Shown here: positions 1 to 64,000 of the stretch, piece after piece | Position numbering within the stretch: the first letter of the stretch is position 1 | Layout of the letters: each line of letters starts with the position of its first letter | From: an uncultured Acidimicrobiales bacterium | GTDB taxonomy: Bacteria > Actinomycetota > Acidimicrobiia > Acidimicrobiales > CAVXTF01 | Reading direction: 5' to 3' | Assembly (NCBI GenBank): GCA_963701375.1 | Contig: CAVOZT010000005.1 | Span: 277,744 to 341,743 of the forward strand | DNA: 64,000 bases | Translations under genes and position numbers: made by a program | The notes under the pieces: generated by a model | The model's input: only the letters and a program-made list of their open reading frames with translations | What the model was told of the DNA's origin: nothing | The model's database searches: none

Positions 1-3000
1 TAATTCCGCTGTAGCGCCGCATTTTCACCTACGGCTTGTGCTGCTCGTTGTACCGACACCGCCGCTGCCGCCGCAAGTGCAGCCGCAGCTGCCGCCGCCG
101 CGTTTGGCGCCGACGTTGCCTGCGGGGCGGCCAAACCCGGTGTTGCGCCGAACAGTTTGGGTGCAATCCTCGTAACACGGGATGCCACTACGTGCGCTAC
201 GGCTCGCACCACGGCGGTAAGCACCGTGACGATTACACGTGCAGCAGCCACGAAGAGGCTGCAGAAGAAGCACCCACCCAGCCCTGAAGGGTCGGTTTGG
301 TTTATCGGATCTCCGGTCGCGTACGCGTATGATTCAGCCGTAGCCGCCAGAGCAGGGTCAACCGTCATCAATTGAGCTGTAGTGGGGTCGTAATAGCGGG
401 CACGAAGGTAGTACAGGGTCGACTCAGAGTCGAAATACTGACCTGCATACAAAAGGTTATTTTGAATCGTTCCCGTGGCATTCGTGGTCTTGCCGTACGG
501 GTCATAGGTGTACGTGTTCTGGACGGTCCCCGAGGAGTCCGTCAGCGCCCTGATCGATCCGAGATGGTCCCGGGAGTAGTAGTAGGTGCTGCCACTCGGG
601 AGAATCTCCTCGATCGGCTGGCCAGTCGGGCCATAGACGTAGCTCGTGGTGTTCCCGCTCGTGGTTTCCTGCAACAAAGCAGGATCGCTTCCGGTGTCGC
701 TCCAGCTGAACGACGTCGTCGTGGTTCCCGTCGTCTTGCTCTGGCGCAGCCCTGTCCCGTCATACTGGTACGAGGTCGGTGATCCGCTGACAGGTTGATA
801 CTGTGTCAGCTGGTTGTAGTCATTATAGGTATAGGTAGTCGGACTTCCGCCCGACGGAGTTGCGACGGTGCGGTCGCCGTTCGCGTTGTATGTATACGTC
901 GTAGCGCCATTGGGAACCGACCCGCATGCTCCCGAGGATGGAGTTCCGACAATCGACCAGCAAAGCTCGTCTGTCTGCCCGGCGTTGGAGTTGAAGCTCT
1001 GCGTTGTGCCGTTGTCCAAAATCAAATTTCCAGTCGGATCATACTTGTATGGGTAAGCGCCAGAGGGCGGGTTGGAGCAATCGTTGGCAGTGCCAGACCC
1101 TGCGTAGCACAGCTGTAGCTTCAAGGTGTACTTGTAGTCGGCGACTGCGGGTGCCTGCGAGCTGTCAGATGCCACGAGGTTATCGGCGTTTCGTGTGTAG
1201 GTTGCGCTGAATATAGGAGTTGAGCCTTGGGCGTCCGAAATCTGCGAGACGTTATTCGCGCCGTCGTACTGATAGGTATTGTTGACCCCGTTGGGAAGAT
1301 CCTCTGTGGTCAGATTGCCATTGTGGTCATACACATAATTGATAGCTCCCGATGGTATCGAGTTGCAGGCGTTGCTTGAGGTCCCAACGTCGGTCCAGCA
1401 TGTCTCGTTGGCGGGATTGAACGCCTGGGTGATAATGAGGCCGGTTGGGTAGGTGATCTTGGTCTCATTGCCATTGGCGTCGGGCGTGTACTGAACCCCT
1501 GCCCCAGCGCCGTTGGTGTAACTGGTCAACTGGTTGAGAACGTTGTACGTCCAGCTCGACGGACCCGTTGAGTCAGTTGCGTCAGTCATCGTCAATCGGT
1601 TGCCGTCGGCATCGTACGTGTACTGGGCGAGGTTGCCCGACGACGGTGCAGAGCTGCAGGTGTTGCTCGAAGCACCGTCGTATGTCCAGCACAGCTTGTT
1701 CGCCGGGTTGTAAGTGCTGGTGATGATCGCGCCAGACGGTTCGGTGACTTGGATGAGGTTGCCATTGGGATCATAGCTATATGCTGTCGATCCGGATTGG
1801 CCTTGGCTACACGTGTTGGGTGAGTTACCACGATACGTCCAGCACTCTTTACCAGCAGAATTATAAGTGGTGGTGCGGTAATTGCCGTTCGGATCTTTGA
1901 CCTGCGTTACATTACCGTTGTTGTCATAGCTATAAACCGTCACGGTTATCCCCGTTCCGCTCGGCGGGCTTGAACAGGTTGGGGTGACTGGTGCAGTACT
2001 GTTCGATGTCCAACACACCTGATTCTTGCTGTCATATGCATTGGCTGTGATGTCACCCATGGCATCGGTCGTGGTCAGGCGATTGCCATTCGCGTCATAG
2101 GTGAACGAGGTCGTGTTGTTGTTAGGGTCCTTGGTCGTGAGGAGGTGGTTGTAGCCGTCGTAGGTGTTCGTCGTCTGATAGGCCGGAGCGCAGCCACAAC
2201 CCGAGACATTGCCATTGGGACTTACGGTAGTGAGCACGTTTCCCATGGAGTCATATGTGAACGTAGTCGTATCGCCAAGAGCGTCAACGCTTGACGTCTT
2301 CTGATTCAATGAGTTGTAGTTGTACAGCGTGGCATTGCCGTCACGATCTGTTGCGGAAGCGACCTGGCCGTCGGCGTTATAAGTCCAGAACATGGCGCCA
2401 GAAGGGATAGGACCACTGCATGGGACCGAAGACGGTGCGGACGAGGTGAGAGTCCAGCATCGCTCCGAGTCGGCGTCATAAGTGTTGGTTGTGTAGTGGC
2501 TCAGAGGATCCTGCACGGTGAGGAGGTTGCCGTCGGCATCGTACGTGTAAATGGTCTTCACGGTGGTGGCGCCGGTCGCACTGGCCGGGCTTGGCGCGGT
2601 AACCGTCAAGACCTCGTTTAGTGCATTGTACTTGTAGGAGGTTGTAGCGCACCCACAACCCGAGGCGTTTCCCACCGGCGTTACTTCCGATTTCTTTCTG
2701 CTCAAGATGTCATAGCTGTACGAGGTTTCGTCTCCTGCAGCGTCGGTGGACGTCTTGACATCGCCGTACGTGTCGTACGTCATCGTCGTCGTGTTGCCAT
2801 CTTGATCCGTGACCGACGTCGGAAGACCGGGATTCGACGAGTCCATATATTGGTAGGAGATCGAACCGAGTGGTGGTGATGTGCATGGGTGAGTCGACGA
2901 TCCAACAAGAGTCCAGCAGAGGTTGCCGCTGGAATCGTAAGTCGAGGTTGTCACGTTGCCGTTGGCATCGGTCTGCGTCAACGGTTCGTTGAGCGAGTTG

Positions 3001-6000
3001 TAGGTGGCCGCGGTGGTGGTCGTGCCGCCCACAGCCGGAATTGTCTCGGTAGCGAGAACGTTGCCGGTCGGGCCAAGCGTGGACCAGGTTGCCGTCAGAT
3101 TCGGAGCCACCTTCTCAGACACGCCTAGCGTCGCCGGGTCATACACGTAACTCGTTGTCGCCGCGGTCGAGGACCCGTATCCGGCGGTGACCGCGGTCAT
3201 AAGCCCATAGGTAAAGGTGTATTGGGTCTCGTGAGTGATCCCGTTGACCGGCGGAGCGGAAACCAGCGTCACATTCTGATTTGGAGCTGGAGATGAATAG
3301 GAATAGGTCGTCTGCCGCGGCAGCGGGTCGGTCACACTCATAACTTTGAACGCCAAGTAGTTGTACTGCGTAAGAGAAGTCTTGTTGTCCTTGTCGCTTT
3401 CGGTTAGCAGTTCATGGTGGCTGTCGTACGTGTAATACACCGAGTTACCGGCAAGATCCTGCACTCGCTTCAAATTGCCGGAGGCATCGTAAAAGTAGTA
3501 CACGACCTGGCCAATTGGATCCTCTATCTGACTGATGTTGTTCCCACTCCATGTTATCGTGAGCGTTCTCGACGATGGATCGGTGATCATCGAAAGCTGT
3601 CCGCTTGTGTTGTAAGTAAACGATGTCGAGTTGTGATTGCGGTCAGACTCCGAGGTGAGTTGGCCTCCCGAGTTGAACGTGTACATGTATCCGTCCCACC
3701 GTTTATATGTCCAGTTCCCGCCCGATGTCGTGAGAGTGGATGCGTTGTATGTTGGAGGTGTCCACGTCGATCCCATTAGGTTGAAAGTGACAGGAGCACT
3801 GGTCTCGTCTGTGATGGTCACGGCGGTCTTGGCACTGTTCTCGACGAGCTTCGTGCCGGTCGCCCCGACAACGACCGCGGACGTCCGGCATGCAGCACCC
3901 ACCCCTGGCGGTGGGCACGGAGCCGCGGTGCCGCCAGGAATCGTCGAAGACCAACCCCACCCGAACGGCCCGTCTATCGCGGACAATCCGGGTTGGTTGG
4001 GCGCTCCTCCGGGCGGAACCAGGGCGCCTGACGGGATAGACCAGCTCCCGTTGTACTGCTCGACGAGCGTTTGGTACGGAGTCGTTGTGTAGTCGCCGAT
4101 CGCCCAGCAGTTCGAGGACGATACGCAAGCGATGCCGTTCAGATCGTTTCTTTGGGAAGGACCGGTGTTGGGCGAGGGGACAATCGTCCACGATGAGCCG
4201 TTGTACTGTTCGATCAGCGTCTGGTCGGAGGATGCTTTCGTAGCGCTGCTGTAGCCGGCGGCCGAGCAATTCGTTGCCGACACGCAAGTCACGGCGTTGA
4301 GGAAGTTGTCCTGAGACGAGCTGGTGTTAAGTGGAAGAGCGAGGGTCCAGCTTGTCCCGTTGTACTGCTCGGCAAGGGTCTGATTGTGAGTTCCGTTGTA
4401 GTAGTACCCCGCTGCGACGCAGTTCGTTGACGAGACGCATGACACACCGTTGAGGTAGTTATCCTGCGTGGAACTAGTGTTTGCTGACCCGAAAAGGCTC
4501 CAACTCCCGTTGTAATGCTCGATGAGAGTCTGATAGTGACTCCCGCTCTGGTAGTATCCGGTCGCCCAGCACTCGGCTGACGGCGTACACGTGACTCCGA
4601 AAAGGAAGTTATCTTCGGTGCTGCCCATGTTGGGTGAGGTAACGATGGTCCAGTTGGTGCCGTTGTACTGTTCGATCAGCGTCTGGTGGTATGACCCAGA
4701 CAGGTAATATCCAACCGCCCAACAGTTGGCTGATGACATGCAGGAAATGCCGTCCAAATAATTGTGCTGGGTGCCACTCTTGTTGGGCGAAGTGAATTTG
4801 GTCCAGCTCGTTCCGTCGTAGTGCTCGATAAGCGTTTGATACTGAGTACCGGCGTAGTAGTACCCCGCAGCCCAACAGTCGATCGAGGAGTCGCACGATA
4901 CGCTATTCAAATAATTATTCTGGGAGGGACTAGTGTTGTCCGACGGAACGATGCTCCAGCTTGTCCCGTTGTACTGTTCGATAAGTGTTTGGTCGTAGCC
5001 TCCCAAATAGTAGTAACCCACCGCCCAGCAGTCGATCGACGAGACGCATGTGGTGGCGGCAAGCCCGTTGTCAGTACCCGCAGTCTGCTGGGGCGAATTG
5101 TATGTCCGAGTCACATTGAGACCAAAGCCGCGACCCGGGACCGCGATGTCCGTTGCCTGCCGATAGAGCACACCAGAATTTACGTTGACCGAGCCGATAA
5201 TGTTCGACGAGGCATCGGGTGACGAAGTGGACGCGTCGCCAATAGCGGAGGAGGCAGACCAGTCCGACTGCGCAACGGTGGTTGGGAGTGGACTTTGATA
5301 GGTGGCCTGATACCAACCCGCGACATCGATTATGACATCGGCCGGAGCGGAGGCATAGATTCGAATTTTCCCATCTGCGCCGATGGGGACAACGGCATCG
5401 AAGCTTGCGATTGCGGAACCGTAAAAGATTTGATCGGCCGTCGAAGGCGGAGCGGCGCCGTCCGGCCACACAATGACAAGCCCAGGCGCCGATGGTGCAA
5501 CGATGGTGACATTTATGGCTACCGCGGTGATTTGCGAAGCTGGCGGAAGACCACTCGGAACTCCACTCCCCGTGACGATCGGATAGGCGATCGAATCTGC
5601 TGATGCGTCTGATCCACCCGGCAGCTTGTTTCCGGAGCAATTGAATCCGCTCGTGCTCGTGTCGCAGGCTCGGTTTACGACTGAAGGAAAGAAGGGTGAA
5701 CCCGCGGGAGTTCAACGCCGTCCCGTCTGTGGTCCATGCGTTCTCCTCGACGACGAGGTTCATGGCACCAGTTACGGACAGATCGACTTCTCCATTACTG
5801 CTATTGACCGGGACGATTACTCGGTTCATTATGTAGTTCGTACCGGTGGCGTTGACATTCGATACTCCGGGTGGCGCTGTGCAGGACGGCGCGCCACAAT
5901 CAGGAAAGACAACTACTATCCCACTTCCACTCGTTGGAAGAGCAGTTACGTCAAGCACCACCGCTTGTACGCCCGAGGAGGGAACACCAACTAGCCCGGT

Positions 6001-8067
6001 CGCCTGGATCTTCAGCGTGGAGCCGGCTGCAAGGACGCCGACGCTGTTGCACTGAGCCTGCGCGCCAGACAAGTTAGAGGGATTTCCTGCTCTTGTATCG
6101 CAGATGCGTTTGGAAGGGGATAAAGCGTTCATCAATCCTGCTGAACTTGCAAGCGGCGTCGTGGGGATATAGCCCTCAAGATCGATCACAAGGTCGGTTG
6201 ACCCGAAGGGCGCCATGCTGTTGTAGACATTGATCGCCCCTGGGATGCCGATGGGTCCTTGACCGAGCGGCACTTCTACGAGATTCGCCACGTCGTTGCC
6301 GGCCGGGAAGTTGTCATTGGAGCCGACGTGTGAAGAAGGGTCATACGCCACGCCAGAGGGAGTTAAGCTAAGTACACCGTCATAAGTCGCGTTTGTGTCC
6401 GTTACATTGACCACTGCCGCTGCGGCATTGATTGGCACTCCGTCATTGTTGTAACCGCCGACTTGAACGGAGGGGGCGGTGTTCGCAGCGATGGCATTGT
6501 CGCTGCTGCTGTAGTTGTTGCACTGGTTGGCCGGCGTGCCCGCTCCCCGAGTGTCGCAGATCCGCACGGGCGTAGCGAGGGGTACATAGGGGCCCGCGTT
6601 TACAAAGAGAAAGGCGCCGGAGGGGCCAGTAGGACTCGTCCCGTGACCAGAGACGGTAACCGTAACGTACACCTCACCTGGGACTTCTGCTGGTGTCGCG
6701 ACCTGCAAGGAGGTGGAGGAGATCACATTCGGAGCCGATGGGCTCGGTGCGGCCCCGAAAGTCACGGTCGTGCTTCCGCCAACGAAATTAGTCCCAGTAA
6801 TAGTGATGATCCCTCCACCCGAGGTTGGTGCAGACTGCGGCGCAACCGCGGCTACCGTCGGCGTGGAAGCCGTAGCGACTACTACCTGGTTGAGTTGCGA
6901 AGACGTGCTCGATCCGTAGTTGCCATCGCCACTGTAGTCGGCCGTGATGGGGAACGTTCCCTGGTTCGGGAAGGTGGTTGTGCATGTCGCTTGGCCAGTA
7001 GCTGAGTTAACCGGAACGGCTCCGCAACCGGCGATCGCGTTCGTTCCGTTGTCGAAGGCAACCGTACCGCTTGGGTTGGATATCGCGGTTTCCCACACCC
7101 ATTGCACTTGGTCCGCGATGGTGTAATGACAGTAGCCATCGTATGGGTGCGTATCGTTCTGGTCTGTAAGAGTGACCACGTACTGTGCGCCCTTGTTGAA
7201 AGGCAGGACGCCAGTGATGTTCGTATAGTTGTTATTGGCGTACGCTTGCTGGTTGAACCCAGCGTTGGTGCCGGAGCCGCCAGCGTAGCTGTAGTTGTAG
7301 ACGGCCCCGGGATTGTAGGCGGTCCAGTACGGGATGTAGACGAAGATGGCGTAGTTGCCGGTCTTCGGGATTGTCACTGTGTAGGTGAATGTCGAGCCCG
7401 ACAATCCCGCAGACCCGCATTCCGGTTCAGTTCCACTGTAGTAGAAGCCATTTGAAGACGTTCCCACACTGCCACAGGAGGGGTCGGGAGGATTCGTGTT
7501 GGAGAAGGTTGGCTGACTGTCACAGCCATTCGCAAAGCCGAAATTGACGCCGCCGGTACCAGTCCCAGTGAAGGATGTCCCCGGCGAGTTTAGGTTTTGA
7601 TTCGGACCAGCCTCAAGCGGAGCAGGATTCGGAAGCGTGCTGATATTGGCCGTGTAAGTAACTTGGTTGCCTGCTACCACGGGATTAGCGGAGGAACTCA
7701 ACGTTGTGGTGGTTGGGTCGTCACCGGCCACCGTGCTGCTTCTTCCATGCGCGCTTTGCATGAGATGGCCCGACGGTGACGGACTTGGCTTTGACGCTGA
7801 CGCGCTCGCCTTCGGCAAAGTTGCGCTCGCCTGTGATGCAGAAGAGAGGGTGCCGAGAAGAATGAGTACTCCAAGCAATGAGCCGTAGAGGCGACGAGAA
7901 CGAACAATCCGGACCCGAGTTGTTACGAAATGCCACAGGGTCCCGCGAGGAGCGTTTGCCGTGCCACGACTCGTTTGCAGCTTCTGTGGTTGGCCGCCGG
8001 GGGGACGGTCGGGATTAGCGGGAAAATTCGGCACTTTCCACGAGCTCTTCTTCGCAACGAAGCGCAT
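1..8067 (-). CDS. Giant secreted RHS/YD-repeat polymorphic toxin-type protein (3'-partial; one frameshift at ~5707)
   Basis: ORF 5071..8178 gives the N-terminus: signal peptide RRLYGSLLGVLILLGTLSSASQASA, Ig-like, IPT/TIG and PxRxCDTR repeats. Removing one base near 5707 joins it to a frame open down to position 1, encoding DUF6531-like, YD repeats and the RHS core LLYAGQYFDSESTLYYLRARYYDPTTAQLMTVDP...PINQTDPSGL (DPSGL at 279-293). Start codon uncertain. Confidence 0.9.
4030..5070 (-). repeat. Seven ~50-aa Cys-containing beta-propeller-type repeats inside the RHS protein
   Basis: Seven copies of CxSxxxCWAxGYY...QTLIEQYNGTSW read by hand in the RHS frame. Confidence 0.85.
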
Positions 8068-8644
8068 CGCACCCGCCTTTCTCCGTCGAACCCGGAGGGC
8101 GATAGGCCCGTCGGGCTCTGCGATCGGCTTAGCACTGTCACGGCGGTTCGTCCAGTGTGACCGACCAACCCGAACCAAGAAGTTGCCGAATCAGCGCCGT
8201 ATGGGTCACGCCCCGTGATCAGTCCGGCAGGTGAAGATGCTGGTTGTCGATTGACGTTTCGCGAGCCGAGGATGCGATGCTTGCGGACGCACGAATATCT
8301 CGGACGAGCGTGGTTGTTCGTCGCCGAACCATCCTCAGCTCACAGTCTCATTTGTTCAAGCGTGGTGGGGGTGGGTGATGCCTCGCTTATGAGAGGCGAG
8401 CCAACTCCAGCTGGAGAGCGCTCCGGTCAATCATGGGCTTCCTGTATGGTGCCACAGCAGCGGTTACGACCCGTTGCGGAATACCACTGGGCGTAAGAGG
8501 CAAGCCGCCAACCAACAAAAAGAGGTCTTCGATATAATCTTCGAGATGCTTCGTGGGAACAGACAGCTTCCCATTAACGCATGATTAGATGAGAAAGGTG
8601 GCGCTCTTGAGATCGAAGGCGTCACACATGGAGGGCTGTTTTGG

Positions 8645-8698
8645 GAGCAGCTGTTTCGTAAACAGCCGGTCGTCAGTTCGAATCTGACCGTCGGCTCC
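8645..8698 (+). tRNA. 5'-truncated tRNA-Thr(CGT) fragment, probable att core
   Basis: Anticodon arm GCTGT-TTCGTAA-ACAGC, T-arm GTCAG-TTCGAAT-CTGAC and 3' acceptor GTCGGCT-CC; no complementary GCCGAC 5' strand upstream. Directly precedes an integrase. Confidence 0.8.
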
Positions 8699-8865
8699 GC
8701 AGCGCAACGCTGACCCACACGAATACAAATTCAACACTTTTCGAGTTTGTGCGACCCGTGCAAAAGCTGTGCACGAGTCACAGCACAGCTTCCCCTAAAG
8801 GGCGGAATCGCCAAGACAGCCGCCCATACTTGTTGTATCAACACCATTTGCTAAGGGTCAGCACC

Positions 8866-9804
8866 ATGAGTGTTCGTGTCGTCTCTGATGCGCCTCGCAC
8901 GACGCCAATCGAACGGCTCGTCGAGGACTACCTAACCAACTGCGCTGCGCGGGGTCTTTCGCCACGCAGCTTTGACAAAGCCTACGGTTACCCGCTGCAC
9001 GCCATCTTCCTTCCGTGGTGTCGATCCGAGGGGATCGAGCACGTTAGAGAACTGGACCGACGAGCAGTGGACCGTTTCAACACATCGCTGCTCCTACATA
9101 GGAAGGTCGACGGGCAGCCGTTGTCCAAGTACTCCGTCCATGCGTACGTCCGCCCGGTGCGCCAGATGCTCGGTTGGGCTAGCGAGCTGGGCGAAGAGGT
9201 CTCTGCCAAACCGGCACTCCCCCGCCGAGAGAAGCCGATACGGGACGTGCTGTCGAGGGAGGAGATCGATCGACTCGAGTCAGTTCTGCCAACCGAACGC
9301 GATCGATTGATCATTCGTATCTTCGGTGACTGCGGACTACGACTCGATGAACTCACCAAGCTCGCAACCGGCGACATCGTCCGTTCCGGTCGTCACGCGT
9401 ACATCCGAGTACTCGGCAAGCGCAGTCGAGTGCGGGACGTTCCGGTCCTGCCCGTTCTGCTGCGAAGACTGGAGCGCCATATCGAACGTCTTCCCGCCGA
9501 CCGGACGGAGGATCGCATCTTTGTCTCGACACGTCGATCGAGGTCGGGCGTGTACGAGCCGCTAACGGATAGCGGTGTCTACAAGGTTGTGACTGATGCA
9601 GTTGCAAGGGCCGGCATGAGCAAGCACGTTCATCCGCACATCCTCCGGCACTCTTGGATGACGGAGATGCTGCGAAACGGGATGAACCCGATCCAGCTGT
9701 CCATCATCGCCGGGGCGTCCCCCGAAGTGATCGCCCAGTGCTACACGCACCTCACCAAGGACGACGCCTACGACGCAATGGTGCGAGTCCTGAGTGGTAG
9801 ATAG
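8866..9804 (+). CDS. Tyrosine recombinase/integrase (short, Xer-like)
   Basis: GLRLDE (R), GKR (K), HILRH and CYTH (Y) motifs; likely start ATG at 8866. Confidence 0.9.
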   Translation: MSVRVVSDAPRTTPIERLVEDYLTNCAARGLSPRSFDKAYGYPLHAIFLPWCRSEGIEHVRELDRRAVDRFNTSLLLHRKVDGQPLSKYSVHAYVRPVRQMLGWASELGEEVSAKPALPRREKPIRDVLSREEIDRLESVLPTERDRLIIRIFGDCGLRLDELTKLATGDIVRSGRHAYIRVLGKRSRVRDVPVLPVLLRRLERHIERLPADRTEDRIFVSTRRSRSGVYEPLTDSGVYKVVTDAVARAGMSKHVHPHILRHSWMTEMLRNGMNPIQLSIIAGASPEVIAQCYTHLTKDDAYDAMVRVLSGR

Positions 9805-9890
9805 GCGCTGAACCGGAGCCAGTGGGTCCAGAGGTTCAACATTCCCCAAAGTGCTTGCTCAGACGCCTACCACCGATTCCTCGGTCCAGG

Positions 9891-11525
9891 CTAGACGTCT
9901 TCCTGCTGGTCGAAATCAGCCTCGGGTTCCTCTGGTTCGGGGTGCAGTGGCTCGGCCCGATGGTCTTCCGAGGGTGATGCCGGTTCAGTCTCCGTAGCCT
10001 CAGAGGATTCCCCTGCCTGGGCCTTGCCCGCATCTCCAGGGGACTCCTCGGGTTCAACTTCACTCTCCTCAGGTTCGACACGGGTTTGCTGCTCTGGCGG
10101 TGGACCCGGAGTAACAGTTACGACCACTGGCGAGGCGCCAGTTCGATTCTGCAACAAGAGTTGGAACGTTGGCGTAGTTGAGCTGTGTTGCAACGCCTCC
10201 ACTCCGGTAAAGCCAAGCTTTCTGAGAAGGCACATCTCTAACAGTGCAATGCACTCGTAACTGAGCAACCAAAGCTCTTGTCCTGAGGCAGCTTTCGACT
10301 CCAAGTTCGGGTTGAAGTGAGTTAGATAGTTGCGCGTGTCTCCCGTCACCTTTACGAAGTCGTCTCGAAGCAACGGGAGGATCTCGTCGCCAACAAAGTC
10401 CAACATCTGCCGCAGACGCTGTTTTAGCGTTGGTTCATTGCTGAAGTTGAGTTTCTCTTTGAGCCAAGGGCGAAGGGTCTCGTCCTCGACGTCGTCGACA
10501 ATTGAAGCGACACGTGCCTTATGTTCTTCTTCTGGCAAGACGCCGTCTGGCCACTCTTTGCGATGGAAGAGTTCAAGTGCTTGGGCTGCAAACAGAAAGC
10601 GAGAGTCTAGATAGAGCCCGATACCGAGGGAAATTGCAAAGAGAAGGCTCATCGAGTGCTCTTGCTGTGTGTGCAACACATCCCACGCCTGCAGCACTGC
10701 TCCCAACCGATCACGAATGGTTGCAAGTGGGAGTCGCATTTGTGTAGGTGACTTCGCACCCGATGGACTCCGCCAGCCTACGTATCCAACTTCAATTTTT
10801 TGAGCCAGCCACTTGCTTCCAACTTGCCTACCGAGACCCTCGACGTTGACGGAGAGACTAAGCAGGTGGGTTGGAACACCGCACGCAAACGTCATGAACC
10901 GTTGCATTGGTATGGCGAACGACGACAGCAGTTGACCGATGTTCGACTGCTGATCGGGAGTGAACTCTATTTGAGCAGAGCGTTCGTACGTGAGTGTGTT
11001 TAGCCGGTTGTGTTGCATCGATAAATAGGCGATCTTCAGGGTGCCACCGAAGGCGCTCCCGCTGGGGCCGTCCGGAAGGTCTCTGGTTAGAACGATGGAT
11101 CCGTCAGGTCGGGTTTCAGTGACGATGGGTTGATCGGGAGCGGCCCATTCATCGATGTGTTCGAATCGCAACTGAATTTCTGAAAGTGCAGTTTCTTCCC
11201 CGTCGGGAAGGTGTGCCCCCCGAAAGATGAAATGAGGATGCAGATCCAAAGGGATCGTGCCAGTACCACGAAATGCAACTGTGGTGCGACCAACCTCGAC
11301 CGACGTAAGGGTAACGGGGGAACCGCTTTCCAACACTCCGAAGATCACCTTGTATCCCGGATGCGCCGTGATTAGTGGGGCAAAGGTTTGGAAGTCTTCG
11401 AATGGGTTGAGGATTGTGAGCGTAATCCCACTATCTTCATGACCGAATGTGAGGTTGCCAGACCGGGCCGCGTCGGGACGATCGGGAAGCCAGAAATAGC
11501 CGAGTTCTTTCGAGAACGGTTGCAT
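9891..11525 (-). CDS. apeA: ApeA-family HEPN nuclease (ApeA N-terminal domain + HEPN), candidate anti-phage protein
   Basis: N-terminal GYFWLP...GNLTF...GITLTI typical of ApeA NTD; HEPN RxxxxH motif RNYLTH; acidic C-terminal tail. Confidence 0.75.
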   Translation of the reverse strand: MQPFSKELGYFWLPDRPDAARSGNLTFGHEDSGITLTILNPFEDFQTFAPLITAHPGYKVIFGVLESGSPVTLTSVEVGRTTVAFRGTGTIPLDLHPHFIFRGAHLPDGEETALSEIQLRFEHIDEWAAPDQPIVTETRPDGSIVLTRDLPDGPSGSAFGGTLKIAYLSMQHNRLNTLTYERSAQIEFTPDQQSNIGQLLSSFAIPMQRFMTFACGVPTHLLSLSVNVEGLGRQVGSKWLAQKIEVGYVGWRSPSGAKSPTQMRLPLATIRDRLGAVLQAWDVLHTQQEHSMSLLFAISLGIGLYLDSRFLFAAQALELFHRKEWPDGVLPEEEHKARVASIVDDVEDETLRPWLKEKLNFSNEPTLKQRLRQMLDFVGDEILPLLRDDFVKVTGDTRNYLTHFNPNLESKAASGQELWLLSYECIALLEMCLLRKLGFTGVEALQHSSTTPTFQLLLQNRTGASPVVVTVTPGPPPEQQTRVEPEESEVEPEESPGDAGKAQAGESSEATETEPASPSEDHRAEPLHPEPEEPEADFDQQEDV

Positions 11526-11567
11526 TAGCCGATTGTGAGAGTAGCGATAGTGGGGATGTACATGAGG

Positions 11568-11705
11568 TCAGCCGTCGTTGGACGTTGTTCGGTCTTCTTC
11601 GGCAGACTGCGGCGACAACTCCAACAAACGGTTCAGTGCTGCTTTCGGAACGAGGATACGCCGTTCGATACGCATGGACGGAATCTCACCTCTCTCAACG
11701 CCCTC
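11568..11705 (-). pseudogene. Excisionase (HTH_17) C-terminal remnant
   Basis: ERGEIPSMRIERRILVPKAALNRLL matches the intact xis at 17529; the N-terminal HTH helix is absent. Confidence 0.7.
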
Positions 11706-11795
11706 GCCGTCAAAGACCTCGACCCCGACGGCTGCTCGAACTTTGGCCACGGGTGTCGGTCGCAGCCGAGTGCGAGCGTGATGACGGAAGCTGGA

Positions 11796-12188
11796 TCATC
11801 GTTGTGACGTACCGTAAACAGCGAGTCCTGGACCGTCATACCGTGTCTCAAACTCTTCACGTCTATCCTGATCCGCCATAAGACTAGTGGCTCGTTCAAT
11901 CACTTCGCGGCCAACCTGAAGCGTTCCTTCGGGGAGCACACCAGACTTCAACATTCGAAGAAGCCATTGTCCAATCGCGTACTCGAGCGCTCTTTGGGCG
12001 ACATACTCGTCTGCACCTATCCGCCAGCCCCGTAAGAAATGTTGCGCATCACTGGCGTCCACGAGGAGCAGTCCAGTCGTCAACCGCTCATGGTTTCGCT
12101 CGACTTCAATCTCGACGGTCCAGTTAGCCGTTGGCGTGGCCACCGCCCACTCGCCCAGTTTCGAAACTTGGTACAAGCCTGGCTTCAC
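11796..12188 (-). CDS. Hypothetical protein
   Basis: 130-aa ORF with protein-like composition and no recognised motif. Confidence 0.45.
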   Translation of the reverse strand: MKPGLYQVSKLGEWAVATPTANWTVEIEVERNHERLTTGLLLVDASDAQHFLRGWRIGADEYVAQRALEYAIGQWLLRMLKSGVLPEGTLQVGREVIERATSLMADQDRREEFETRYDGPGLAVYGTSQR

Positions 12189-12250
12189 GTTGAATCACAC
12201 TAGGGGAAATCGGGGTCCGCCCGGCCCGGCTGGTAGAGAGGGAGGTCCGT

Positions 12251-12446
12251 ATGAGCAAGCACGTTCATCCGCAACATCCTGCGGCACTCTTGGATGACGG
12301 AGATGCTGCGAGACGGGATGACCTCGATCCAGCTGTCCATCACCGCCGGGGCGTCGCCCGAAGTGATCGCCCAGTGCTATACGCACCTCACGAAGGACGA
12401 CGCCTACGACGCGATGGTTCGGGTCCTTTCGGGAGGGGGACGGTAG
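12251..12446 (+). pseudogene. Duplicated 3' end of the 8866..9804 integrase
   Basis: Near-identical to 9616..9800 (atgagcaagcacgttcatccgca...gacgacgcctacgacgc), with an extra base and several substitutions. Confidence 0.9.
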
Positions 12447-12502
12447 AGGCAGGGAAATTTTCGAGGACACCGCCCATAGGTGTGGGCGTACAGTCGGTCA
12501 GC

Positions 12503-13187
12503 AATGGCAGGGAACGACTTAGGACCCTGGGAGCCGCTCGGTCTTGAGGAAGTGAGACACCTGTTCGCCCGGTTTCCGGCACGCTGGTGGATCACTGGCG
12601 GTCAGGCGCTGGAGCTTCATCTGGGTCGCTGCTGGCGAACTCATGCCGACACCGACGTGAGCGTGCTGCGAGAAGACAGTTCAGAGCTGCTACACGTACT
12701 GGTCGAGTGGGACATCAATGTTGCCGCTGCTGGTGCCCTTTCGCCCTGGGATGGATCCACCCCCACGGTTGACGCCGAGCAGAACAACTTGTGGTGCCGA
12801 ATGGCAAAAGGTCAACCGTGGTGCATTGACGTCACCATCAGCGATGGAAACCAGGAATTTTGGATCTACCGACGTGATCCGACAGTCCAAGTGCGTTGGG
12901 ACGAGGCTGTCCTGACGAACGAACGTGGTATCCCGTACCTCGCTCCGGAGCTTCAACTTCTCTTCAAGAGCAACAGGGTCCGGCGGAAGGACGAACTGGA
13001 TGCGGCAGAAGTGATTCCGGAACTAAGCGAGGCTCGACGACTTCGACTTCGCAGTTACCTGCCCGGCGACCATCCCTGGCACGCCTTAATGGACTCGGTG
13101 ATGAGATCCTTACGAACTGGTGGCGCCTTGGCAAGGACGAGGATGGTCGCCACCGCCTCGGCCTCACTGCCCGTCAGTGCGCATTGA
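12503..13187 (+). CDS. Nucleotidyltransferase (aminoglycoside-2''-adenylyltransferase-like fold)
   Basis: WWITGGQALELHLG...RTHADTD pol-beta GG...DxD signature; YLAPELQLLFK. Confidence 0.75.
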
Positions 13188-13245
13188 GTGACCCGGACCG
13201 AGTTCGGCGATTCAGCCCCGATCTGACCAGGTCAGCGGGGTCGTG

Positions 13246-13268
13246 TCGAACACGTGTTCGTGTAGACT
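13246..13268 (+). promoter_or_regulatory. LexA (SOS) box next to a -10 element, upstream of the ubiquitin-like operon
   Basis: TCGAAC-ACGT-GTTCGT (13246-13261) against the actinobacterial consensus TCGAAC-N4-GTTCGA; TAGACT -10 at 13263-13268. Confidence 0.75.
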
Positions 13269-13315
13269 TGGGAGCCAGCGGGGCCGCCCACCTGTCGGCC
13301 CAGGGAGGATTCGAG

Positions 13316-13588
13316 ATGTCGACTGTAGAGAATGAGGCGGGCGGACCGGCGGGATTTGAGATCATCGTCGACACAGTTCCGCACGCCGTGCACGACGCCC
13401 GCGTGACGTGGACGCAGGTCGTGGAAATCGCTTACCCAGGTCAGTCCGAAGATCCGAAGTATGTGTTCAAGGTCCAGTATGAGGACGCCGCGAGCCAACC
13501 GAAATCGGGCACGCTCGTGAAAGGCGATCATGTAGAAGTCGAGCGGACTGGGACGACTTTTAGTGTCCTTCGATCCCTGGTCTCGTAG
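13316..13588 (+). CDS. Multiubiquitin-family ubiquitin-like protein
   Basis: RBS GGAGG then ATG 13316; FEIIVD...VTWTQVVEIAY...FKVQY...GTLVKGDHVEV...FSV fits the Multi_ubiq beta-grasp pattern. Confidence 0.8.
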   Translation: MSTVENEAGGPAGFEIIVDTVPHAVHDARVTWTQVVEIAYPGQSEDPKYVFKVQYEDAASQPKSGTLVKGDHVEVERTGTTFSVLRSLVS

Positions 13589-14747
13589 TCCTGACCTAGC
13601 GAGGCTGATCGAAGCGGGTTATGAGCTGGAGTTAACCGGAGACGGTTATCTGCTCGTTCACAATGTCCCGTATCTGAACGAACAACGTTCGATTCAGCAG
13701 GGAACGCTCGTCGCCAAGCTGGAAATGAACGGTGACGCGACGGTCAATCCGGTACAAGATCACGTCGCGTTTTTCATGGGCTCAACTCCGTATCGGTGGA
13801 ACGGCGAACAGGTGCGGCCTCTCGCGGTGACCAATCTTGCCATTGCTGATGGTCGAGTTGCCCACTTTCAAATGTCGCTCAAGCCTCCATCGGCCCAGTT
13901 CTATCCCGACAACTTCGAAAAGGTCGAGTACCACGTACAGAACATCGAAGAAGAAGCGAAGCATCTCGATTCGAGTGTGACCTCGAAGACATTTGGTCCA
14001 TGCATCATCAACAGCGATGAGTGGCCCTTCGAATACGCCGATACCGCCAGCGGGCGAGCGGGCATTGGCGCAATCAATGGACGTCTCGCCGGGCAAAAGA
14101 TCGCAATTGTTGGGCTTGGCGGCACCGGCTCGTACATCCTGGATCTTGTTGCGAAATGCCCCGTTGCCGAGATCCATCTCTATGACGGCGACGTATTCTC
14201 CAGTCATAACGCCTTCCGCTCTCCGGGTGCGGCAAGCCTGGATGAGGTTCGAAGAGGCAGGCTGAAGGTCGAGCGATACACAGAGGTCTATTCGAATCTG
14301 AAGCGAAAGATCACGCCGCATCCTTACAACATCGACGGTACGAACGCTTGCGAACTTGCTCCATACGACTTCATCTTCCTGTCCATGGAAGGCGGAGCGA
14401 CAAAGCTTGCCATCGTCGAAGCACTGGAGAACATGGGCAAGCCCTTTGTCAATGCAAGCATGGGAGTAAAGAAGCCAGGGAGCGGCGAGCAACTACAAGC
14501 GAAAGTTGAAGTGAATGGAAGTACTGTCGACAAGCGTGAGAGCTTCCGGCAGCAGGTTAACTTCGGCGAGATTGATCCGGACGATCCGTACCTGGAAAAC
14601 ATCCAAGTCGCCGAACTCAACGCACTCAACGCGGCGATGGCCGTTCTCTGGTGGAAGAAATGGGCGGGGGTGTACGTGAGCAACAAACTTCCATACTGGA
14701 TGATGCTCGACACGTATCTCGATGGCTTCTACACGGATCGCGCGTAA
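13563..14747 (+). CDS. DUF6791-ThiF (E1-like adenylyltransferase) fusion
   Basis: N-terminal SPDLARLIEAGYE...LLVHNVPY...DHVAFF (DUF6791-like); ThiF motifs IAIVGLGGTGS and DGD...HNAFRSPG. Confidence 0.85.
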   Translation: MSFDPWSRSPDLARLIEAGYELELTGDGYLLVHNVPYLNEQRSIQQGTLVAKLEMNGDATVNPVQDHVAFFMGSTPYRWNGEQVRPLAVTNLAIADGRVAHFQMSLKPPSAQFYPDNFEKVEYHVQNIEEEAKHLDSSVTSKTFGPCIINSDEWPFEYADTASGRAGIGAINGRLAGQKIAIVGLGGTGSYILDLVAKCPVAEIHLYDGDVFSSHNAFRSPGAASLDEVRRGRLKVERYTEVYSNLKRKITPHPYNIDGTNACELAPYDFIFLSMEGGATKLAIVEALENMGKPFVNASMGVKKPGSGEQLQAKVEVNGSTVDKRESFRQQVNFGEIDPDDPYLENIQVAELNALNAAMAVLWWKKWAGVYVSNKLPYWMMLDTYLDGFYTDRA

Positions 14748-15154
14748 TGCCCAAGATCACTGAAGTCAGCTACTCATTCGTCGACTCGGCACCCGAAACG
14801 CTGGAGCCTGGAAGGCTCTACATTTCGATCAAGTACCGTGCAATCGTCCACCTCTGTCTTTGCGGATGCAATGAAAAGGTCCTCTTGAAGCTCGGCCCAG
14901 CCCCGGAGTATTGGAGCTTCACGTTCGACGGCCGATCCATCTCAATTCACGATTCCGTTGGAAATGTTGGCCTGCCTTGTCGGTCTCATTACATCGTCAC
15001 CAGAAACCGGGTCAAGTGGCTGCCGGCACTTGTTGACATCGACCCGAAGATGGCTCTCGAAGGCAGGCCCCCTTACGAGCAGGTCGAAGAAGAGGTTAGA
15101 CACGGATGGTTCGGAAGGCGGTTCCCGCGGCGTCGCAGACGTTCGAAGAAATAG
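14747..15154 (+). CDS. DUF6527 family protein (Cys/His metal-binding)
   Basis: LEPGRLYIS...HLCLCGC...W...SVGN...PCRSHY...W; TAATG stop/start coupling to the ThiF gene. Confidence 0.85.
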   Translation: MPKITEVSYSFVDSAPETLEPGRLYISIKYRAIVHLCLCGCNEKVLLKLGPAPEYWSFTFDGRSISIHDSVGNVGLPCRSHYIVTRNRVKWLPALVDIDPKMALEGRPPYEQVEEEVRHGWFGRRFPRRRRRSKK

Positions 15155-15214
15155 TCAGCACCGACTCGCACAGCACGATCCCCGACGACAATTCCCACCA
15201 CCTACCGCTCCGGG

Positions 15215-15290
15215 TCCAGTGCGCCAACGCTACCCGCCGCACCGAGGTCTCCTTCGACCGATCCGGATGGCTGGGATCTCCCCATGCTTG
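15215..15290 (-). pseudogene. Second excisionase remnant
   Basis: 15251-15283 matches 17598-17630 at 32/33 nt and encodes GEIPAIRIGRR. Confidence 0.75.
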
Positions 15291-15299
15291 ATCGATGAC

Positions 15300-16175
15300 C
15301 TATCCATCCATACTGTCGAAGAGGTGTTGGATGTAAGAAGTGCAGATCACCGTGATGCGATCCTCCGGCATTACTTCGCGAAGTGCTCGATGTGCCATAG
15401 CGACTCCGGCTCCACTGCGGGAACCAAAGAGATCTCGCAGATAGTCGAGACCGAGCCGGACTGATTCTTCTACCAGCGAGTTAGCCAAGAGATTGCGGAT
15501 TGTCTCAGCGACATCGGCGGGATCGATGGCCTGCATTAAGCGCAGCACGTCCGATGCGTCTTTGTCGTCGTAGCGATTCTGTTTTCCGGAGGCAACGCGC
15601 TCGGCAATCTTGTAGGCCTTCGCGATGAAAAGTGCGGCCGGGCCGGCGACCTCGGCACCTATCGAACGGCCGTCTTCAGGATCAAGTGCCGAAATCGTCA
15701 TCGTGTTGTGATCAATCAATGCGGCTTCAAGTCCAGCGACCTTGCGAGCCGCCTGCTTCCCGTGGACTCCAAGACGTACTCCGCGGTGACTATCCTTCGG
15801 AATTGACGCTTCGGGAACTAGCAAATCAAGAGGCACGACATTGACTTGTCCTTCAATTACAACGTTTCTGTACCAGGCGCCAGGCTGAACGTGACCTGCA
15901 GGATTTCGCTGAAGGTCGAAGTCAGCACCTCTCAATGCGTCTTCGAGCGCTGGATCATCGCCCAGGTATGAGGGATCAAGCGCAAGGTCTCCATCGGTAG
16001 TGAAGGGTGCGATCGCAATGGTCGGATCGACGTCTCCAGTATGGAGGTAAATGGCTTGTGCGCCTACGACGATAAACGCTTGACCATGAGGCTCTAGGGC
16101 GAACAAAGCGTCGAGCAGGACGCGTCGAGCTTCCAAATAAGGGGGATCAACACCCTGATACAACGAGTCAGTCAT
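15300..16175 (-). CDS. AbiEii-like nucleotidyltransferase toxin (type IV TA)
   Basis: VVGAQAIYL...TTDGD...LDLLVP...LFIAKAYK...KDASD; overlaps the upstream regulator gene. Confidence 0.75.
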   Translation of the reverse strand: MTDSLYQGVDPPYLEARRVLLDALFALEPHGQAFIVVGAQAIYLHTGDVDPTIAIAPFTTDGDLALDPSYLGDDPALEDALRGADFDLQRNPAGHVQPGAWYRNVVIEGQVNVVPLDLLVPEASIPKDSHRGVRLGVHGKQAARKVAGLEAALIDHNTMTISALDPEDGRSIGAEVAGPAALFIAKAYKIAERVASGKQNRYDDKDASDVLRLMQAIDPADVAETIRNLLANSLVEESVRLGLDYLRDLFGSRSGAGVAMAHRALREVMPEDRITVICTSYIQHLFDSMDG

Positions 16176-17299
16176 TGTCGCTCTCTTGACGTAGCAGATT
16201 CAAAGAGTCAATCCGCCAGTCTGCCTGGTTGTCGAGCATCCAAGACATGAGAGCATCGCCTTCAGCAGGCATGCGTCCGTTACCGGTCAAGCAATCGACA
16301 GCGACTTGCGAGACGCTCGCATATCTGATCCCGTTGACGATCCGGGTCCGGTCCCATACGACCTCATCATATGGCCGCAAGAAAATCACATTCGTTCCCT
16401 CGTCAGATGGCAGTAAGCGCGATTCGATGCCAGCACTCTCGAGATCAGAGCTGTATGCGACAAGCAATGCGGGAGCAGCGACGGCTGCGAACTTGACAGC
16501 CGCAAATGATCCCGTAACGGCATAGCGGTTGTTCGCGGCCGACAGCTGCGAGAGAAGCTGTGCCGCTCCCTTCGGTGCTACAAAGCGAAACGCCGTATTG
16601 GTTTTGAACAGGTCATAAGACTCTGCCCAGCGTTGCAGAAGTCCCTTGATGTCGACTCGTTCAACACGCCCGCGTTTGGAACGGTCGACAAGTGCCTCAT
16701 CATCAAGCGTCTCAAGGAGTTTGGAGACGTATCCAGGATTGAGTTTTGTAACTGTCGCTATTTCTCGAACTCCGTACGGTGGCGTGACATCGAGCAACAG
16801 ACGCACCAGTCGTGCCGCTCTTGGGCCTCGGAGCCTTGATGGAGAACGCGGGGGCGGTGACGGATCGCGAGGCACCACTCGATTGGATAAAGAGTGTGGG
16901 GTAATCAAGTTTGACAAGCGCATTGCCGGTGAGGTCGATGTAGTTGATGCTGTCCTTAGTGAGCAATTCCCTTGTACGTGGGCTTAGCCACGGAGCGACT
17001 ACGAGTAGCGGCACGTTTCCTGCGAGGGTGCGTAGTACACGGGAGACTCCGGGAAGGATGCGCTCGACGTCCCTTGGGGTAAAGGTTCGCTTCGCTTCAA
17101 CGGCCAGGGTCACTTGGATGCCCTGGATGCCTTGGATGTCGATGGCGCCATCGACCAGCTGTTGTGGCTCGGCAAAATTGCCGCCCGACACGACCCGGTT
17201 TGACTTGGCGACGGTCCAGGAGGCAGGGAGGCGGTCCTGAAGCCAGGCAACGGCAGCGTCCGTGAGGTCGGTTTCCTGTAGCAGACTGTTTGCTGTCAT
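16168..17299 (-). CDS. AbiEi-like antitoxin/transcriptional regulator (frameshift at ~16866)
   Basis: ORFs 16712..17299 and 16168..16923 join by one base: VEAKR...PWLSPRTRELL...YIDLTGN, winged HTH GVREIA...GYVSKLL, YAVTGSFAA, QVAVDCL...GR. Confidence 0.75.
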
Positions 17300-17322
17300 A
17301 ACAATTTGGACTATAGCGGGAA

Positions 17323-17381
17323 ATGTTTGCCGATTCGACCATGTTTGCGAGGACAGGAAACATAGGAAGATCAGGAAACAT
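17323..17381. promoter_or_regulatory. Nested palindromic operator upstream of the AbiE-like operon
   Basis: ATGTTT at 17323 and 17341, AAACAT ending at 17363 and 17381; both pairs are centred on 17352. Confidence 0.6.
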
Positions 17382-17528
17382 TGCCAACTCCCGATGGCCT
17401 GCCACTATTCTCCCAGCTCAGGAGGCCCAACTGCCGGGCAGGGTGCCCCTGCCCAACGGGATCCCTCGTGTGTGGCGCGGTGGCCGCTGCCCGAACGTGT
17501 ATTCCTCAGGCTGCGACTCTTTGGAGAC

Positions 17529-17760
17529 TTACTCGGGCTGGCTCTCTGGCCCAGCTGACGATAGGAACCGCTCCAGCGCAGCCCTAGGGACGAGGATCCT
17601 TCGGCCGATCCGGATGGCTGGGATCTCCCCCCGCCTCACAGCCTCGTATGCACCTGCCCGACTGATTCCAAGGGAAGCAGCTGCCTCTTCAACGGTGAGT
17701 GTGAGTCTGTCGATTCCTTCGGAAATCGCCCCGGAAGCAATGCGATTAGAACCTGGCGTT
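17529..17760 (-). CDS. Excisionase-family HTH_17 DNA-binding protein
   Basis: RLTLTVEEAAASLGISRAGAYEAVRRGEIPAIRIGRRILVPRAAL; start uncertain (the ORF extends to 18011). Confidence 0.85.
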
Positions 17761-18077
17761 GGCGCTTGTGCGATAAGAGCGTCCGCAAGGACGGCCTCGT
17801 TCGACGCCCAGTAAGAGGGGTTCGAGACTAAGGCAACCTCCGGTGCCCCGACCGTCGACGCGCTGCCCGGATCATTGACGACTTTGAGGCCAGTGGGCTG
17901 ACGACTGGTAGTCGCAAGCAACAAAGCGAGTTGTTGGACTCGCCCGTTCCAAGCGCTTGGGTTGACGATTGTTGCAACGTCCTCTGGCAGGTCCGAGTCG
18001 TCTTCGTGCATTGTTGAGAACGCTACTTATGATGCGAGCAGTCGGCCGGTGTCGGGCGGCTCGCTCTGGGGTGGACC

Positions 18078-18117
18078 CTCTTTGGCAATCTCTTTGGCAA
18101 TCTAATGGGATTGCCAA
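18078..18117. repeat. Arm-type direct and inverted repeats next to the att site
   Basis: CTCTTTGGCAAT twice in tandem (18078-18101) plus inverted ATTGCCAA (18110-18117). Confidence 0.65.
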
Positions 18118-18208
18118 GGCATCAGTCGTTATCACAGCCCATCATGGATAGTGCACCTGAGCTGGGCAAATGTTACGGCCCGTCAGCAGCTAGACGAGCC
18201 GGACGTAA

Positions 18209-18250
18209 TACGGATCAGAAGGTTGGGGGTTCGAGTCCCTCCAAGCGCGC
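18209..18250 (+). tRNA. 3' fragment of tRNA-Arg(ACG), probable att core
   Basis: TACGGATCAGAAGGTTGGGGGTTCGAGTCCCTCCAAGCGCGC runs from the anticodon loop to the acceptor end; 5' half absent. Confidence 0.8.
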
Positions 18251-18340
18251 TGGGGAAAATAGCTGGTAGAACGTGCTTTTGCTCACGTCCGATCTGTAGG
18301 GATCCACGATTCATCCCTACCTTCAGCCCTATATTGAGCT

Positions 18341-19525
18341 GTGCGCGATTGGCGGTCCGGTTCAGTTCGTGAGCGCCGCCCGGGCGTGTGGGAGATCCGG
18401 ATCACGGTAGCCACCGACCCCGTGAACGGTCGGGCGATCCAGCGCTCCTTCACCTTCCGAGGGGACCGTCCAAGCGCCGTTGTGCAGTGCACCGAGCTGG
18501 CCGCCGATTACTCGTCGCGGCGCGTCGCTGCACAGGGAGCGCCCTTCCTCACCGTGATCGAGGTGCTGGACGGTTGGCTCTCATCTGATCATGACTGGCG
18601 GCCGTCGACTTGGTCGAGTTACCGGTCCAACGTTCGTGCGTTGCAGTCCGATCCCATCGGAGAACTACGAGTGGCGCGTCTTGACCCGGCGATCATGCGG
18701 GCACAGATGGGCGAATGGCGAGCTGCGGGAGCGACGCCGTCGGTGATGTCCGGACGGTTCCGGACCCTGAGGGCGGCTTTGAGCTGGGCCTACGAGAATC
18801 GGATAATCGACCGAAACCCGATCGACGGCATGAAGGGCCCTCCCCGCCCTCAACCCCGCCTTCACGCAACTGGCGTCGAGGTCCTTCGGTTGCTTCGCCA
18901 CGCCGAGCAAGTACTGGAGAAGGTCCAGGTGGGTTCAACCCGATCGGCCGGAGAGCTGAGGCACCTCGAGCGGTCCGAGCAGATGCTGCTTCTTATTCGC
19001 CTGGCCGCTGACAGCGGAGCCCGCAGGGGCGAACTTGCCGCTCTTAAGATCAAGGATCTCGAGGGCCGAGTGCTCCACATCGTCCGAGCGGTGTCGATGG
19101 AGCACGTAGGTCCCACCAAGACTGGGCGCACGCGGCGCCTCACGCTAGGCGCCACGACCGCCTCGCTATGGCATGACCTCGTGGCCACCTGGGAGTCGCG
19201 CCTCACCGACGGCCAAGTCTTGGGTGACTGGCTGTTCGCCGCAGATACCGCCCACCGACAGCGCCTGACCACGTCGCATCTGGCACATCTCTTTAGCCGG
19301 ACGCGAGTCGACGCCCGAGTACCAGGCGTGACGCTTCACCGCTTGCGACACAGCGTCGCCACATTCCTCGTCGAACGAGGTGAAATCCTGAAAGCGCAAC
19401 AACGACTCGGGCACAAGGACCCGTCCACCACGCTTCGGAATTACGCCCATGCAATGCCTCTACAAGACGAAGATATCGCCGACGCGCTCGACGCAGCCCT
19501 CGGCGCGGCCGAAAGTGAATTGTAG
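18341..19525 (+). CDS. Tyrosine integrase (actinobacterial integrative-element type)
   Basis: N-terminal GSVRERRPGVWEIRI...DPVNG; GARRGE, PTKT, HRLRH, LGH and NYAH catalytic motifs. Confidence 0.92.
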   Translation: MRDWRSGSVRERRPGVWEIRITVATDPVNGRAIQRSFTFRGDRPSAVVQCTELAADYSSRRVAAQGAPFLTVIEVLDGWLSSDHDWRPSTWSSYRSNVRALQSDPIGELRVARLDPAIMRAQMGEWRAAGATPSVMSGRFRTLRAALSWAYENRIIDRNPIDGMKGPPRPQPRLHATGVEVLRLLRHAEQVLEKVQVGSTRSAGELRHLERSEQMLLLIRLAADSGARRGELAALKIKDLEGRVLHIVRAVSMEHVGPTKTGRTRRLTLGATTASLWHDLVATWESRLTDGQVLGDWLFAADTAHRQRLTTSHLAHLFSRTRVDARVPGVTLHRLRHSVATFLVERGEILKAQQRLGHKDPSTTLRNYAHAMPLQDEDIADALDAALGAAESEL

Positions 19526-19539
19526 AAATGTGATCGGAT

Positions 19540-19890
19540 AGCGATAGCGGTGAACAGGAAGTCGACCGACTGGCTTTCGCGGAGGCCGAGCTGTTGGCCG
19601 TGCGCGAGGAGAACGTCAGGCTGCGCGGACTCCTCGGACTCGACGAGCGAGTAGCCGGCCGGCCCGTGCAGCCGTGGAGGCCGACATTGTTCGACAGCAT
19701 CGATGCGGCGGCTTCGAACACTCTGAGTGTCAACCAAACACTCCGACGCGAAAGACAAGGTCGCCCTGTTCCGTTCCCTGTTCCGTGGCCGCGACGATGT
19801 CCACACACGCCGGTGGAACAACGAGAGGAACGGCAAATCCGGGTGGAGTCCCGCCGTTCGGCGCGGTTGGGTTAACGCTCGGCAACCTGA
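19540..19890 (+). pseudogene. N-terminal remnant of a TOTE-type primase/DEAD-helicase gene
   Basis: REENVRLRGLL...KVALFRSLFRGRDDVH.RRW...GKSGWSPA, then truncated. Confidence 0.65.
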
Positions 19891-20029
19891 TCGGGGGTGC
19901 TCGATAGGACTTCTACGTCCGGGGTTCGAGTCCTATCTCCTCCCGCCTGAATCGGAACCTCGGGACGAGAAGTTGCCTGGGAACCGCCATCCAGTTCACC
20001 TCCTGCTCGGTGATCAGACGCCAAGACCA

Positions 20030-20160
20030 TCTCTGGGGTACTCCGGAGCATCCAGAAGCAGGAGTACGTCCTCCCAGCCAACAGCGTGAATTCGTATGGG
20101 ATCCGGACAAAGCCGTCGTTCGGCTCTTCGATAGCCTCATGCGAGGGTATCTATCCCATC
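20030..20160 (+). pseudogene. DUF262 (GmrS-like) N-terminal remnant
   Basis: IQKQEYVLPA/QREFVW...VRLFDSLMRGY, frameshifted and truncated. Confidence 0.65.
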
Positions 20161-20275
20161 GGACGGCGGCTGCTTCGCATCTTGAAGGCCCTGGCGTTGC
20201 GCTTCTTCGCCGCTTCGATTATGTGGCCGTAAAGGGTGTCGACTGTGGTCTCGTCGGTGGGAGCGGCTGGTGGAG

Positions 20276-22672
20276 TCAGCCGGTTCGCTGGGCTGATTTG
20301 CGCTCAGCCACCTCGGGCTCCAGGCCGTGTTGGTAGGACGCCTGGTTGAGAAATGCGTCGAGGCGCTCCGTCGGGAGTGGAAAGGAGATGTGATATCCCT
20401 GAGCCACATCAGCTCCAAGTCTCTGGAGCGTGGGCAGTGTCCTTGCAAGCTCAACGCCTTCCACGACGACCACAAGGTCGAGAGCACGAGCAAGCTCCAC
20501 CGCAGAGCTGATGATGGCTTGCGCACGATCATCGGACTCGAGAGCTAACACGAAGGATTTGTCGATTTTCAACTCGTCAATAGGTAGTTCGAGCAATTGC
20601 GACATCGACGAATAGCCGACACCAAAATCGTCAATGGAAATTCGGATTCCGTGTGCCCGTAGTTTCTCGATACTTCGTTTCGACCGTGCTGGATCATCAC
20701 CGAGACAGGACTCGGTAATCTCCAATGTCATTCGATCGTGAGGAACGTTGTGCTGCGCGAGAAGCCGATCTATGTGGGCGGGAAGCGTTTCGTTGAACTA
20801 GGTCGTAACGAGAGATGTTCACGCTCATCCGAAGATGATGGCCAGCCGCTTCGAGCCTGGCGGCTTCGACAACCGCAAGTTCCAGGACGGCGCGAGTGAG
20901 TTGAGGGATCAATCCCACGCGTTCAGCCAAAGGGATGAAATCCGCCGGATACAGCATGCCGCGGGTCGGATGTTCCCAACGAACCAGCGCCTCGACGCCA
21001 GATACTTCGGCTGTATGAATGTTCAGGGTTGGTTGATAGTGCAAAGTGAGAGTGCGCTCGTCGATTGCCGTCCTGAGCTCGTGAATGAGAGCGAGACGTT
21101 GGCGGCTGTTTGGGTCGTCTTCGGCGCTGTACCTACAAACCAAACTCTGAGTGCGCTTGGCTTCGTACATAGCGACATCAGCACAACGAAGCAGTTCGTC
21201 ATGGGTGGCCCCATGTTGAGGGGAAATTGCGACGCCGATACTGGCTCCCACACGTACCGTTATTCCATCAAGAGCGACAGTGGCTGTGAGGCATGTGATG
21301 AGCTCGTGCGCGATAGCAACCAGGTCGTCCTCGGTCCCGACTGTCAAGACGCAGGCAAACTCATCTCCTCCGACGCGAGCAAGCGCACCGAGATCGTTGA
21401 TGTGACTGGCGAAGCGTTTGGCGATCACGCGGAGAAGCTCGTCGCCGGCGTGATGGCCAAGAGAGTCGTTGACTTCCTTGAATCCATCGAGATCGATGAG
21501 AAGGACGCCGACGTTTAAGGGGTCGCTCAAGGATCGGAACCTCGACTCGACAGCTTCCTGGAATGCCCGCCGGTTCGGTAGGCCAGTCAGTTCGTCCGTC
21601 CGGGCGGCAGCGAAAGTTCTCCGCTGCCTGTCTTAGCTCGCGAAATGTAAGTGTCGTCCGGACAATCACAACAACAAGTGCCACCATGGCGAAGGTGGGC
21701 GCAACCGTAGGGACGTGGTAGAACCGCGAGTAGGCGAGAACGGCAACCGACACCAGCCCGAAGAAGATTGGTACGAACTCCACTCCCGTGGGCGACTCGA
21801 TCGGGCCTTTTCGCGACCGTGTGCGGCGATCGTCCGGAATCGCCGCAGCCAGACCCATCAGGAAGATGCCGATGACCCAAGAGGCGTCCAGAGGGGTTCC
21901 TTGCACATACGTGCCCGCCGCCGACTGATCGAGAAAGACGACATCGCCGATCACGAACCACACCACGCCGGCCATCGAGCAGTCCGGTTGTCCAAGTGGG
22001 GCGATACCTCTGGGGAGCGAGACCCGCCACCAACAGAACGAGGAGCACAAGGTCGAAGAGGGGGAATGCCATGCCAGCAGCAACCTGTAACGGCCGACCA
22101 CTGATCTTCAACACAGGGTCGAACCACAACGCAGCCGCAACGGCCGCTACCGTCAGCCCGGTGATGGCGCCGTCGAGTCGTACGCTACTAAAGACTCTTC
22201 CAAACGCCCGCTGAGTCATTATTGCTACGCAGATGATGAATCCGACATACGACAGTAGGAAGGGGATGCTGCTGGATGCCGGATTCGGAATCGGATTCAG
22301 GTTCTGGTCGTGGAAGAGATAGTCCAGGTTGCCGGCCGCGTTCAGAACGATGCCAGCGGCCAGAGCTATCCACGCCAGGCGCAAGGTGGGCTTCCGCCTC
22401 ACCCTGATCATTACCGGGATAACCGGTAGCAGGGAGGCGGTGTTGTACACCCATCCATCCCAGAGAGATGAGTATCCGTCGGCAGGTCGCCTTACCAGGA
22501 ACGTCGAGGCGGTGTAAGCCACGACGAGGGTCGCGGCCATAATTTGCCAGGGGAGCTGACCGGGGTCTAGCCGAGTTCGCCAGTGCGCTCCGGAAGCACG
22601 CTGAGAGAGCCCCTTGATCAATGGCACGACGTCATCGCGGACCTCGGAGTCAGGTCGGATGGCCACGCTCAC
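20276..22672 (-). CDS. Membrane-bound GGDEF-EAL diguanylate cyclase/phosphodiesterase (about 4 frameshifts)
   Basis: TM region, DLDGFKEVNDSLGH, RVGGDEF, EALVRW, EITES, DDFGVGYSS and KIDKSF spread over four ORFs; shifts near 21975, 21610, 20795 and 20733. Confidence 0.88.
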
Positions 22673-22731
22673 TAATCGGCGAAGGCAGGCGCTTCCTTAA
22701 GAATGCTCTTTGGAGCGCCGAGAATCAGAGA

Positions 22732-23265
22732 GTGCAGATCAGGGTCGGTGCGGCCACAGCGACAGGTGCCACGGCGTTGGCTGCGTTCGATCGTGCGCTG
22801 CAAAAGGTCGGCGTTCACGACTTGAACCTCATTCCCCTGAGCTCGGTCGTGCCCATTGGGGCATCGGTCGTGCGGGCGACTTGTGACCCGGCAGAGTTCC
22901 GGATGGGGGACCGGTTGTCATGTGTCTTGGCTACAGAGCGCGTGACGGAGCCTGGCAGCGAAGCGTGGGCAGGTCTGGGATGGGCGCTCAGGACCGAGGG
23001 GGGCGGGCTCTTCGTTGAGGCTCATGGCCGCTCAAGGGGCCAAGTCATGTTCGAACTCAACGCTACGTTGGCCCAACTCACCCTTGATCGGACCAACTGC
23101 GAATGGGGCAAGCCAGAGTTCGAGCTGGTGGGCATCGCCTACGAGCACGAGCCGGTGTGTGCGATGGCAATTGCTGTGTTCGAGACAATGCCGTGGCCTT
23201 CGTGCGAAACGGGGAATGGCACGTCCGATGCTGCCGATGCGCCATACGTTCTAAGTGTGCGATGA
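22732..23265 (+). CDS. Pyruvoyl-dependent arginine decarboxylase
   Basis: G.T.LAAFDRAL...GVHDLNLIPLSSVVP (Ser-Ser self-cleavage site), AGLGW, GLFVE. Confidence 0.82.
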   Translation: MQIRVGAATATGATALAAFDRALQKVGVHDLNLIPLSSVVPIGASVVRATCDPAEFRMGDRLSCVLATERVTEPGSEAWAGLGWALRTEGGGLFVEAHGRSRGQVMFELNATLAQLTLDRTNCEWGKPEFELVGIAYEHEPVCAMAIAVFETMPWPSCETGNGTSDAADAPYVLSVR

Positions 23266-23396
23266 GTGCCGGTCAGGCTCGCCGTGGTTGACGGGTTGTT
23301 CTATACCGTTCATTCGCCGCAGCAAGTATCAACTGCATCTCAACGTCGAACAGCCTTACGTTTGCGCTCGGTTGCATAAGTCACCGGGAGAGGTCG

Positions 23397-24360
23397 ATGG
23401 TCGAATCGGACAACTCAGGACTATCAGAACTGCCGACATTCCCGACGCTCGCCAAACTCGATCTTGGGCATTTGAGCGGAATTCGAAAGTTCACATCGCA
23501 ATTCGACGACTATTCTGATTTTAACGCTACCAGCCTCTGGTCTTGGTCTTCGTCAACGCCACAGGGGTACTCCGTTGCGCGGCTGGGTGACAATCTGATA
23601 GTTGAGTTTAGCGATTACCTCTCCGGCGTTAGGTTCATGTCGTTTCTCGGAGTCGACAGCGTGGACGATGTAGCGATGACGTTATCGGATCACGCGCGAT
23701 GCGCCGATCTCCAACGTGGGCTCCATCTCATTCCTGCAGTCACGGCTGGCAGGCTCTCACCAGCTCGATGGCTCATTCAAGACGATCTCGACTCATCTGA
23801 CTACATCTACGACCTTGCCCAAATGAAAGGTCTTCATGGTGCGCCGTACCGATCGGTCCGTAGAAGTCTCCACCGGTTCGAGCGGAGATGGTTGCCCAGC
23901 ACGAAAGTAGAATGGATGGCAGCAGGTGACCTTCCTGGCGTGGTCGACGACGTTCTAGACCTCTTCGATTCATGGCACGGCCGCGGTTCGCAGGGGGCGG
24001 TATCCAGTGCGCCGGAGAGAACGCGCCCTCGCCCAGTTACTCCGAACGGCGCCAGTCGCGGCTCCGCAACTCTCGGACTGGTCTGCACTGTGCTACGTGG
24101 ACGGTATCCTCACCGGGGCCTGGCTCGTCGAAGCATCCTCATCGTCGTCATTGTGCGCCCATTTTCAGAAGGTCGCCAACTCTGAGGCTGGAAGAGATCT
24201 TGATACGTGGATCAACATCGAACAGGCGAGACGGGGATCTGCGTATGGCTTTCGCGAGTTGAATGCTGAGCAGGATCTCGGTGTCAACAATCTGCGCGAT
24301 GCAAAGCGTCGCCTTCGGCCTGTTCGGATGCTCAAGAAGTACACTGTGACGCCGCGGTGA
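23397..24360 (+). CDS. DUF2156 / LPG-synthase C-terminal-like GNAT-fold protein (frameshift at ~24025)
   Basis: YSDFN..SLWSW, DYIY...L.G, HFQK, NAEQDLG..NLRDAK..LRP..MLKKY. Confidence 0.75.
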
Positions 24361-24609
24361 TTGACCAAAGGATCTATCGACCCTGATCGTCGGCCTAAGG
24401 CTGCGCTCCCGTTTCATAAAAGAATGATCAGTTCGTCGGCGCGATAAGCAAGTGGGGCATGCCTCCGGGGTGCCGTTCGGGGCGCATGCAACTCTCGCGA
24501 GCACTCATGACGTAGAGCGCTCCAACCTTGGTGAAACCCGCTACCTCGACGCAGCGCAGCGGCCTCGGCCAACCAGAGGGTTTGCTCTCCGCCGACGTTC
24601 CTCCGACAG

Positions 24610-24748
24610 GGGGTTCGAACATAGTCCCATCACTTCCGGCGCCGACCTTGAGGCGAGCGGCTTGACACACGAAATTGGCCCCAACTCACGTTTTCAGGTT
24701 GCAGAACCCCAGGTCAACGGGCCAGGAGGGGTTCGAACATAGTCCCAT
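24610..24748. repeat. 21-bp direct repeat
   Basis: GGGGTTCGAACATAGTCCCAT at 24610-24630 and 24728-24748. Confidence 0.8.
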
Positions 24749-24784
24749 TACCTCCAGAACTACATGAGTGTAGTTCGGCTAGAA

Positions 24785-24798
24785 CGAACATTCGTTCG
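24785..24798. promoter_or_regulatory. LexA (SOS) box
   Basis: CGAAC-ATTC-GTTCG perfect core; minus-strand TACACT -10 at 24767-24772. Confidence 0.55.
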
Positions 24799-24819
24799 CG
24801 TTTCTCGGCCGAGGAGCCG

Positions 24820-25749
24820 TCATGAAATGAAGCGGTGGATGGCCTCGTTGGCGTGGTCCTGAAACGACGCGTTGGCGAAGTCGGGCAAGATCTCCGCCTG
24901 GTCGACCATGGGACCCTTCAACTTCCCGGCCGCGCTCGCGTAGAACACGCCACTCGAAAGCTTCGCGTCGGTGACACCGTTGACGAGTCGCTTCGAGCCC
25001 ACTTCAAGTTCGTGGGAAATACCGAGGTGGGGCATGATGTGTTTGGCCGCAAAGCGTAGCGGTGGCGCCGCGCCGGCGGCGGCTTCGGTGCCCGTGGTGT
25101 TGCCGGGGCTCACAGTGATAAAGCGGAGGTCGGTGTATTGGCGCGCCAGGTGGGCCATCCATAAGGCCCCGATGTACTTGACCTGACCGAAGGCGAGGTT
25201 CCGATCATATTTTCTGTCAGCGAAGTAGCTGCCGTCGATGACGGTAGTGAGTTCATCGGTAGAGGTTGAAACAAAGGTTGGCCGTTTGAAGCCCAACTTC
25301 GGAATTCCCCTGGCTGCTTCGCTTGCGGCGAACACCGCTACCTCGCCAAGTCGGTTCTGGGTCAGGAGCCCTTCGAGTAGAACGGCGTGACCGAGAACGT
25401 TCGTTGCGAACAGTTTGGTGACCCCGTCAGCGGTCAATTCCATCAAGGTCTCGTTGCCGATTACACCAGCGTTCATGACCAGCGCGTCGAGGGATCCGTT
25501 GATGGCCGCTAGGCCAGCGCGGACCGAACCAAGATCGGCGACGTCCATGAGAATGATGTCGAAGATGTGTCGGCCGGTGACGGCTTCGAGATCGACCTTT
25601 GCTGTTGACGCTCGATCTTGGTTCCGACACGCCAGATAGATGCGGCCGATCTCAGGACGTAACGCCAGTTGCCGGGCCACATCCTTGCCGATGCCGACGT
25701 TGGCGCCCGTGATGAGCACCGTCTTTCCGGAGGGTGCGCTCACGCTCAT
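24820..25749 (-). CDS. SDR family NAD(P)-dependent oxidoreductase
   Basis: TGANVGIG Rossmann motif, MNAG, N..GH. Confidence 0.9.
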   Translation of the reverse strand: MSVSAPSGKTVLITGANVGIGKDVARQLALRPEIGRIYLACRNQDRASTAKVDLEAVTGRHIFDIILMDVADLGSVRAGLAAINGSLDALVMNAGVIGNETLMELTADGVTKLFATNVLGHAVLLEGLLTQNRLGEVAVFAASEAARGIPKLGFKRPTFVSTSTDELTTVIDGSYFADRKYDRNLAFGQVKYIGALWMAHLARQYTDLRFITVSPGNTTGTEAAAGAAPPLRFAAKHIMPHLGISHELEVGSKRLVNGVTDAKLSSGVFYASAAGKLKGPMVDQAEILPDFANASFQDHANEAIHRFIS

Positions 25750-26060
25750 TCCCTCTCAGCTTCTGTGGGCGTAGGGAGGCCGTCGAGCAAGCTGAAACGG
25801 ACATCCATCGCAATACCTCGGACTTCGATCAGCTGCTGATACTCAGGCGAGTTGTACCACCGGAGGGCCGTCTCATGGTCCGGAAACTGCACGATGACCC
25901 CTGACGAGAGCATGGGATCGCCATCGAGGATCTCCCAGTTACTGTTGGCGAGAATCTCGGCTCCGTACTCTTTTGCGGTCTTTCCAGCGTTGCCGGCGTA
26001 TTTCTCACGATAAACATCCGAGTCCTTAACTGTGAATTCGACAATTATGTATGCACTCAT
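25746..26060 (-). CDS. DUF1330 family protein
   Basis: MSAYIIV...VIVQFPD...A..WYNSPEYQ. Confidence 0.85.
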   Translation of the reverse strand: MSAYIIVEFTVKDSDVYREKYAGNAGKTAKEYGAEILANSNWEILDGDPMLSSGVIVQFPDHETALRWYNSPEYQQLIEVRGIAMDVRFSLLDGLPTPTEAERE

Positions 26061-26143
26061 GTTGATACTCCTCAGTTGTTCGTTCTGATCTGCGTTCTTA
26101 GGTCTTCGCTCTTAAACGTCACGTTTGATCCTCTCGCTAAAAA

Positions 26144-26192
26144 TGGGTGGCGCAACCCACTATGACGGTTCGGGACTGGGTTGTCAAACTCA
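26144..26192. promoter_or_regulatory. Paired TetR operator palindromes
   Basis: TGGGT-N6-ACCCA (26144-26159) and TGGGT-N6-ACTCA (26177-26192) between divergent genes. Confidence 0.55.
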
Positions 26193-26214
26193 AAATCCCT
26201 GGTAACATCGGAGC

Positions 26215-26820
26215 ATGGTCAACGAGACGAGTGACCGGCCGAGGCTCACGCCCAAGGGAGAACGCACCCGGGCACGAATAGTGGAGGAGGCTGCCGCCCT
26301 GATCCATGAGCGCGGGGTGGCGGCCACCACCTTGGAAGACGTCAAGGTGGCGGCGGAAGTCAGCGGCTCTCAGATGTACCACTACTTCCCCGACAAGAAC
26401 GATCTCGTGCAGGCGGTCATCGACTACCAGGCCGAGACCATCGTCAATCGCCAGCGGCACGCGCTCAGCAGAGCCAACGGCGTCGAAGCCTGGCGGAACA
26501 TGGTGATCACCGCAGCGAAGCGCTCCAAAGCAAAGGGGGGCTGCCAACTTGGCTCGCTCGTTAGTCAACTCGCCGAGAGTGACCCCGAGGCCCGAGCGCT
26601 CATCGCGGCAGGGTTCGATCAGTGGGCAGCCGCTATCGGCGATGGACTCAGATCCCTTCATGCCGACGGCAAACTCCGGTCCGACATCGATCTGGACGAC
26701 CTCGCCACTACTCTGCTCGCCGCGCTCGAAGGAGGGCTCCTACTCGGTCAGGTGCTTCGGAGTTCCCGCCCGATCGAAACTGCGGTCAATACCCTCCTCG
26801 CCCTTGCCATCGGCAGATGA
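26215..26820 (+). CDS. TetR/AcrR family regulator
   Basis: TRARIVEEAA...TTLEDV...SQMYHYFPDK HTH; GGCQLG. Confidence 0.92.
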   Translation: MVNETSDRPRLTPKGERTRARIVEEAAALIHERGVAATTLEDVKVAAEVSGSQMYHYFPDKNDLVQAVIDYQAETIVNRQRHALSRANGVEAWRNMVITAAKRSKAKGGCQLGSLVSQLAESDPEARALIAAGFDQWAAAIGDGLRSLHADGKLRSDIDLDDLATTLLAALEGGLLLGQVLRSSRPIETAVNTLLALAIGR

Positions 26821-26936
26821 GCCCACGCCGGGTGATGGATTGTTGACGCTCTTTGGTGCGGTTGCGGGCGCCGATAGCCGACCGTTTGCTCAGATGAGTT
26901 TTGCCGCCAACGCAGGGACTGTTGGCCTATCCAACC

Positions 26937-27220
26937 TCAGCCACTTGGGCGAGGCCCAAGAGGCCGGTCCGTCAGCCCGTGCCGTGACAGGATCTCGCTT
27001 ACCGTTCCTCGATGGAGTTGGTAGGCGCTCGCCAGGTGACGGACGGTGTCACCTGCCAAATAAGCATCCACCAGTGCTGCCTGATCCTCCCGGCTGAGGT
27101 GAACCTGTCGCTGCCTAGGAGTGGGCAGGCGGGGCCCGGCTGCCAGCCAAGATGCGCCCTGAGCAGCGACAACGCCGTGAAGCCGTTCGAGATCCTGCCT
27201 TATGTCAGGATACGATAGAG
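26937..27220 (-). CDS. Small HTH protein typical of actinobacterial mobile-element ends (possibly a remnant)
   Basis: LVDAYLAGDTVRHLASAYQLHRGTVSEIL. Confidence 0.5.
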
Positions 27221-27397
27221 GGTTCAAGAAACGTTGAATCTCCTCCACAATTTTGATGGGCAATCGGCCTCTCTAGAACCCGGCTCCGACCGGAAGAGGG
27301 AGCGCTGGTCGGATTTGGTCGCTCTATAGCTCCTCGATGTTTGCCAACTCGATTATCGCTGTCTGGCTCAGAACCATTTCAATAAGGTGGTTGATCT

Positions 27398-28254
27398 CTA
27401 GAGCTGTTTCACCAAGTCTGCGACCACCTCGGCCGCCGGGAAGGCTCGCGACAACCTCGCCCACTCCCGCGTCCTGCATACATCGCCATGTCGGCCGCAT
27501 CTCTCTTGAGTCCACGGTATGGAGGCACCGACGCAGTCCAGCCGCTTTTCTGGGCACGCTCGATCACATCCCGGAGAACTCGGTGAGGAGCGTTAGACCA
27601 CCCGCCCTCGTCGTCGAACCATTCTGTGATCACGGTGTCATCGGCACTCGCGTGGAGTAGAGCCGCAACGTAGGCGGGGTGGGCTCCGGACTCTGGTGAG
27701 GTGACAAATCGGGTCCCGACACGGACCGCGTCGGCGCCGCTTGCCATCACGTCGGCGAAGCGTCGCGCCGTCGTCACGCCACCCGCAGCAACCACCGGGA
27801 CGTTAACCGCCTCGAGCACTCGTGGCAGAAGAGTGTCGAGTGAGTCGTGGCCGCGAACGTGGCCTCCCGCCTCGATGCCTTGCGCGACGACGTAGTCACA
27901 GCCGGCCTCGATTGCAGCCAAAGCCTCTTCGACCGAACCTACTTGCCACCCTGTGATCGCACCTGCACGGCGGGCGGCGTGCACCAGGCCGGCATCTGGA
28001 TCGCCATAGAAGAACTCGATCACCCGGGCGGATCGCACCATTTCCTCGACCTCGTCGGGCTCGGGACCGAATGGCGTGTAAAGGAAATTGACTCCGCACG
28101 CTCCCGGTACTGCGTCGGAGCCAGGCACCATCCCGAGTCCACCAGCATCCACGACCGCCTGCGCCAGTTGAGCGGTGCCGACGCCACCCATGGCGGCCAG
28201 CTGCAGGGGTAAGCGACAGCCGACGAGATCGGTCAATCGGGAACTGACTTTCAT
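27398..28254 (-). CDS. Nitronate monooxygenase family flavoprotein (frameshift near the 3' end)
   Basis: LAAMGG, QGIEAGGH, AAGG, VRVGTRF..SPES..H, MYAG. Confidence 0.88.
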
Positions 28255-28559
28255 GCCCGGTGCATCATATGCGGCGCACGTCAAGCGAAGCTTTCGAGCC
28301 AAAGCGGATGGGCTTGTACTGCGAGGAGTCGAAGATGGCCAAATTTGTACTTATGTTTTCACGGTGTTGACACCCCGAAGAACCGTCTCAGGGCTGTGAT
28401 GGACCGCTGGATGGCCTGGTTCAGTGATCTCGGCAGTGCCGTCAACCATCCGAAAGCCGCCGTTTCACGCCCGGTCCCGACAAGGAACGCTAAATCGGGT
28501 GGGCATCAAGTGCGTAGATCCGCACCTTCCGGCATCCCCGATAACGGGTTTCATCGGTC

Positions 28560-29040
28560 GTCAGACCAGTGCCGCCTTGCATCTTCTCGCGAAGCGCACC
28601 GACCTCGTCGGGCTGAACGAGTGCGCTCACCAGGTCGCCGGATTCGACCATCGTATCCCCGTCGCTCGATGGTAACGACGATCGTCCCGGCAGGCAGGCG
28701 GCGTCGCGTATTGCCAGGCCAGCCGCCTCTGCTCCCGCGTCCATGTGTAGGCTCTAGCGGCACGGCATTTCCGGCCGGCTTGAACAAACGCTCGGCGTTC
28801 AACGCCAAAGCTCGGCGGTAACCGATGACCAGTCGGCTCGTCGTGAAGATCCGTACGACGTGATCGGCCGAGTCGGTCACGGCGACCCACGACATCAAGA
28901 GCAGCACTGGGCTGCACGGCCGGCGCCGTGACTTCCGCGATGCGACCTAGTGCCATGTCCGGCTTGAGGATGGCCGCATTCTCCACCGCCGTGAGCGTCG
29001 CCGCACCGAGAAACACCCACCAGCCTCTACGACAGGGCGC
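28560..29040 (-). pseudogene. Decayed CBS/TrkA-C C-terminus (chloride-channel-like)
   Basis: Fragments in several frames: WVAVTDSADHVV, LPAGTIVVTIER, GDTMVESGDLVSAL. Confidence 0.45.
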
Positions 29041-29342
29041 CCGGGATCCCTGCTCCACGGAGTCTGGTGATCGGCACGACATTCCGGAAAGGTTCGGTTC
29101 GACTGTTTGAGTTATCATGTCCCCCCAGGTGCGCCGGGAAGTCGGGTCGGCAACCATTTGTCGACCCACGGAGTATCAATGCCCGACATTCCGTATTGCA
29201 CCACAGCGATTACTTCGCGTGAACCCGTTGATCTCCTATCAGGCTCCGACGATGCCGACGGCTCTCCTTTCTTTCCCCATGCCTCGTCGGCTCAACGAGC
29301 GCAATGGCAAGAACCTCCGCCTGTGGTGGCCCGGATCGACTG

Positions 29343-30347
29343 ATGCCGTCCTCAACCTTGTTTACCGCACTGGCCTTTCCCGTTGCAGCGGTGTTCGCGC
29401 TCTGCGCCAGCTTTCTTCTAGTTACGCGCTTGGAGCGATTTGCTGCTCGGTTGCGACTCTCGGAGGCCACGCTTGGATTGATTGTGGCTCTGGCCGCGGA
29501 CTCGCCCGAGATCACCTCAGCGATCACTGCGTCTGGCCACGGTCAGACCAGCATCGGTGCCGACATCGTTCTGGGATCCAACGTGTTCAACCTCGCGGCA
29601 CTGCTTGGTCTCGGTGCAATCGTAGCTCGCAAGATCAACCTCCATCGGAGAGTTGTGATCCTCGATGGAGTGGGTGCTGTGTGGATCGCCCTCGTGGCCG
29701 TCGTGACTGTTTCAACAAGTTTGGGAGCCGCGGCGGGATTGGTCCTAGTCCTAGTCGTTGTCGTGCCGTACGTCGTCATATCGACTTCGTCGTCAAAGAC
29801 GCTCAGCCGACTTGGATTGCCCCAGCACGCCGTTACGTGGTTGCGTCAAGCAATCGCTGAAGAGGAGATCGAGTTGGCCGAGGGGTTCCAACCAACGAGG
29901 AGCGGACGATTCGATGTACTAATCGGGGCAACAAGCCTGGTCGTCGTCGTTTCCGCCAGTGCGGTAATGGAGCGCTCCGCAGAGACCCTGGGGAAGCATT
30001 TCGATCTCTCCAGCCTTGTCGTGGGCGGCATAGTCCTCGCCGCGGTCACCAGTCTCCCGAATGCCGTCGGTGCGGTGTATCTGGCTTCTCGCGGTCGAGG
30101 CGCGGCGGTTCTGAGCGAAGCGATGAACAGCAACATGCTCAACGTGCTTGTAGGACTGTTGCTCCCTGGAATCTTCGTCGGGCTTGCTCGCTCGACCGGG
30201 AGCGGCGTGCTCGTCGGGACCTGGTATGCCTGCCTGACGGTTGTCTGCCCGCTGATGGCGTTCGCCGGGAGCGGACTGTCGCGTCGACAAGGGGCGGTGG
30301 TGGTCGTGGGCTACTTGGCTTTCGTCGCCGTGGCGGCGACGTGGTGA
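29343..30347 (+). CDS. Sodium:calcium exchanger (CaCA) family antiporter
   Basis: Alpha repeats ADSPEI...GSNVFN and TSLPNA...NSNMLN; multiple TM helices. Confidence 0.85.
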   Translation: MPSSTLFTALAFPVAAVFALCASFLLVTRLERFAARLRLSEATLGLIVALAADSPEITSAITASGHGQTSIGADIVLGSNVFNLAALLGLGAIVARKINLHRRVVILDGVGAVWIALVAVVTVSTSLGAAAGLVLVLVVVVPYVVISTSSSKTLSRLGLPQHAVTWLRQAIAEEEIELAEGFQPTRSGRFDVLIGATSLVVVVSASAVMERSAETLGKHFDLSSLVVGGIVLAAVTSLPNAVGAVYLASRGRGAAVLSEAMNSNMLNVLVGLLLPGIFVGLARSTGSGVLVGTWYACLTVVCPLMAFAGSGLSRRQGAVVVVGYLAFVAVAATW

Positions 30348-30360
30348 GCCTTGATCGTTT

Positions 30361-30744
30361 CTAAGCCTCCATATGCGGCGTCGAGTCAGCAGCATGGCGT
30401 TCGATCCATACCGCGGCGAGCGTGTTCAATAGTGCGACTAATCCCACGGCAGCCGTAAATAGGAGTCGCTCTTCTCCGCTTGCTCCTTTGGCAACACCAG
30501 CAAGTAGCAGAGCGCCTGCCAACGCCACGATTCCCGTCGCTGCCGTTCGCACCCACCGGCCGGTAAGGAGTGCGCAACATGGTCCGACGATCAAGAGGCC
30601 GGAGAGGTCAACCTTCGGGGCTGCGACCAGCCCGATCAGGAGCACTGCCATACAGAGTGCGACGCTGAGAAGCCAGACTCGCTTGACGCTCCAACCCGGC
30701 ACGAACGTGCCTTCGTATCCTCGCGCTCGCCGCAACAACGACAT
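30361..30744 (-). CDS. Small integral membrane protein
   Basis: About 4 hydrophobic helices; leaderless TACGTT-N6-ATG start. Confidence 0.6.
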   Translation of the reverse strand: MSLLRRARGYEGTFVPGWSVKRVWLLSVALCMAVLLIGLVAAPKVDLSGLLIVGPCCALLTGRWVRTAATGIVALAGALLLAGVAKGASGEERLLFTAAVGLVALLNTLAAVWIERHAADSTPHMEA

Positions 30745-31557
30745 GGTCGGAACGTAGTCACCTGTGACCCGCCGCGCATGTCGGCGTGGAGCTCATGAAA
30801 GGATTTGAACTAAGTGCTATTCATTGTCCGAGCGAGGGGGACGCCAATACGTCAATGACCAGGTCGGACGTTGTAAATTTGACATCTGTGGGACGTAGGG
30901 GAATTCGAACTTCTTGTGTCGAGGGCCTCAACGGCTACGTGAAAGACGATGGGCGAGAGGCGTCAGACGAACCCGAGCGACCTCGGCGAGTCTGCGGTCT
31001 CAGAGAAATTTCGTTGCGCTTCTGCTGGCTGCGGCGAAACCTGCACAAGATCGACGACATTGGTCCAAGAGAACGGCCGCCATCGAGGCGGGCATGGTGC
31101 GTCGCCTTCCTAGGGGTCGCACCACGAAGGCCATAGACGTCGAGTGGCTACCTAAAGCGCCGAAGGTCGAGCCGGGCTCAGATCCGGACCCACCGACGAT
31201 CGCGCGGGACGTTTTACGACTACTCGTATTCGCTCGGGCAAGCTGAACTCCGTCGCGGCCATAACCGGGCCCGTGATTCTCCGACGGGCTTCGCTCACTG
31301 CTTCGATACTCACCACGGGATCTCGTGCACAGCGCCCCTTTTTACAGGCATCTGGACGAGGTCTTGTCGTTGAGAGCCCCATAGTCTTCTCAGGAACCCT
31401 ATTCGGCGTTGAAGAGTTTCTCGAATCGTAAGAACCAGTAGTCCCGTTCGTAACCGACCGCGTGATACACCGCATACACCTGGCACTCGTACGGAGAGCC
31501 GTTGCTCATGTTCGGGAGAATCCCCAACGGGCGAACCACGACGAAAAAGGAGATCAA

Positions 31558-32757
31558 ATGAGATTGCCAGTCCGCCTATCCCTTGCGACGTTGGCGGTGT
31601 CCACGCTGGCGTTGGTCGCGGGCCCGGTCGCCGCGAGCGCTGCGCCGAGCCACGGTTCGGCGCGCTCTGCGCATGCCGACCTCGCATCTTCTCGTCCTTC
31701 ACACGCAAGAACGGTCGGATTCGGCCACAGCGTCTTCGTCCAGACCGACGCCTCGAGCGGCAACCAGATCGACGCGTTCTACCGCGGTAGCGATGGTCGT
31801 CTGACCCTCGCAGGCGTCTACAACACCGGAGGAAACGGCGGGTCCACGGCAGGCTCGACCGCAGACCACCTTTCCTCTCAGAACTCGCTTGTCTACGACC
31901 GGGACGCCAGCACTCTTTATGCGGTGAACGCGGGGAGCGACTCGATCTCGGTCTTCTACGTGATAGGCGACCGCCTCGTAAGGACCGAGGTTCTGAGCTC
32001 TGGTGGCCAGTTCCCCGTGAGCATCGCCGTACGCGGCCACCTGCTCTATGTGCTGAACGCAGGCGGGCCGGGGACCGTCCAGGGATTCGTGAGGTTCGGA
32101 CCGTTCCTTATCCCGATACCGGGCGCCTCTCGGTCGCTCGGGTTGGCGAACACCACGCCGCCTAACTTCCTCATGTCTCCAGGCGACGTGGGCTTTACCC
32201 CTGACGGGGGACAGCTCATCGTGACCACCAAGCTCAGCGGCAGCGACATCGACGTCTTTAGGGTGGGTCGCTTCGGGCACCTTTCGGCGCCGGTCATAAA
32301 CCCGTCGGCCACCCCGGTCCCGTTCGCGTTCTCGTTCGGGCCAAACGGGCTCTTGGTCATGACCGAGGCCGGCACGAGCAGCGTGTCTACCTACGTCGTC
32401 AACCCGAACGGGACTTTGACCGCAGTGTCGTCACTTACAGACGGCCAGGTGGCTCTCTGCTGGATCACGCCTGCGCGGGGGTTCTACTACGGTGCCAACT
32501 CCGGTAGCAACAACCTGAGCGCATATCGAGTTGGGGCTGGTGGCGCGCTCTCTCTCGTAGGTTCGACCGGGATCGTCGCTAGCACGGATGGTGGCCCGAT
32601 CGACATGGCCGCATCGAACAACGGCCACTATCTCTACGTTGAGGCCGGCGCCGCAGGTGCCATCGACGAGTTCAGTGTGAACCCGGACGGTACGCTCAGC
32701 TCGCTCGGAACTGTTGCGGGACTAAACCCGGGGATCGAAGGGATCGCAACCAACTGA
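31558..32757 (+). CDS. Secreted lactonase-family beta-propeller protein
   Basis: Signal peptide; LYAVNAGSDSISVF, SGGQFPVSIA, LYVLNAG and ALCW blade motifs. Confidence 0.85.
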   Translation: MRLPVRLSLATLAVSTLALVAGPVAASAAPSHGSARSAHADLASSRPSHARTVGFGHSVFVQTDASSGNQIDAFYRGSDGRLTLAGVYNTGGNGGSTAGSTADHLSSQNSLVYDRDASTLYAVNAGSDSISVFYVIGDRLVRTEVLSSGGQFPVSIAVRGHLLYVLNAGGPGTVQGFVRFGPFLIPIPGASRSLGLANTTPPNFLMSPGDVGFTPDGGQLIVTTKLSGSDIDVFRVGRFGHLSAPVINPSATPVPFAFSFGPNGLLVMTEAGTSSVSTYVVNPNGTLTAVSSLTDGQVALCWITPARGFYYGANSGSNNLSAYRVGAGGALSLVGSTGIVASTDGGPIDMAASNNGHYLYVEAGAAGAIDEFSVNPDGTLSSLGTVAGLNPGIEGIATN

Positions 32758-32790
32758 CTTGATACGAGCAATTCAGTCTGATCCCTCCCA

Positions 32791-32827
32791 AGCGACGGCG
32801 CCCGTCCACACACCGGGCGCCGTCGCT
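32791..32827. terminator. Stem-loop after the lactonase gene
   Basis: AGCGACGGCGCCC ... GGGCGCCGTCGCT 13-bp inverted repeat. Confidence 0.7.
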
Positions 32828-33071
32828 GTGTACTCGTACACTCCTGCTTATGCCCATTACTTACATCGATAGAGTTCGTTTCTGAATTCGAAATCCTTGA
32901 CCTCGCAAACGACTTTCCCGGGCCGTCCGGCGTTAGCTCTGGTGTTTATCCGCGGTGCTTCGGATCGTGCATCAGATGGTTTCAACGGCAAGGCCGACAT
33001 CAAACTCTGAGGATGATTCTTTTCGGCTGCATCGGTGCTCGATAGGACTTCGACGGCTGGGGTTAGAGTCC

Positions 33072-33123
33072 GCCTCCTCCACACGCCTCCTCCACACGCC
33101 TCCTCCACACGCCTCCTCCACAC
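33072..33123. repeat. 13-bp tandem repeat, 4 copies
   Basis: (GCCTCCTCCACAC)x4. Confidence 0.9.
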
Positions 33124-33268
33124 ATCTGACAAGAGAGTTCCGACTCTCGAACCATTGCAACTTTTGCGACGAGTTACGGTGCGCCGTCTGGCCGGAGAGT
33201 CGTAGCCGGTCTTCGAGCGTCCAGCTCGCTGCCCTCGTCACCGACGCCATGTGGTCCCCCGGGCCCGG

Positions 33269-34123
33269 TTACACACTTCGCTCGCGGCGAACGAGGTGGG
33301 CTGTGGCGAGAAGTCGTCCTCCTTCCGACCACAACTGCGACTGCTCGAAATGGACACCGCGCACTATGGCGTCAAGGCGGGTTGTCAAAAGAACATGGTT
33401 GGTCGTGTCGCCAAGGTCCTGTGGGTGCAAGAGCAGTGTGTGCGTCGCGAGCAAGGTTGTCTCGGGTGGGTCCCGTAGCTCCATGTCGCGAGCATCGAGG
33501 TAGTCGCGGACGAAGCGCATATGGTTCGCCGGGTACCAGCAGTCCACCATCTGAACGATTCCGTGGTCGCCCGATCGTGGCACCGCAGGTCGCACCCAGA
33601 CCAGATCCAAACCTGGATGTCGGCTCCGCTCCTCCGGCGAGAAGACCGGTCGATAGCCAAATTGGGAAGTGACTGGGGGCGACGTTGAGGGCGGGGTGAC
33701 CATCACGGCATACGCCTCGGGCGGGAGGACGCTCGGTGGGCGCTGAATCGGAATCGTTTCAGCGGCAAGATCCGCAGTCAGAAAGATCGACGCGACTGCC
33801 ACCGGCCGTTCCTGAGTGAACGTCACGACGGCGAGGGCAGTTCGCCCCACACCAGCTTCAAAGGAGACGATGACCTCGAAGGCGTCAGCGGCTGGGGTTC
33901 TCAAGATTTTCAGGTCGATGCTTATCAGTCTTGATCCATGGAGCTGGTCACGTTCTCCGATCGCATCAAGGGCCAACGCGCTGAGGTAACCACCAGTGGG
34001 GCCATTTGACGCCCACCATCCGTAGTCGAAGGATGCGGGAAAGCGAGAGGCGGGCTGCGCATAAGTTGAGCGGCGGATTGGCGCCACTGCGCCAGGTTCT
34101 CCGCAGGAGGGCGAACCGGTCAA
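33269..34123 (-). CDS. Acyl-CoA thioesterase (double hotdog) family
   Basis: GPTGGYL..LAL, VDCWYP, QLWSEGGRLLA. Confidence 0.75.
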   Translation of the reverse strand: MTGSPSCGEPGAVAPIRRSTYAQPASRFPASFDYGWWASNGPTGGYLSALALDAIGERDQLHGSRLISIDLKILRTPAADAFEVIVSFEAGVGRTALAVVTFTQERPVAVASIFLTADLAAETIPIQRPPSVLPPEAYAVMVTPPSTSPPVTSQFGYRPVFSPEERSRHPGLDLVWVRPAVPRSGDHGIVQMVDCWYPANHMRFVRDYLDARDMELRDPPETTLLATHTLLLHPQDLGDTTNHVLLTTRLDAIVRGVHFEQSQLWSEGGRLLATAHLVRRERSV

Positions 34124-34126
34124 TCT

Positions 34127-35721
34127 TCATTGCTCCCGGGCGATGGCGGAGACGGATAGCTCGGCGGGAATCGCCTCAGCCGGGCCGCCCAACGGGCCAT
34201 CATCCATCGCCAGCCCTGCTGCGGGATGTGCTGGCAGCAACAGCAGGGCGACAATCGCGGCCCGCCGCGCTGACGCCGGCGACGACGAGGCAGGCAACAC
34301 TGAATCCGTCGAAGAACGCCGTGGACACTGCGGCGTGGATGGCCCTCCCGAGTGCGGGGTGGCCGTTGATGCCAGTGCGGTTGGCGAGAGCGAGGGCGCC
34401 GCCGACGGATTCGTGGGCGGCGCTGGCGAGGCGTGGAGCCAACTCCGTGGGCAGCCTCGTGGTCAGTCGGTTGCTGTATATCGAGGCGAAAACGCTGCCG
34501 ACCACGGCGACCCCGAGCGTGGCTCCAAGCAGGCGGGTGGCGTCGTTGACAGCGGAGCCGATGCCAGCCTTGGCCTTTGGCACGACCCCCATGATCGCCT
34601 CGGTCGCGGGTGCACTGACGAGTCCCACGCCGCTGCCGCCGAGCAGCATCTGGCCGACTATCTGGAGGTAGCTAGTTCCTTCGCCCACGGTGGAGACCCA
34701 GGCGAAGAAGCCGACGAGACAGAACAGACCGGTGGTGACGACCTGCTTGGTGCCCAAGCGGACGGCGAGCTTGGTGCCGAGCACCGACATAAACCCAACG
34801 GAGAGCGCGACCGGCAGCAGGCGGACTCCCGTGGAGAGTGGCGCGTAGCCCATGAAGAACTGGAAGTACTGGGTGATCAGGAAGCTGAAGCCGGCCAGCC
34901 CGAAGAAGGTGACGGTGACGGAAGCGCTGGCGGCGGTGAAGCGAGGGTTGCGGAAGAGGCTGACATCGAGCATCGGGTCCGCGGCGGTGCGCTCGCGGAC
35001 AATGAATGCGGCGAACAGCCCCGCTGCGACTGCGAAGCCCGCGAGGCTGCGGCCGCTGCTCCAACCGTGGCTAGGGGCCTCGATCAGGGTGTACGTCAGC
35101 AGCGCGATCGCCGCGCCCGAGAGCAACAGTCCCGGGCCGTCGGTCCTGTGTGCGGCCGGATCGCGCGAAGTCGGCACGCTCCGGGCGACGAGGGCGGCGC
35201 CGACGGCGGCGACGGGTGCCATCGCGAAGAAGATGCTCTTCCAGCTGAACTGCTCGAGCAGCCACCCCCCGACGATCGGGCCGAGGGCGATCGCCATGCC
35301 CGCCGTCGCGCCCCAGAGCCCTATCGCCTTGGCGCGCTGCGGCCCGTTCGGTGAATATGTTCGAGATCAGCGAGAGGGTGGTGGGGAAGATCATCGCCGC
35401 GCCGAGACCCATGACGCAGCGTGCGGCAATCAGCTCACCGGAGGTCGTTGCAAAACCGCCAACAAAGCTGGCGACTCCGAACACGCCCAGGCCAGCAAGC
35501 AGGAATCCCTTGCGGCCGAGACGGTCGCTCAGGCTCCCTGCAGCCAGCAGCAGCGCAGCGAACACGAGGTTGTAGGCAGCGATGACCCATTGCAGCTGTG
35601 AGTTCGACGTATGTAGCTCTCGAACCAGAGTCGGGAGCGCCACGTTGACGATCGTGATGTCGAGGTTGATCAGAAACGCCGGCAGCAGCAGCGAGACGAG
35701 AATCAGGGGGCGACGGTGCAT
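34127..35721 (-). CDS. DHA2-type MFS efflux transporter (frameshifts at ~35345 and ~34260)
   Basis: LDITIVNVALP, GSLSDRLGRK, ALGPIVGG, PMLDVSLFRNPRF. Confidence 0.9.
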
Positions 35722-35803
35722 ACCAAGCGACTCTAAAGTAGTTCCGTGAGAAAGTCAAGTACTCCGACTTGATTCTCAAGGTTAGGGGCGCTAGAATCGT
35801 CTG

Positions 35804-36475
35804 GTGCGCTCTTACAAGCAGTACTGCCCGATCGCCAAGGCTCTCGACGTGATCGGCGACCGATGGAACATGCTGATCGTGCGCGAGCTGCTCTTGCAGG
35901 GAGACTGCCGCTACACCGACCTCCAGAACGGGCTGCCGGGGATCGCCACCAATCTGCTTGCCGAGCGCCTCCGCGACCTCGAAGGCGCAGGAATAGTCAC
36001 CCGCGAGGAAGCGCCACCCCCAATCGCGACCACCCTCTTCCGGCTCACCCCTCGTGGCCAACAGCTCGAGACCACCCTTTTCGAGCTCGGACGGTGGGGC
36101 GCGCCACTGATGACGGAACCCGACGAGCAAGACGCCTACCGTGGCCGCTGGCTCGCGTTTCCCATCAGGCTGTTAGTCAGCGACCGAACACCCGAGGAAC
36201 CCCCCGTCACGATCGAACTTCGCACCGGCAAGGAAGTCATTGCCGTCGAAACCAGCGAAGGCAAGATCCACACCCACCAGGGCGCCGCCGAGAAGCCCGA
36301 CCTCATCCTCACCGGACCTCCGCAACTCCTTGTCGGCGTCCTGACGGGCCAAATCAACCTGACGTCCGCGCGGGCCCGCGGCTTGCAAACAAGAGGAAAC
36401 GCCAAGATCCTCCAGCGGTTGCGTGCCGAGGCGGCTGGGGCCGAGACCGCAGCAGCGGGAGCGATGCCCGGTTAA
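35804..36475 (+). CDS. HxlR-family winged-HTH regulator with SCP2-like C-terminus
   Basis: YKQYCPIAKALDVIGDRW.MLIVREL; upstream palindrome TCAAGT-N6-ACTTGA at 35755-35772. Confidence 0.9.
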   Translation: MRSYKQYCPIAKALDVIGDRWNMLIVRELLLQGDCRYTDLQNGLPGIATNLLAERLRDLEGAGIVTREEAPPPIATTLFRLTPRGQQLETTLFELGRWGAPLMTEPDEQDAYRGRWLAFPIRLLVSDRTPEEPPVTIELRTGKEVIAVETSEGKIHTHQGAAEKPDLILTGPPQLLVGVLTGQINLTSARARGLQTRGNAKILQRLRAEAAGAETAAAGAMPG

Positions 36476-36726
36476 TCACGAGGGGCGCGTCCCCAGACTG
36501 CTGGTCAAGGTTCTGGTCCAATCAGGGATCAGCCAAGATCCCTAGTCGTGAACCATCTTGAGTGGACTTGCTCGCGAATTGCTTGGTTCGAGAGTTGTCC
36601 GCTCACCTCCACTGGTTTGAGTAGCGGCCAGCCAGGTCGACCTTGATGCCCTTAGTCGAACCCCAGTGGAAGTCATGACAGCATCTTCGAAGGTCGATAG
36701 GGCCCGCTCCCGACCTAGGGGCCTCG

Positions 36727-38190
36727 CTAGAACAGCACCTGATCCGCGAATGCCAGCACCTGCGCCTTGTCGGCCGGCAGGATGTATCCAGCCTTGATGT
36801 CCTCGTCTGTCGATTTGGTGTACGCCTCGAGGTAGCTCGACTTGGACCCGTATAGCGCGAGGAGCTGCGCCACGCTGAAGGGATGCGTCGTCCCGAAGAG
36901 GACGCAGAAACCGGGCGCCCCGGCCGGCGCCTTGCCCGAGTACGCCGCGACCGGAATTTGTTCCCATGGACCCTGGATTCCTCCGATGGCCGTTGCGTAG
37001 TTGTTGTACTGCACCATCGGCGTGCCAGGGACATTCTGGACATCCATGCGTGGCGCCGGTGGTGGCGGCGTGCCCGAGTTCATCCACGTATTGATTGCAG
37101 ATAAGGCGGCTTCGAAGATGAAGTGACTCGGCGCCTCGTCGACCGAGGTGCAGCCGACAGAGTGCAATTCTGAGAGCGTCACGATGTAGGAGTCCGCGTG
37201 GGAGGCACCGGCGACGTCCCAGAGCCTGATGAAGCTAGTGTCGGGTTGTCGGGCCCTGTAGTACTGCCCGAAGCTTTCGTCCGTCTCTGTGATCATCATG
37301 AGCACCGGGACGCCGATGTCCGTGCGGATCCGCACTGCGCCGCCGAAAGCGCCGCCGTTCGGGGAACCTCCGGGAATGGGAACGGCTCCCCCGGCCCGAC
37401 TGTGCACCAAGAAACCGTCGAAGACGTGGTACAGCGGCTGGATGGCGTCGATGTAGGTGGTCAGATAGAGCGCCGATTGCGACTCTCCGACCGCCAGCAA
37501 CCGGTTCGGGTGCAGCGGAGCCAACGGGTTGGAGTCGCCACCGACTAGGAAGGCCCGTGCAGCCTGCGTGAAGATGTCATAGGAGAACTGGTCACCGGGA
37601 TCCGTCAGTGACCCATAGCGGGCCGGGTCCTTCTTTCGTAGGTCGTCAATTCCCACTGCCTGCGCGGAGACGCCTGCCCATGCAAATCCCGCTCGCTCCA
37701 GCTCCGGAGACAAGTAGACCGAGTCGACAGCCCCGTCCCCGCCCCCGCTTACGTTCAACCATTCCACGACGACCGTCCCATTGAACCGTGACGGGTCGAT
37801 CGGCATTCGCACCACGATTCGCGTGCGATACGGCGCGCTCGCGACTGGGGCGACCTTCCACGTACCGGCGTCGTTTTCGGGTCCTGTGGCCTTGTAGGAA
37901 TACGCCGTTCCCGACGCGAAGTACTCACGTTGCACGTAGCCAGCGGTCGCGAGAGCGGGACCCCAAGCTCCGGCGATCAAGTACGCGGCATCTGCGCGTT
38001 CGACCGGACCACTGAGTCGGGCAGGTTGACCTCCCTCGGGTGTGGCGTGCTGTGTCTTCGTCACCGAAGCGGTCCCTTTGGCGCCGACCGTGTCGACGTG
38101 ACGGCCTGTGCCACAACCGCTGAGCACCAGTGCCGTGACCAATCCTGCAGCTGCCGCTCGGATCACACACTTGAATGCACCACAACTCAT
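36727..38190 (-). CDS. Lipoprotein alpha/beta-hydrolase-domain protein
   Basis: Lipobox LSGC; FNGTVVVEWLNV, GESQSA nucleophile motif, AGASHAD. Confidence 0.8.
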   Translation of the reverse strand: MSCGAFKCVIRAAAAGLVTALVLSGCGTGRHVDTVGAKGTASVTKTQHATPEGGQPARLSGPVERADAAYLIAGAWGPALATAGYVQREYFASGTAYSYKATGPENDAGTWKVAPVASAPYRTRIVVRMPIDPSRFNGTVVVEWLNVSGGGDGAVDSVYLSPELERAGFAWAGVSAQAVGIDDLRKKDPARYGSLTDPGDQFSYDIFTQAARAFLVGGDSNPLAPLHPNRLLAVGESQSALYLTTYIDAIQPLYHVFDGFLVHSRAGGAVPIPGGSPNGGAFGGAVRIRTDIGVPVLMMITETDESFGQYYRARQPDTSFIRLWDVAGASHADSYIVTLSELHSVGCTSVDEAPSHFIFEAALSAINTWMNSGTPPPPAPRMDVQNVPGTPMVQYNNYATAIGGIQGPWEQIPVAAYSGKAPAGAPGFCVLFGTTHPFSVAQLLALYGSKSSYLEAYTKSTDEDIKAGYILPADKAQVLAFADQVLF

Positions 38191-38719
38191 TTAAGTCCCC
38201 GTGCCATGCTCATTATCGTCGCTATCCGTTCGGTTCTTCTTGCCGTCGGAGGCGCGCCATTCCCCAGACGCATTCTAGTGTCTGACGAGACAAAGCCATC
38301 GACGCGGTTCAACGTCCCGCGCCTGCGGGTGACCTGGATCGTCCACCACCTTTCGGTCGGCACGCACCTGACGTGCATCAGATGCGCAGAGTCTCTGCAA
38401 GATTGGGTTATGGAGCCGACAGCTATGGCATTGCCGTAGTTCTGCCTATGTTCTGTGCCCACGGTGGCACCCACCGCGTATCACGAGTAGTGGAACCTAT
38501 GCAGTAGAAAGCATGACCGTCGCTCAGCTTGCCACGAGCATCGCTCCTCCTATCTTCTGCGGTGGGCAGGTCCGATTCCAGGCCTGCGCGCGCAACACTG
38601 GTTCGTCGACGCCAGCGCGCCTTGAGCGAAAGGGGTGGACGGCGCCGCCCGGACCGAGAGCAGCCAATGGTAAGTGCCCGACTGCCCAGCGCTATCGCAA
38701 TTCCCCGTACGCTGAGATG

Positions 38720-39110
38720 TTGCCCCACGAAACCACAGCAGCAACGCGGTGCGGACGGCTATGTAACTTTTCGGAGCAGCCCGACTCTTTGTCGCGGAAA
38801 CCCTTGCGGTCTTGGGATCTGGATGACTTCGATGAAGTTGCCTGCCTACTTACTAGCGAACTGGCCTCAAACGCCGTGCTCCACGCCGGTACAGCCTTCC
38901 AAATCATCGTGGACCTTGAGCCACCCGACCTGCTGGTAGAGGTGGTCGACTTCGCACCTTCGCTCCGGTTCGGACGCACAGCGCAGCGACCGGAGGTCTG
39001 GCATGGGCCTGGTGATCGTGGAGGCTCTTGCGGACCGCTGGGGAGCGCGTATCCTCGATCAAGCCAAGGCGGTGTGGTTCTGCCTTCTGCTCGGAAGCCC
39101 GTGTCCGTCG
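38720..39110 (+). pseudogene. Anti-sigma-type HATPase_c fragment
   Basis: LLTSELASNAVLHAG...VEVVD, with frameshifted G.GL.IV and K.VWF. Confidence 0.6.
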
Positions 39111-39304
39111 CTCACGTAACCACACGATCATCGCTTCGATTCCGTCATCGCTCGTAAGGTCGTGGCCTTGCATCCAGTTCGCCAGATCGTCAGAGTCGAC
39201 GAACCCCTCGATCAAGGCGGACAGGACTGGACCGCCGAGAAGTACTTCAGTATTCGCCCAACGACAGTTTCTATGATGTTTATCAAGTTCGATTGCTTGG
39301 GAGG

Positions 39305-39727
39305 TTGAGCTTGACCAGCGAGGAAGCGCAACGGCCATCCGAAAACGCATCAAAGCCCGAGTACGCCACGACGGCTGCAGAGCAGGGCACAGGAATGCCT
39401 GGAGGTGACGACACTGATCTGGGCGCGCAACCGGCGATCTCACGTACGAAGGCCGGGTCCTTTTGGATCGCGTTGATCATCGGGATAATCGCTCTAGTCA
39501 TTGTGCTCGTCTTCATATTGCAGAACCTGCACGACGCCAAAGCGAGCTTCGTTTCGGCCCACTGGGACATCCCCTTGGGCATCGATCTGCTGTTTGCCGC
39601 TATCCTCGGAGGGCTTATCGTGTTCGTAGCGGGAGCCACTCGAATCTTCCAGCTACGCCGAGCTGTCCGACGCCAACATCACGCTCTCCATCAGGCGCAG
39701 GTCACACACGATGAACGAACAGCCTGA
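39305..39727 (+). CDS. LapA-domain (DUF1049) membrane protein
   Basis: LVFILQN...F...IPLGI.LL.AA..GG. Confidence 0.8.
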   Translation: MSLTSEEAQRPSENASKPEYATTAAEQGTGMPGGDDTDLGAQPAISRTKAGSFWIALIIGIIALVIVLVFILQNLHDAKASFVSAHWDIPLGIDLLFAAILGGLIVFVAGATRIFQLRRAVRRQHHALHQAQVTHDERTA

Positions 39728-40119
39728 CGCTTGCTCCTAGTCCGCTCGCCCTCGACGCGATCTGCCGCATTGGCTATCTCTTCTGGTTGCGCGTGGGCCG
39801 AACGTCGAGTGGGCACCCCAACGTGTAACGCTCCTCTCAGGAACTAGGGTTGGGCCGTGGGGGTGGAACTCCATGTGGCAAAGCTCGCCGCCGAGCTTGG
39901 TTGTCACTTGCTGGACTCTTCCCCAAGACACCGCAAATGACATGCCCGACCTGTGCCCGCTCTGAATCTGATCAAGCCCCGGTCGAAAGTGGCCCGAAGT
40001 GTTGGGCAGCCACCCCATGGCCGGTCGACTTTGAAGGCGAAGTTCGCAAGGGCGTTAGCGCTTCGGACGCTACGGGCACACGGATAGATCGTCCAGACAA
40101 TTCATTCCGTACGAAGCCA

Positions 40120-40515
40120 CTACCTCCGACGGCGAAGAGCGAAAAGGCTGACGGCATAGGAGATTCCGCCCACTGCGCAGATCACCCCGTAAGCGCCAGG
40201 ATCTGCGCTACGCGCGGTTTGAATGATGGCGCCAATGATTGCGGCAATCACCACGACGAGCCCCGTGATCGCGGTGGCGTCCCGGTCCATGCCCCGTTGG
40301 CGCTCGTCACCGCCGATGCGCATGATGGCGGCAACGTCTCCTTTGGCACCTGACCAGACGTATGCAATGACCGCTGCCACCGCATAGATCGCGAGGAGTC
40401 CGATCGCCAAGCCGTGCTCGCCGCTCACCCACGTCGCGATTGCCACACCGCAACCACCGACCGCCAATACGACGGCGCCGGCGCTCCGCCGTAACGTTCG
40501 CCCATCGGTCCTCAT
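40120..40515 (-). CDS. DUF2178-like membrane protein
   Basis: DERQ...DRDA motif between TM helices; downstream of an XRE regulator. Confidence 0.65.
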   Translation of the reverse strand: MRTDGRTLRRSAGAVVLAVGGCGVAIATWVSGEHGLAIGLLAIYAVAAVIAYVWSGAKGDVAAIMRIGGDERQRGMDRDATAITGLVVVIAAIIGAIIQTARSADPGAYGVICAVGGISYAVSLFALRRRR

Positions 40516-40715
40516 GGTGCATGCTCCTCATCTGTGAATATCTCTTCGACCGTGCTGTGAAATCGACGGGCGATCGCGAGCGCGAGCGGTAGAGACGGCA
40601 GGTAGCGCCCGTTCTCGATCGAGTTGATCGTCTGGCGAGAGACGCTGAGCGCGTTTCCGAGCTCCTCTTGGGACATCCGGTTCGTTGTCCGCAGCTCGCG
40701 CACCCGGTTCCTCAT
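40512..40715 (-). CDS. XRE-family HTH regulator
   Basis: MRNRVRELR...SQEELG...VSRQTINSIENGRYLPSL. Confidence 0.92.
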   Translation of the reverse strand: MRNRVRELRTTNRMSQEELGNALSVSRQTINSIENGRYLPSLPLALAIARRFHSTVEEIFTDEEHAP

Positions 40716-40719
40716 GACC

Positions 40720-40908
40720 TCAAGCCGCGGGCCGCTCAAGCACAATCATGATCTCGCTCTTTGCACTCTTCCACAGGCTGGTAGCCATAAAGCCACTGAC
40801 AACTCGCCAGCCTTCGCTGGCATAGCTGTTGAGTGTCGTCTCGAGGCTTTCGGGATCGAACGATCCTGAAAAGCGCGAGTCCCTTTCAGTCAGCACCTTG
40901 TACTCCAT
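40720..40908 (-). CDS. DUF4177 family protein
   Basis: MEYKV...LETTLNSYASEGWRVV...LER. Confidence 0.8.
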   Translation of the reverse strand: MEYKVLTERDSRFSGSFDPESLETTLNSYASEGWRVVSGFMATSLWKSAKSEIMIVLERPAA

Positions 40909-40953
40909 CTCATGTCTCTCCAATCCGCTTGAACCGTCTTTGGGTTGCTCCTG

Positions 40954-41000
40954 ATGTAAAGCTACCTTGTCATCGCCTCAATGTCAAGTGTGCTTTCCAT
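40954..41000. promoter_or_regulatory. Tandem XRE operator palindromes
   Basis: ATGTAAAG-N4-CTTGTCAT and ATGTCAAG-N4-CTTTCCAT upstream of the XRE operon. Confidence 0.55.
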
Positions 41001-41002
41001 CG

Positions 41003-41162
41003 CATGCAGTGGACCAAGGCTCGCGAATCCTTCCGACGGTTCGCCCACATAGACGTCGAAGCCGTGTGCTTCGGCCACGGCAAGCCCCTGCTGGGTCGGG
41101 ACACCCAAAAGCTACGTGACGCTGCCTCAGGGGATCAGGTCCCCGATCCGCTCGGCGAGTAA
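41003..41162 (+). pseudogene. Metallo-beta-lactamase-fold C-terminal fragment
   Basis: ARESFRRFA.IDVEAVCFGHGKP. Confidence 0.5.
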
Positions 41163-41303
41163 CGCCCAAGCAGGCGTCGATAGGAATCCTCTGTCCGGTA
41201 TAGGAGACGGTCCCTATTCGGACCGCGTTTCGTTGCACCCGAGGGCGCAAGGGAGATGAAGCGCTCCGCGCACCCCGGCTCGGCCCGCGCGGATTAGCTC
41301 AAG

Positions 41304-41708
41304 TTATGGACTGACAACCTCTTCAACGATCGACTCAACCGCGTCGAAGGGTGCACGCAAGGCACCCTCGATGTGGTGCCGCTCGGCCAGGAACTCCGGT
41401 GCGTTGTAACTCGCGGCGACCGCTCCCTTCCCGTCCTCCCAAACCAGCACCTTGAGCGGGAGATCCAAACCCACGAGCGGCGCCGCGAGCATTACAGCCG
41501 CGCCCACAGTCGGCTTCCCAAACATGACGAGTTTCGAATCGGGCATCTGCACACCGACTCGTTCGGCCGTGCCGCTGTGATCGATGACCCTGAACAGAGT
41601 GAAACCTCGATCCGCGATCACACACGTCAGTCGGTCAACGGTCTGTGCGACGGACTTGCTGCTGTGCTTGGTGATGATCCCGGCCAAAGATTGCGGGTTG
41701 TCCAGCAT
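41304..41708 (-). CDS. DUF302 family protein
   Basis: FRVIDHS...FGKPTVG...GLDLPLKVLVWED. Confidence 0.88.
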   Translation of the reverse strand: MLDNPQSLAGIITKHSSKSVAQTVDRLTCVIADRGFTLFRVIDHSGTAERVGVQMPDSKLVMFGKPTVGAAVMLAAPLVGLDLPLKVLVWEDGKGAVAASYNAPEFLAERHHIEGALRAPFDAVESIVEEVVSP

Positions 41709-42075
41709 CAGGACTCCTATTCTCTAGGCCTTCGTTCGCGCGCATGATTCTTGAACAGGGCCTCGCCACGTCGTGAGCGCGCCAGATTGCCCGATCTGGG
41801 GCGCTTGTGCCACCCGGAAGGCCGCACAGATCGACGAGACGAGGAGTAGGTCGGATCGCCCGGACCGCGTACGGCATCGAAATCGGGCGAACGTACGCTG
41901 ACACGGCACTAGGTCTCGCACCGGCAGCGCCAGGCCAGTTGCCTCGGGCAGCGAGCACCGACTGACGATGCTCGAAGCGGCCCCGTGCCCAGAGCCGAGC
42001 TCCCTCCGGACAACCGAACGCCCGATTCGAGAATCGTGCTCGACCGACACTGCGGCGGCCTCAGGATCCCATAAG

Positions 42076-42924
42076 TCAGGACTTCACGAAACGTTGCACA
42101 AAGTTGAGTGCAGTCTCGGCGACTTCGCGCCAGCCATGGTCGATGGTAAGTGAGTGACCACGATCGGGGATCTTGACGATCTCGGTGACGCTCTTGTTCC
42201 GCGATTGTTTCTTATATGAGGCTTTGGCAATGGCCCAAGGGACGGTGTTGTCCTTCTCCCCGTCGATTATCAGCAGCGGTCCACGATCAGGGTTCTTCGA
42301 ATCCACCTTGGCGTCGGTCCACGGGTTCAGATTGGCGGTCGCCGCTTGGAAGAGCGGAACGCCTGAACCAGGCACTGCGAACGTGGCGTGAAGTTCTTTC
42401 GCTTCGTCCTCGCTGACCGCGTTGGCGAATCCGAATCGGAACTGCTCATAGGTAAGTGGAATGGCTCGACCGTGGTTGGCTGGATTGCCGATCACAGGGG
42501 CCGCAGACTTCAGGGAAGAGAAAGGGAGAGGAAGGACCCCGCGAAATGGAGCGGGATCGATGGCCACTGAAACGGCGGATACGCCGCGCCCGGCGAGGAT
42601 CTGGGTGAGGAGTCCACCAAATGAGTGTCCGATGACGGCAGGCTTCTGCGTCAGCGTCTTGATCACATCGTGGTAGTGATCGGCGATCTGACCGATCGTC
42701 TTGTGAGCCATGACCTCAGGATGTCTATTCGCCTCCTCGACGCTGTTGGGATCGTCAGGCCAACCTGGAGCGAGCGTCGCGTATCCGGCCTCCTCGAACA
42801 ATGCCCTCCAGCGATCCCAGCTGCTCGGCAGCAGCCAAAGACCGTGCACGAAGACCACCGGCACCAAACCCGACGTGTTCGCCTTATTGACCTGCTCTTC
42901 TTCGAGTTTGGTGATGTTTGCCAC
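42076..42924 (-). CDS. Alpha/beta hydrolase
   Basis: VFVHGLW, GHSFGG, D.TVP, RGHSL. Confidence 0.9.
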   Translation of the reverse strand: MANITKLEEEQVNKANTSGLVPVVFVHGLWLLPSSWDRWRALFEEAGYATLAPGWPDDPNSVEEANRHPEVMAHKTIGQIADHYHDVIKTLTQKPAVIGHSFGGLLTQILAGRGVSAVSVAIDPAPFRGVLPLPFSSLKSAAPVIGNPANHGRAIPLTYEQFRFGFANAVSEDEAKELHATFAVPGSGVPLFQAATANLNPWTDAKVDSKNPDRGPLLIIDGEKDNTVPWAIAKASYKKQSRNKSVTEIVKIPDRGHSLTIDHGWREVAETALNFVQRFVKS

Positions 42925-43515
42925 GTCGCTCGATCCTTCCGACTTGCCGGTGTGATTCGGCTGAGCGTATCTCGGTGGGCTCGTCGATTACATCGAGGTC
43001 CGTGTCGCGGCCAGCGACCTTGCTCAGAAGAACCGCAAGCGCAATAGGGGTTTCATCGGTGACTACGTTGCGATCCTGTGGCTCGGGTCACCGAAGCTAA
43101 GTCGTTCAGCTCCGTCTGGCCTCTCGGCTCCATCCTCACCCTGCGGACGTCCACGATCGAAGAACTGTCGATTTGCTACTGTGCTACTGAGTTGGTGTCG
43201 GTGACCGCGTTGAAACCTTCTGAAAAGGGCGGCGTCGACACGATGTAGCAATGGACTATGGTCATCTTTTCTTGGTCTGTCAGTAGCAGGAACACGGAAT
43301 CAGAAACTCGTCAGACTCCAGGACAGTTTCTTCCGACTGTTGGTCAGTAGTTGCGAACCAAGAGAATGTCACGCTCCGGGACCATCAAAGTTCGTGCTAC
43401 TACTTTGCTACTGAATGGAGTCGTACGGGCTGGATTTCGTCCTACTGCGCAGATTGGCACCTAGACCTGAGCTGCCCAGATGGACTGGATGTCATCTCAC
43501 AGACAGTGGTGGCCC

Positions 43516-43533
43516 GACTACGGATTAGAAGGT
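43516..43533 (+). other. Short tRNA-Arg(ACG) anticodon-arm remnant (att-like)
   Basis: GACTACGGATTAGAAGGT; 14/15 match to 18209-18223, with the same upstream architecture. Confidence 0.55.
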
Positions 43534-43597
43534 AGGCGTCGCTAGAACTGAGCGCGTCCTCGCTCGCCGCGCAGTTCCGTTACGCGAATTGAGAACG

Positions 43598-44287
43598 TCA
43601 TTGAGGGCTCGAGATAGAACCGGGAGGCTTCGTTCCTTTCACGCGGTGCTGCAACTCGACGAAGACCTTGGTGCCTACGATCGCTTCCAGTTCCTCACCT
43701 AGCGAGTCGATCACCGGACGGTCCCCGACGTACGCCAACGGACCCTCAGTGCAGCACCAAGCCATGGTCTCGCCTTCTGCGCCCCAGTCGCGGCGAGTCC
43801 ATCGGCGCACAGTCGCGACTTCGATATCGTCGGCGCCCATCGCCCAATCCACCTTGATAGGCAACTGCCAACAAACCGACGGCTTCCAATCGATTGGTGA
43901 CTCGTTCGCATCGATCGCCGCCAAGTGCAGTGCACAGCCTGCACCCCCGAGGAATCCTGGGCGATTAAGGAAGATGCAGGCCCCGTCGACGACTCGAGTG
44001 TGCGTGCGGGAGTCATCGCTGAAGATGCCGCCCTTGTCGGCTTCGGTATTACGCTCGAAGCGGTCCGGGTCCAGCGTCGCCGCTAAAGCAGCGATGGTCC
44101 GAGATTCGTCTTCATCGCCGAGGTCAGCTCCTATGGAACAGCATCCGAGGCCGAGGTGCTCCGCCGGCTCGGGAGCGATGCCCTGGCAGCCCCGCCCCCA
44201 TATGCAGGTCCACCTGGATTCCAAGAAGTCCTTGTCGAAGCGCCAGATGGTCTCGCCGTCGTGGATCTCCTCCATCCCCGGATCCAT
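43598..44287 (-). CDS. Conserved actinobacterial Cys-rich protein (DUF3109-like)
   Basis: WTCIWGRGCQGI, GCC..GA, GACIFLNRPGF..GAGCALH, KP.VCWQLP, WCCT. Confidence 0.75.
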   Translation of the reverse strand: MDPGMEEIHDGETIWRFDKDFLESRWTCIWGRGCQGIAPEPAEHLGLGCCSIGADLGDEDESRTIAALAATLDPDRFERNTEADKGGIFSDDSRTHTRVVDGACIFLNRPGFLGGAGCALHLAAIDANESPIDWKPSVCWQLPIKVDWAMGADDIEVATVRRWTRRDWGAEGETMAWCCTEGPLAYVGDRPVIDSLGEELEAIVGTKVFVELQHRVKGTKPPGSISSPQ

Positions 44288-44365
44288 GAGAACGACCTTA
44301 CTTAACGCCTTTCAGAGAGGATGCGGGTCAGCATGCGGCGCTCGCCACCGAGATGCTGGTGGGCG

Positions 44366-45370
44366 TTACTTTGCGACATGTGGTGAGCCGGACGACATCG
44401 TTGCGTTGGGTTCCTGTTCATTCTCGCCGAGAGCCAAAGCGGCGGCTCCCATTGTCATTGCCTCATAGAGAGGTCGGAGTGTCTCCGTGATCGATTGCCC
44501 GCCGTCGGCGAGGGGTGCCGGATCTAGTTGGCGGAGGACCAGGTCCGGTGCCACCGCCAACCGCGGTCGGACCTCGATGGCGGTCAAGTCATCATGACGT
44601 CCCCACAGTGATGCCGAGTCCTCAGGCGAGCGCATTGCAAGACGGTCTGGATCGGCGCCGGGCCATCCGAACGGTCCAGCGTCAGAAAAGGAAGCAGATT
44701 CCGCGGGTTCGGTGGTGTTCTCCCTGTCCCGGGAGTCGGAACCCTGTCTGCGTTCCCGAAGATTGGCAAGAAGTTCGGCCTTGCTCCGGCCGCGCCAAGC
44801 GAAGATGAGGAACGGATCGCCGTCGAACGCCTCTGCCAACAGGAAGTAGACGGCTGCGATGTGCTTGCACGGATTCTCCCAGTCGGGACATGAGCATTCG
44901 GAGTCGAAGTCGCGCACCGAAGTTGGGAACAGAGATCCTGACGAAGCTACAAACGCATCTTCGATGTCTTCGGGCATGTCGCCGGCGAGAAGCTTTGCCA
45001 AGAACACGGCACTCGACTCCATCACCGATTCGGCTGCATCCCACCCACGGCGCGTGAGCACCTTTGTCTCGATCGATACCTTGTAAGGCTTCGCCCTCGA
45101 GCCCTGGACCGTCGCAGTCACTTCCCCGGGGGCGATCTCCATGCTGATCACCTGACCCGTCCTGGCATAACTCTTGCCGCGTTGCAGCCGGCCGCCGATT
45201 CCGGCCATCTCTAGCACCGTGATGAAACGTTGCGACCACCAAGTGTCGCCGATCCGGCCGCGCTGGCTTCTTGCCTGCAGTCCACCTTCTACCGGGATCG
45301 GTTTGGAGGGGGGCGGCCACCATCCGTCGCCCCAACGAGGAGGCTCGCCCCGCCGACGACGCGGCGGCAT
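44366..45370 (-). CDS. SWIM zinc finger protein
   Basis: RLQRGKSYAR, VQGSR..PY, CSCPDWENPCKH. Confidence 0.9.
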   Translation of the reverse strand: MPPRRRRGEPPRWGDGWWPPPSKPIPVEGGLQARSQRGRIGDTWWSQRFITVLEMAGIGGRLQRGKSYARTGQVISMEIAPGEVTATVQGSRAKPYKVSIETKVLTRRGWDAAESVMESSAVFLAKLLAGDMPEDIEDAFVASSGSLFPTSVRDFDSECSCPDWENPCKHIAAVYFLLAEAFDGDPFLIFAWRGRSKAELLANLRERRQGSDSRDRENTTEPAESASFSDAGPFGWPGADPDRLAMRSPEDSASLWGRHDDLTAIEVRPRLAVAPDLVLRQLDPAPLADGGQSITETLRPLYEAMTMGAAALALGENEQEPNATMSSGSPHVAK

Positions 45371-48300
45371 CAGTCGTCTCCCATGGCGTCGGCCGACAAG
45401 GCGACAATCTCGCGGATCTGGTCGGTCGACATCTCGGTGATCCAGCCCTCACCTTTGCCAACGATCCTTTCCGCGAGCGCACGCTTGGACTCGATCATGG
45501 CGTCAATCCGTTCTTCGAGAGTGCCACCGCACACGAACTTTCGAACCTGAACGTTGCGCTTCTGGCCGATCCGGAAGGCCCGGTCAGTCGCTTGATCCTC
45601 GACCGCAGGGTTCCACCAGCGGTCGAAGTGCACCACGTGAGTAGCCGCCGTGAGATTCAGGCCGGTACCACCGGCCTTTAGCGACAACAGCAACACCGCT
45701 GGACCATCACCCGCTTGGAATCGCTCGACCATGTCGTCGCGCTTCTTCTTGGTCACCCCGCCATGGAGCCACATGACATCGCATCCGAGGTGACGCTGGA
45801 GGTGGCGCTCGAGCAGGTTTCCCATCTCTGTGAACTGGGTGAAGACGAGGGCCCGGTCTCCCTCGGACACCGCCTCTTCGAGGACCTCCACGAGCCGGGT
45901 CAGCTTGCCCGAACGACCGGGGAGCGAAGATCCGTCCGCCAGGAAATGGGCGGGATGGTTGCACACCTGCTTGAGCTTCATCATCGTGGCGAGCACCAGG
46001 CCGCGGCGCTCAATGCCTTCAGCTTCGTCGATCTTTGCCAGCATGTCGTCGACGACGGCCTGGTAGAGGCTGGCCTGCTCGCGTGTGAGGGTGCAGAACT
46101 CCTTCATCTCGAGTTTGTCGGGTAGGTCGGCGATGATCGACCGGTCCGTCTTCAATCGGCGGAGCACGAACGGACCGGTGATGCGACGGAGTTTCTCTGC
46201 GACCTCGTCGTCGCCATCTCGCTCTATGGGTATGGCGAAGCGTTCTCGGAAGCCCTTTTCGGAACCGAGGAAGCCGGGGTTCAGGAACTGCATGATCGAC
46301 CACAGTTCGCTGAGCCGGTTCTCGACCGGTGTGCCGGTCATGGCGATGCGATGAACTGCCGGAATCGTCCGGACGCTCTGCGTCGTCCGCGCTGCGCTGT
46401 TCTTGATCTGCTGCGCCTCGTCGAGGACGAGGCGGTTCCACTTGACCGTGGCCAGGAGTTGCTGGTCGCGCGCGGCCAGACCGTAGGTCGACAGCACCAG
46501 GTCCACCTTGCGGGCATTCTTGGTGAAGTTTTTGCCGTCCAAGCGGCCATGTCCGTGATGGACGTACACGGACAATTCGGGTGCGAAGCGCGCCGTTTCG
46601 CGCTGCCAGTTGCCGACGAGAGACATAGGACATAAAACGAGGGTCGGTCCCGTCGATCTTGCGCGCTCTTCGATGAGCAGAGCGAGAAGCTGCGCGGTCT
46701 TCCCGAGCCCCATGTCGTCGGCGAGGCAGGCGCCGAGGCCGAGGTCGCCGAGGAACGCGAGCCAGCCGAGCCCGCGCTCCTGGTAAGGCCGTAGCTGACC
46801 GACGAATCCGTCGGGAGTGGGCCGGGCCTGCATGCGCCGGTCCTCAGCGCCGGCAAGCAGATCGCCGAGCCATCCGTCGGCTTCGACCGCTGCGATTGGA
46901 AGGTCGCCCGAGGTCGGTTCGATCCCAAGGGCAGTCCGGACCACGTCTCCGGCCGACATGAGGTCTGCGCCATTCGCCTTCTTGTCGACGGCGGCGATAG
47001 CGGCAGCGATGTCGCCCTCACGAAGCTCCACCCATTGGCCGCGGATTCGAACAAGGGGTTGCTTGATTCGAGCCAGCTGACGGAGCTCGGCAAGTCCGAT
47101 CTTGTCGTCACCCAGCGCGGCCTCCCACTCGACTTTGCACAGGGCGTCGAGTCCGAGGGCAGCGGTGTTCGATGTCGGCGAGACGGAGGGGGTGCGGGCC
47201 TTCATGCGGAGACTCACCCGTCTTCTCGAGGAGCGCCACCACGGTGGTGCGAGCACTCCGAATCCCGCCTGCTCCAAGATCGGCGCGCTGTCGCGGAGGA
47301 ACTCGAGTGCACCTGAGGCATCCGTGGTCTGCGCGATGGGCATGGCAGTGGTCAGAGCGGAGCCGATCGATGGCACGAGCCGGGCTGCACGACCCAGGCC
47401 TCGGAGGAGGTGCTCGTCCGGGTGTTGCGCGTGGCGTTCCAACGCAGCGAGCTCGGGCCCGTCTTCCCAGACGGTCTCGGCGGTGACGAGCAGGCTGGGG
47501 TCGTCGACCGCCTGAAGCGCGAACTCGATTCGCCAGTCATCGGCGACGTTCCTCTGGATAGTCGCTCGTTTCCGGGTAGCGAGCGCTGGAGCACGATCCG
47601 AGCTGGCAACGGTCTCTGTAGTGCTGTCTTCCTCGTCGTCTAAAGGAGGGACGATGCGGAAACAGGTTCGTACCGGCTCAGATTCTGTGTTCACCGTGGC
47701 GTGCCATGCGTTGAGCTCGTCACCGAGTGCTTGCAGCTCGTCGTTTCCGGCGTCGACGGATCCGTCAGGAGACGCAAGGGCTTCTAGCCACGCCTCGACA
47801 GCGTCGCGCTTCGCCGAACGGCGCGTCTTGCCTGCAGAAGCAGGAACGGCAGTTGAGCGATCCGCCACGAAGCGTCGGGCAAGCAAATCGGTGACGCTCC
47901 ACATGTAGGAGCGAAGCACCTCCTCCGATGTTGTCTTCGTCGCGTCTGCACTTGCCGCGTCCCGAGCGGGGTCTGCGATTTCTGCGGCCATGAACGATGA
48001 CGGAAGAGCCCATACCATCGACTCGATCCGACCTCGGTCGCGTGCGTCGATCAAAGGCCGCCATCGGGCGTGCCAACCATCGTCTGTGGGCTCGAGAGCT
48101 GGGAGAACCCGGCCTCTGGTGATCAGTTCCAGGGCCATTTCCGCTGAGCGAGCGGCGAACCGCAGGTCGTAGGCGGGAACGATGCCGGACTGGTCAGCGG
48201 AGGAACCGGTCGGATCGATCGTCGAGAAAGCAAGCACGAGGTCCGTCGCGGTTGCGGGCTCGAGAACGATCCCGGGAGCGGTCCATCTTGGGTTTGGTTC

Positions 48301-48630
48301 GTCTGCAGACGCCGGCTCAGGCGCTGATGTTGCGCTGACGTCGTCCTCCAGCCAGGGAGAGCCTGTAGGGCCACTGCCGACAGCGGGCAACTCGAGGATG
48401 AGCTCGGTGTCGCCTGCTTTTGCGATCGCGTCCTGCGCGGCGAAACCGCCAACTTCAGCGATCGCCTGGCGAATGCCTTCCACGTCGAGAGCGAAGGGGT
48501 GGGGCTCCGGTCGCAACCGGCGGGGTTGACGACCTTTACGCGGGGCGACGGTGCGTGGTCGCGCACCGTCCTCGGCCCACAACGCCAGCCCATTTGCACG
48601 ATGCATCCACGCAACGTGGAGAACGATCAC
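45370..48630 (-). CDS. SNF2-family helicase (DUF3670 + DEAQ + helicase C)
   Basis: LRPYQ, LADDMGLGKT, DEAQ, TGTPVEN, KAGGTGLNL, DRWWNPAVEDQATDRAFRIGQ. Confidence 0.95.
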   Translation of the reverse strand: MIVLHVAWMHRANGLALWAEDGARPRTVAPRKGRQPRRLRPEPHPFALDVEGIRQAIAEVGGFAAQDAIAKAGDTELILELPAVGSGPTGSPWLEDDVSATSAPEPASADEPNPRWTAPGIVLEPATATDLVLAFSTIDPTGSSADQSGIVPAYDLRFAARSAEMALELITRGRVLPALEPTDDGWHARWRPLIDARDRGRIESMVWALPSSFMAAEIADPARDAASADATKTTSEEVLRSYMWSVTDLLARRFVADRSTAVPASAGKTRRSAKRDAVEAWLEALASPDGSVDAGNDELQALGDELNAWHATVNTESEPVRTCFRIVPPLDDEEDSTTETVASSDRAPALATRKRATIQRNVADDWRIEFALQAVDDPSLLVTAETVWEDGPELAALERHAQHPDEHLLRGLGRAARLVPSIGSALTTAMPIAQTTDASGALEFLRDSAPILEQAGFGVLAPPWWRSSRRRVSLRMKARTPSVSPTSNTAALGLDALCKVEWEAALGDDKIGLAELRQLARIKQPLVRIRGQWVELREGDIAAAIAAVDKKANGADLMSAGDVVRTALGIEPTSGDLPIAAVEADGWLGDLLAGAEDRRMQARPTPDGFVGQLRPYQERGLGWLAFLGDLGLGACLADDMGLGKTAQLLALLIEERARSTGPTLVLCPMSLVGNWQRETARFAPELSVYVHHGHGRLDGKNFTKNARKVDLVLSTYGLAARDQQLLATVKWNRLVLDEAQQIKNSAARTTQSVRTIPAVHRIAMTGTPVENRLSELWSIMQFLNPGFLGSEKGFRERFAIPIERDGDDEVAEKLRRITGPFVLRRLKTDRSIIADLPDKLEMKEFCTLTREQASLYQAVVDDMLAKIDEAEGIERRGLVLATMMKLKQVCNHPAHFLADGSSLPGRSGKLTRLVEVLEEAVSEGDRALVFTQFTEMGNLLERHLQRHLGCDVMWLHGGVTKKKRDDMVERFQAGDGPAVLLLSLKAGGTGLNLTAATHVVHFDRWWNPAVEDQATDRAFRIGQKRNVQVRKFVCGGTLEERIDAMIESKRALAERIVGKGEGWITEMSTDQIREIVALSADAMGDD

Positions 48631-48670
48631 GCAGGAATGATCCCAGGCATGTCGATAAGGTGCGGAGCCG

Positions 48671-50500
48671 ATGAGATCGAAACTGGTAGTTGGCGCGGTT
48701 GTGGTAATGCTGGTTGCCCTGGTCGCGACGGCTTTCGAGGTGGCCGGCGCGGGCGCGGCGGGCGGCTCTCAGGCCGCTGCTCCGGTCGGACACGTGACGG
48801 TGTCGAAGAGCACCACTCCGGCATTCCCTGGGGACGCTCCGGATCCCGACGTGATCCTGTCGGGCGGAACCTATTACGCCTTCACCACGGGGACTCCCCT
48901 CGGGAACCACCTGCAGGCTCTCGTCGACACGAGCGGTTCCCCTGCGTCCGGTTGGAGGTCCTACACCGGCGAATCGTTCGGATCCTCTGCGCTGCCGAAC
49001 CCGCCGGGGTGGGAGACGACCAATACCCAGACTTCCCCCGGTGTCTTCTTCTTCGGGGGTCACTGGGTCATGTTCTACGACGCAGCGCAGAATCCACACG
49101 GGGCCGACACGGGTTTCAGCTGCCTGTCGGTCGCGGTCGCGGCGACAATCACACCATCGCATCCAGTGTTCACTGACACGTCTTCGGTACCGCTTCACTG
49201 CGCGCCCGGTGTTGGTTTGCTGGATCCGAGTCCGTTCATCGATCCGAGAACAGGTGATGCCTACCTGTTGTGGAAGTCCAACGATGGGAGTTCTGGTGCG
49301 GCCTCCCAGGTCTGGTCCGTCCGCCTTGCCTCGAACGGCACCTCGTTCGCCGGCACCCCCACTGTTCTCCTGACCGTCGACCAGCCTCGGTATCCGTGGG
49401 AGAACACGTTCGACGATCCGCAACTCGTCGACGCCTCCGGGACGCTCAGGCTCCTCTTCAGCGTCGGGAACTTCCTCTCGTCGAACTACGCCGAAGTACT
49501 CACGACGTGCTCCGGTCCGCTGGGGCCTTGCAGTCAACCCTCGAGTGGTCCCTTCCTCACGTCGTACGGGTCGGTCGCAGGACCCGGAGGCGGCTCGCTG
49601 TTCACCGACACGAGCGGCAGGTGGTGGATCGACTACGCCGCATGGAGTAGCTCGTGTACCAACTACGGCTGCGGAGGAATGCGGCGCCTGTTCGTCGCGC
49701 CGATCCAATTCACTCCGAGCATCCAGGTTCCGTGCAATCCGCCGGCCGGGCATCCGACGGGCTACCGCCTCGTCGCGACGGACGGAGGCATATTCACCTT
49801 CGGCAACCTGCCCTTTTGTGGATCCACCGGGTCGATAGTCCTCAACCGGCCTGTCGTGGGTATCACGTCCACCCCCAACGGCGGTGGCTATTGGATGGTG
49901 GCGACTGACGGGGGCATATTCGCTTTCGGCAACACCGCATTTCACGGCTCGATGGGCGGAAGGCGACTGAACAAACCCATCGTGGGGATGGCTTCCACCC
50001 CCAACGGCGACGGGTACTGGCTCGTGGCTTCAGATGGCGGGATCTTCAGCTTCGGGGCCGCGAAGTTCCACGGATCGACGGGGCGTATGCGCCTCAACCG
50101 ACCGATTGTCGGGATGACCGCTACCGCGGACGGCAACGGCTACTGGCTCGTCGCCTCCGACGGGGGAATATTCAGCTTCGGGACCGCGAAATTCCATGGA
50201 TCGACCGGAAGAATGCACCTCAACAAGCCGGTGGTCGGCATGGCTACCGACACCAAGACGGGTGGGTATTGGCTCGTTGCCTCTGACGGCGGCATCTTCA
50301 GCTACGACGCCCCGTTCTACGGATCGACGGGGGCAAGAAGGCTGAACCGCCCGATCGTCGGCATCCAGGCACCGGTCGGAGGGACGGGGTATCGAATGGT
50401 CGCCTCCGACGGTGGGATCTTCAGTTTCAAGGCTCCCTATTACGGCTCGATGGGGGGCCGACCGCTCAACAAACCCGTCGTGGGTATCAGCGGGTTCTGA
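48671..50500 (+). CDS. Secreted GH43-family glycoside hydrolase with six C-terminal GYWLVASDGGIF repeats
   Basis: Signal peptide; DAPDP and LLDPSPF motifs; six ~42-aa repeats at 49760-50497. Confidence 0.8.
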   Translation: MRSKLVVGAVVVMLVALVATAFEVAGAGAAGGSQAAAPVGHVTVSKSTTPAFPGDAPDPDVILSGGTYYAFTTGTPLGNHLQALVDTSGSPASGWRSYTGESFGSSALPNPPGWETTNTQTSPGVFFFGGHWVMFYDAAQNPHGADTGFSCLSVAVAATITPSHPVFTDTSSVPLHCAPGVGLLDPSPFIDPRTGDAYLLWKSNDGSSGAASQVWSVRLASNGTSFAGTPTVLLTVDQPRYPWENTFDDPQLVDASGTLRLLFSVGNFLSSNYAEVLTTCSGPLGPCSQPSSGPFLTSYGSVAGPGGGSLFTDTSGRWWIDYAAWSSSCTNYGCGGMRRLFVAPIQFTPSIQVPCNPPAGHPTGYRLVATDGGIFTFGNLPFCGSTGSIVLNRPVVGITSTPNGGGYWMVATDGGIFAFGNTAFHGSMGGRRLNKPIVGMASTPNGDGYWLVASDGGIFSFGAAKFHGSTGRMRLNRPIVGMTATADGNGYWLVASDGGIFSFGTAKFHGSTGRMHLNKPVVGMATDTKTGGYWLVASDGGIFSYDAPFYGSTGARRLNRPIVGIQAPVGGTGYRMVASDGGIFSFKAPYYGSMGGRPLNKPVVGISGF

Positions 50501-50522
50501 ACCGGAGCGGTTTAAACCCGGC

Positions 50523-51293
50523 ATGGACTCTTCGTGGCTCGTCCAAGGGCGTCTGATGACGCTTGCCAGCCTTGGCGTGCTCGGTGCACTCACGGCAGGG
50601 TTCGGAGTGTGGTCAGCACTGACCGGTCCTCCGGTCGCCGTAGTCCAGTTGCACGACGCTGCCGATAACACGATTGCGGCACCGAGCTTCCGAGCGACCT
50701 TGGACGGCACGATCAGCGTCTCGTTCTCGGGTGCAACTGCCGCGCAGGGCGAATCCGACGTCATCCGAGAGAGCGGCATCTACCAGGCGCCAGACCGCAC
50801 GTTTGTAAACGCATCCAATGTGGCCACAATCTCTGGCGTGTCACGGCGGACCCAGATCGAATGGACCCAGATCGGCGATTCTTGCTGGCACGTTGCGACC
50901 TGCCAATCACTGTCCACAAACAACCAAAACGAAATCACCAGACAACTCGTCGCAGCACCGAGCGTCTCTGATCGTGGCGGGACCTACGACCTGACACCCG
51001 CCGAAAGCCTGCACATGGTGAATAGCGAATTTCCTGGCTTGACGTCACAGATGGGGACTTCCGCGCAGGAGAATGCGAACGTAGAAGCCCGCATTCAAGG
51101 CAGCTACGTGTCGTGGGTGCAGATCACCTTCGACGGCACCTACACATCTGGCACTCCGAACGGCCCGCAGTCCGCGAGTGCCAAGTTGGATCTCAACCTG
51201 GTCGCCCGCTACTCGGAATACGGGAATGCACCGCCTATCGTGCGGCCCGCGGGTCCCCCGACATCCCGGGTAGGTGCCACGAACGCGCAGTGA
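50523..51293 (+). CDS. Hypothetical membrane-anchored/secreted protein
   Basis: N-terminal TM helix followed by a beta-rich domain. Confidence 0.55.
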   Translation: MDSSWLVQGRLMTLASLGVLGALTAGFGVWSALTGPPVAVVQLHDAADNTIAAPSFRATLDGTISVSFSGATAAQGESDVIRESGIYQAPDRTFVNASNVATISGVSRRTQIEWTQIGDSCWHVATCQSLSTNNQNEITRQLVAAPSVSDRGGTYDLTPAESLHMVNSEFPGLTSQMGTSAQENANVEARIQGSYVSWVQITFDGTYTSGTPNGPQSASAKLDLNLVARYSEYGNAPPIVRPAGPPTSRVGATNAQ

Positions 51294-51325
51294 CGTAGCC
51301 TTGCGCCCGATTCGGGAGGGGAGAG

Positions 51326-52117
51326 ATGCGCCAGAACACGCTGCGCACGATCTGGTCTGAAGGAGGCTCGGCGCTCGGCGGGTGGTTGACGGTACCGAGC
51401 AGCTTCTCGGCGGAGATCATGGCCCACGCGGGATTCGACTGGGTCTGCGTGGACATGCAGCACGGGATGATCGACGAGCTGCAGATGATCGAGATGCTCC
51501 AGGGGATCTCGTCTTCTGAAACGGTGCCCCTCGTACGTGTCCCTCGCAACGAGGCAGGGATCATCGGCAAGTGCCTCGATGCGGGAGCGTGGGGAGTGAT
51601 CGTCCCGATGGTCAACTCCCGCGAGGAAGCCATAGCCGCCGCGGCGGCCTGTCGTTACTCCCCGGTGGGTATCCGCAGCTACGGACCGTTGCGCGCGAAC
51701 TACTACGCTGGTTTCGACTATTTCTCGCGTGCGGACCGCGAGGTGCTCTGCATCGTGATGGTGGAGACCAAGGATGCCGTTGAGCGAGTGGACGAGATCG
51801 CGTCGGTACCCGGGGTCGACGCCATATACATCGGGCCCGCGGACCTGAGCATCACACTTGGGCTGCGACCCGCACCCGACAATCCCGACAGCTCCTTCAG
51901 GATCGCGCTGGATCAGGTTCTCGAGGCGTGCGGTCGACACGGAGTCGTTCCCGGGATCGCGGGGAATGCCGACACGGCGGTCATACGGCTCGAACAGGGA
52001 TTCAAGTTCGTCGAGGTGGCTTCCGACGCCGCACTTCTGGGCGTCGGAGCGGGGCGGGCGCTGTCGCATGTTCGGCCGGCGCCTGACGGCGACTCGCCGA
52101 AGTCCGCGTACCTGTGA
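51326..52117 (+). CDS. HpcH/HpaI aldolase family
   Basis: GFDWVCVDMQHG, LDAGA.GVIVPMV, MVET, IGPADL. Confidence 0.92.
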   Translation: MRQNTLRTIWSEGGSALGGWLTVPSSFSAEIMAHAGFDWVCVDMQHGMIDELQMIEMLQGISSSETVPLVRVPRNEAGIIGKCLDAGAWGVIVPMVNSREEAIAAAAACRYSPVGIRSYGPLRANYYAGFDYFSRADREVLCIVMVETKDAVERVDEIASVPGVDAIYIGPADLSITLGLRPAPDNPDSSFRIALDQVLEACGRHGVVPGIAGNADTAVIRLEQGFKFVEVASDAALLGVGAGRALSHVRPAPDGDSPKSAYL

Positions 52118-53088
52118 CGCCGGGTCGCTCGTAGTGGCCGGACCCGACCGCCCGAAGGCAGTCGTCGCGATCCCGCTCGCCCAGCCTCTGCTGGACCAGC
52201 TGACGGTCCTCGACGTGACCCATATCCCTGGCGCAAGGGCCGATAAACAGGCGCTGACGGCAGTGCTGGGGGACACCGAAGGTTTGCTCGTCAACTCGCA
52301 CGTCGAAGTCGATCGCGAGGTGATCACGTCGGCGCCAAAGCTCCGGGCGATCAGCACGATGAGCGTAGGTTTCGATCACATTGACGTCGGTGCCGCACGC
52401 GAGCGCGGAATCGTCGTGACGATCACGCCGGTCCTAAGCGATGCGGTGGCCGACCTGACGATGGCTCTCATGACGATGCTCGCACGCGGACTCCCTGGTG
52501 CGATCCACGCCGTTGCGAACGACCGATGGAGGGAGGGATCCGTCGCGCTCGGGTGGAGACCTCGCGCGCAAGCGGTTGCTTCTGGTCGGCTTCGGACGGA
52601 TCGGACAAGCGGTCGCAGCCCGGGCGTTGGCAGCGAAGATGCGCGTCGAGTACTTGGATTCTCGCACCGACCTAGCGCCCTTCGACGGCGTCCGGCGCGC
52701 CGCTGGGTTCGAACAGGGTCTCGAGAATGCCGACTTCGTTTCGCTGCACGTCGACCTGAACCACAAGACCCGTCATTTGATGGGTGAGGCGGAGTTCGCC
52801 CGGATGAAGCCGACGTCGTTCTTGGTGAACACGTCAAGGGGCGGGGTCGTGGACCAGGTGGCCCTCGCTCAGGCATTGGAAGACGGAACGATCGCAGGCG
52901 CGGGTCTCGACGTGCTCGAAGAGGAGCCGCCACGTTCGGAGGATCCAATCCTCAGTGCTCCCAACTGCATAATCGTTCCGCACATCGGGTCGGCAACGAA
53001 CGAGACCAGGTACGCCATGGCGGAGTGTGCGGTCGAGAATCTGCTGAACGTGCTGGGTGGCGGAGAGAGCCCTAACGCCTTGCCCTGA
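52114..53088 (+). CDS. D-2-hydroxyacid dehydrogenase (frameshift at ~52550)
   Basis: SVGFDHID, GFGRIG, VNTSRG, GLDV..EP, PHIGS. Confidence 0.88.
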
Positions 53089-53166
53089 CGCCAAGGGTCG
53101 GGTCTGCCGTCGAGGGAGGACCGGCGGGCCAGTTATCGTGCCGGCAAAGCCGAGAAGGGGAGGCCT

Positions 53167-54379
53167 GTGCGCGTTCTTTTGGTTGGAGCCGGCGGAGTGG
53201 GAACCGCATTTGCCCGGATTGCAGCGCGGCACGACGTGTTCGAGCACATCGTGGTAGCCGACCGAGAAAAGGACCGTGCTGTGCGCGCCGCTCAGGCGGC
53301 GAGTGAACGGTTCACCGCAGTTGCGCTCGACGCTTCGGACGACGAGGCGATCGCCGAGCTGTTACGCGCCGAGAGGTGCGACGTGCTGATGAACGCAGTC
53401 AACCCCCGATTCGTCATGCCACTGTTCCGCGGCGCCTTGGCGGCGGAAGTCAACTACGTCGACATGGCGATGTCGCTCTCGCATCCGGACCCTGAGGATC
53501 CGTTCTCCAAACCGGGAGTCAAGCTCGGTGACGAGCAGTTCGCGCTGGCCGACGAGTGGGAGAAGCGCGGTCTGTTGGCGCTCGTCGGCATGGGCGTCGA
53601 GCCCGGCTTGTCGGACGTCTTCGCAAGGCACGCTGCGGACAACCTCTTCTCGTCGATCGACGAGGTGGGTGTCCGCGACGGAGCGAACCTGGTCGTGGAC
53701 GGCTACGACTTCGCACCCACCTTCTCGATATGGACGACGATCGAGGAGTGCCTCAACCCTCCGATCATCTGGGAGAAGGACAGGGGCTTGTACACGACGG
53801 CGCCGTTCAGCGAGCTCGAGGTGTTCGACTTCCCAGCGGGGATAGGACCTATCGAATGCGTGAACGTCGAGCACGAAGAGGTGATCCTTATCCCGAGGTG
53901 GGTCGATGCGAACCGTGTGACGTTCAAGTACGGGCTCGGCGACGAGTTCATCGCGATTCTCGAGGCGTTGCACAAGCTCGGGCTCGACTCAACGACCCCT
54001 GTCGACGTGAGGGGCACCAAGGTGTCGCCTCGCGACGTGGTAGCCGCGTGCCTCCCCGATCCCGCCGAGCTCGGCGACCGTATGCACGGGGTCACCTGCG
54101 CGGGAACGTGGGTGACGGGCACCGGCAAGGACGGTGCACCGCCGCGACGTCTACCTGTACAACGCCATCGACAACGAGTGGTCGATGAAGGAGTACGGGT
54201 CGCAGGCGGTGGTGTGGCAGACGGCTGTCAACCCGGTCGTTGCTCTCGAGCTGGTCGCGTCGGGCGAGTGGTCGGGCGCCGGCGTGCTCGGTCCCGAGGC
54301 GTTCCCTTCGGGACCGTTTCTCGACCGTCTCACCGAGCGCGGCGCTCCATGGGAGATCGAGGAGAGGACTCCCGCCTGA
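53167..54379 (+). CDS. Saccharopine dehydrogenase / carboxy(nor)spermidine dehydrogenase-like protein (frameshift at ~54140)
   Basis: GAGGVG, GVEPGLSD, FSIWTTIEECLNP, VEHEEV, QAVVWQTA. Confidence 0.85.
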
Positions 54380-54418
54380 CATCGGCGGGATGAGGGCTGT
54401 TCGGGCGGCCGACTTCGC

Positions 54419-55741
54419 TCAGGCGCCGGCGACGGCCTTGCTCAGGATCTCCATGCCCTCTTCGACCAGGTCCTCTGGGATCGACAGCGGGGGGAGCAGC
54501 CGGATCACGTTCCCGTATGTGCCGGCCGTGAGCACGAGCAGTCCGGACCGGTGGCATGCCGACGCGACCGCGGCGGTCGCCTCCTTGTCGGGCGTGATCC
54601 CGTCTGACCCGACGAGCTCGAAGGCGACCATCGATCCGCGACCTCGGACGTCTCCCATGACCGGGTGAGTGGTCGCCAGGGATCTGAGTTGATCGATCAT
54701 CACCTTTCCGACGCGGACCGAGCGCTCGAGGAGGCCGTCGGACTCGATCGTTTCGATGGCGGCTAGCGCGGCGGCGCACGAGAGCGGATTGCCCCCGAAC
54801 GTTCCCCCGAGGCCGCCGGTGTGGACCGCATCCATCACCTCGGCGCGCCCGGTGATGCCGCCGATGGGAAGACCGCCACCGAGACTCTTGGCGGTGGCGA
54901 CGAGATCGGGGACCACGTCCTCGTGCTGGCACGCGAACCATGTGCCCGTACGCCCGAACCCGGTCTGGACCTCGTCTGCGACGAACAGGATGCCGTTTGC
55001 GTGACACCAGTCGGCGAGGCCGCTGAGCCAACCCGGCTCGGGGACGATGAAGCCGCCCTCTCCTGCGATCGGCTCGACCACGACGCAAGCGATGCTGTCC
55101 GCTCCGATCGTGGACTGAAGCAGAGTGATCGTGTCGGGGAGCTTCCCGGTCCCCCTGAACGGGTACGAGTACGGCGCCTTGTAGACCTCGGGTGCGAACG
55201 GTCCGAAACCGTGCTTGTAAGGCATTGCCTTACCGGTGAGTGTCATGCCCATCAAGGTGCGTCCGTGGAAGCCGTGGTCGAACGACACGACGGCTGACCG
55301 TCCTGTCGCGTAGCGGGCTACTTTCACGGCGTTCTCAACCGCCTCGGCGCCGGAGTTCACGAGGAACGAGCGCTTGGTGTGGTCGCCGGGAGTGAGTTGG
55401 TTGAGTTTCTCGCAGACCTCGACGTAGCTCTCGTACGGGGTCACCTGGAAGCACGTGTGGGTGAAACGGGTCACCTGCTCGGTGATCGCGGCAACGACCC
55501 TGGGCGCACTGTTCCCGACGTTCGTGACGGAGATGCCGGAACCGAAGTCGATGAGTCGGTTGCCGTCCACGTCCTCGATGATTCCTGCGGACGCGTCCTT
55601 GATGAAGATCGGCAGGGTCACCCCGACCCCGGGGGGAAGGGCCGCGGCCCGGCGCGCCGACAATTCGCGCGACTTCGGCCCGGGAATCTCGGTGACGATC
55701 TTCCGACCCCTCGGTGAGCGGTCGCCTTCGACGGGAGTCAT
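54419..55741 (-). CDS. gabT: 4-aminobutyrate aminotransferase (class III PLP)
   Basis: SGAEAVENA, FHGRT, EPIAGEGG, DEVQTGFGRTG, AKSLGGG, GGTFGGNP. Confidence 0.88.
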   Translation of the reverse strand: MTPVEGDRSPRGRKIVTEIPGPKSRELSARRAAALPPGVGVTLPIFIKDASAGIIEDVDGNRLIDFGSGISVTNVGNSAPRVVAAITEQVTRFTHTCFQVTPYESYVEVCEKLNQLTPGDHTKRSFLVNSGAEAVENAVKVARYATGRSAVVSFDHGFHGRTLMGMTLTGKAMPYKHGFGPFAPEVYKAPYSYPFRGTGKLPDTITLLQSTIGADSIACVVVEPIAGEGGFIVPEPGWLSGLADWCHANGILFVADEVQTGFGRTGTWFACQHEDVVPDLVATAKSLGGGLPIGGITGRAEVMDAVHTGGLGGTFGGNPLSCAAALAAIETIESDGLLERSVRVGKVMIDQLRSLATTHPVMGDVRGRGSMVAFELVGSDGITPDKEATAAVASACHRSGLLVLTAGTYGNVIRLLPPLSIPEDLVEEGMEILSKAVAGA

Positions 55742-55848
55742 CTCTCGATTATGGCGCCTCGAGGTGGCCGACGGCTCGGGCTTGTGGGTCGCGTCGGGTA
55801 CAGGCAGCATGGGAGCCGGGGAATGGGATCGGGGCCTGGACGGATGCG

Positions 55849-57279
55849 ATGAACGTGCTAATGGTCACCTTGGACCAGTTCCGCGGTGACTGCTTGTCGG
55901 CGGCCGGGCACTCGGTGGTACGTACCCCTTCGCTCGATCGCCTGGCGGTGGGCGGGGTACGCCTCGCGCGTCACTACAGCCAAGCGGCTCCGTGCGGACC
56001 CGGAAGGGCGTGCCTCTACACGGGGACGTACCAATTCAACAACCGCGTCGTCGGAAACGGGACGCCGCTCGACGACCGGTTCGACAACGTGGCTCGCGCC
56101 GCGCGCCGGGCAGGGTACGTCCCTACGATCTTCGGATACGCCGACCAGAGTCTCGACCCGAGATTGTCGACGGCTGCGGGCGATCCCCGGTTGACGAACT
56201 ATCAAGGCTTCCCGCCGGGGTTCGAGGTGGGGCTCGACCTGCCCGACGAGCAGGACGCCTGGAGGGCGTGGCTCGACGAACTCGGCTACGGACCGTTTCA
56301 AGACGGCGAAGAGGCATTGGCGACTGAGCCCGACCGACCCGCCGAGTACGGCGTGTCAGCGTTCATGACCGACCGCGTGATCGCGTGGTTGGAACGCCAG
56401 GACGCGCCGTGGTTCGCCCACGCAAGTTACTGGAGACCGCACCCGCCGTACGCGGCAGCGGGCCACTGGTCGAAGGCGTACGACGCCGACGACGTCGAGC
56501 TGCCACTGCGAGCACCGGACCGCGAGGTGCCGTTCTGCGGCCGGTTGATGGACCCCGCACCCGAAGACGAAAAGGCGATGCGCGAGCTCCGGGCGCAGTA
56601 CTACGGGATGGTCTCAGACGTCGATCACGAGCTCGGCCGGCTCTTCGAAGCGATCACGTCACTCGGCATGTGGGACGACACGTTCGTGGTGATCACCTCC
56701 GACCACGGTGAGCAGCTGGGGGACCAGAGTCTGTTGGGCAAGGGCGGGATGTTCGAGTCGAGCTACCACATCGTCGGGATCGTGCGCGACCCTCGCAAGC
56801 CCGAACAACACGGAACTGTCGTGGACCGGTTCACCGAGAACGTGGACCTGCTCCCGACGATCTGCGAGGCGATAGGACTCGAGGTTCCCGCGCAGTGCGA
56901 CGGGCTCCCGCTCACGTCGTTCCTCCAAGGCACACAACCGGCTTGGTGGCGCGACGAAGCGCACTGGGAATACGACTGGCGCTGGGAGTACATTCCGTTC
57001 GGTCCTCATGCATGGCCGTGGGACCGCCGCCTCGAGACGAAGCACCTCACTGTGTCGCGTTCGGACGAGTACGCCTACGTGCAGCTCGACGACGGCGATT
57101 GGCGTTGCTTCGACCTCGCGCGTGACCCGACCTGGCGTACCGAGGTCTCGGACAGTGTCGTAGTGCTCGAACGTGCCCAGGCCATGCTCACCTGGCGTTC
57201 CAGACTCGCCGACCGGACACTCTCCGACATGCTTGTCATAGGAGGTGGGATGGGCAGAATTCCCCAGGCGGTCACATGA
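55849..57279 (+). CDS. Sulfatase-superfamily phosphonate monoester hydrolase-like protein
   Basis: DQFRGD, CGPGR (CxPxR formylglycine site), NGTPLD, RPHPP, SDHGE..GD...GK. Confidence 0.78.
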   Translation: MNVLMVTLDQFRGDCLSAAGHSVVRTPSLDRLAVGGVRLARHYSQAAPCGPGRACLYTGTYQFNNRVVGNGTPLDDRFDNVARAARRAGYVPTIFGYADQSLDPRLSTAAGDPRLTNYQGFPPGFEVGLDLPDEQDAWRAWLDELGYGPFQDGEEALATEPDRPAEYGVSAFMTDRVIAWLERQDAPWFAHASYWRPHPPYAAAGHWSKAYDADDVELPLRAPDREVPFCGRLMDPAPEDEKAMRELRAQYYGMVSDVDHELGRLFEAITSLGMWDDTFVVITSDHGEQLGDQSLLGKGGMFESSYHIVGIVRDPRKPEQHGTVVDRFTENVDLLPTICEAIGLEVPAQCDGLPLTSFLQGTQPAWWRDEAHWEYDWRWEYIPFGPHAWPWDRRLETKHLTVSRSDEYAYVQLDDGDWRCFDLARDPTWRTEVSDSVVVLERAQAMLTWRSRLADRTLSDMLVIGGGMGRIPQAVT

Positions 57280-57788
57280 CTCTTGCGGAACTGATCGAGT
57301 TGTTGACCGAGATGGAGCGCTCTCCCGGTGAGGCGGACGGGTTGAGCGAGCTCGACCATGGGTTGCAGTGCGCGTACGAGCTTTCGTGTGTGCGTCCCGA
57401 CGACACCGAGCTTCAGGTCGCGGGCCTGGTCCACGACATCGGCCACCAGTTCGCATCCGACGAGCAGCACGGAGAGCTCGCCGCGGCGCGCGTCCGGGCG
57501 ACGCTCGGGGATCGCGTTGCGTCCCTCGTGGAGATGCACGTGCCGGCCAAGCGCTATCTCGTCACGACCGATCCGGCCTACCTGTCCGTCCTGACCGAGG
57601 GAAGCACCGACTCGCTCTCAGTTCAGGGAGGTCCCCTGACCGCGCAGGAAGCCGAGTCGTTCGCCTCGTCGTCGCATGCCACCGACGCCGTGGTGTTGCG
57701 CAGGGCTGACGACGCCGCCAAGGTGCCGGGGCGGTCGGTGCCTCCGCTCGAGTACTGGCTGCCGATACTTGCCGAGGTTGCCCGATGA
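57276..57788 (+). CDS. phnZ: PhnZ-like HD-domain phosphonate oxygenase
   Basis: H.LQCA, HDIGH, H, HVPAKRYL, S..VQGG, LRRADD.AK. Confidence 0.78.
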   Translation: MTLAELIELLTEMERSPGEADGLSELDHGLQCAYELSCVRPDDTELQVAGLVHDIGHQFASDEQHGELAAARVRATLGDRVASLVEMHVPAKRYLVTTDPAYLSVLTEGSTDSLSVQGGPLTAQEAESFASSSHATDAVVLRRADDAAKVPGRSVPPLEYWLPILAEVAR

Positions 57789-58549
57789 GCACGTTCGCAC
57801 CTGTTCACCGTTCGGTGGTGACAGGCAGGGAAGTCGCAGAGCTCCAGGAGTGGACTTCGGGCGTCGAAGCGTGGCCGGCCGGCAGTCATGTCTGGGGCCA
57901 CTACGCAGAGCAGACCGCTACCGGTGAGGCGATCTGCAGGACAGAGAACGTGTCGGCGTGCCACGCCGGGTTCCGCACATTGGTTCAAGGGCCGCTTCTC
58001 GAGCTGTCGGCTTCGGTTCTCGGTGAGGGCGTCGTCGACTTCAAGGACAAGGTCAACTACAAGCAGCCGGGAGGCGCGGGATTCAGCCCGCATCAGGATG
58101 TGCCCGCATATCCGGGAGTCAGCACGGTCATCTCGATCCTCGTCGCTATCGACGAGTGCACGACCGAATCGGGCTGCCTGTGGATCGCGGACGGCGTCGA
58201 CGAGCTTCTTCCCACCGACGCCCGCGGCGTGGTCACCGACGACGCTGCGTCGTCGCTTCGATGGATGCCGGTCGAGCTGGCTCCCGGCGACGCACTGTGC
58301 ATCGACGGGCTCGCCCCCCACTACAGCGAGGCGAACAAGAGCAACGCGGCGCGGCGAGTGCTCGTGGCGAGCTACGCGCCGTTGAGCGAGCGATACGACA
58401 GGGACCAGTACTACTCGGCTCGGACCGCCGGCATGAAAGAAGCGTCGGCACGCGACGGCCAATACCGCATCAGCACGCTCGCCGACTGGGAGGGCGTGGA
58501 GGTCTCGAGCGGCGGCCCGGTTGCCGTAGAGAGCTGCACGCACCGCTGA
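57785..58549 (+). CDS. phnY: PhnY-like Fe(II)/2-oxoglutarate dioxygenase (PhyH family)
   Basis: FKDKVNYKQPGGAGFSPHQD (HxD), HYSEAN...RR. Confidence 0.75.
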   Translation: MSTFAPVHRSVVTGREVAELQEWTSGVEAWPAGSHVWGHYAEQTATGEAICRTENVSACHAGFRTLVQGPLLELSASVLGEGVVDFKDKVNYKQPGGAGFSPHQDVPAYPGVSTVISILVAIDECTTESGCLWIADGVDELLPTDARGVVTDDAASSLRWMPVELAPGDALCIDGLAPHYSEANKSNAARRVLVASYAPLSERYDRDQYYSARTAGMKEASARDGQYRISTLADWEGVEVSSGGPVAVESCTHR

Positions 58550-58553
58550 CGCG

Positions 58554-59997
58554 CTACCGATCTGTGCCGTTGCCTCCGGCGACGCTCTCGGGTCCTGCCC
58601 TTACCTTTTCGAGGGTCGCGCCTCCCTCGGCGTCCATCCAGCCGAAGTAACCCGCCTGGTCCTCCCCGATCGCACGATCGCCGACGTCTGTGTTCTCGAC
58701 GTGCTTCCGGAGCAGCTCTGTTTGAGATTGGACGAGCGACCGTTCGTGTGGCCAGCGCCTGTCAAAGTCCGGATCATCGAGATCCACCGACTCTCCGCCG
58801 ACGAGCACCATCTGAATTCGGTCCTGGTCGAGGAGTACCGACAGGTCTCTGTCAGGCCGGCCGTCGACCACGAGCAGGTCCACGACGTATCCGGGTGCCA
58901 CCCTTCCGAGCCAATCCTTGGCGTTCAGAATGCCGGCGGCATCGTGTGTGGCTGCGCGGATGCACTCGAGAGGTGTCAGTCCCGCATAGTCCTTCAGCAG
59001 CATCAGTTCCCGCAGCGTGCCACTCGCCGTAGGGAGTCATGGCGAAGCCTGTGTCCGTTCCTGTGACGAATTTGACTCCGGCCTCCTTCGCTCTGTGGAG
59101 AGTTTCCCCCGCTCGCTCCATGTTGCGCTTCGTCGAATCGATGATCCCTTTTGGCGCACCCACCAAGTGGCCGTAGTCGGCCCAGTTCGAGACCAGCGTC
59201 AGCGTGGGCACGAGCGGAGTACCGGCTTCGGTCAGGGTCTCGATGGCCGCGTCCGACATGAAAAGGCCGTGCATTATCCAATCGACTTCCGCCTTCACGG
59301 CCGCCGTCACTTCTGCCGAACCCATCGCATGGATGGTGACCCGGCGATGCATTTGGTGGGCGAGCTCGGTCACGGTGCACAGTTCGTCATACGTGAAGGC
59401 CTGATGGCCGCCGAACGGCGAGTCGGCGAGCTTGATGAAGTCGACGCCGTTCTTGATCTGCTTACGCACCGCGACCTTCATCTCGTCCGCGGTGTTGGCG
59501 AGGACAGCGATGCTTCCTTCCGGTTCTCCGACGGCCGTGGGGTAGGAGTCGCCAATTCCGTTGTAAGTAGTTATGTATCGCCCGGCGGTTTGCATCCTCG
59601 GGCCGGCGATCATGCGGGCGTTGATGGCGTCGCGAATCGCCACCCCGATGTAGTAGCTCCCACCGGGCTGGGAGATGCTGGTCACCCCAGCCCGTAGGAG
59701 CTTTCTCGCGTTCCACGCGGCGCGGAGCGTTCGAGATTCGACGCTGGTGTAGAGGTCCTGTTCTTCTTGAGCTCGACTCTCGCCGTATGTCAGGTGGCAG
59801 TGCACGTCGATGAGGCCGGGCAGTACCGTTTTCCCGGAAACGTCAACGACTTTCGCATCACCACGTTCGGGTGGAGAAGCCTCGCTGTCGCTGATAGACG
59901 AGATGCAACCTTCTTCGATCAGGATCGATTTAGGGCCGTCGGCCTCCCTGCCGTCTCCGTCAATGACCGTGGCACCATAGAGAACAAGACCGGACAT
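58554..59997 (-). CDS. Metal-dependent amidohydrolase (frameshift at ~59010)
   Basis: PGLIDVHCH, IKL, HAMG, HG, GTDTG. Confidence 0.88.
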
Positions 59998-60028
59998 GTC
60001 CCTCTACTCCCCTGTTGCTACGTGGTGC

Positions 60029-60925
60029 TCACCAACTCCTGAAGGGTGGCGCTGGCGTGCCGTGTGCTTCTTCCCAGGAGACCACCCTGTTCCTCAGAGT
60101 ACCCACACGTTCGATCGTGCACTCGACGACGTCGCCGGGGCGGAGATACCACTTCTGCGCATCGACCTTGAAGCCGGCTACCCCTGACACGGTGCCTGTC
60201 GTAAGGACGTCGCCCGCGCTGTAGCCGATCGGCGAGTGGTGAGCGATCAGCTCCGGGATGGTCACGGACATGTTCCCGGAGTACGAGTGCTGACGGAGGT
60301 CGCCGTTCACGGTGAGGCGCATGTCGAGGGTGAGCGGGTCACCGACCTCGTCCGGCGTGACGATCCATGGTCCGAGCGGACAGAAGGTCTCGATCGACTT
60401 GCAAAACGAGAAGACGCCCGATTTCATCTCGCGGCGCTGGATGTCCCGGGCGGTGATGTCGTTGAAGATGAGGTATCCGGCGATGTAGTTCTCGGCCTCC
60501 TTCTCGTCCAGGAAGGCACCCGAGCGGCCGATCACGACGGCGAGTTCCAGCTCGTGATCGAGCTCGGTGGTCAAGTGCTCGGGGTAGACGATGTCATCCT
60601 CGGGGCCGATGATCGCGTCCACGTTCTGGAAGAAGACGATCCACGGCGCGACGGCGTGCGACCAGTTGACGACTTTGGACTCCTCCTCGTGTTCCCGGAA
60701 GTTCCCCGCGGTGTGGATGAGCTTCTTCGGAATGATCGGCGGTAGCAGGCGGACGTCGGCAGCTTTATAGCGGGTTCCGGATGCCTCACGCGCACGCTCG
60801 AGCTCCGGACCGAGCTCGAAAAGGTCGCGTAGCGAACCGACGCCCTTGATGGTCACGATCTCGTCTCCATCCATCACGCCCGGGCGTTGGTTGCCCTGGG
60901 GGTCTTTGAAGGACACAAGTTTCAT
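60029..60925 (-). CDS. Fumarylacetoacetate hydrolase family
   Basis: LDHELEL, NDITARD, K...TFCPLGP, TGT.SG. Confidence 0.9.
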   Translation of the reverse strand: MKLVSFKDPQGNQRPGVMDGDEIVTIKGVGSLRDLFELGPELERAREASGTRYKAADVRLLPPIIPKKLIHTAGNFREHEEESKVVNWSHAVAPWIVFFQNVDAIIGPEDDIVYPEHLTTELDHELELAVVIGRSGAFLDEKEAENYIAGYLIFNDITARDIQRREMKSGVFSFCKSIETFCPLGPWIVTPDEVGDPLTLDMRLTVNGDLRQHSYSGNMSVTIPELIAHHSPIGYSAGDVLTTGTVSGVAGFKVDAQKWYLRPGDVVECTIERVGTLRNRVVSWEEAHGTPAPPFRSW

Positions 60926-62199
60926 CGCGCCACCTCGCATATCTGTGCCGCGGCAAGCGCGTACACCTTTGCGGTGCTCACAAGATCCTCGATGGCGAGA
61001 TTCTCGCCGTCGGGGTGCGGCAGCCCACTCGACGGTCCGTAGTTGACCGACGCAATTCCGTAGCGACTCAGCACCGAGGCATCCGACGAAAAGCGCAAGG
61101 TGTCGTGCTCGGACGGCGACCCGAACACCTCGGCATGCGCGGAATCGAGCGCCTCCACGACCTCGTGTTCAGGATCGATCTCTGCCCCAGGGCTCGTGAC
61201 GTAGATCTCTGAGTCGATTCCGGCGTCAGGCATGAACGTTCGAAGATCCCGCACCAGATCCTCGAACCGATGACACGCCCTTTGCAGCGACATCGTTGGC
61301 GGCACCCGGATGTCCAAGAAGAGATCAGTGCGTTCGGGAGTGCGACTGACTCGCCAGGGCCGTCCTCCACGGATAGCGCCGAGGTTGACTACGCCGGGGG
61401 CGCCGCCGTAGTTGCTCTCCTCCTCGAATGCCAAGATCCAGCGCTCCACGTGGGGCAGCGCCTCGACCATGCGCAAGATCGAGTTCTCCAACCGCCGGGC
61501 GCGCGAGTAGGCGGTGTGGACGTGAGGCCCCTGCGTCGATATGCGTGCCCAGACCGTCCCGTAATGCCCGGTCACCACCCGGTTCTCGGTCGGCTCACCG
61601 ATGATGCAGATATCGGCGGCCCCACCGCCGTGTGAGACCAGATAATGGCTCCCCGCCGAATATCCGCGGTAGTCCGCCCCTTCGAACTCGGTGCCCCACT
61701 GCGACTTCTCGATCTCACCCACCACGGCCGCGACGACGACCGAGCCGCGTAGGCGCACGTCGGCGTCGCGCAGTGCGGCAACGGCCTCGAGGTAGCAGGC
61801 GATGGCGCCCTTCATGTTCGCTATCCCGAGTCCCCACAGAAATCCGTCGCGTTCGAACGCTGCCGGTTGAAACCCGGGCCGTCCGCGCAGATGCACCTCG
61901 TCACCCGAATAAGAGGTGTCCATGTGGCCGTTGAACATGAGCACTCGCGTCGCGTCATCACCGCCCGCCCTCCCGCAGCCTTCGAACGTTCCGATGACAT
62001 TCGGCCGGCCCGGCTCGACCTGTTGCCAGGATGTCTTCAATCCCAAGGCCTCGCAGCGCGGGGCGACCTCCCTCGCCATCGCTTCCTCGTGCCCCGTAGG
62101 GCTCGGTGCGGCTACGAAGGCACTAGCCATCTCGACCAACCGCACCTCGTTTACGCACTCACTGATAGCTGCCACCACATCGCTGCTGAGGAGTTCCAT
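60922..62199 (-). CDS. M20/ArgE-DapE family deacylase/peptidase
   Basis: RPNV, NGHMDT, G.GIANMKG, GEI, IIGEP. Confidence 0.85.
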   Translation of the reverse strand: MELLSSDVVAAISECVNEVRLVEMASAFVAAPSPTGHEEAMAREVAPRCEALGLKTSWQQVEPGRPNVIGTFEGCGRAGGDDATRVLMFNGHMDTSYSGDEVHLRGRPGFQPAAFERDGFLWGLGIANMKGAIACYLEAVAALRDADVRLRGSVVVAAVVGEIEKSQWGTEFEGADYRGYSAGSHYLVSHGGGAADICIIGEPTENRVVTGHYGTVWARISTQGPHVHTAYSRARRLENSILRMVEALPHVERWILAFEEESNYGGAPGVVNLGAIRGGRPWRVSRTPERTDLFLDIRVPPTMSLQRACHRFEDLVRDLRTFMPDAGIDSEIYVTSPGAEIDPEHEVVEALDSAHAEVFGSPSEHDTLRFSSDASVLSRYGIASVNYGPSSGLPHPDGENLAIEDLVSTAKVYALAAAQICEVAR

Positions 62200-62216
62200 C
62201 TACCGGGCCGTTCCGC

Positions 62217-62938
62217 TCAGCATCGGTGTTTGCTTCGGTAGTGGTCCCAGACGCGCCGCAACTGAGCCGGACTGCCGACATCTCTCCTGGCAGAGGCGAT
62301 TTCGTCGTCGCCCAAGACTTTGACCTCGAGGCCCGCACTCAAAGCAGAGAGACATATCCGCGCAGATTCCTCCAACAGGAGGGCGCGAGCGCACGCATCT
62401 TCGACTGTCGCATCCACCACGACCCTTCCGTTGCCGCGGAGGAGCACGGCGGATTCGTTGCCCATGACGCGGCAAAGGACCTCGCCTCCTGCCCAGTCGG
62501 AGATCAGTTCCGAGGAGTCCAAGACGGGCACGAGCTTTGGTCCTACCGCACCGAGCGCGTGCACTGGTCTGAGTGGCGCACCGGTGATCGAAAAAACGGT
62601 CAACGCCACGCCGTGGTCGCGAACGATGCCGCCGACATCCGGGCGGTGCCTGTAGATGGCCGCGTGTATGACGGCTTCGACCGGCAGCTTCGACGCGTCG
62701 CCACTGGTCACCTCGAGCGGAGGATTCTCCCCAACTCCGGGTTGGACGTGGAGGAGTTCGCCCGGTGTCACCGCCGACAGACCACTTCGCGGAGTCATCA
62801 CGAACGTACCGGCGTCGAACGCGAGCGCTCACGTGCCCGAAGGCCTCGATCAGACCCTCCCCGCTCAGGATGCGAGACCGCGCTGACGACGGCCGCAGTT
62901 GCGTCGTCGGTGTTCACGTGGCCGTTGACCGATTTCAT
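62217..62938 (-). CDS. Class II aldolase/adducin-fold protein (frameshifts at ~62878 and ~62818)
   Basis: FGHVSAR, E..IH..IY..RPDV, LLRGNG. Confidence 0.8.
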
Positions 62939-63802
62939 GGCTTCCCGACGAAGTCGGCGATCTTCGGATTGACCTCGTCGGGAAGCTCGAACTGCGGGTT
63001 GTGGCCACATTTCTCGAACACGTAAAGCCGAGACCCCGAGATCAGTTCCTCGAGCCGCTCTCCGACCGACGGAGGAGTGACCTTGTCTTCGGCTCCCCAC
63101 ACGAGGAGAGTCGGACAGCCGATGCTCTTCCACTCCTCATCTGTGAGAAGGCTCCGCCGACGCCCAACCTCTGTCTCGTAGAAGGTGAAGGCTTCGAGTC
63201 TGGACTCCCAGTCTCCTAGTTGGTACGCGAGGTAGCGGCACTCGATGTACTCGTCCATCTCGGGACCGCGAGCCATCATTGCGAACTCGAGCCTTGTCTT
63301 GATGGCTTCGAAGCTGCGGTCCGGCATCCCGGCCCTCATCGAGTCGCCAGGGGGACCGTCGGGTATCACGTTCGGCGCGACCGTTCCGATGAGAACCAGC
63401 TTCTCTACCTGGAAGAGCTTGTCGACGGTGGACCGCGCCGCGATTGCTCCGCCGAGAGATTGCCCAACGAGCGTGACGCTTTCGAGGCCGAGTTGCTCGA
63501 TCAAGGCGGCAAGGTGATTCGCGTAGTCGTAGACGTCGTAGGGCCGGTCGGGATATCCCGAGTATCCATGCCAAGGCAGGTCGAACACGATCGTGCGGCC
63601 TACAGGAGCGAGGTACGGGATGCTGCGAATGAATGATTCGAGATGACCGCTCGAGCCGTGTATGAGCACGGTGGCCGTCGGCTCGGAGGATTCACCGTTA
63701 CCCGACCGTCCGGCCTCCAGCACCCGAGTTCGGATGCCGTCGAACGGTCAGCCAATAGAGGCGGGGATTGTCGCCCATGATGCCGTTCCAGAAGGAAGTC
63801 AT
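62935..63802 (-). CDS. Alpha/beta hydrolase, meta-cleavage-product hydrolase-like (frameshift at ~63740)
   Basis: IHG..GH.E.F, GQSLGG, WG.ED, CGHNPQFE; ATGA overlap with the upstream gene. Confidence 0.82.
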
Positions 63803-64000
63803 CCCGGGTGCCCGATCAAAAAGCACTTGTTGGAGTTGAAGGTGTAGGTCTCGACGAACTCGAGGTAGTCGACCGAGGCTTGCGTCGCTTCGAGCGCCCC
63901 TGCCAGAGCGCACCAGTTGAGGACCTCCTGTTGGCCGGCCGCCTCGATGCTGTTGAGGCTGACGTCTCGGAAGGCGCTGTAAGCGCCCGAGCGAAGCGCA
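63799..64000 (-). CDS. LigB-type extradiol ring-cleavage dioxygenase (C-terminal part)
   Basis: Hand translation: ...IEAAGQQEVLNWCALAGA...FVETYTFNSNKCF...; the gene runs off the right edge. Confidence 0.65.
   Translation of the reverse strand, partial: ALRSGAYSAFRDVSLNSIEAAGQQEVLNWCALAGALEATQASVDYLEFVETYTFNSNKCFLIGHPG

What the first reader, a model, noticed from the sequence alone, without database searches (positions are those of the whole stretch)
13246..15154. SOS-box-controlled bacterial ubiquitin-like operon (Ubl / DUF6791-ThiF / DUF6527)
Seen: three overlapping or coupled genes; TCGAAC-ACGT-GTTCGT lies 1 bp upstream of a TAGACT -10 and about 55 bp before the Ubl start. Known: this matches the actinobacterial LexA operator; Ubl/E1 operons such as Bil and CBASS Cap2 act in phage defence, whereas DUF6527-type operons have no function I know to be established. 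Inference: a DNA-damage-inducible protein-conjugation system carried as mobile defence cargo, perhaps armed during prophage induction or phage-caused DNA damage. Best candidate for an undescribed system in the window.
Basis: partly seen in the sequence, partly recalled or inferred. Interest (0 to 1): 0.85.

Follow-up and report, generated by a model that had tools for sequence, protein, structure and literature searches.

The report
LexA-controlled Type II Bub operon
This is an intact copy of an already described bacterial ubiquitin-like conjugation operon (Type II "Bub"), whose promoter here carries the host's own DNA-damage (LexA/SOS) operator instead of one of the dedicated regulators reported for this family.

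Summary
Three coupled genes at 13316-15154 encode a Multi_ubiq Ubl, a DUF6791+ThiF protein and a DUF6527 protein. TCGAACACGTGTTCGT sits at 13246-13261, one base before TAGACT and 54 nt before the Ubl ATG.

The system is not undescribed. It is a Type II Bub operon (BubA, E2-E1 fusion BubBD, protease BubE; formerly "6E/DUF6527"), characterised biochemically in 2024. All published catalytic residues are present.

The LexA reading is well supported in silico. The genome is actinobacterial (five WhiB genes) and has one lexA. CGAAC-RNNY-GTTCG occurs 13 times, including at lexA (three), recA, uvrA, a uvrD-like gene and ruvC. The ruvC 16-mer is identical to the Bub one.

In 5 of 9 close relatives, only the box and the -10 survive in otherwise unalignable upstream DNA. 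One box-less relative has a CapH+CapP-like pair instead and another a lone divergent HTH gene. Two distant actinobacterial Bub operons also carry the box.

Verdict: a known system with a new regulatory wiring. No binding or induction data exist, and Bub's biological role remains unknown.

The parts
13246..13261 (.). LexA (SOS) operator, TCGAACACGTGTTCGT; palindromic core CGAAC-ACGT-GTTCG
   Evidence: Sequence. Strict-core match. The 16-mer is identical to the one over the ruvC start in the same genome (L010:2359-2374). The same core lies at the same distance from bubBD in L099, L100, L101, L102 and L107.
13263..13268 (+). -10-like hexamer TAGACT (fits TANNNT, a consensus recalled from memory), directly abutting the operator
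   Evidence: Sequence. TAGACT or TAAGCT is conserved next to the box in L107, L099 and L101, and box-G-TAGACT occurs in distant L059. No transcription start data exist. An E. coli-type promoter scan found nothing in this region.
13303..13309 (+). Ribosome-binding site GGGAGGA, 6 nt before the ATG
   Evidence: Sequence. An AGGAG-type stretch is aligned in the relatives.
13316..13588 (+). bubA: ubiquitin-like protein with a single beta-grasp domain, 90 aa, ending ...SLVS
   Evidence: Pfam Multi_ubiq PF14452, E 3.9e-12. Homologues lie upstream of bubBD in 90 of 166 loci by tblastn.
13563..14747 (+). bubBD: E2-like (DUF6791) plus E1 adenylation (ThiF) fusion, 394 aa. Key residues H67, S105 and K107 (E2 site), R219 (adenylation), Y343 (crossover loop).
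   Evidence: Pfam DUF6791 E 1.1e-36 and ThiF E 2.7e-11. These residues are invariant in the 25-sequence alignment A1. They match S106, R219 and Y342 of E. coli BubBD in the paper.
14747..15154 (+). bubE: DUF6527 zinc-finger Ser/His protease, 135 aa. Zinc ligands C37, C39, C41, C78; dyad S70 and H81.
   Evidence: Pfam DUF6527 E 5.8e-18. These residues are 99-100% conserved in a 151-sequence alignment. The pattern matches the C4 zinc finger plus Ser/His dyad described in the paper.

Best explanation
[quoted passage not shown] It sits in a mosaic mobile or defence island of a soil actinobacterium, and its promoter is repressed directly by the host LexA protein. Inferred sequence of events follows. 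In undamaged cells a LexA dimer sits on the operator at 13246-13261. The operator fills the spacer next to the -10 hexamer and would block RNA polymerase. DNA damage, including damage or RecA activation caused by phage infection or prophage induction, leads to LexA self-cleavage and transcription of the three translationally coupled genes. By homology to the published system, BubBD then adenylates the BubA C-terminus (R219) and carries it as an oxyester on Y343. It passes BubA to S105 of its own E2-like domain and conjugates it to lysines of targets that are still unknown. BubE (S70/H81, with a C4 zinc site) cleaves such conjugates. Shown here: gene identity, intact catalytic residues, operator identity with genuine SOS genes of the same genome, and conservation of the operator in relatives. 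Inferred: LexA binding, induction, conjugation activity, the targets, and any anti-phage effect.
For: System identity: Pfam domains are. The operon architecture and naming come from passages of bioRxiv 10.1101/2024.11.21.623953. H67, S105, K107, R219 and Y343 are invariant in alignment A1. BubE residues C37, C39, C41, C78, S70 and H81 are at least 99% conserved in 151 sequences.

Host SOS system: the genome has one lexA, scoring 212 bits against a cut-off of 111. It has five WhiB genes, a family that in the 14 control genomes matched only Corynebacterium. There are 13 CGAAC-RNNY-GTTCG sites in 4.36 Mb. Three lie upstream of lexA and one lies 161 nt upstream of recA. One lies 22 nt before uvrA, one at the start of a UvrD-family helicase gene, and a perfect 16-mer lies between a TetR gene and a radical-SAM/SPL-like gene. 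One lies over the ruvC start codon, and its 16-mer is identical to the Bub site. Only 1 of the 13 lies deep inside a long ORF. Of the 8 non-RNNY copies, 5 lie well inside called ORFs, 2 lie near the 5' ends of short, possibly spurious ORFs, and 1 is intergenic.

Conservation: the box lies 302-316 nt before bubBD in L099, L100, L101, L102 and L107, whose BubBD is 77-80% identical. In the 9-sequence upstream alignment, only the box plus TAGACT and the ribosome-binding site with the ATG align. Across 137 loci with 1 kb of upstream sequence, there are 6 perfect cores upstream and 0 in the first 1 kb of bubBD. Distant actinobacterial operons L059 (42% identical; box-G-TAGACT) and L187 (38%, same order as the host) also carry an RNNY box before bubA. 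On a FastTree of 164 BubBD sequences, the box needs at least 4 changes of state.

Regulator swap: box-less close relative L105 has a divergent HTH_XRE gene plus a Peptidase_M78 gene, resembling CapH+CapP. L135 has a divergent HTH_XRE gene at its contig end. Eleven loci have recognisable relatives of the L105 pair, and none of them has a box. None of the 7 box loci has such a pair. The published Bub regulators CapW, CapH+CapP and CapK+CapS all respond to DNA damage.
Against: There is no binding, transcription-start or induction data of any kind. The bare motif is not rare: 21 copies at spacer 4, against 10-29 at other spacers and 19.5 expected. The box is missing in 4 of 9 evaluable close relatives (L105, L109, L112, L135) and in L106. 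It is present in only 1 of the 15 loci whose record titles name an actinobacterial taxon and in 1 of 10 same-order genomes with a BubBD homologue. LexA control is therefore a trait of some lineages, not of the family. L101 and L102 look like the same sequence sampled twice, so the independent count is nearer 4 of 8. An E. coli-type promoter scan finds no promoter; the -10 assignment rests on a recalled actinobacterial TANNNT consensus. [quoted passage not shown] BubA here ends in Ser, not the Gly described for Type I BubA.
Confidence: 0.75

Rival explanations
1. The operon is a Type II Bub operon, but the palindrome is not a working LexA operator. It could be a chance match, a relic, or the site of another regulator, with expression constitutive or controlled otherwise.
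For: The bare arms at spacer 4 are no commoner than at other spacers. The box is absent from 4 of 9 close relatives and from most actinobacterial Bub operons examined. No promoter was found by the consensus scan.
Against: The 16-mer is identical to the one at ruvC, and the same motif class sits at lexA, recA, uvrA and a uvrD-like gene. The box and the adjacent -10 are the only conserved upstream elements among relatives whose flanks do not align. The box recurs in two operons only about 40% identical in BubBD. There are 6 boxes upstream against 0 in gene bodies across 137 loci.
Confidence: 0.12
2. LexA control is real, but the operon is a general DNA-damage or stress-response module acting on host proteins, for example in repair, cell division or growth arrest. 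On this reading it is not an anti-phage system.
For: [quoted passage not shown] Direct membership of the SOS regulon beside recA, ruvC and uvrA fits a damage response.
Against: The neighbours are mobile or defence genes: an ApeA-HEPN gene matching PDC-S58, an AbiEi-like gene and integrases. The distribution is patchy, with BubBD not found in the 2 same-genus genomes or the 1 same-family genome searched. The related Bil and Type II CBASS systems are defence systems. None of this excludes a stress role. This rival concerns the biological purpose, not the mechanism, and it overlaps the best explanation.
Confidence: 0.35
3. The cassette is a decaying passenger of the island and makes no active pathway.
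For: It lies in a mosaic island with a duplicated integrase 3' end and repeat-flanked insertions. One relative, L107, shows bubBD broken into several frames.
Against: All three frames are open and translationally coupled. Every catalytic and zinc-binding residue is kept. The ribosome-binding site, start codon and promoter elements are conserved.
Confidence: 0.05

Closest known systems
Type II Bub operon (BubA, BubBD, BubE), e.g. E. coli ZDHYS365; formerly '6E.2 / DUF6527' (Ye et al., bioRxiv 10.1101/2024.11.21.623953; passages read)
   Same: Same three genes in the same order. It has the E2-E1 fusion with a Ser/Lys/His E2 site, an adenylation Arg and a crossover-loop Tyr (S105, K107, H67, R219, Y343 here; S106, R219, Y342 in E. 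coli). It has a DUF6527 protein with a C4 zinc finger and a Ser/His dyad, and no JAB peptidase. The single-beta-grasp Ubl class is reported for 40% of Bub Ubls.
   Different: No adjacent CapW, CapH+CapP or CapK+CapS genes. A host LexA operator lies in the promoter instead. The host is an actinobacterium. BubBD is only about 40-48% identical to the named-genome relatives retrieved.
Bub operons regulated by CapH+CapP, CapW/BrxR or CapK+CapS (168, 43 and 59 of the 544 catalogued operons; a later wider search found 231 Bub operons with capK+capS)
   Same: The input signal is the same: DNA damage de-represses the operon. Box-less close relative L105 of this very clade carries a CapH+CapP-like pair.
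   Different: Those operons carry a dedicated repressor with its own sensor protease, WYL domain or kinase. Here no regulator gene is carried, and the cassette borrows the host's RecA/LexA circuit through a 16-bp site.
Core SOS regulon of the same genome (lexA, recA, uvrA, uvrD-like, ruvCAB)
   Same: Same operator class, CGAAC-RNNY-GTTCG, placed at or just before the gene start. The 16-mer is identical to that at ruvC.
   Different: Those are chromosomal repair genes. This is accessory cargo in a region of lower G+C: 55-59% over window 1-18000, against 63-66% for the six genome contigs.
Type I Bub, Bil (BilABCD) and Type II CBASS Cap2 conjugation systems
   Same: A ubiquitin-like or E1/E2-type conjugation logic, found in mobile or defence contexts.
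   Different: Type I Bub has a Ubl-E2 fusion and a JAB-E1 fusion. Bil has separate cysteine-based E1 and E2 proteins plus a JAB deubiquitinase. Cap2 conjugates a CD-NTase. None of these features is present here. PADLOC E1-E2 models hit only the ThiF core, weakly (best E 1.8e-7).

Membership tests
Type II Bub operon | Separate Ubl gene (BubA) with a beta-grasp domain at the head of the operon | tested here: met
   Pfam Multi_ubiq, E 3.9e-12, residues 14-86 of 90. The fold itself was not modelled.
Type II Bub operon | E2-E1 fusion protein (BubBD) | tested here: met
   DUF6791 over residues 10-161 plus ThiF over residues 174-300 in one 394-aa protein.
Type II Bub operon | E2 site with an invariant Ser accompanied by Lys and His, instead of Cys | tested here: met
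   H67, S105 and K107 are invariant in the 25-sequence alignment. The paper gives S106 in E. coli BubBD, with invariant Lys and His.
Type II Bub operon | E1 adenylation Arg and an invariant crossover-loop Tyr, with no crossover-loop Cys | tested here: met
   R219 and Y343 are invariant, against R219 and Y342 in the paper. By my reading of the sequence there is no Cys between about residues 300 and 345.
Type II Bub operon | DUF6527 protein (BubE) with a C4 zinc finger and a Ser/His dyad | tested here: met
   PF20137, E 5.8e-18. C37, C39, C41, C78, S70 and H81 are 99-100% conserved in 151 sequences.
Type II Bub operon | No JAB/JAMM peptidase in the operon | tested here: met
   The operon has only three genes. 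Pfam scans of the neighbours show no JAB domain.
Type II Bub operon | ATP-dependent Ubl conjugation through oxyester intermediates | not testable with these tools
   Requires biochemistry.
LexA (SOS) regulon of the host | Operator matching the lineage's LexA box | tested here: met
   Eleven of the 12 specified positions of TCGAAC-N4-GTTCGA match, and the strict core matches. The consensus itself is recalled from memory but is validated on this genome's own SOS genes.
LexA (SOS) regulon of the host | Host encodes LexA, and the same motif lies at canonical SOS genes | tested here: met
   lexA. Sites at lexA (three), recA, uvrA, a uvrD-like gene and ruvC.
LexA (SOS) regulon of the host | Operator overlaps the promoter | tested here: inconclusive
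   The box abuts a conserved TAGACT. There are no transcription-start data, and the consensus scan found no sigma-70-type promoter.
LexA (SOS) regulon of the host | Operator conserved in orthologous promoters | tested here: met
   Present in 5 of 9 evaluable close relatives, as a footprint in unalignable flanks, plus L059 and L187. It is not universal.
LexA (SOS) regulon of the host | LexA binding and recA-dependent induction | not testable with these tools
   Needs EMSA or ChIP and reporter or RNA data.
CapH+CapP / CapW / CapK+CapS-regulated Bub | Regulator genes adjacent to the operon promoter | tested here: not met
   The upstream gene is a nucleotidyltransferase-like ORF. No HTH+M78, WYL or STAS/GHKL genes appear among the neighbours. 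tblastn with the L105 pair finds nothing in the window locus.
Bil (BilABCD) | Separate cysteine E1 with tandem adenylation domains, a separate E2, and a JAB deubiquitinase | tested here: not met
   Domain content; family definition.

The most novel reading that the evidence does not exclude
Some actinobacterial Type II Bub operons have dropped dedicated regulators and are plugged directly into the host SOS regulon through a LexA operator. This happened in at least three BubBD lineages that are only about 40% identical to one another. Some sister operons use a CapH+CapP-like pair instead. If so, DNA damage sensed through RecA* would be the general physiological trigger of Bub conjugation. These LexA-box operons would then be the simplest handle for finding Bub's unknown targets: add mitomycin C and look for BubA conjugates, with no phage needed. 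A side reading also stands. Type II BubA appears to be conjugated through a C-terminal serine rather than glycine, since 143 of 143 loci with the conserved bubA/bubBD overlap end in Ser.
Probability: 0.6. Interest if true: 0.5.

Novelty: new variant of a known kind. Interest (0 to 1): 0.4.

Why it matters
Bub is a recently characterised ubiquitin-like conjugation pathway with unusual oxyester chemistry. Its targets and purpose are still unknown.

The published clue to its biology is that many Bub operons sit next to DNA-damage-responsive regulators. A lineage that uses the host LexA operator gives independent support to that clue, because it is a different molecular route to the same signal. 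The recurrence of the box in divergent operons, and its absence from loci with a CapH+CapP-like pair, point the same way.

It also gives a practical route to switching the pathway on with a standard SOS inducer in a culturable actinobacterium. It adds an example of mobile defence-island cargo borrowing a host global regulator instead of carrying its own.

The proteins themselves are ordinary members of the family, so the gain is incremental rather than a new kind of system.

Tried and rejected
Lineage-specific LexA boxes in other phyla: I scanned 1 kb upstream of bubBD in 137 loci. CTGT-N8-ACAG occurred once, at -894. GTTC-N7-GTTC occurred 3 times, against 1 in gene bodies. The cyanobacterial pattern did not occur. 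There is no sign that LexA control is general for Bub. These motif forms are recalled from memory.

Phage carriage: a scan of viral contigs with BubBD gave a single relative at 44% identity. I dropped the idea that the cassette is typically phage-borne.

Conserved neighbours: tblastn with seven flanking ORFs of the window hit only L109, through the AbiEi-like gene, the 291-aa ORF and the 195-aa ORF. The upstream nucleotidyltransferase-like gene is not part of the system.

Terminator reading of the palindrome: rejected, because no T-run follows it, the scan reports no + strand terminator in 12400-15500, and its one hit is on the - strand near 15431-15452.

tRNA or att borders: there are no tRNA genes in the window. 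The island borders were not resolved.

Expression: no RNA holder was listed among the sequencing runs. The 4 runs listed are soil-metagenome DNA, with a best share of 0.44.

Taxon name: I could not obtain one. The phylum is inferred from WhiB and from the named homologues.

Structure and complex prediction, the ESM Atlas and the representative-protein search were not used, because family membership was already clear.

Literature: four searches and term look-ups for 'LexA' and 'SOS' in three Bub-related papers ('SOS' was not among the terms) found no mention of LexA control of Bub. Supplementary tables (Table S1, Datasets EV1 and EV2) were not seen and may list regulator-less or actinobacterial operons. 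The journal version cited as 'Ye et al, 2026' was not found in the library.

The 5-of-401 tally includes G088, an unpublished genome. No other claim rests on it. Its locus L015 had only 229 nt of upstream sequence and was not evaluated.
Full report
**What is there.** Window 13316-15154 (+) holds three tightly coupled genes.
- The first is a 90-aa protein with a Multi_ubiq domain (E 3.9e-12).
- The second is a 394-aa protein with DUF6791 (E 1.1e-36) followed by ThiF (E 2.7e-11).
- The third is a 135-aa DUF6527 protein (E 5.8e-18).

Gene 1 and gene 2 overlap by 26 nt. Gene 2 and gene 3 overlap by one base (TAATG). Upstream, TCGAACACGTGTTCGT occupies 13246-13261. It is followed after one base by TAGACT (13263-13268), then GGGAGGA (13303-13309) and the ATG at 13316.

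**What the system is.** Full-text search for the two DUF names led to two 2024 preprints from one group and a 2026 EMBO J paper. I read passages of these, not whole texts or supplements.

They define "Bub" (bacterial ubiquitination-like) operons, previously called "6E" or "DUF6527". [quoted passage not shown] The reported chemistry is as follows.
[quoted passage not shown] - BubE is a Ser/His protease with a C4 zinc finger that removes conjugates.

In E. coli BubBD the key residues are S106, R219 and Y342, with an invariant Lys and His beside the Ser. In my 25-sequence alignment of the window protein and database homologues, H67, S105, K107, R219 and Y343 are invariant. In a 151-sequence BubE alignment taken from the fetched loci, C37, C39, C41, C78, S70 and H81 are 99-100% conserved.

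The window operon is therefore an intact, ordinary Type II Bub operon with a single-domain Ubl. That Ubl class is reported for 40% of Bub Ubls. PADLOC-DB of 2023 has no model for BubA or BubE and only weak Cap2-type hits on the ThiF core. This may explain why the operon looks "undescribed" to annotation.

**Is the box a LexA operator?** The genome is 4.36 Mb in 6 contigs, each 63-66% G+C. It encodes one LexA and five WhiB proteins, a family that among the 14 control genomes matched only Corynebacterium. The host is therefore an actinobacterium.

The core CGAAC-N4-GTTCG occurs 21 times. This is no more than other spacer lengths (10-29 copies) or a naive expectation of 19.5, so the motif alone proves little.

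However, 13 of the 21 have the purine-N-N-pyrimidine centre, and these sit where SOS operators should.
- Three lie upstream of lexA.
- One lies 161 nt upstream of recA.
- One lies 22 nt before uvrA.
- One lies at the start of a UvrD-family helicase gene.
- One perfect 16-mer lies before a radical-SAM/SPL-like gene.
- One lies over the start codon of ruvC, which is followed by ruvA and ruvB.

The ruvC 16-mer is identical to the Bub one. Only one of the 13 is deep inside a long ORF. Of the eight copies without the RNNY centre, five lie well inside called ORFs, two lie near the 5' ends of short, possibly spurious ORFs, and one is intergenic. Within the window the strict core occurs twice against 0.11 expected.

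**Conservation.** BubBD has thousands of homologues: 6,466 at E <= 1e-10 among the 8,000 candidates scored. About 55 of them are 66-91% identical. I fetched 80 loci from named genomes (best identity 47%) and 80 from metagenomes.

Among close relatives (72-81% identity) with at least 330 nt of upstream sequence, results split as follows.
- L099, L100, L101, L102 and L107 have the perfect core 302-316 nt before bubBD, against 316 in the window.
- L105, L109, L112 and L135 do not.
- L101 and L102 appear to be the same sequence, so the independent count is about 4 of 8.

The upstream alignment is unalignable except for the box, the adjoining TAGACT or TAAGCT, and the ribosome-binding site with the start codon. 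That is a classic footprint.

One box-less relative points to a swap of regulator. L105 has a divergent HTH_XRE gene plus a Peptidase_M78 (IrrE-like) gene, matching the CapH+CapP pair described for Bub. L135 has a divergent HTH_XRE gene at its contig end. L109 has a sigma-70-region-4 HTH protein upstream. Eleven loci contain recognisable relatives of the L105 pair and none of them has a box. None of the seven box-bearing loci has such a pair.

Two distant operons in actinobacteria also carry the box.
- L059 is from an uncultured Actinomycetes genome and is 42% identical in BubBD. It has box-G-TAGACT, the same architecture as the window.
- L187 is from a genome of the host's own order and is 38% identical. 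L059 and L187 are 41% identical to each other.

On a FastTree of 164 BubBD sequences the box needs at least four changes of state. This tree has SH-like support only, so the count should be taken as "several".

The box is otherwise rare.
- It occurs in 1 of the 15 loci whose titles name an actinobacterial taxon.
- It occurs in 1 of 10 same-order genomes with a homologue.
- No lineage-specific LexA motifs appear in other phyla.

**Context.** The operon lies in a stretch of lower G+C: 55-59% over window 1-18000, against 63-66% for the genome contigs. It is surrounded by these features.
- A tyrosine integrase at 8749-9804.
- An ApeA-HEPN protein at 9891-11525, matching PADLOC candidate PDC-S58.
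- A nucleotidyltransferase-like ORF at 12480-13187.
- An AbiEi-like gene at 16168-16923, with a 291-aa partner.
- An HTH_17 excisionase-like gene at 17529-18011.
- A second integrase at 18341-19525.

Repeats show that the island is mosaic. The integrase 3' end (9609-9791) is duplicated at 12244-12427. A 34-nt direct repeat brackets the AbiE-like module at 15250-15283 and 17597-17630.

The neighbours are not conserved with the operon in other loci, apart from the AbiE-like module in L109. BubBD was not found in the two same-genus genomes or the one same-family genome searched. It occurs in 11 of 401 genomes of the order, counting the host. DUF6527 exceeded its cut-off in 5 of 401 genomes of the phylum, counting the host and the unpublished G088. 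This is a self-contained, horizontally moving three-gene cassette.

**Mechanism and limits.** The most likely picture has three steps. LexA represses the cassette by binding next to the -10. DNA damage, which phage infection or prophage induction can cause, relieves repression. BubBD then conjugates BubA to unknown targets, and BubE reverses the conjugation.

Only identity, residue conservation, operator class and conservation are shown here. Binding, induction, activity, targets and any anti-phage effect are inferred. The family's authors themselves state that phage protection has not been shown. A general stress-response role is a live alternative.

**Novelty.** The proteins are standard. 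DNA-damage control of Bub through CapW, CapH+CapP and CapK+CapS is published. Direct control through a LexA operator was not mentioned in any passage or search I could make.

I rate this a regulatory variant of a known system. It is useful as independent support for the link between DNA damage and Bub, and as an experimental handle. It is not a new kind of system.

Noticed in passing
window 13563-13588, and 143 of 151 Type II Bub loci (L019-L178): The bubA stop lies 25 nt past the first base of bubBD (a 26-nt overlap) in 143 of 151 loci. In all 143 the predicted BubA ends in Ser, usually D/N-K/R-S, not the C-terminal Gly described for Type I BubA. 'C-terminal serine' has 0 occurrences in the preprint's main text.
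   Followed up: partly
L099:2599-3543 and L059:2318-3388: A HAD-family hydrolase-like gene lies directly upstream, on the same strand, of the LexA-box Bub operon in two loci. The two proteins are 47% identical (E 2e-104), while the BubBD proteins of L099 and L059 are 80% and 42% identical to the window's. No homologue was found in the other loci or in the host genome.
   Followed up: partly
window 24785-24798: A second strict LexA-type core, CGAACATTCGTTCG, lies in an intergenic region. Read on the - strand it is followed by a TACACT -10-like hexamer and a roughly 22-nt sequence that recurs about 115 nt downstream. The downstream 80-aa ORF has no Pfam match.
   Followed up: partly
G000:C5:273722 (about 4 kb before the window start; L012:2223): A LexA-type core lies 57 nt upstream of a Replic_Relax (PF13814) gene. 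This makes three LexA-type sites within about 29 kb of this accessory region.
   Followed up: no
window 9609-9791 and 12244-12427; 15250-15283 and 17597-17630: The 3' end of the integrase gene is duplicated, in a 30-nt (90%) and an adjoining 154-nt (93%) segment, just upstream of the nucleotidyltransferase-like ORF. A 34-nt direct repeat (97%) brackets the AbiEi-like module. Both are signs of nested insertions.
   Followed up: no
window 3-5471 (-) and 5071-8178 (-): A very large RHS-repeat protein with a DUF6531 domain runs off the window start, with more than 1,822 aa in view. Next to it is a 1,035-aa protein with Ig-like, TIG and Golvesin_C domains.
   Followed up: no
window 15300-17299 (-) and L109:154-2177 (-): A three-ORF module (a 291-aa protein with no Pfam match, an AbiEi-like protein, and a 195-aa ORF) lies next to a Bub operon in both the window and L109, at 50-55% identity. 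It is downstream of the operon in the window and upstream of it in L109.
   Followed up: no
L109:3560-3600: The box-less close relative L109 has a different palindrome, CGGATTC-AAATCCG, where the LexA box would be. A sigma-70-region-4 HTH protein is encoded just upstream. This may be yet another regulator swap.
   Followed up: no
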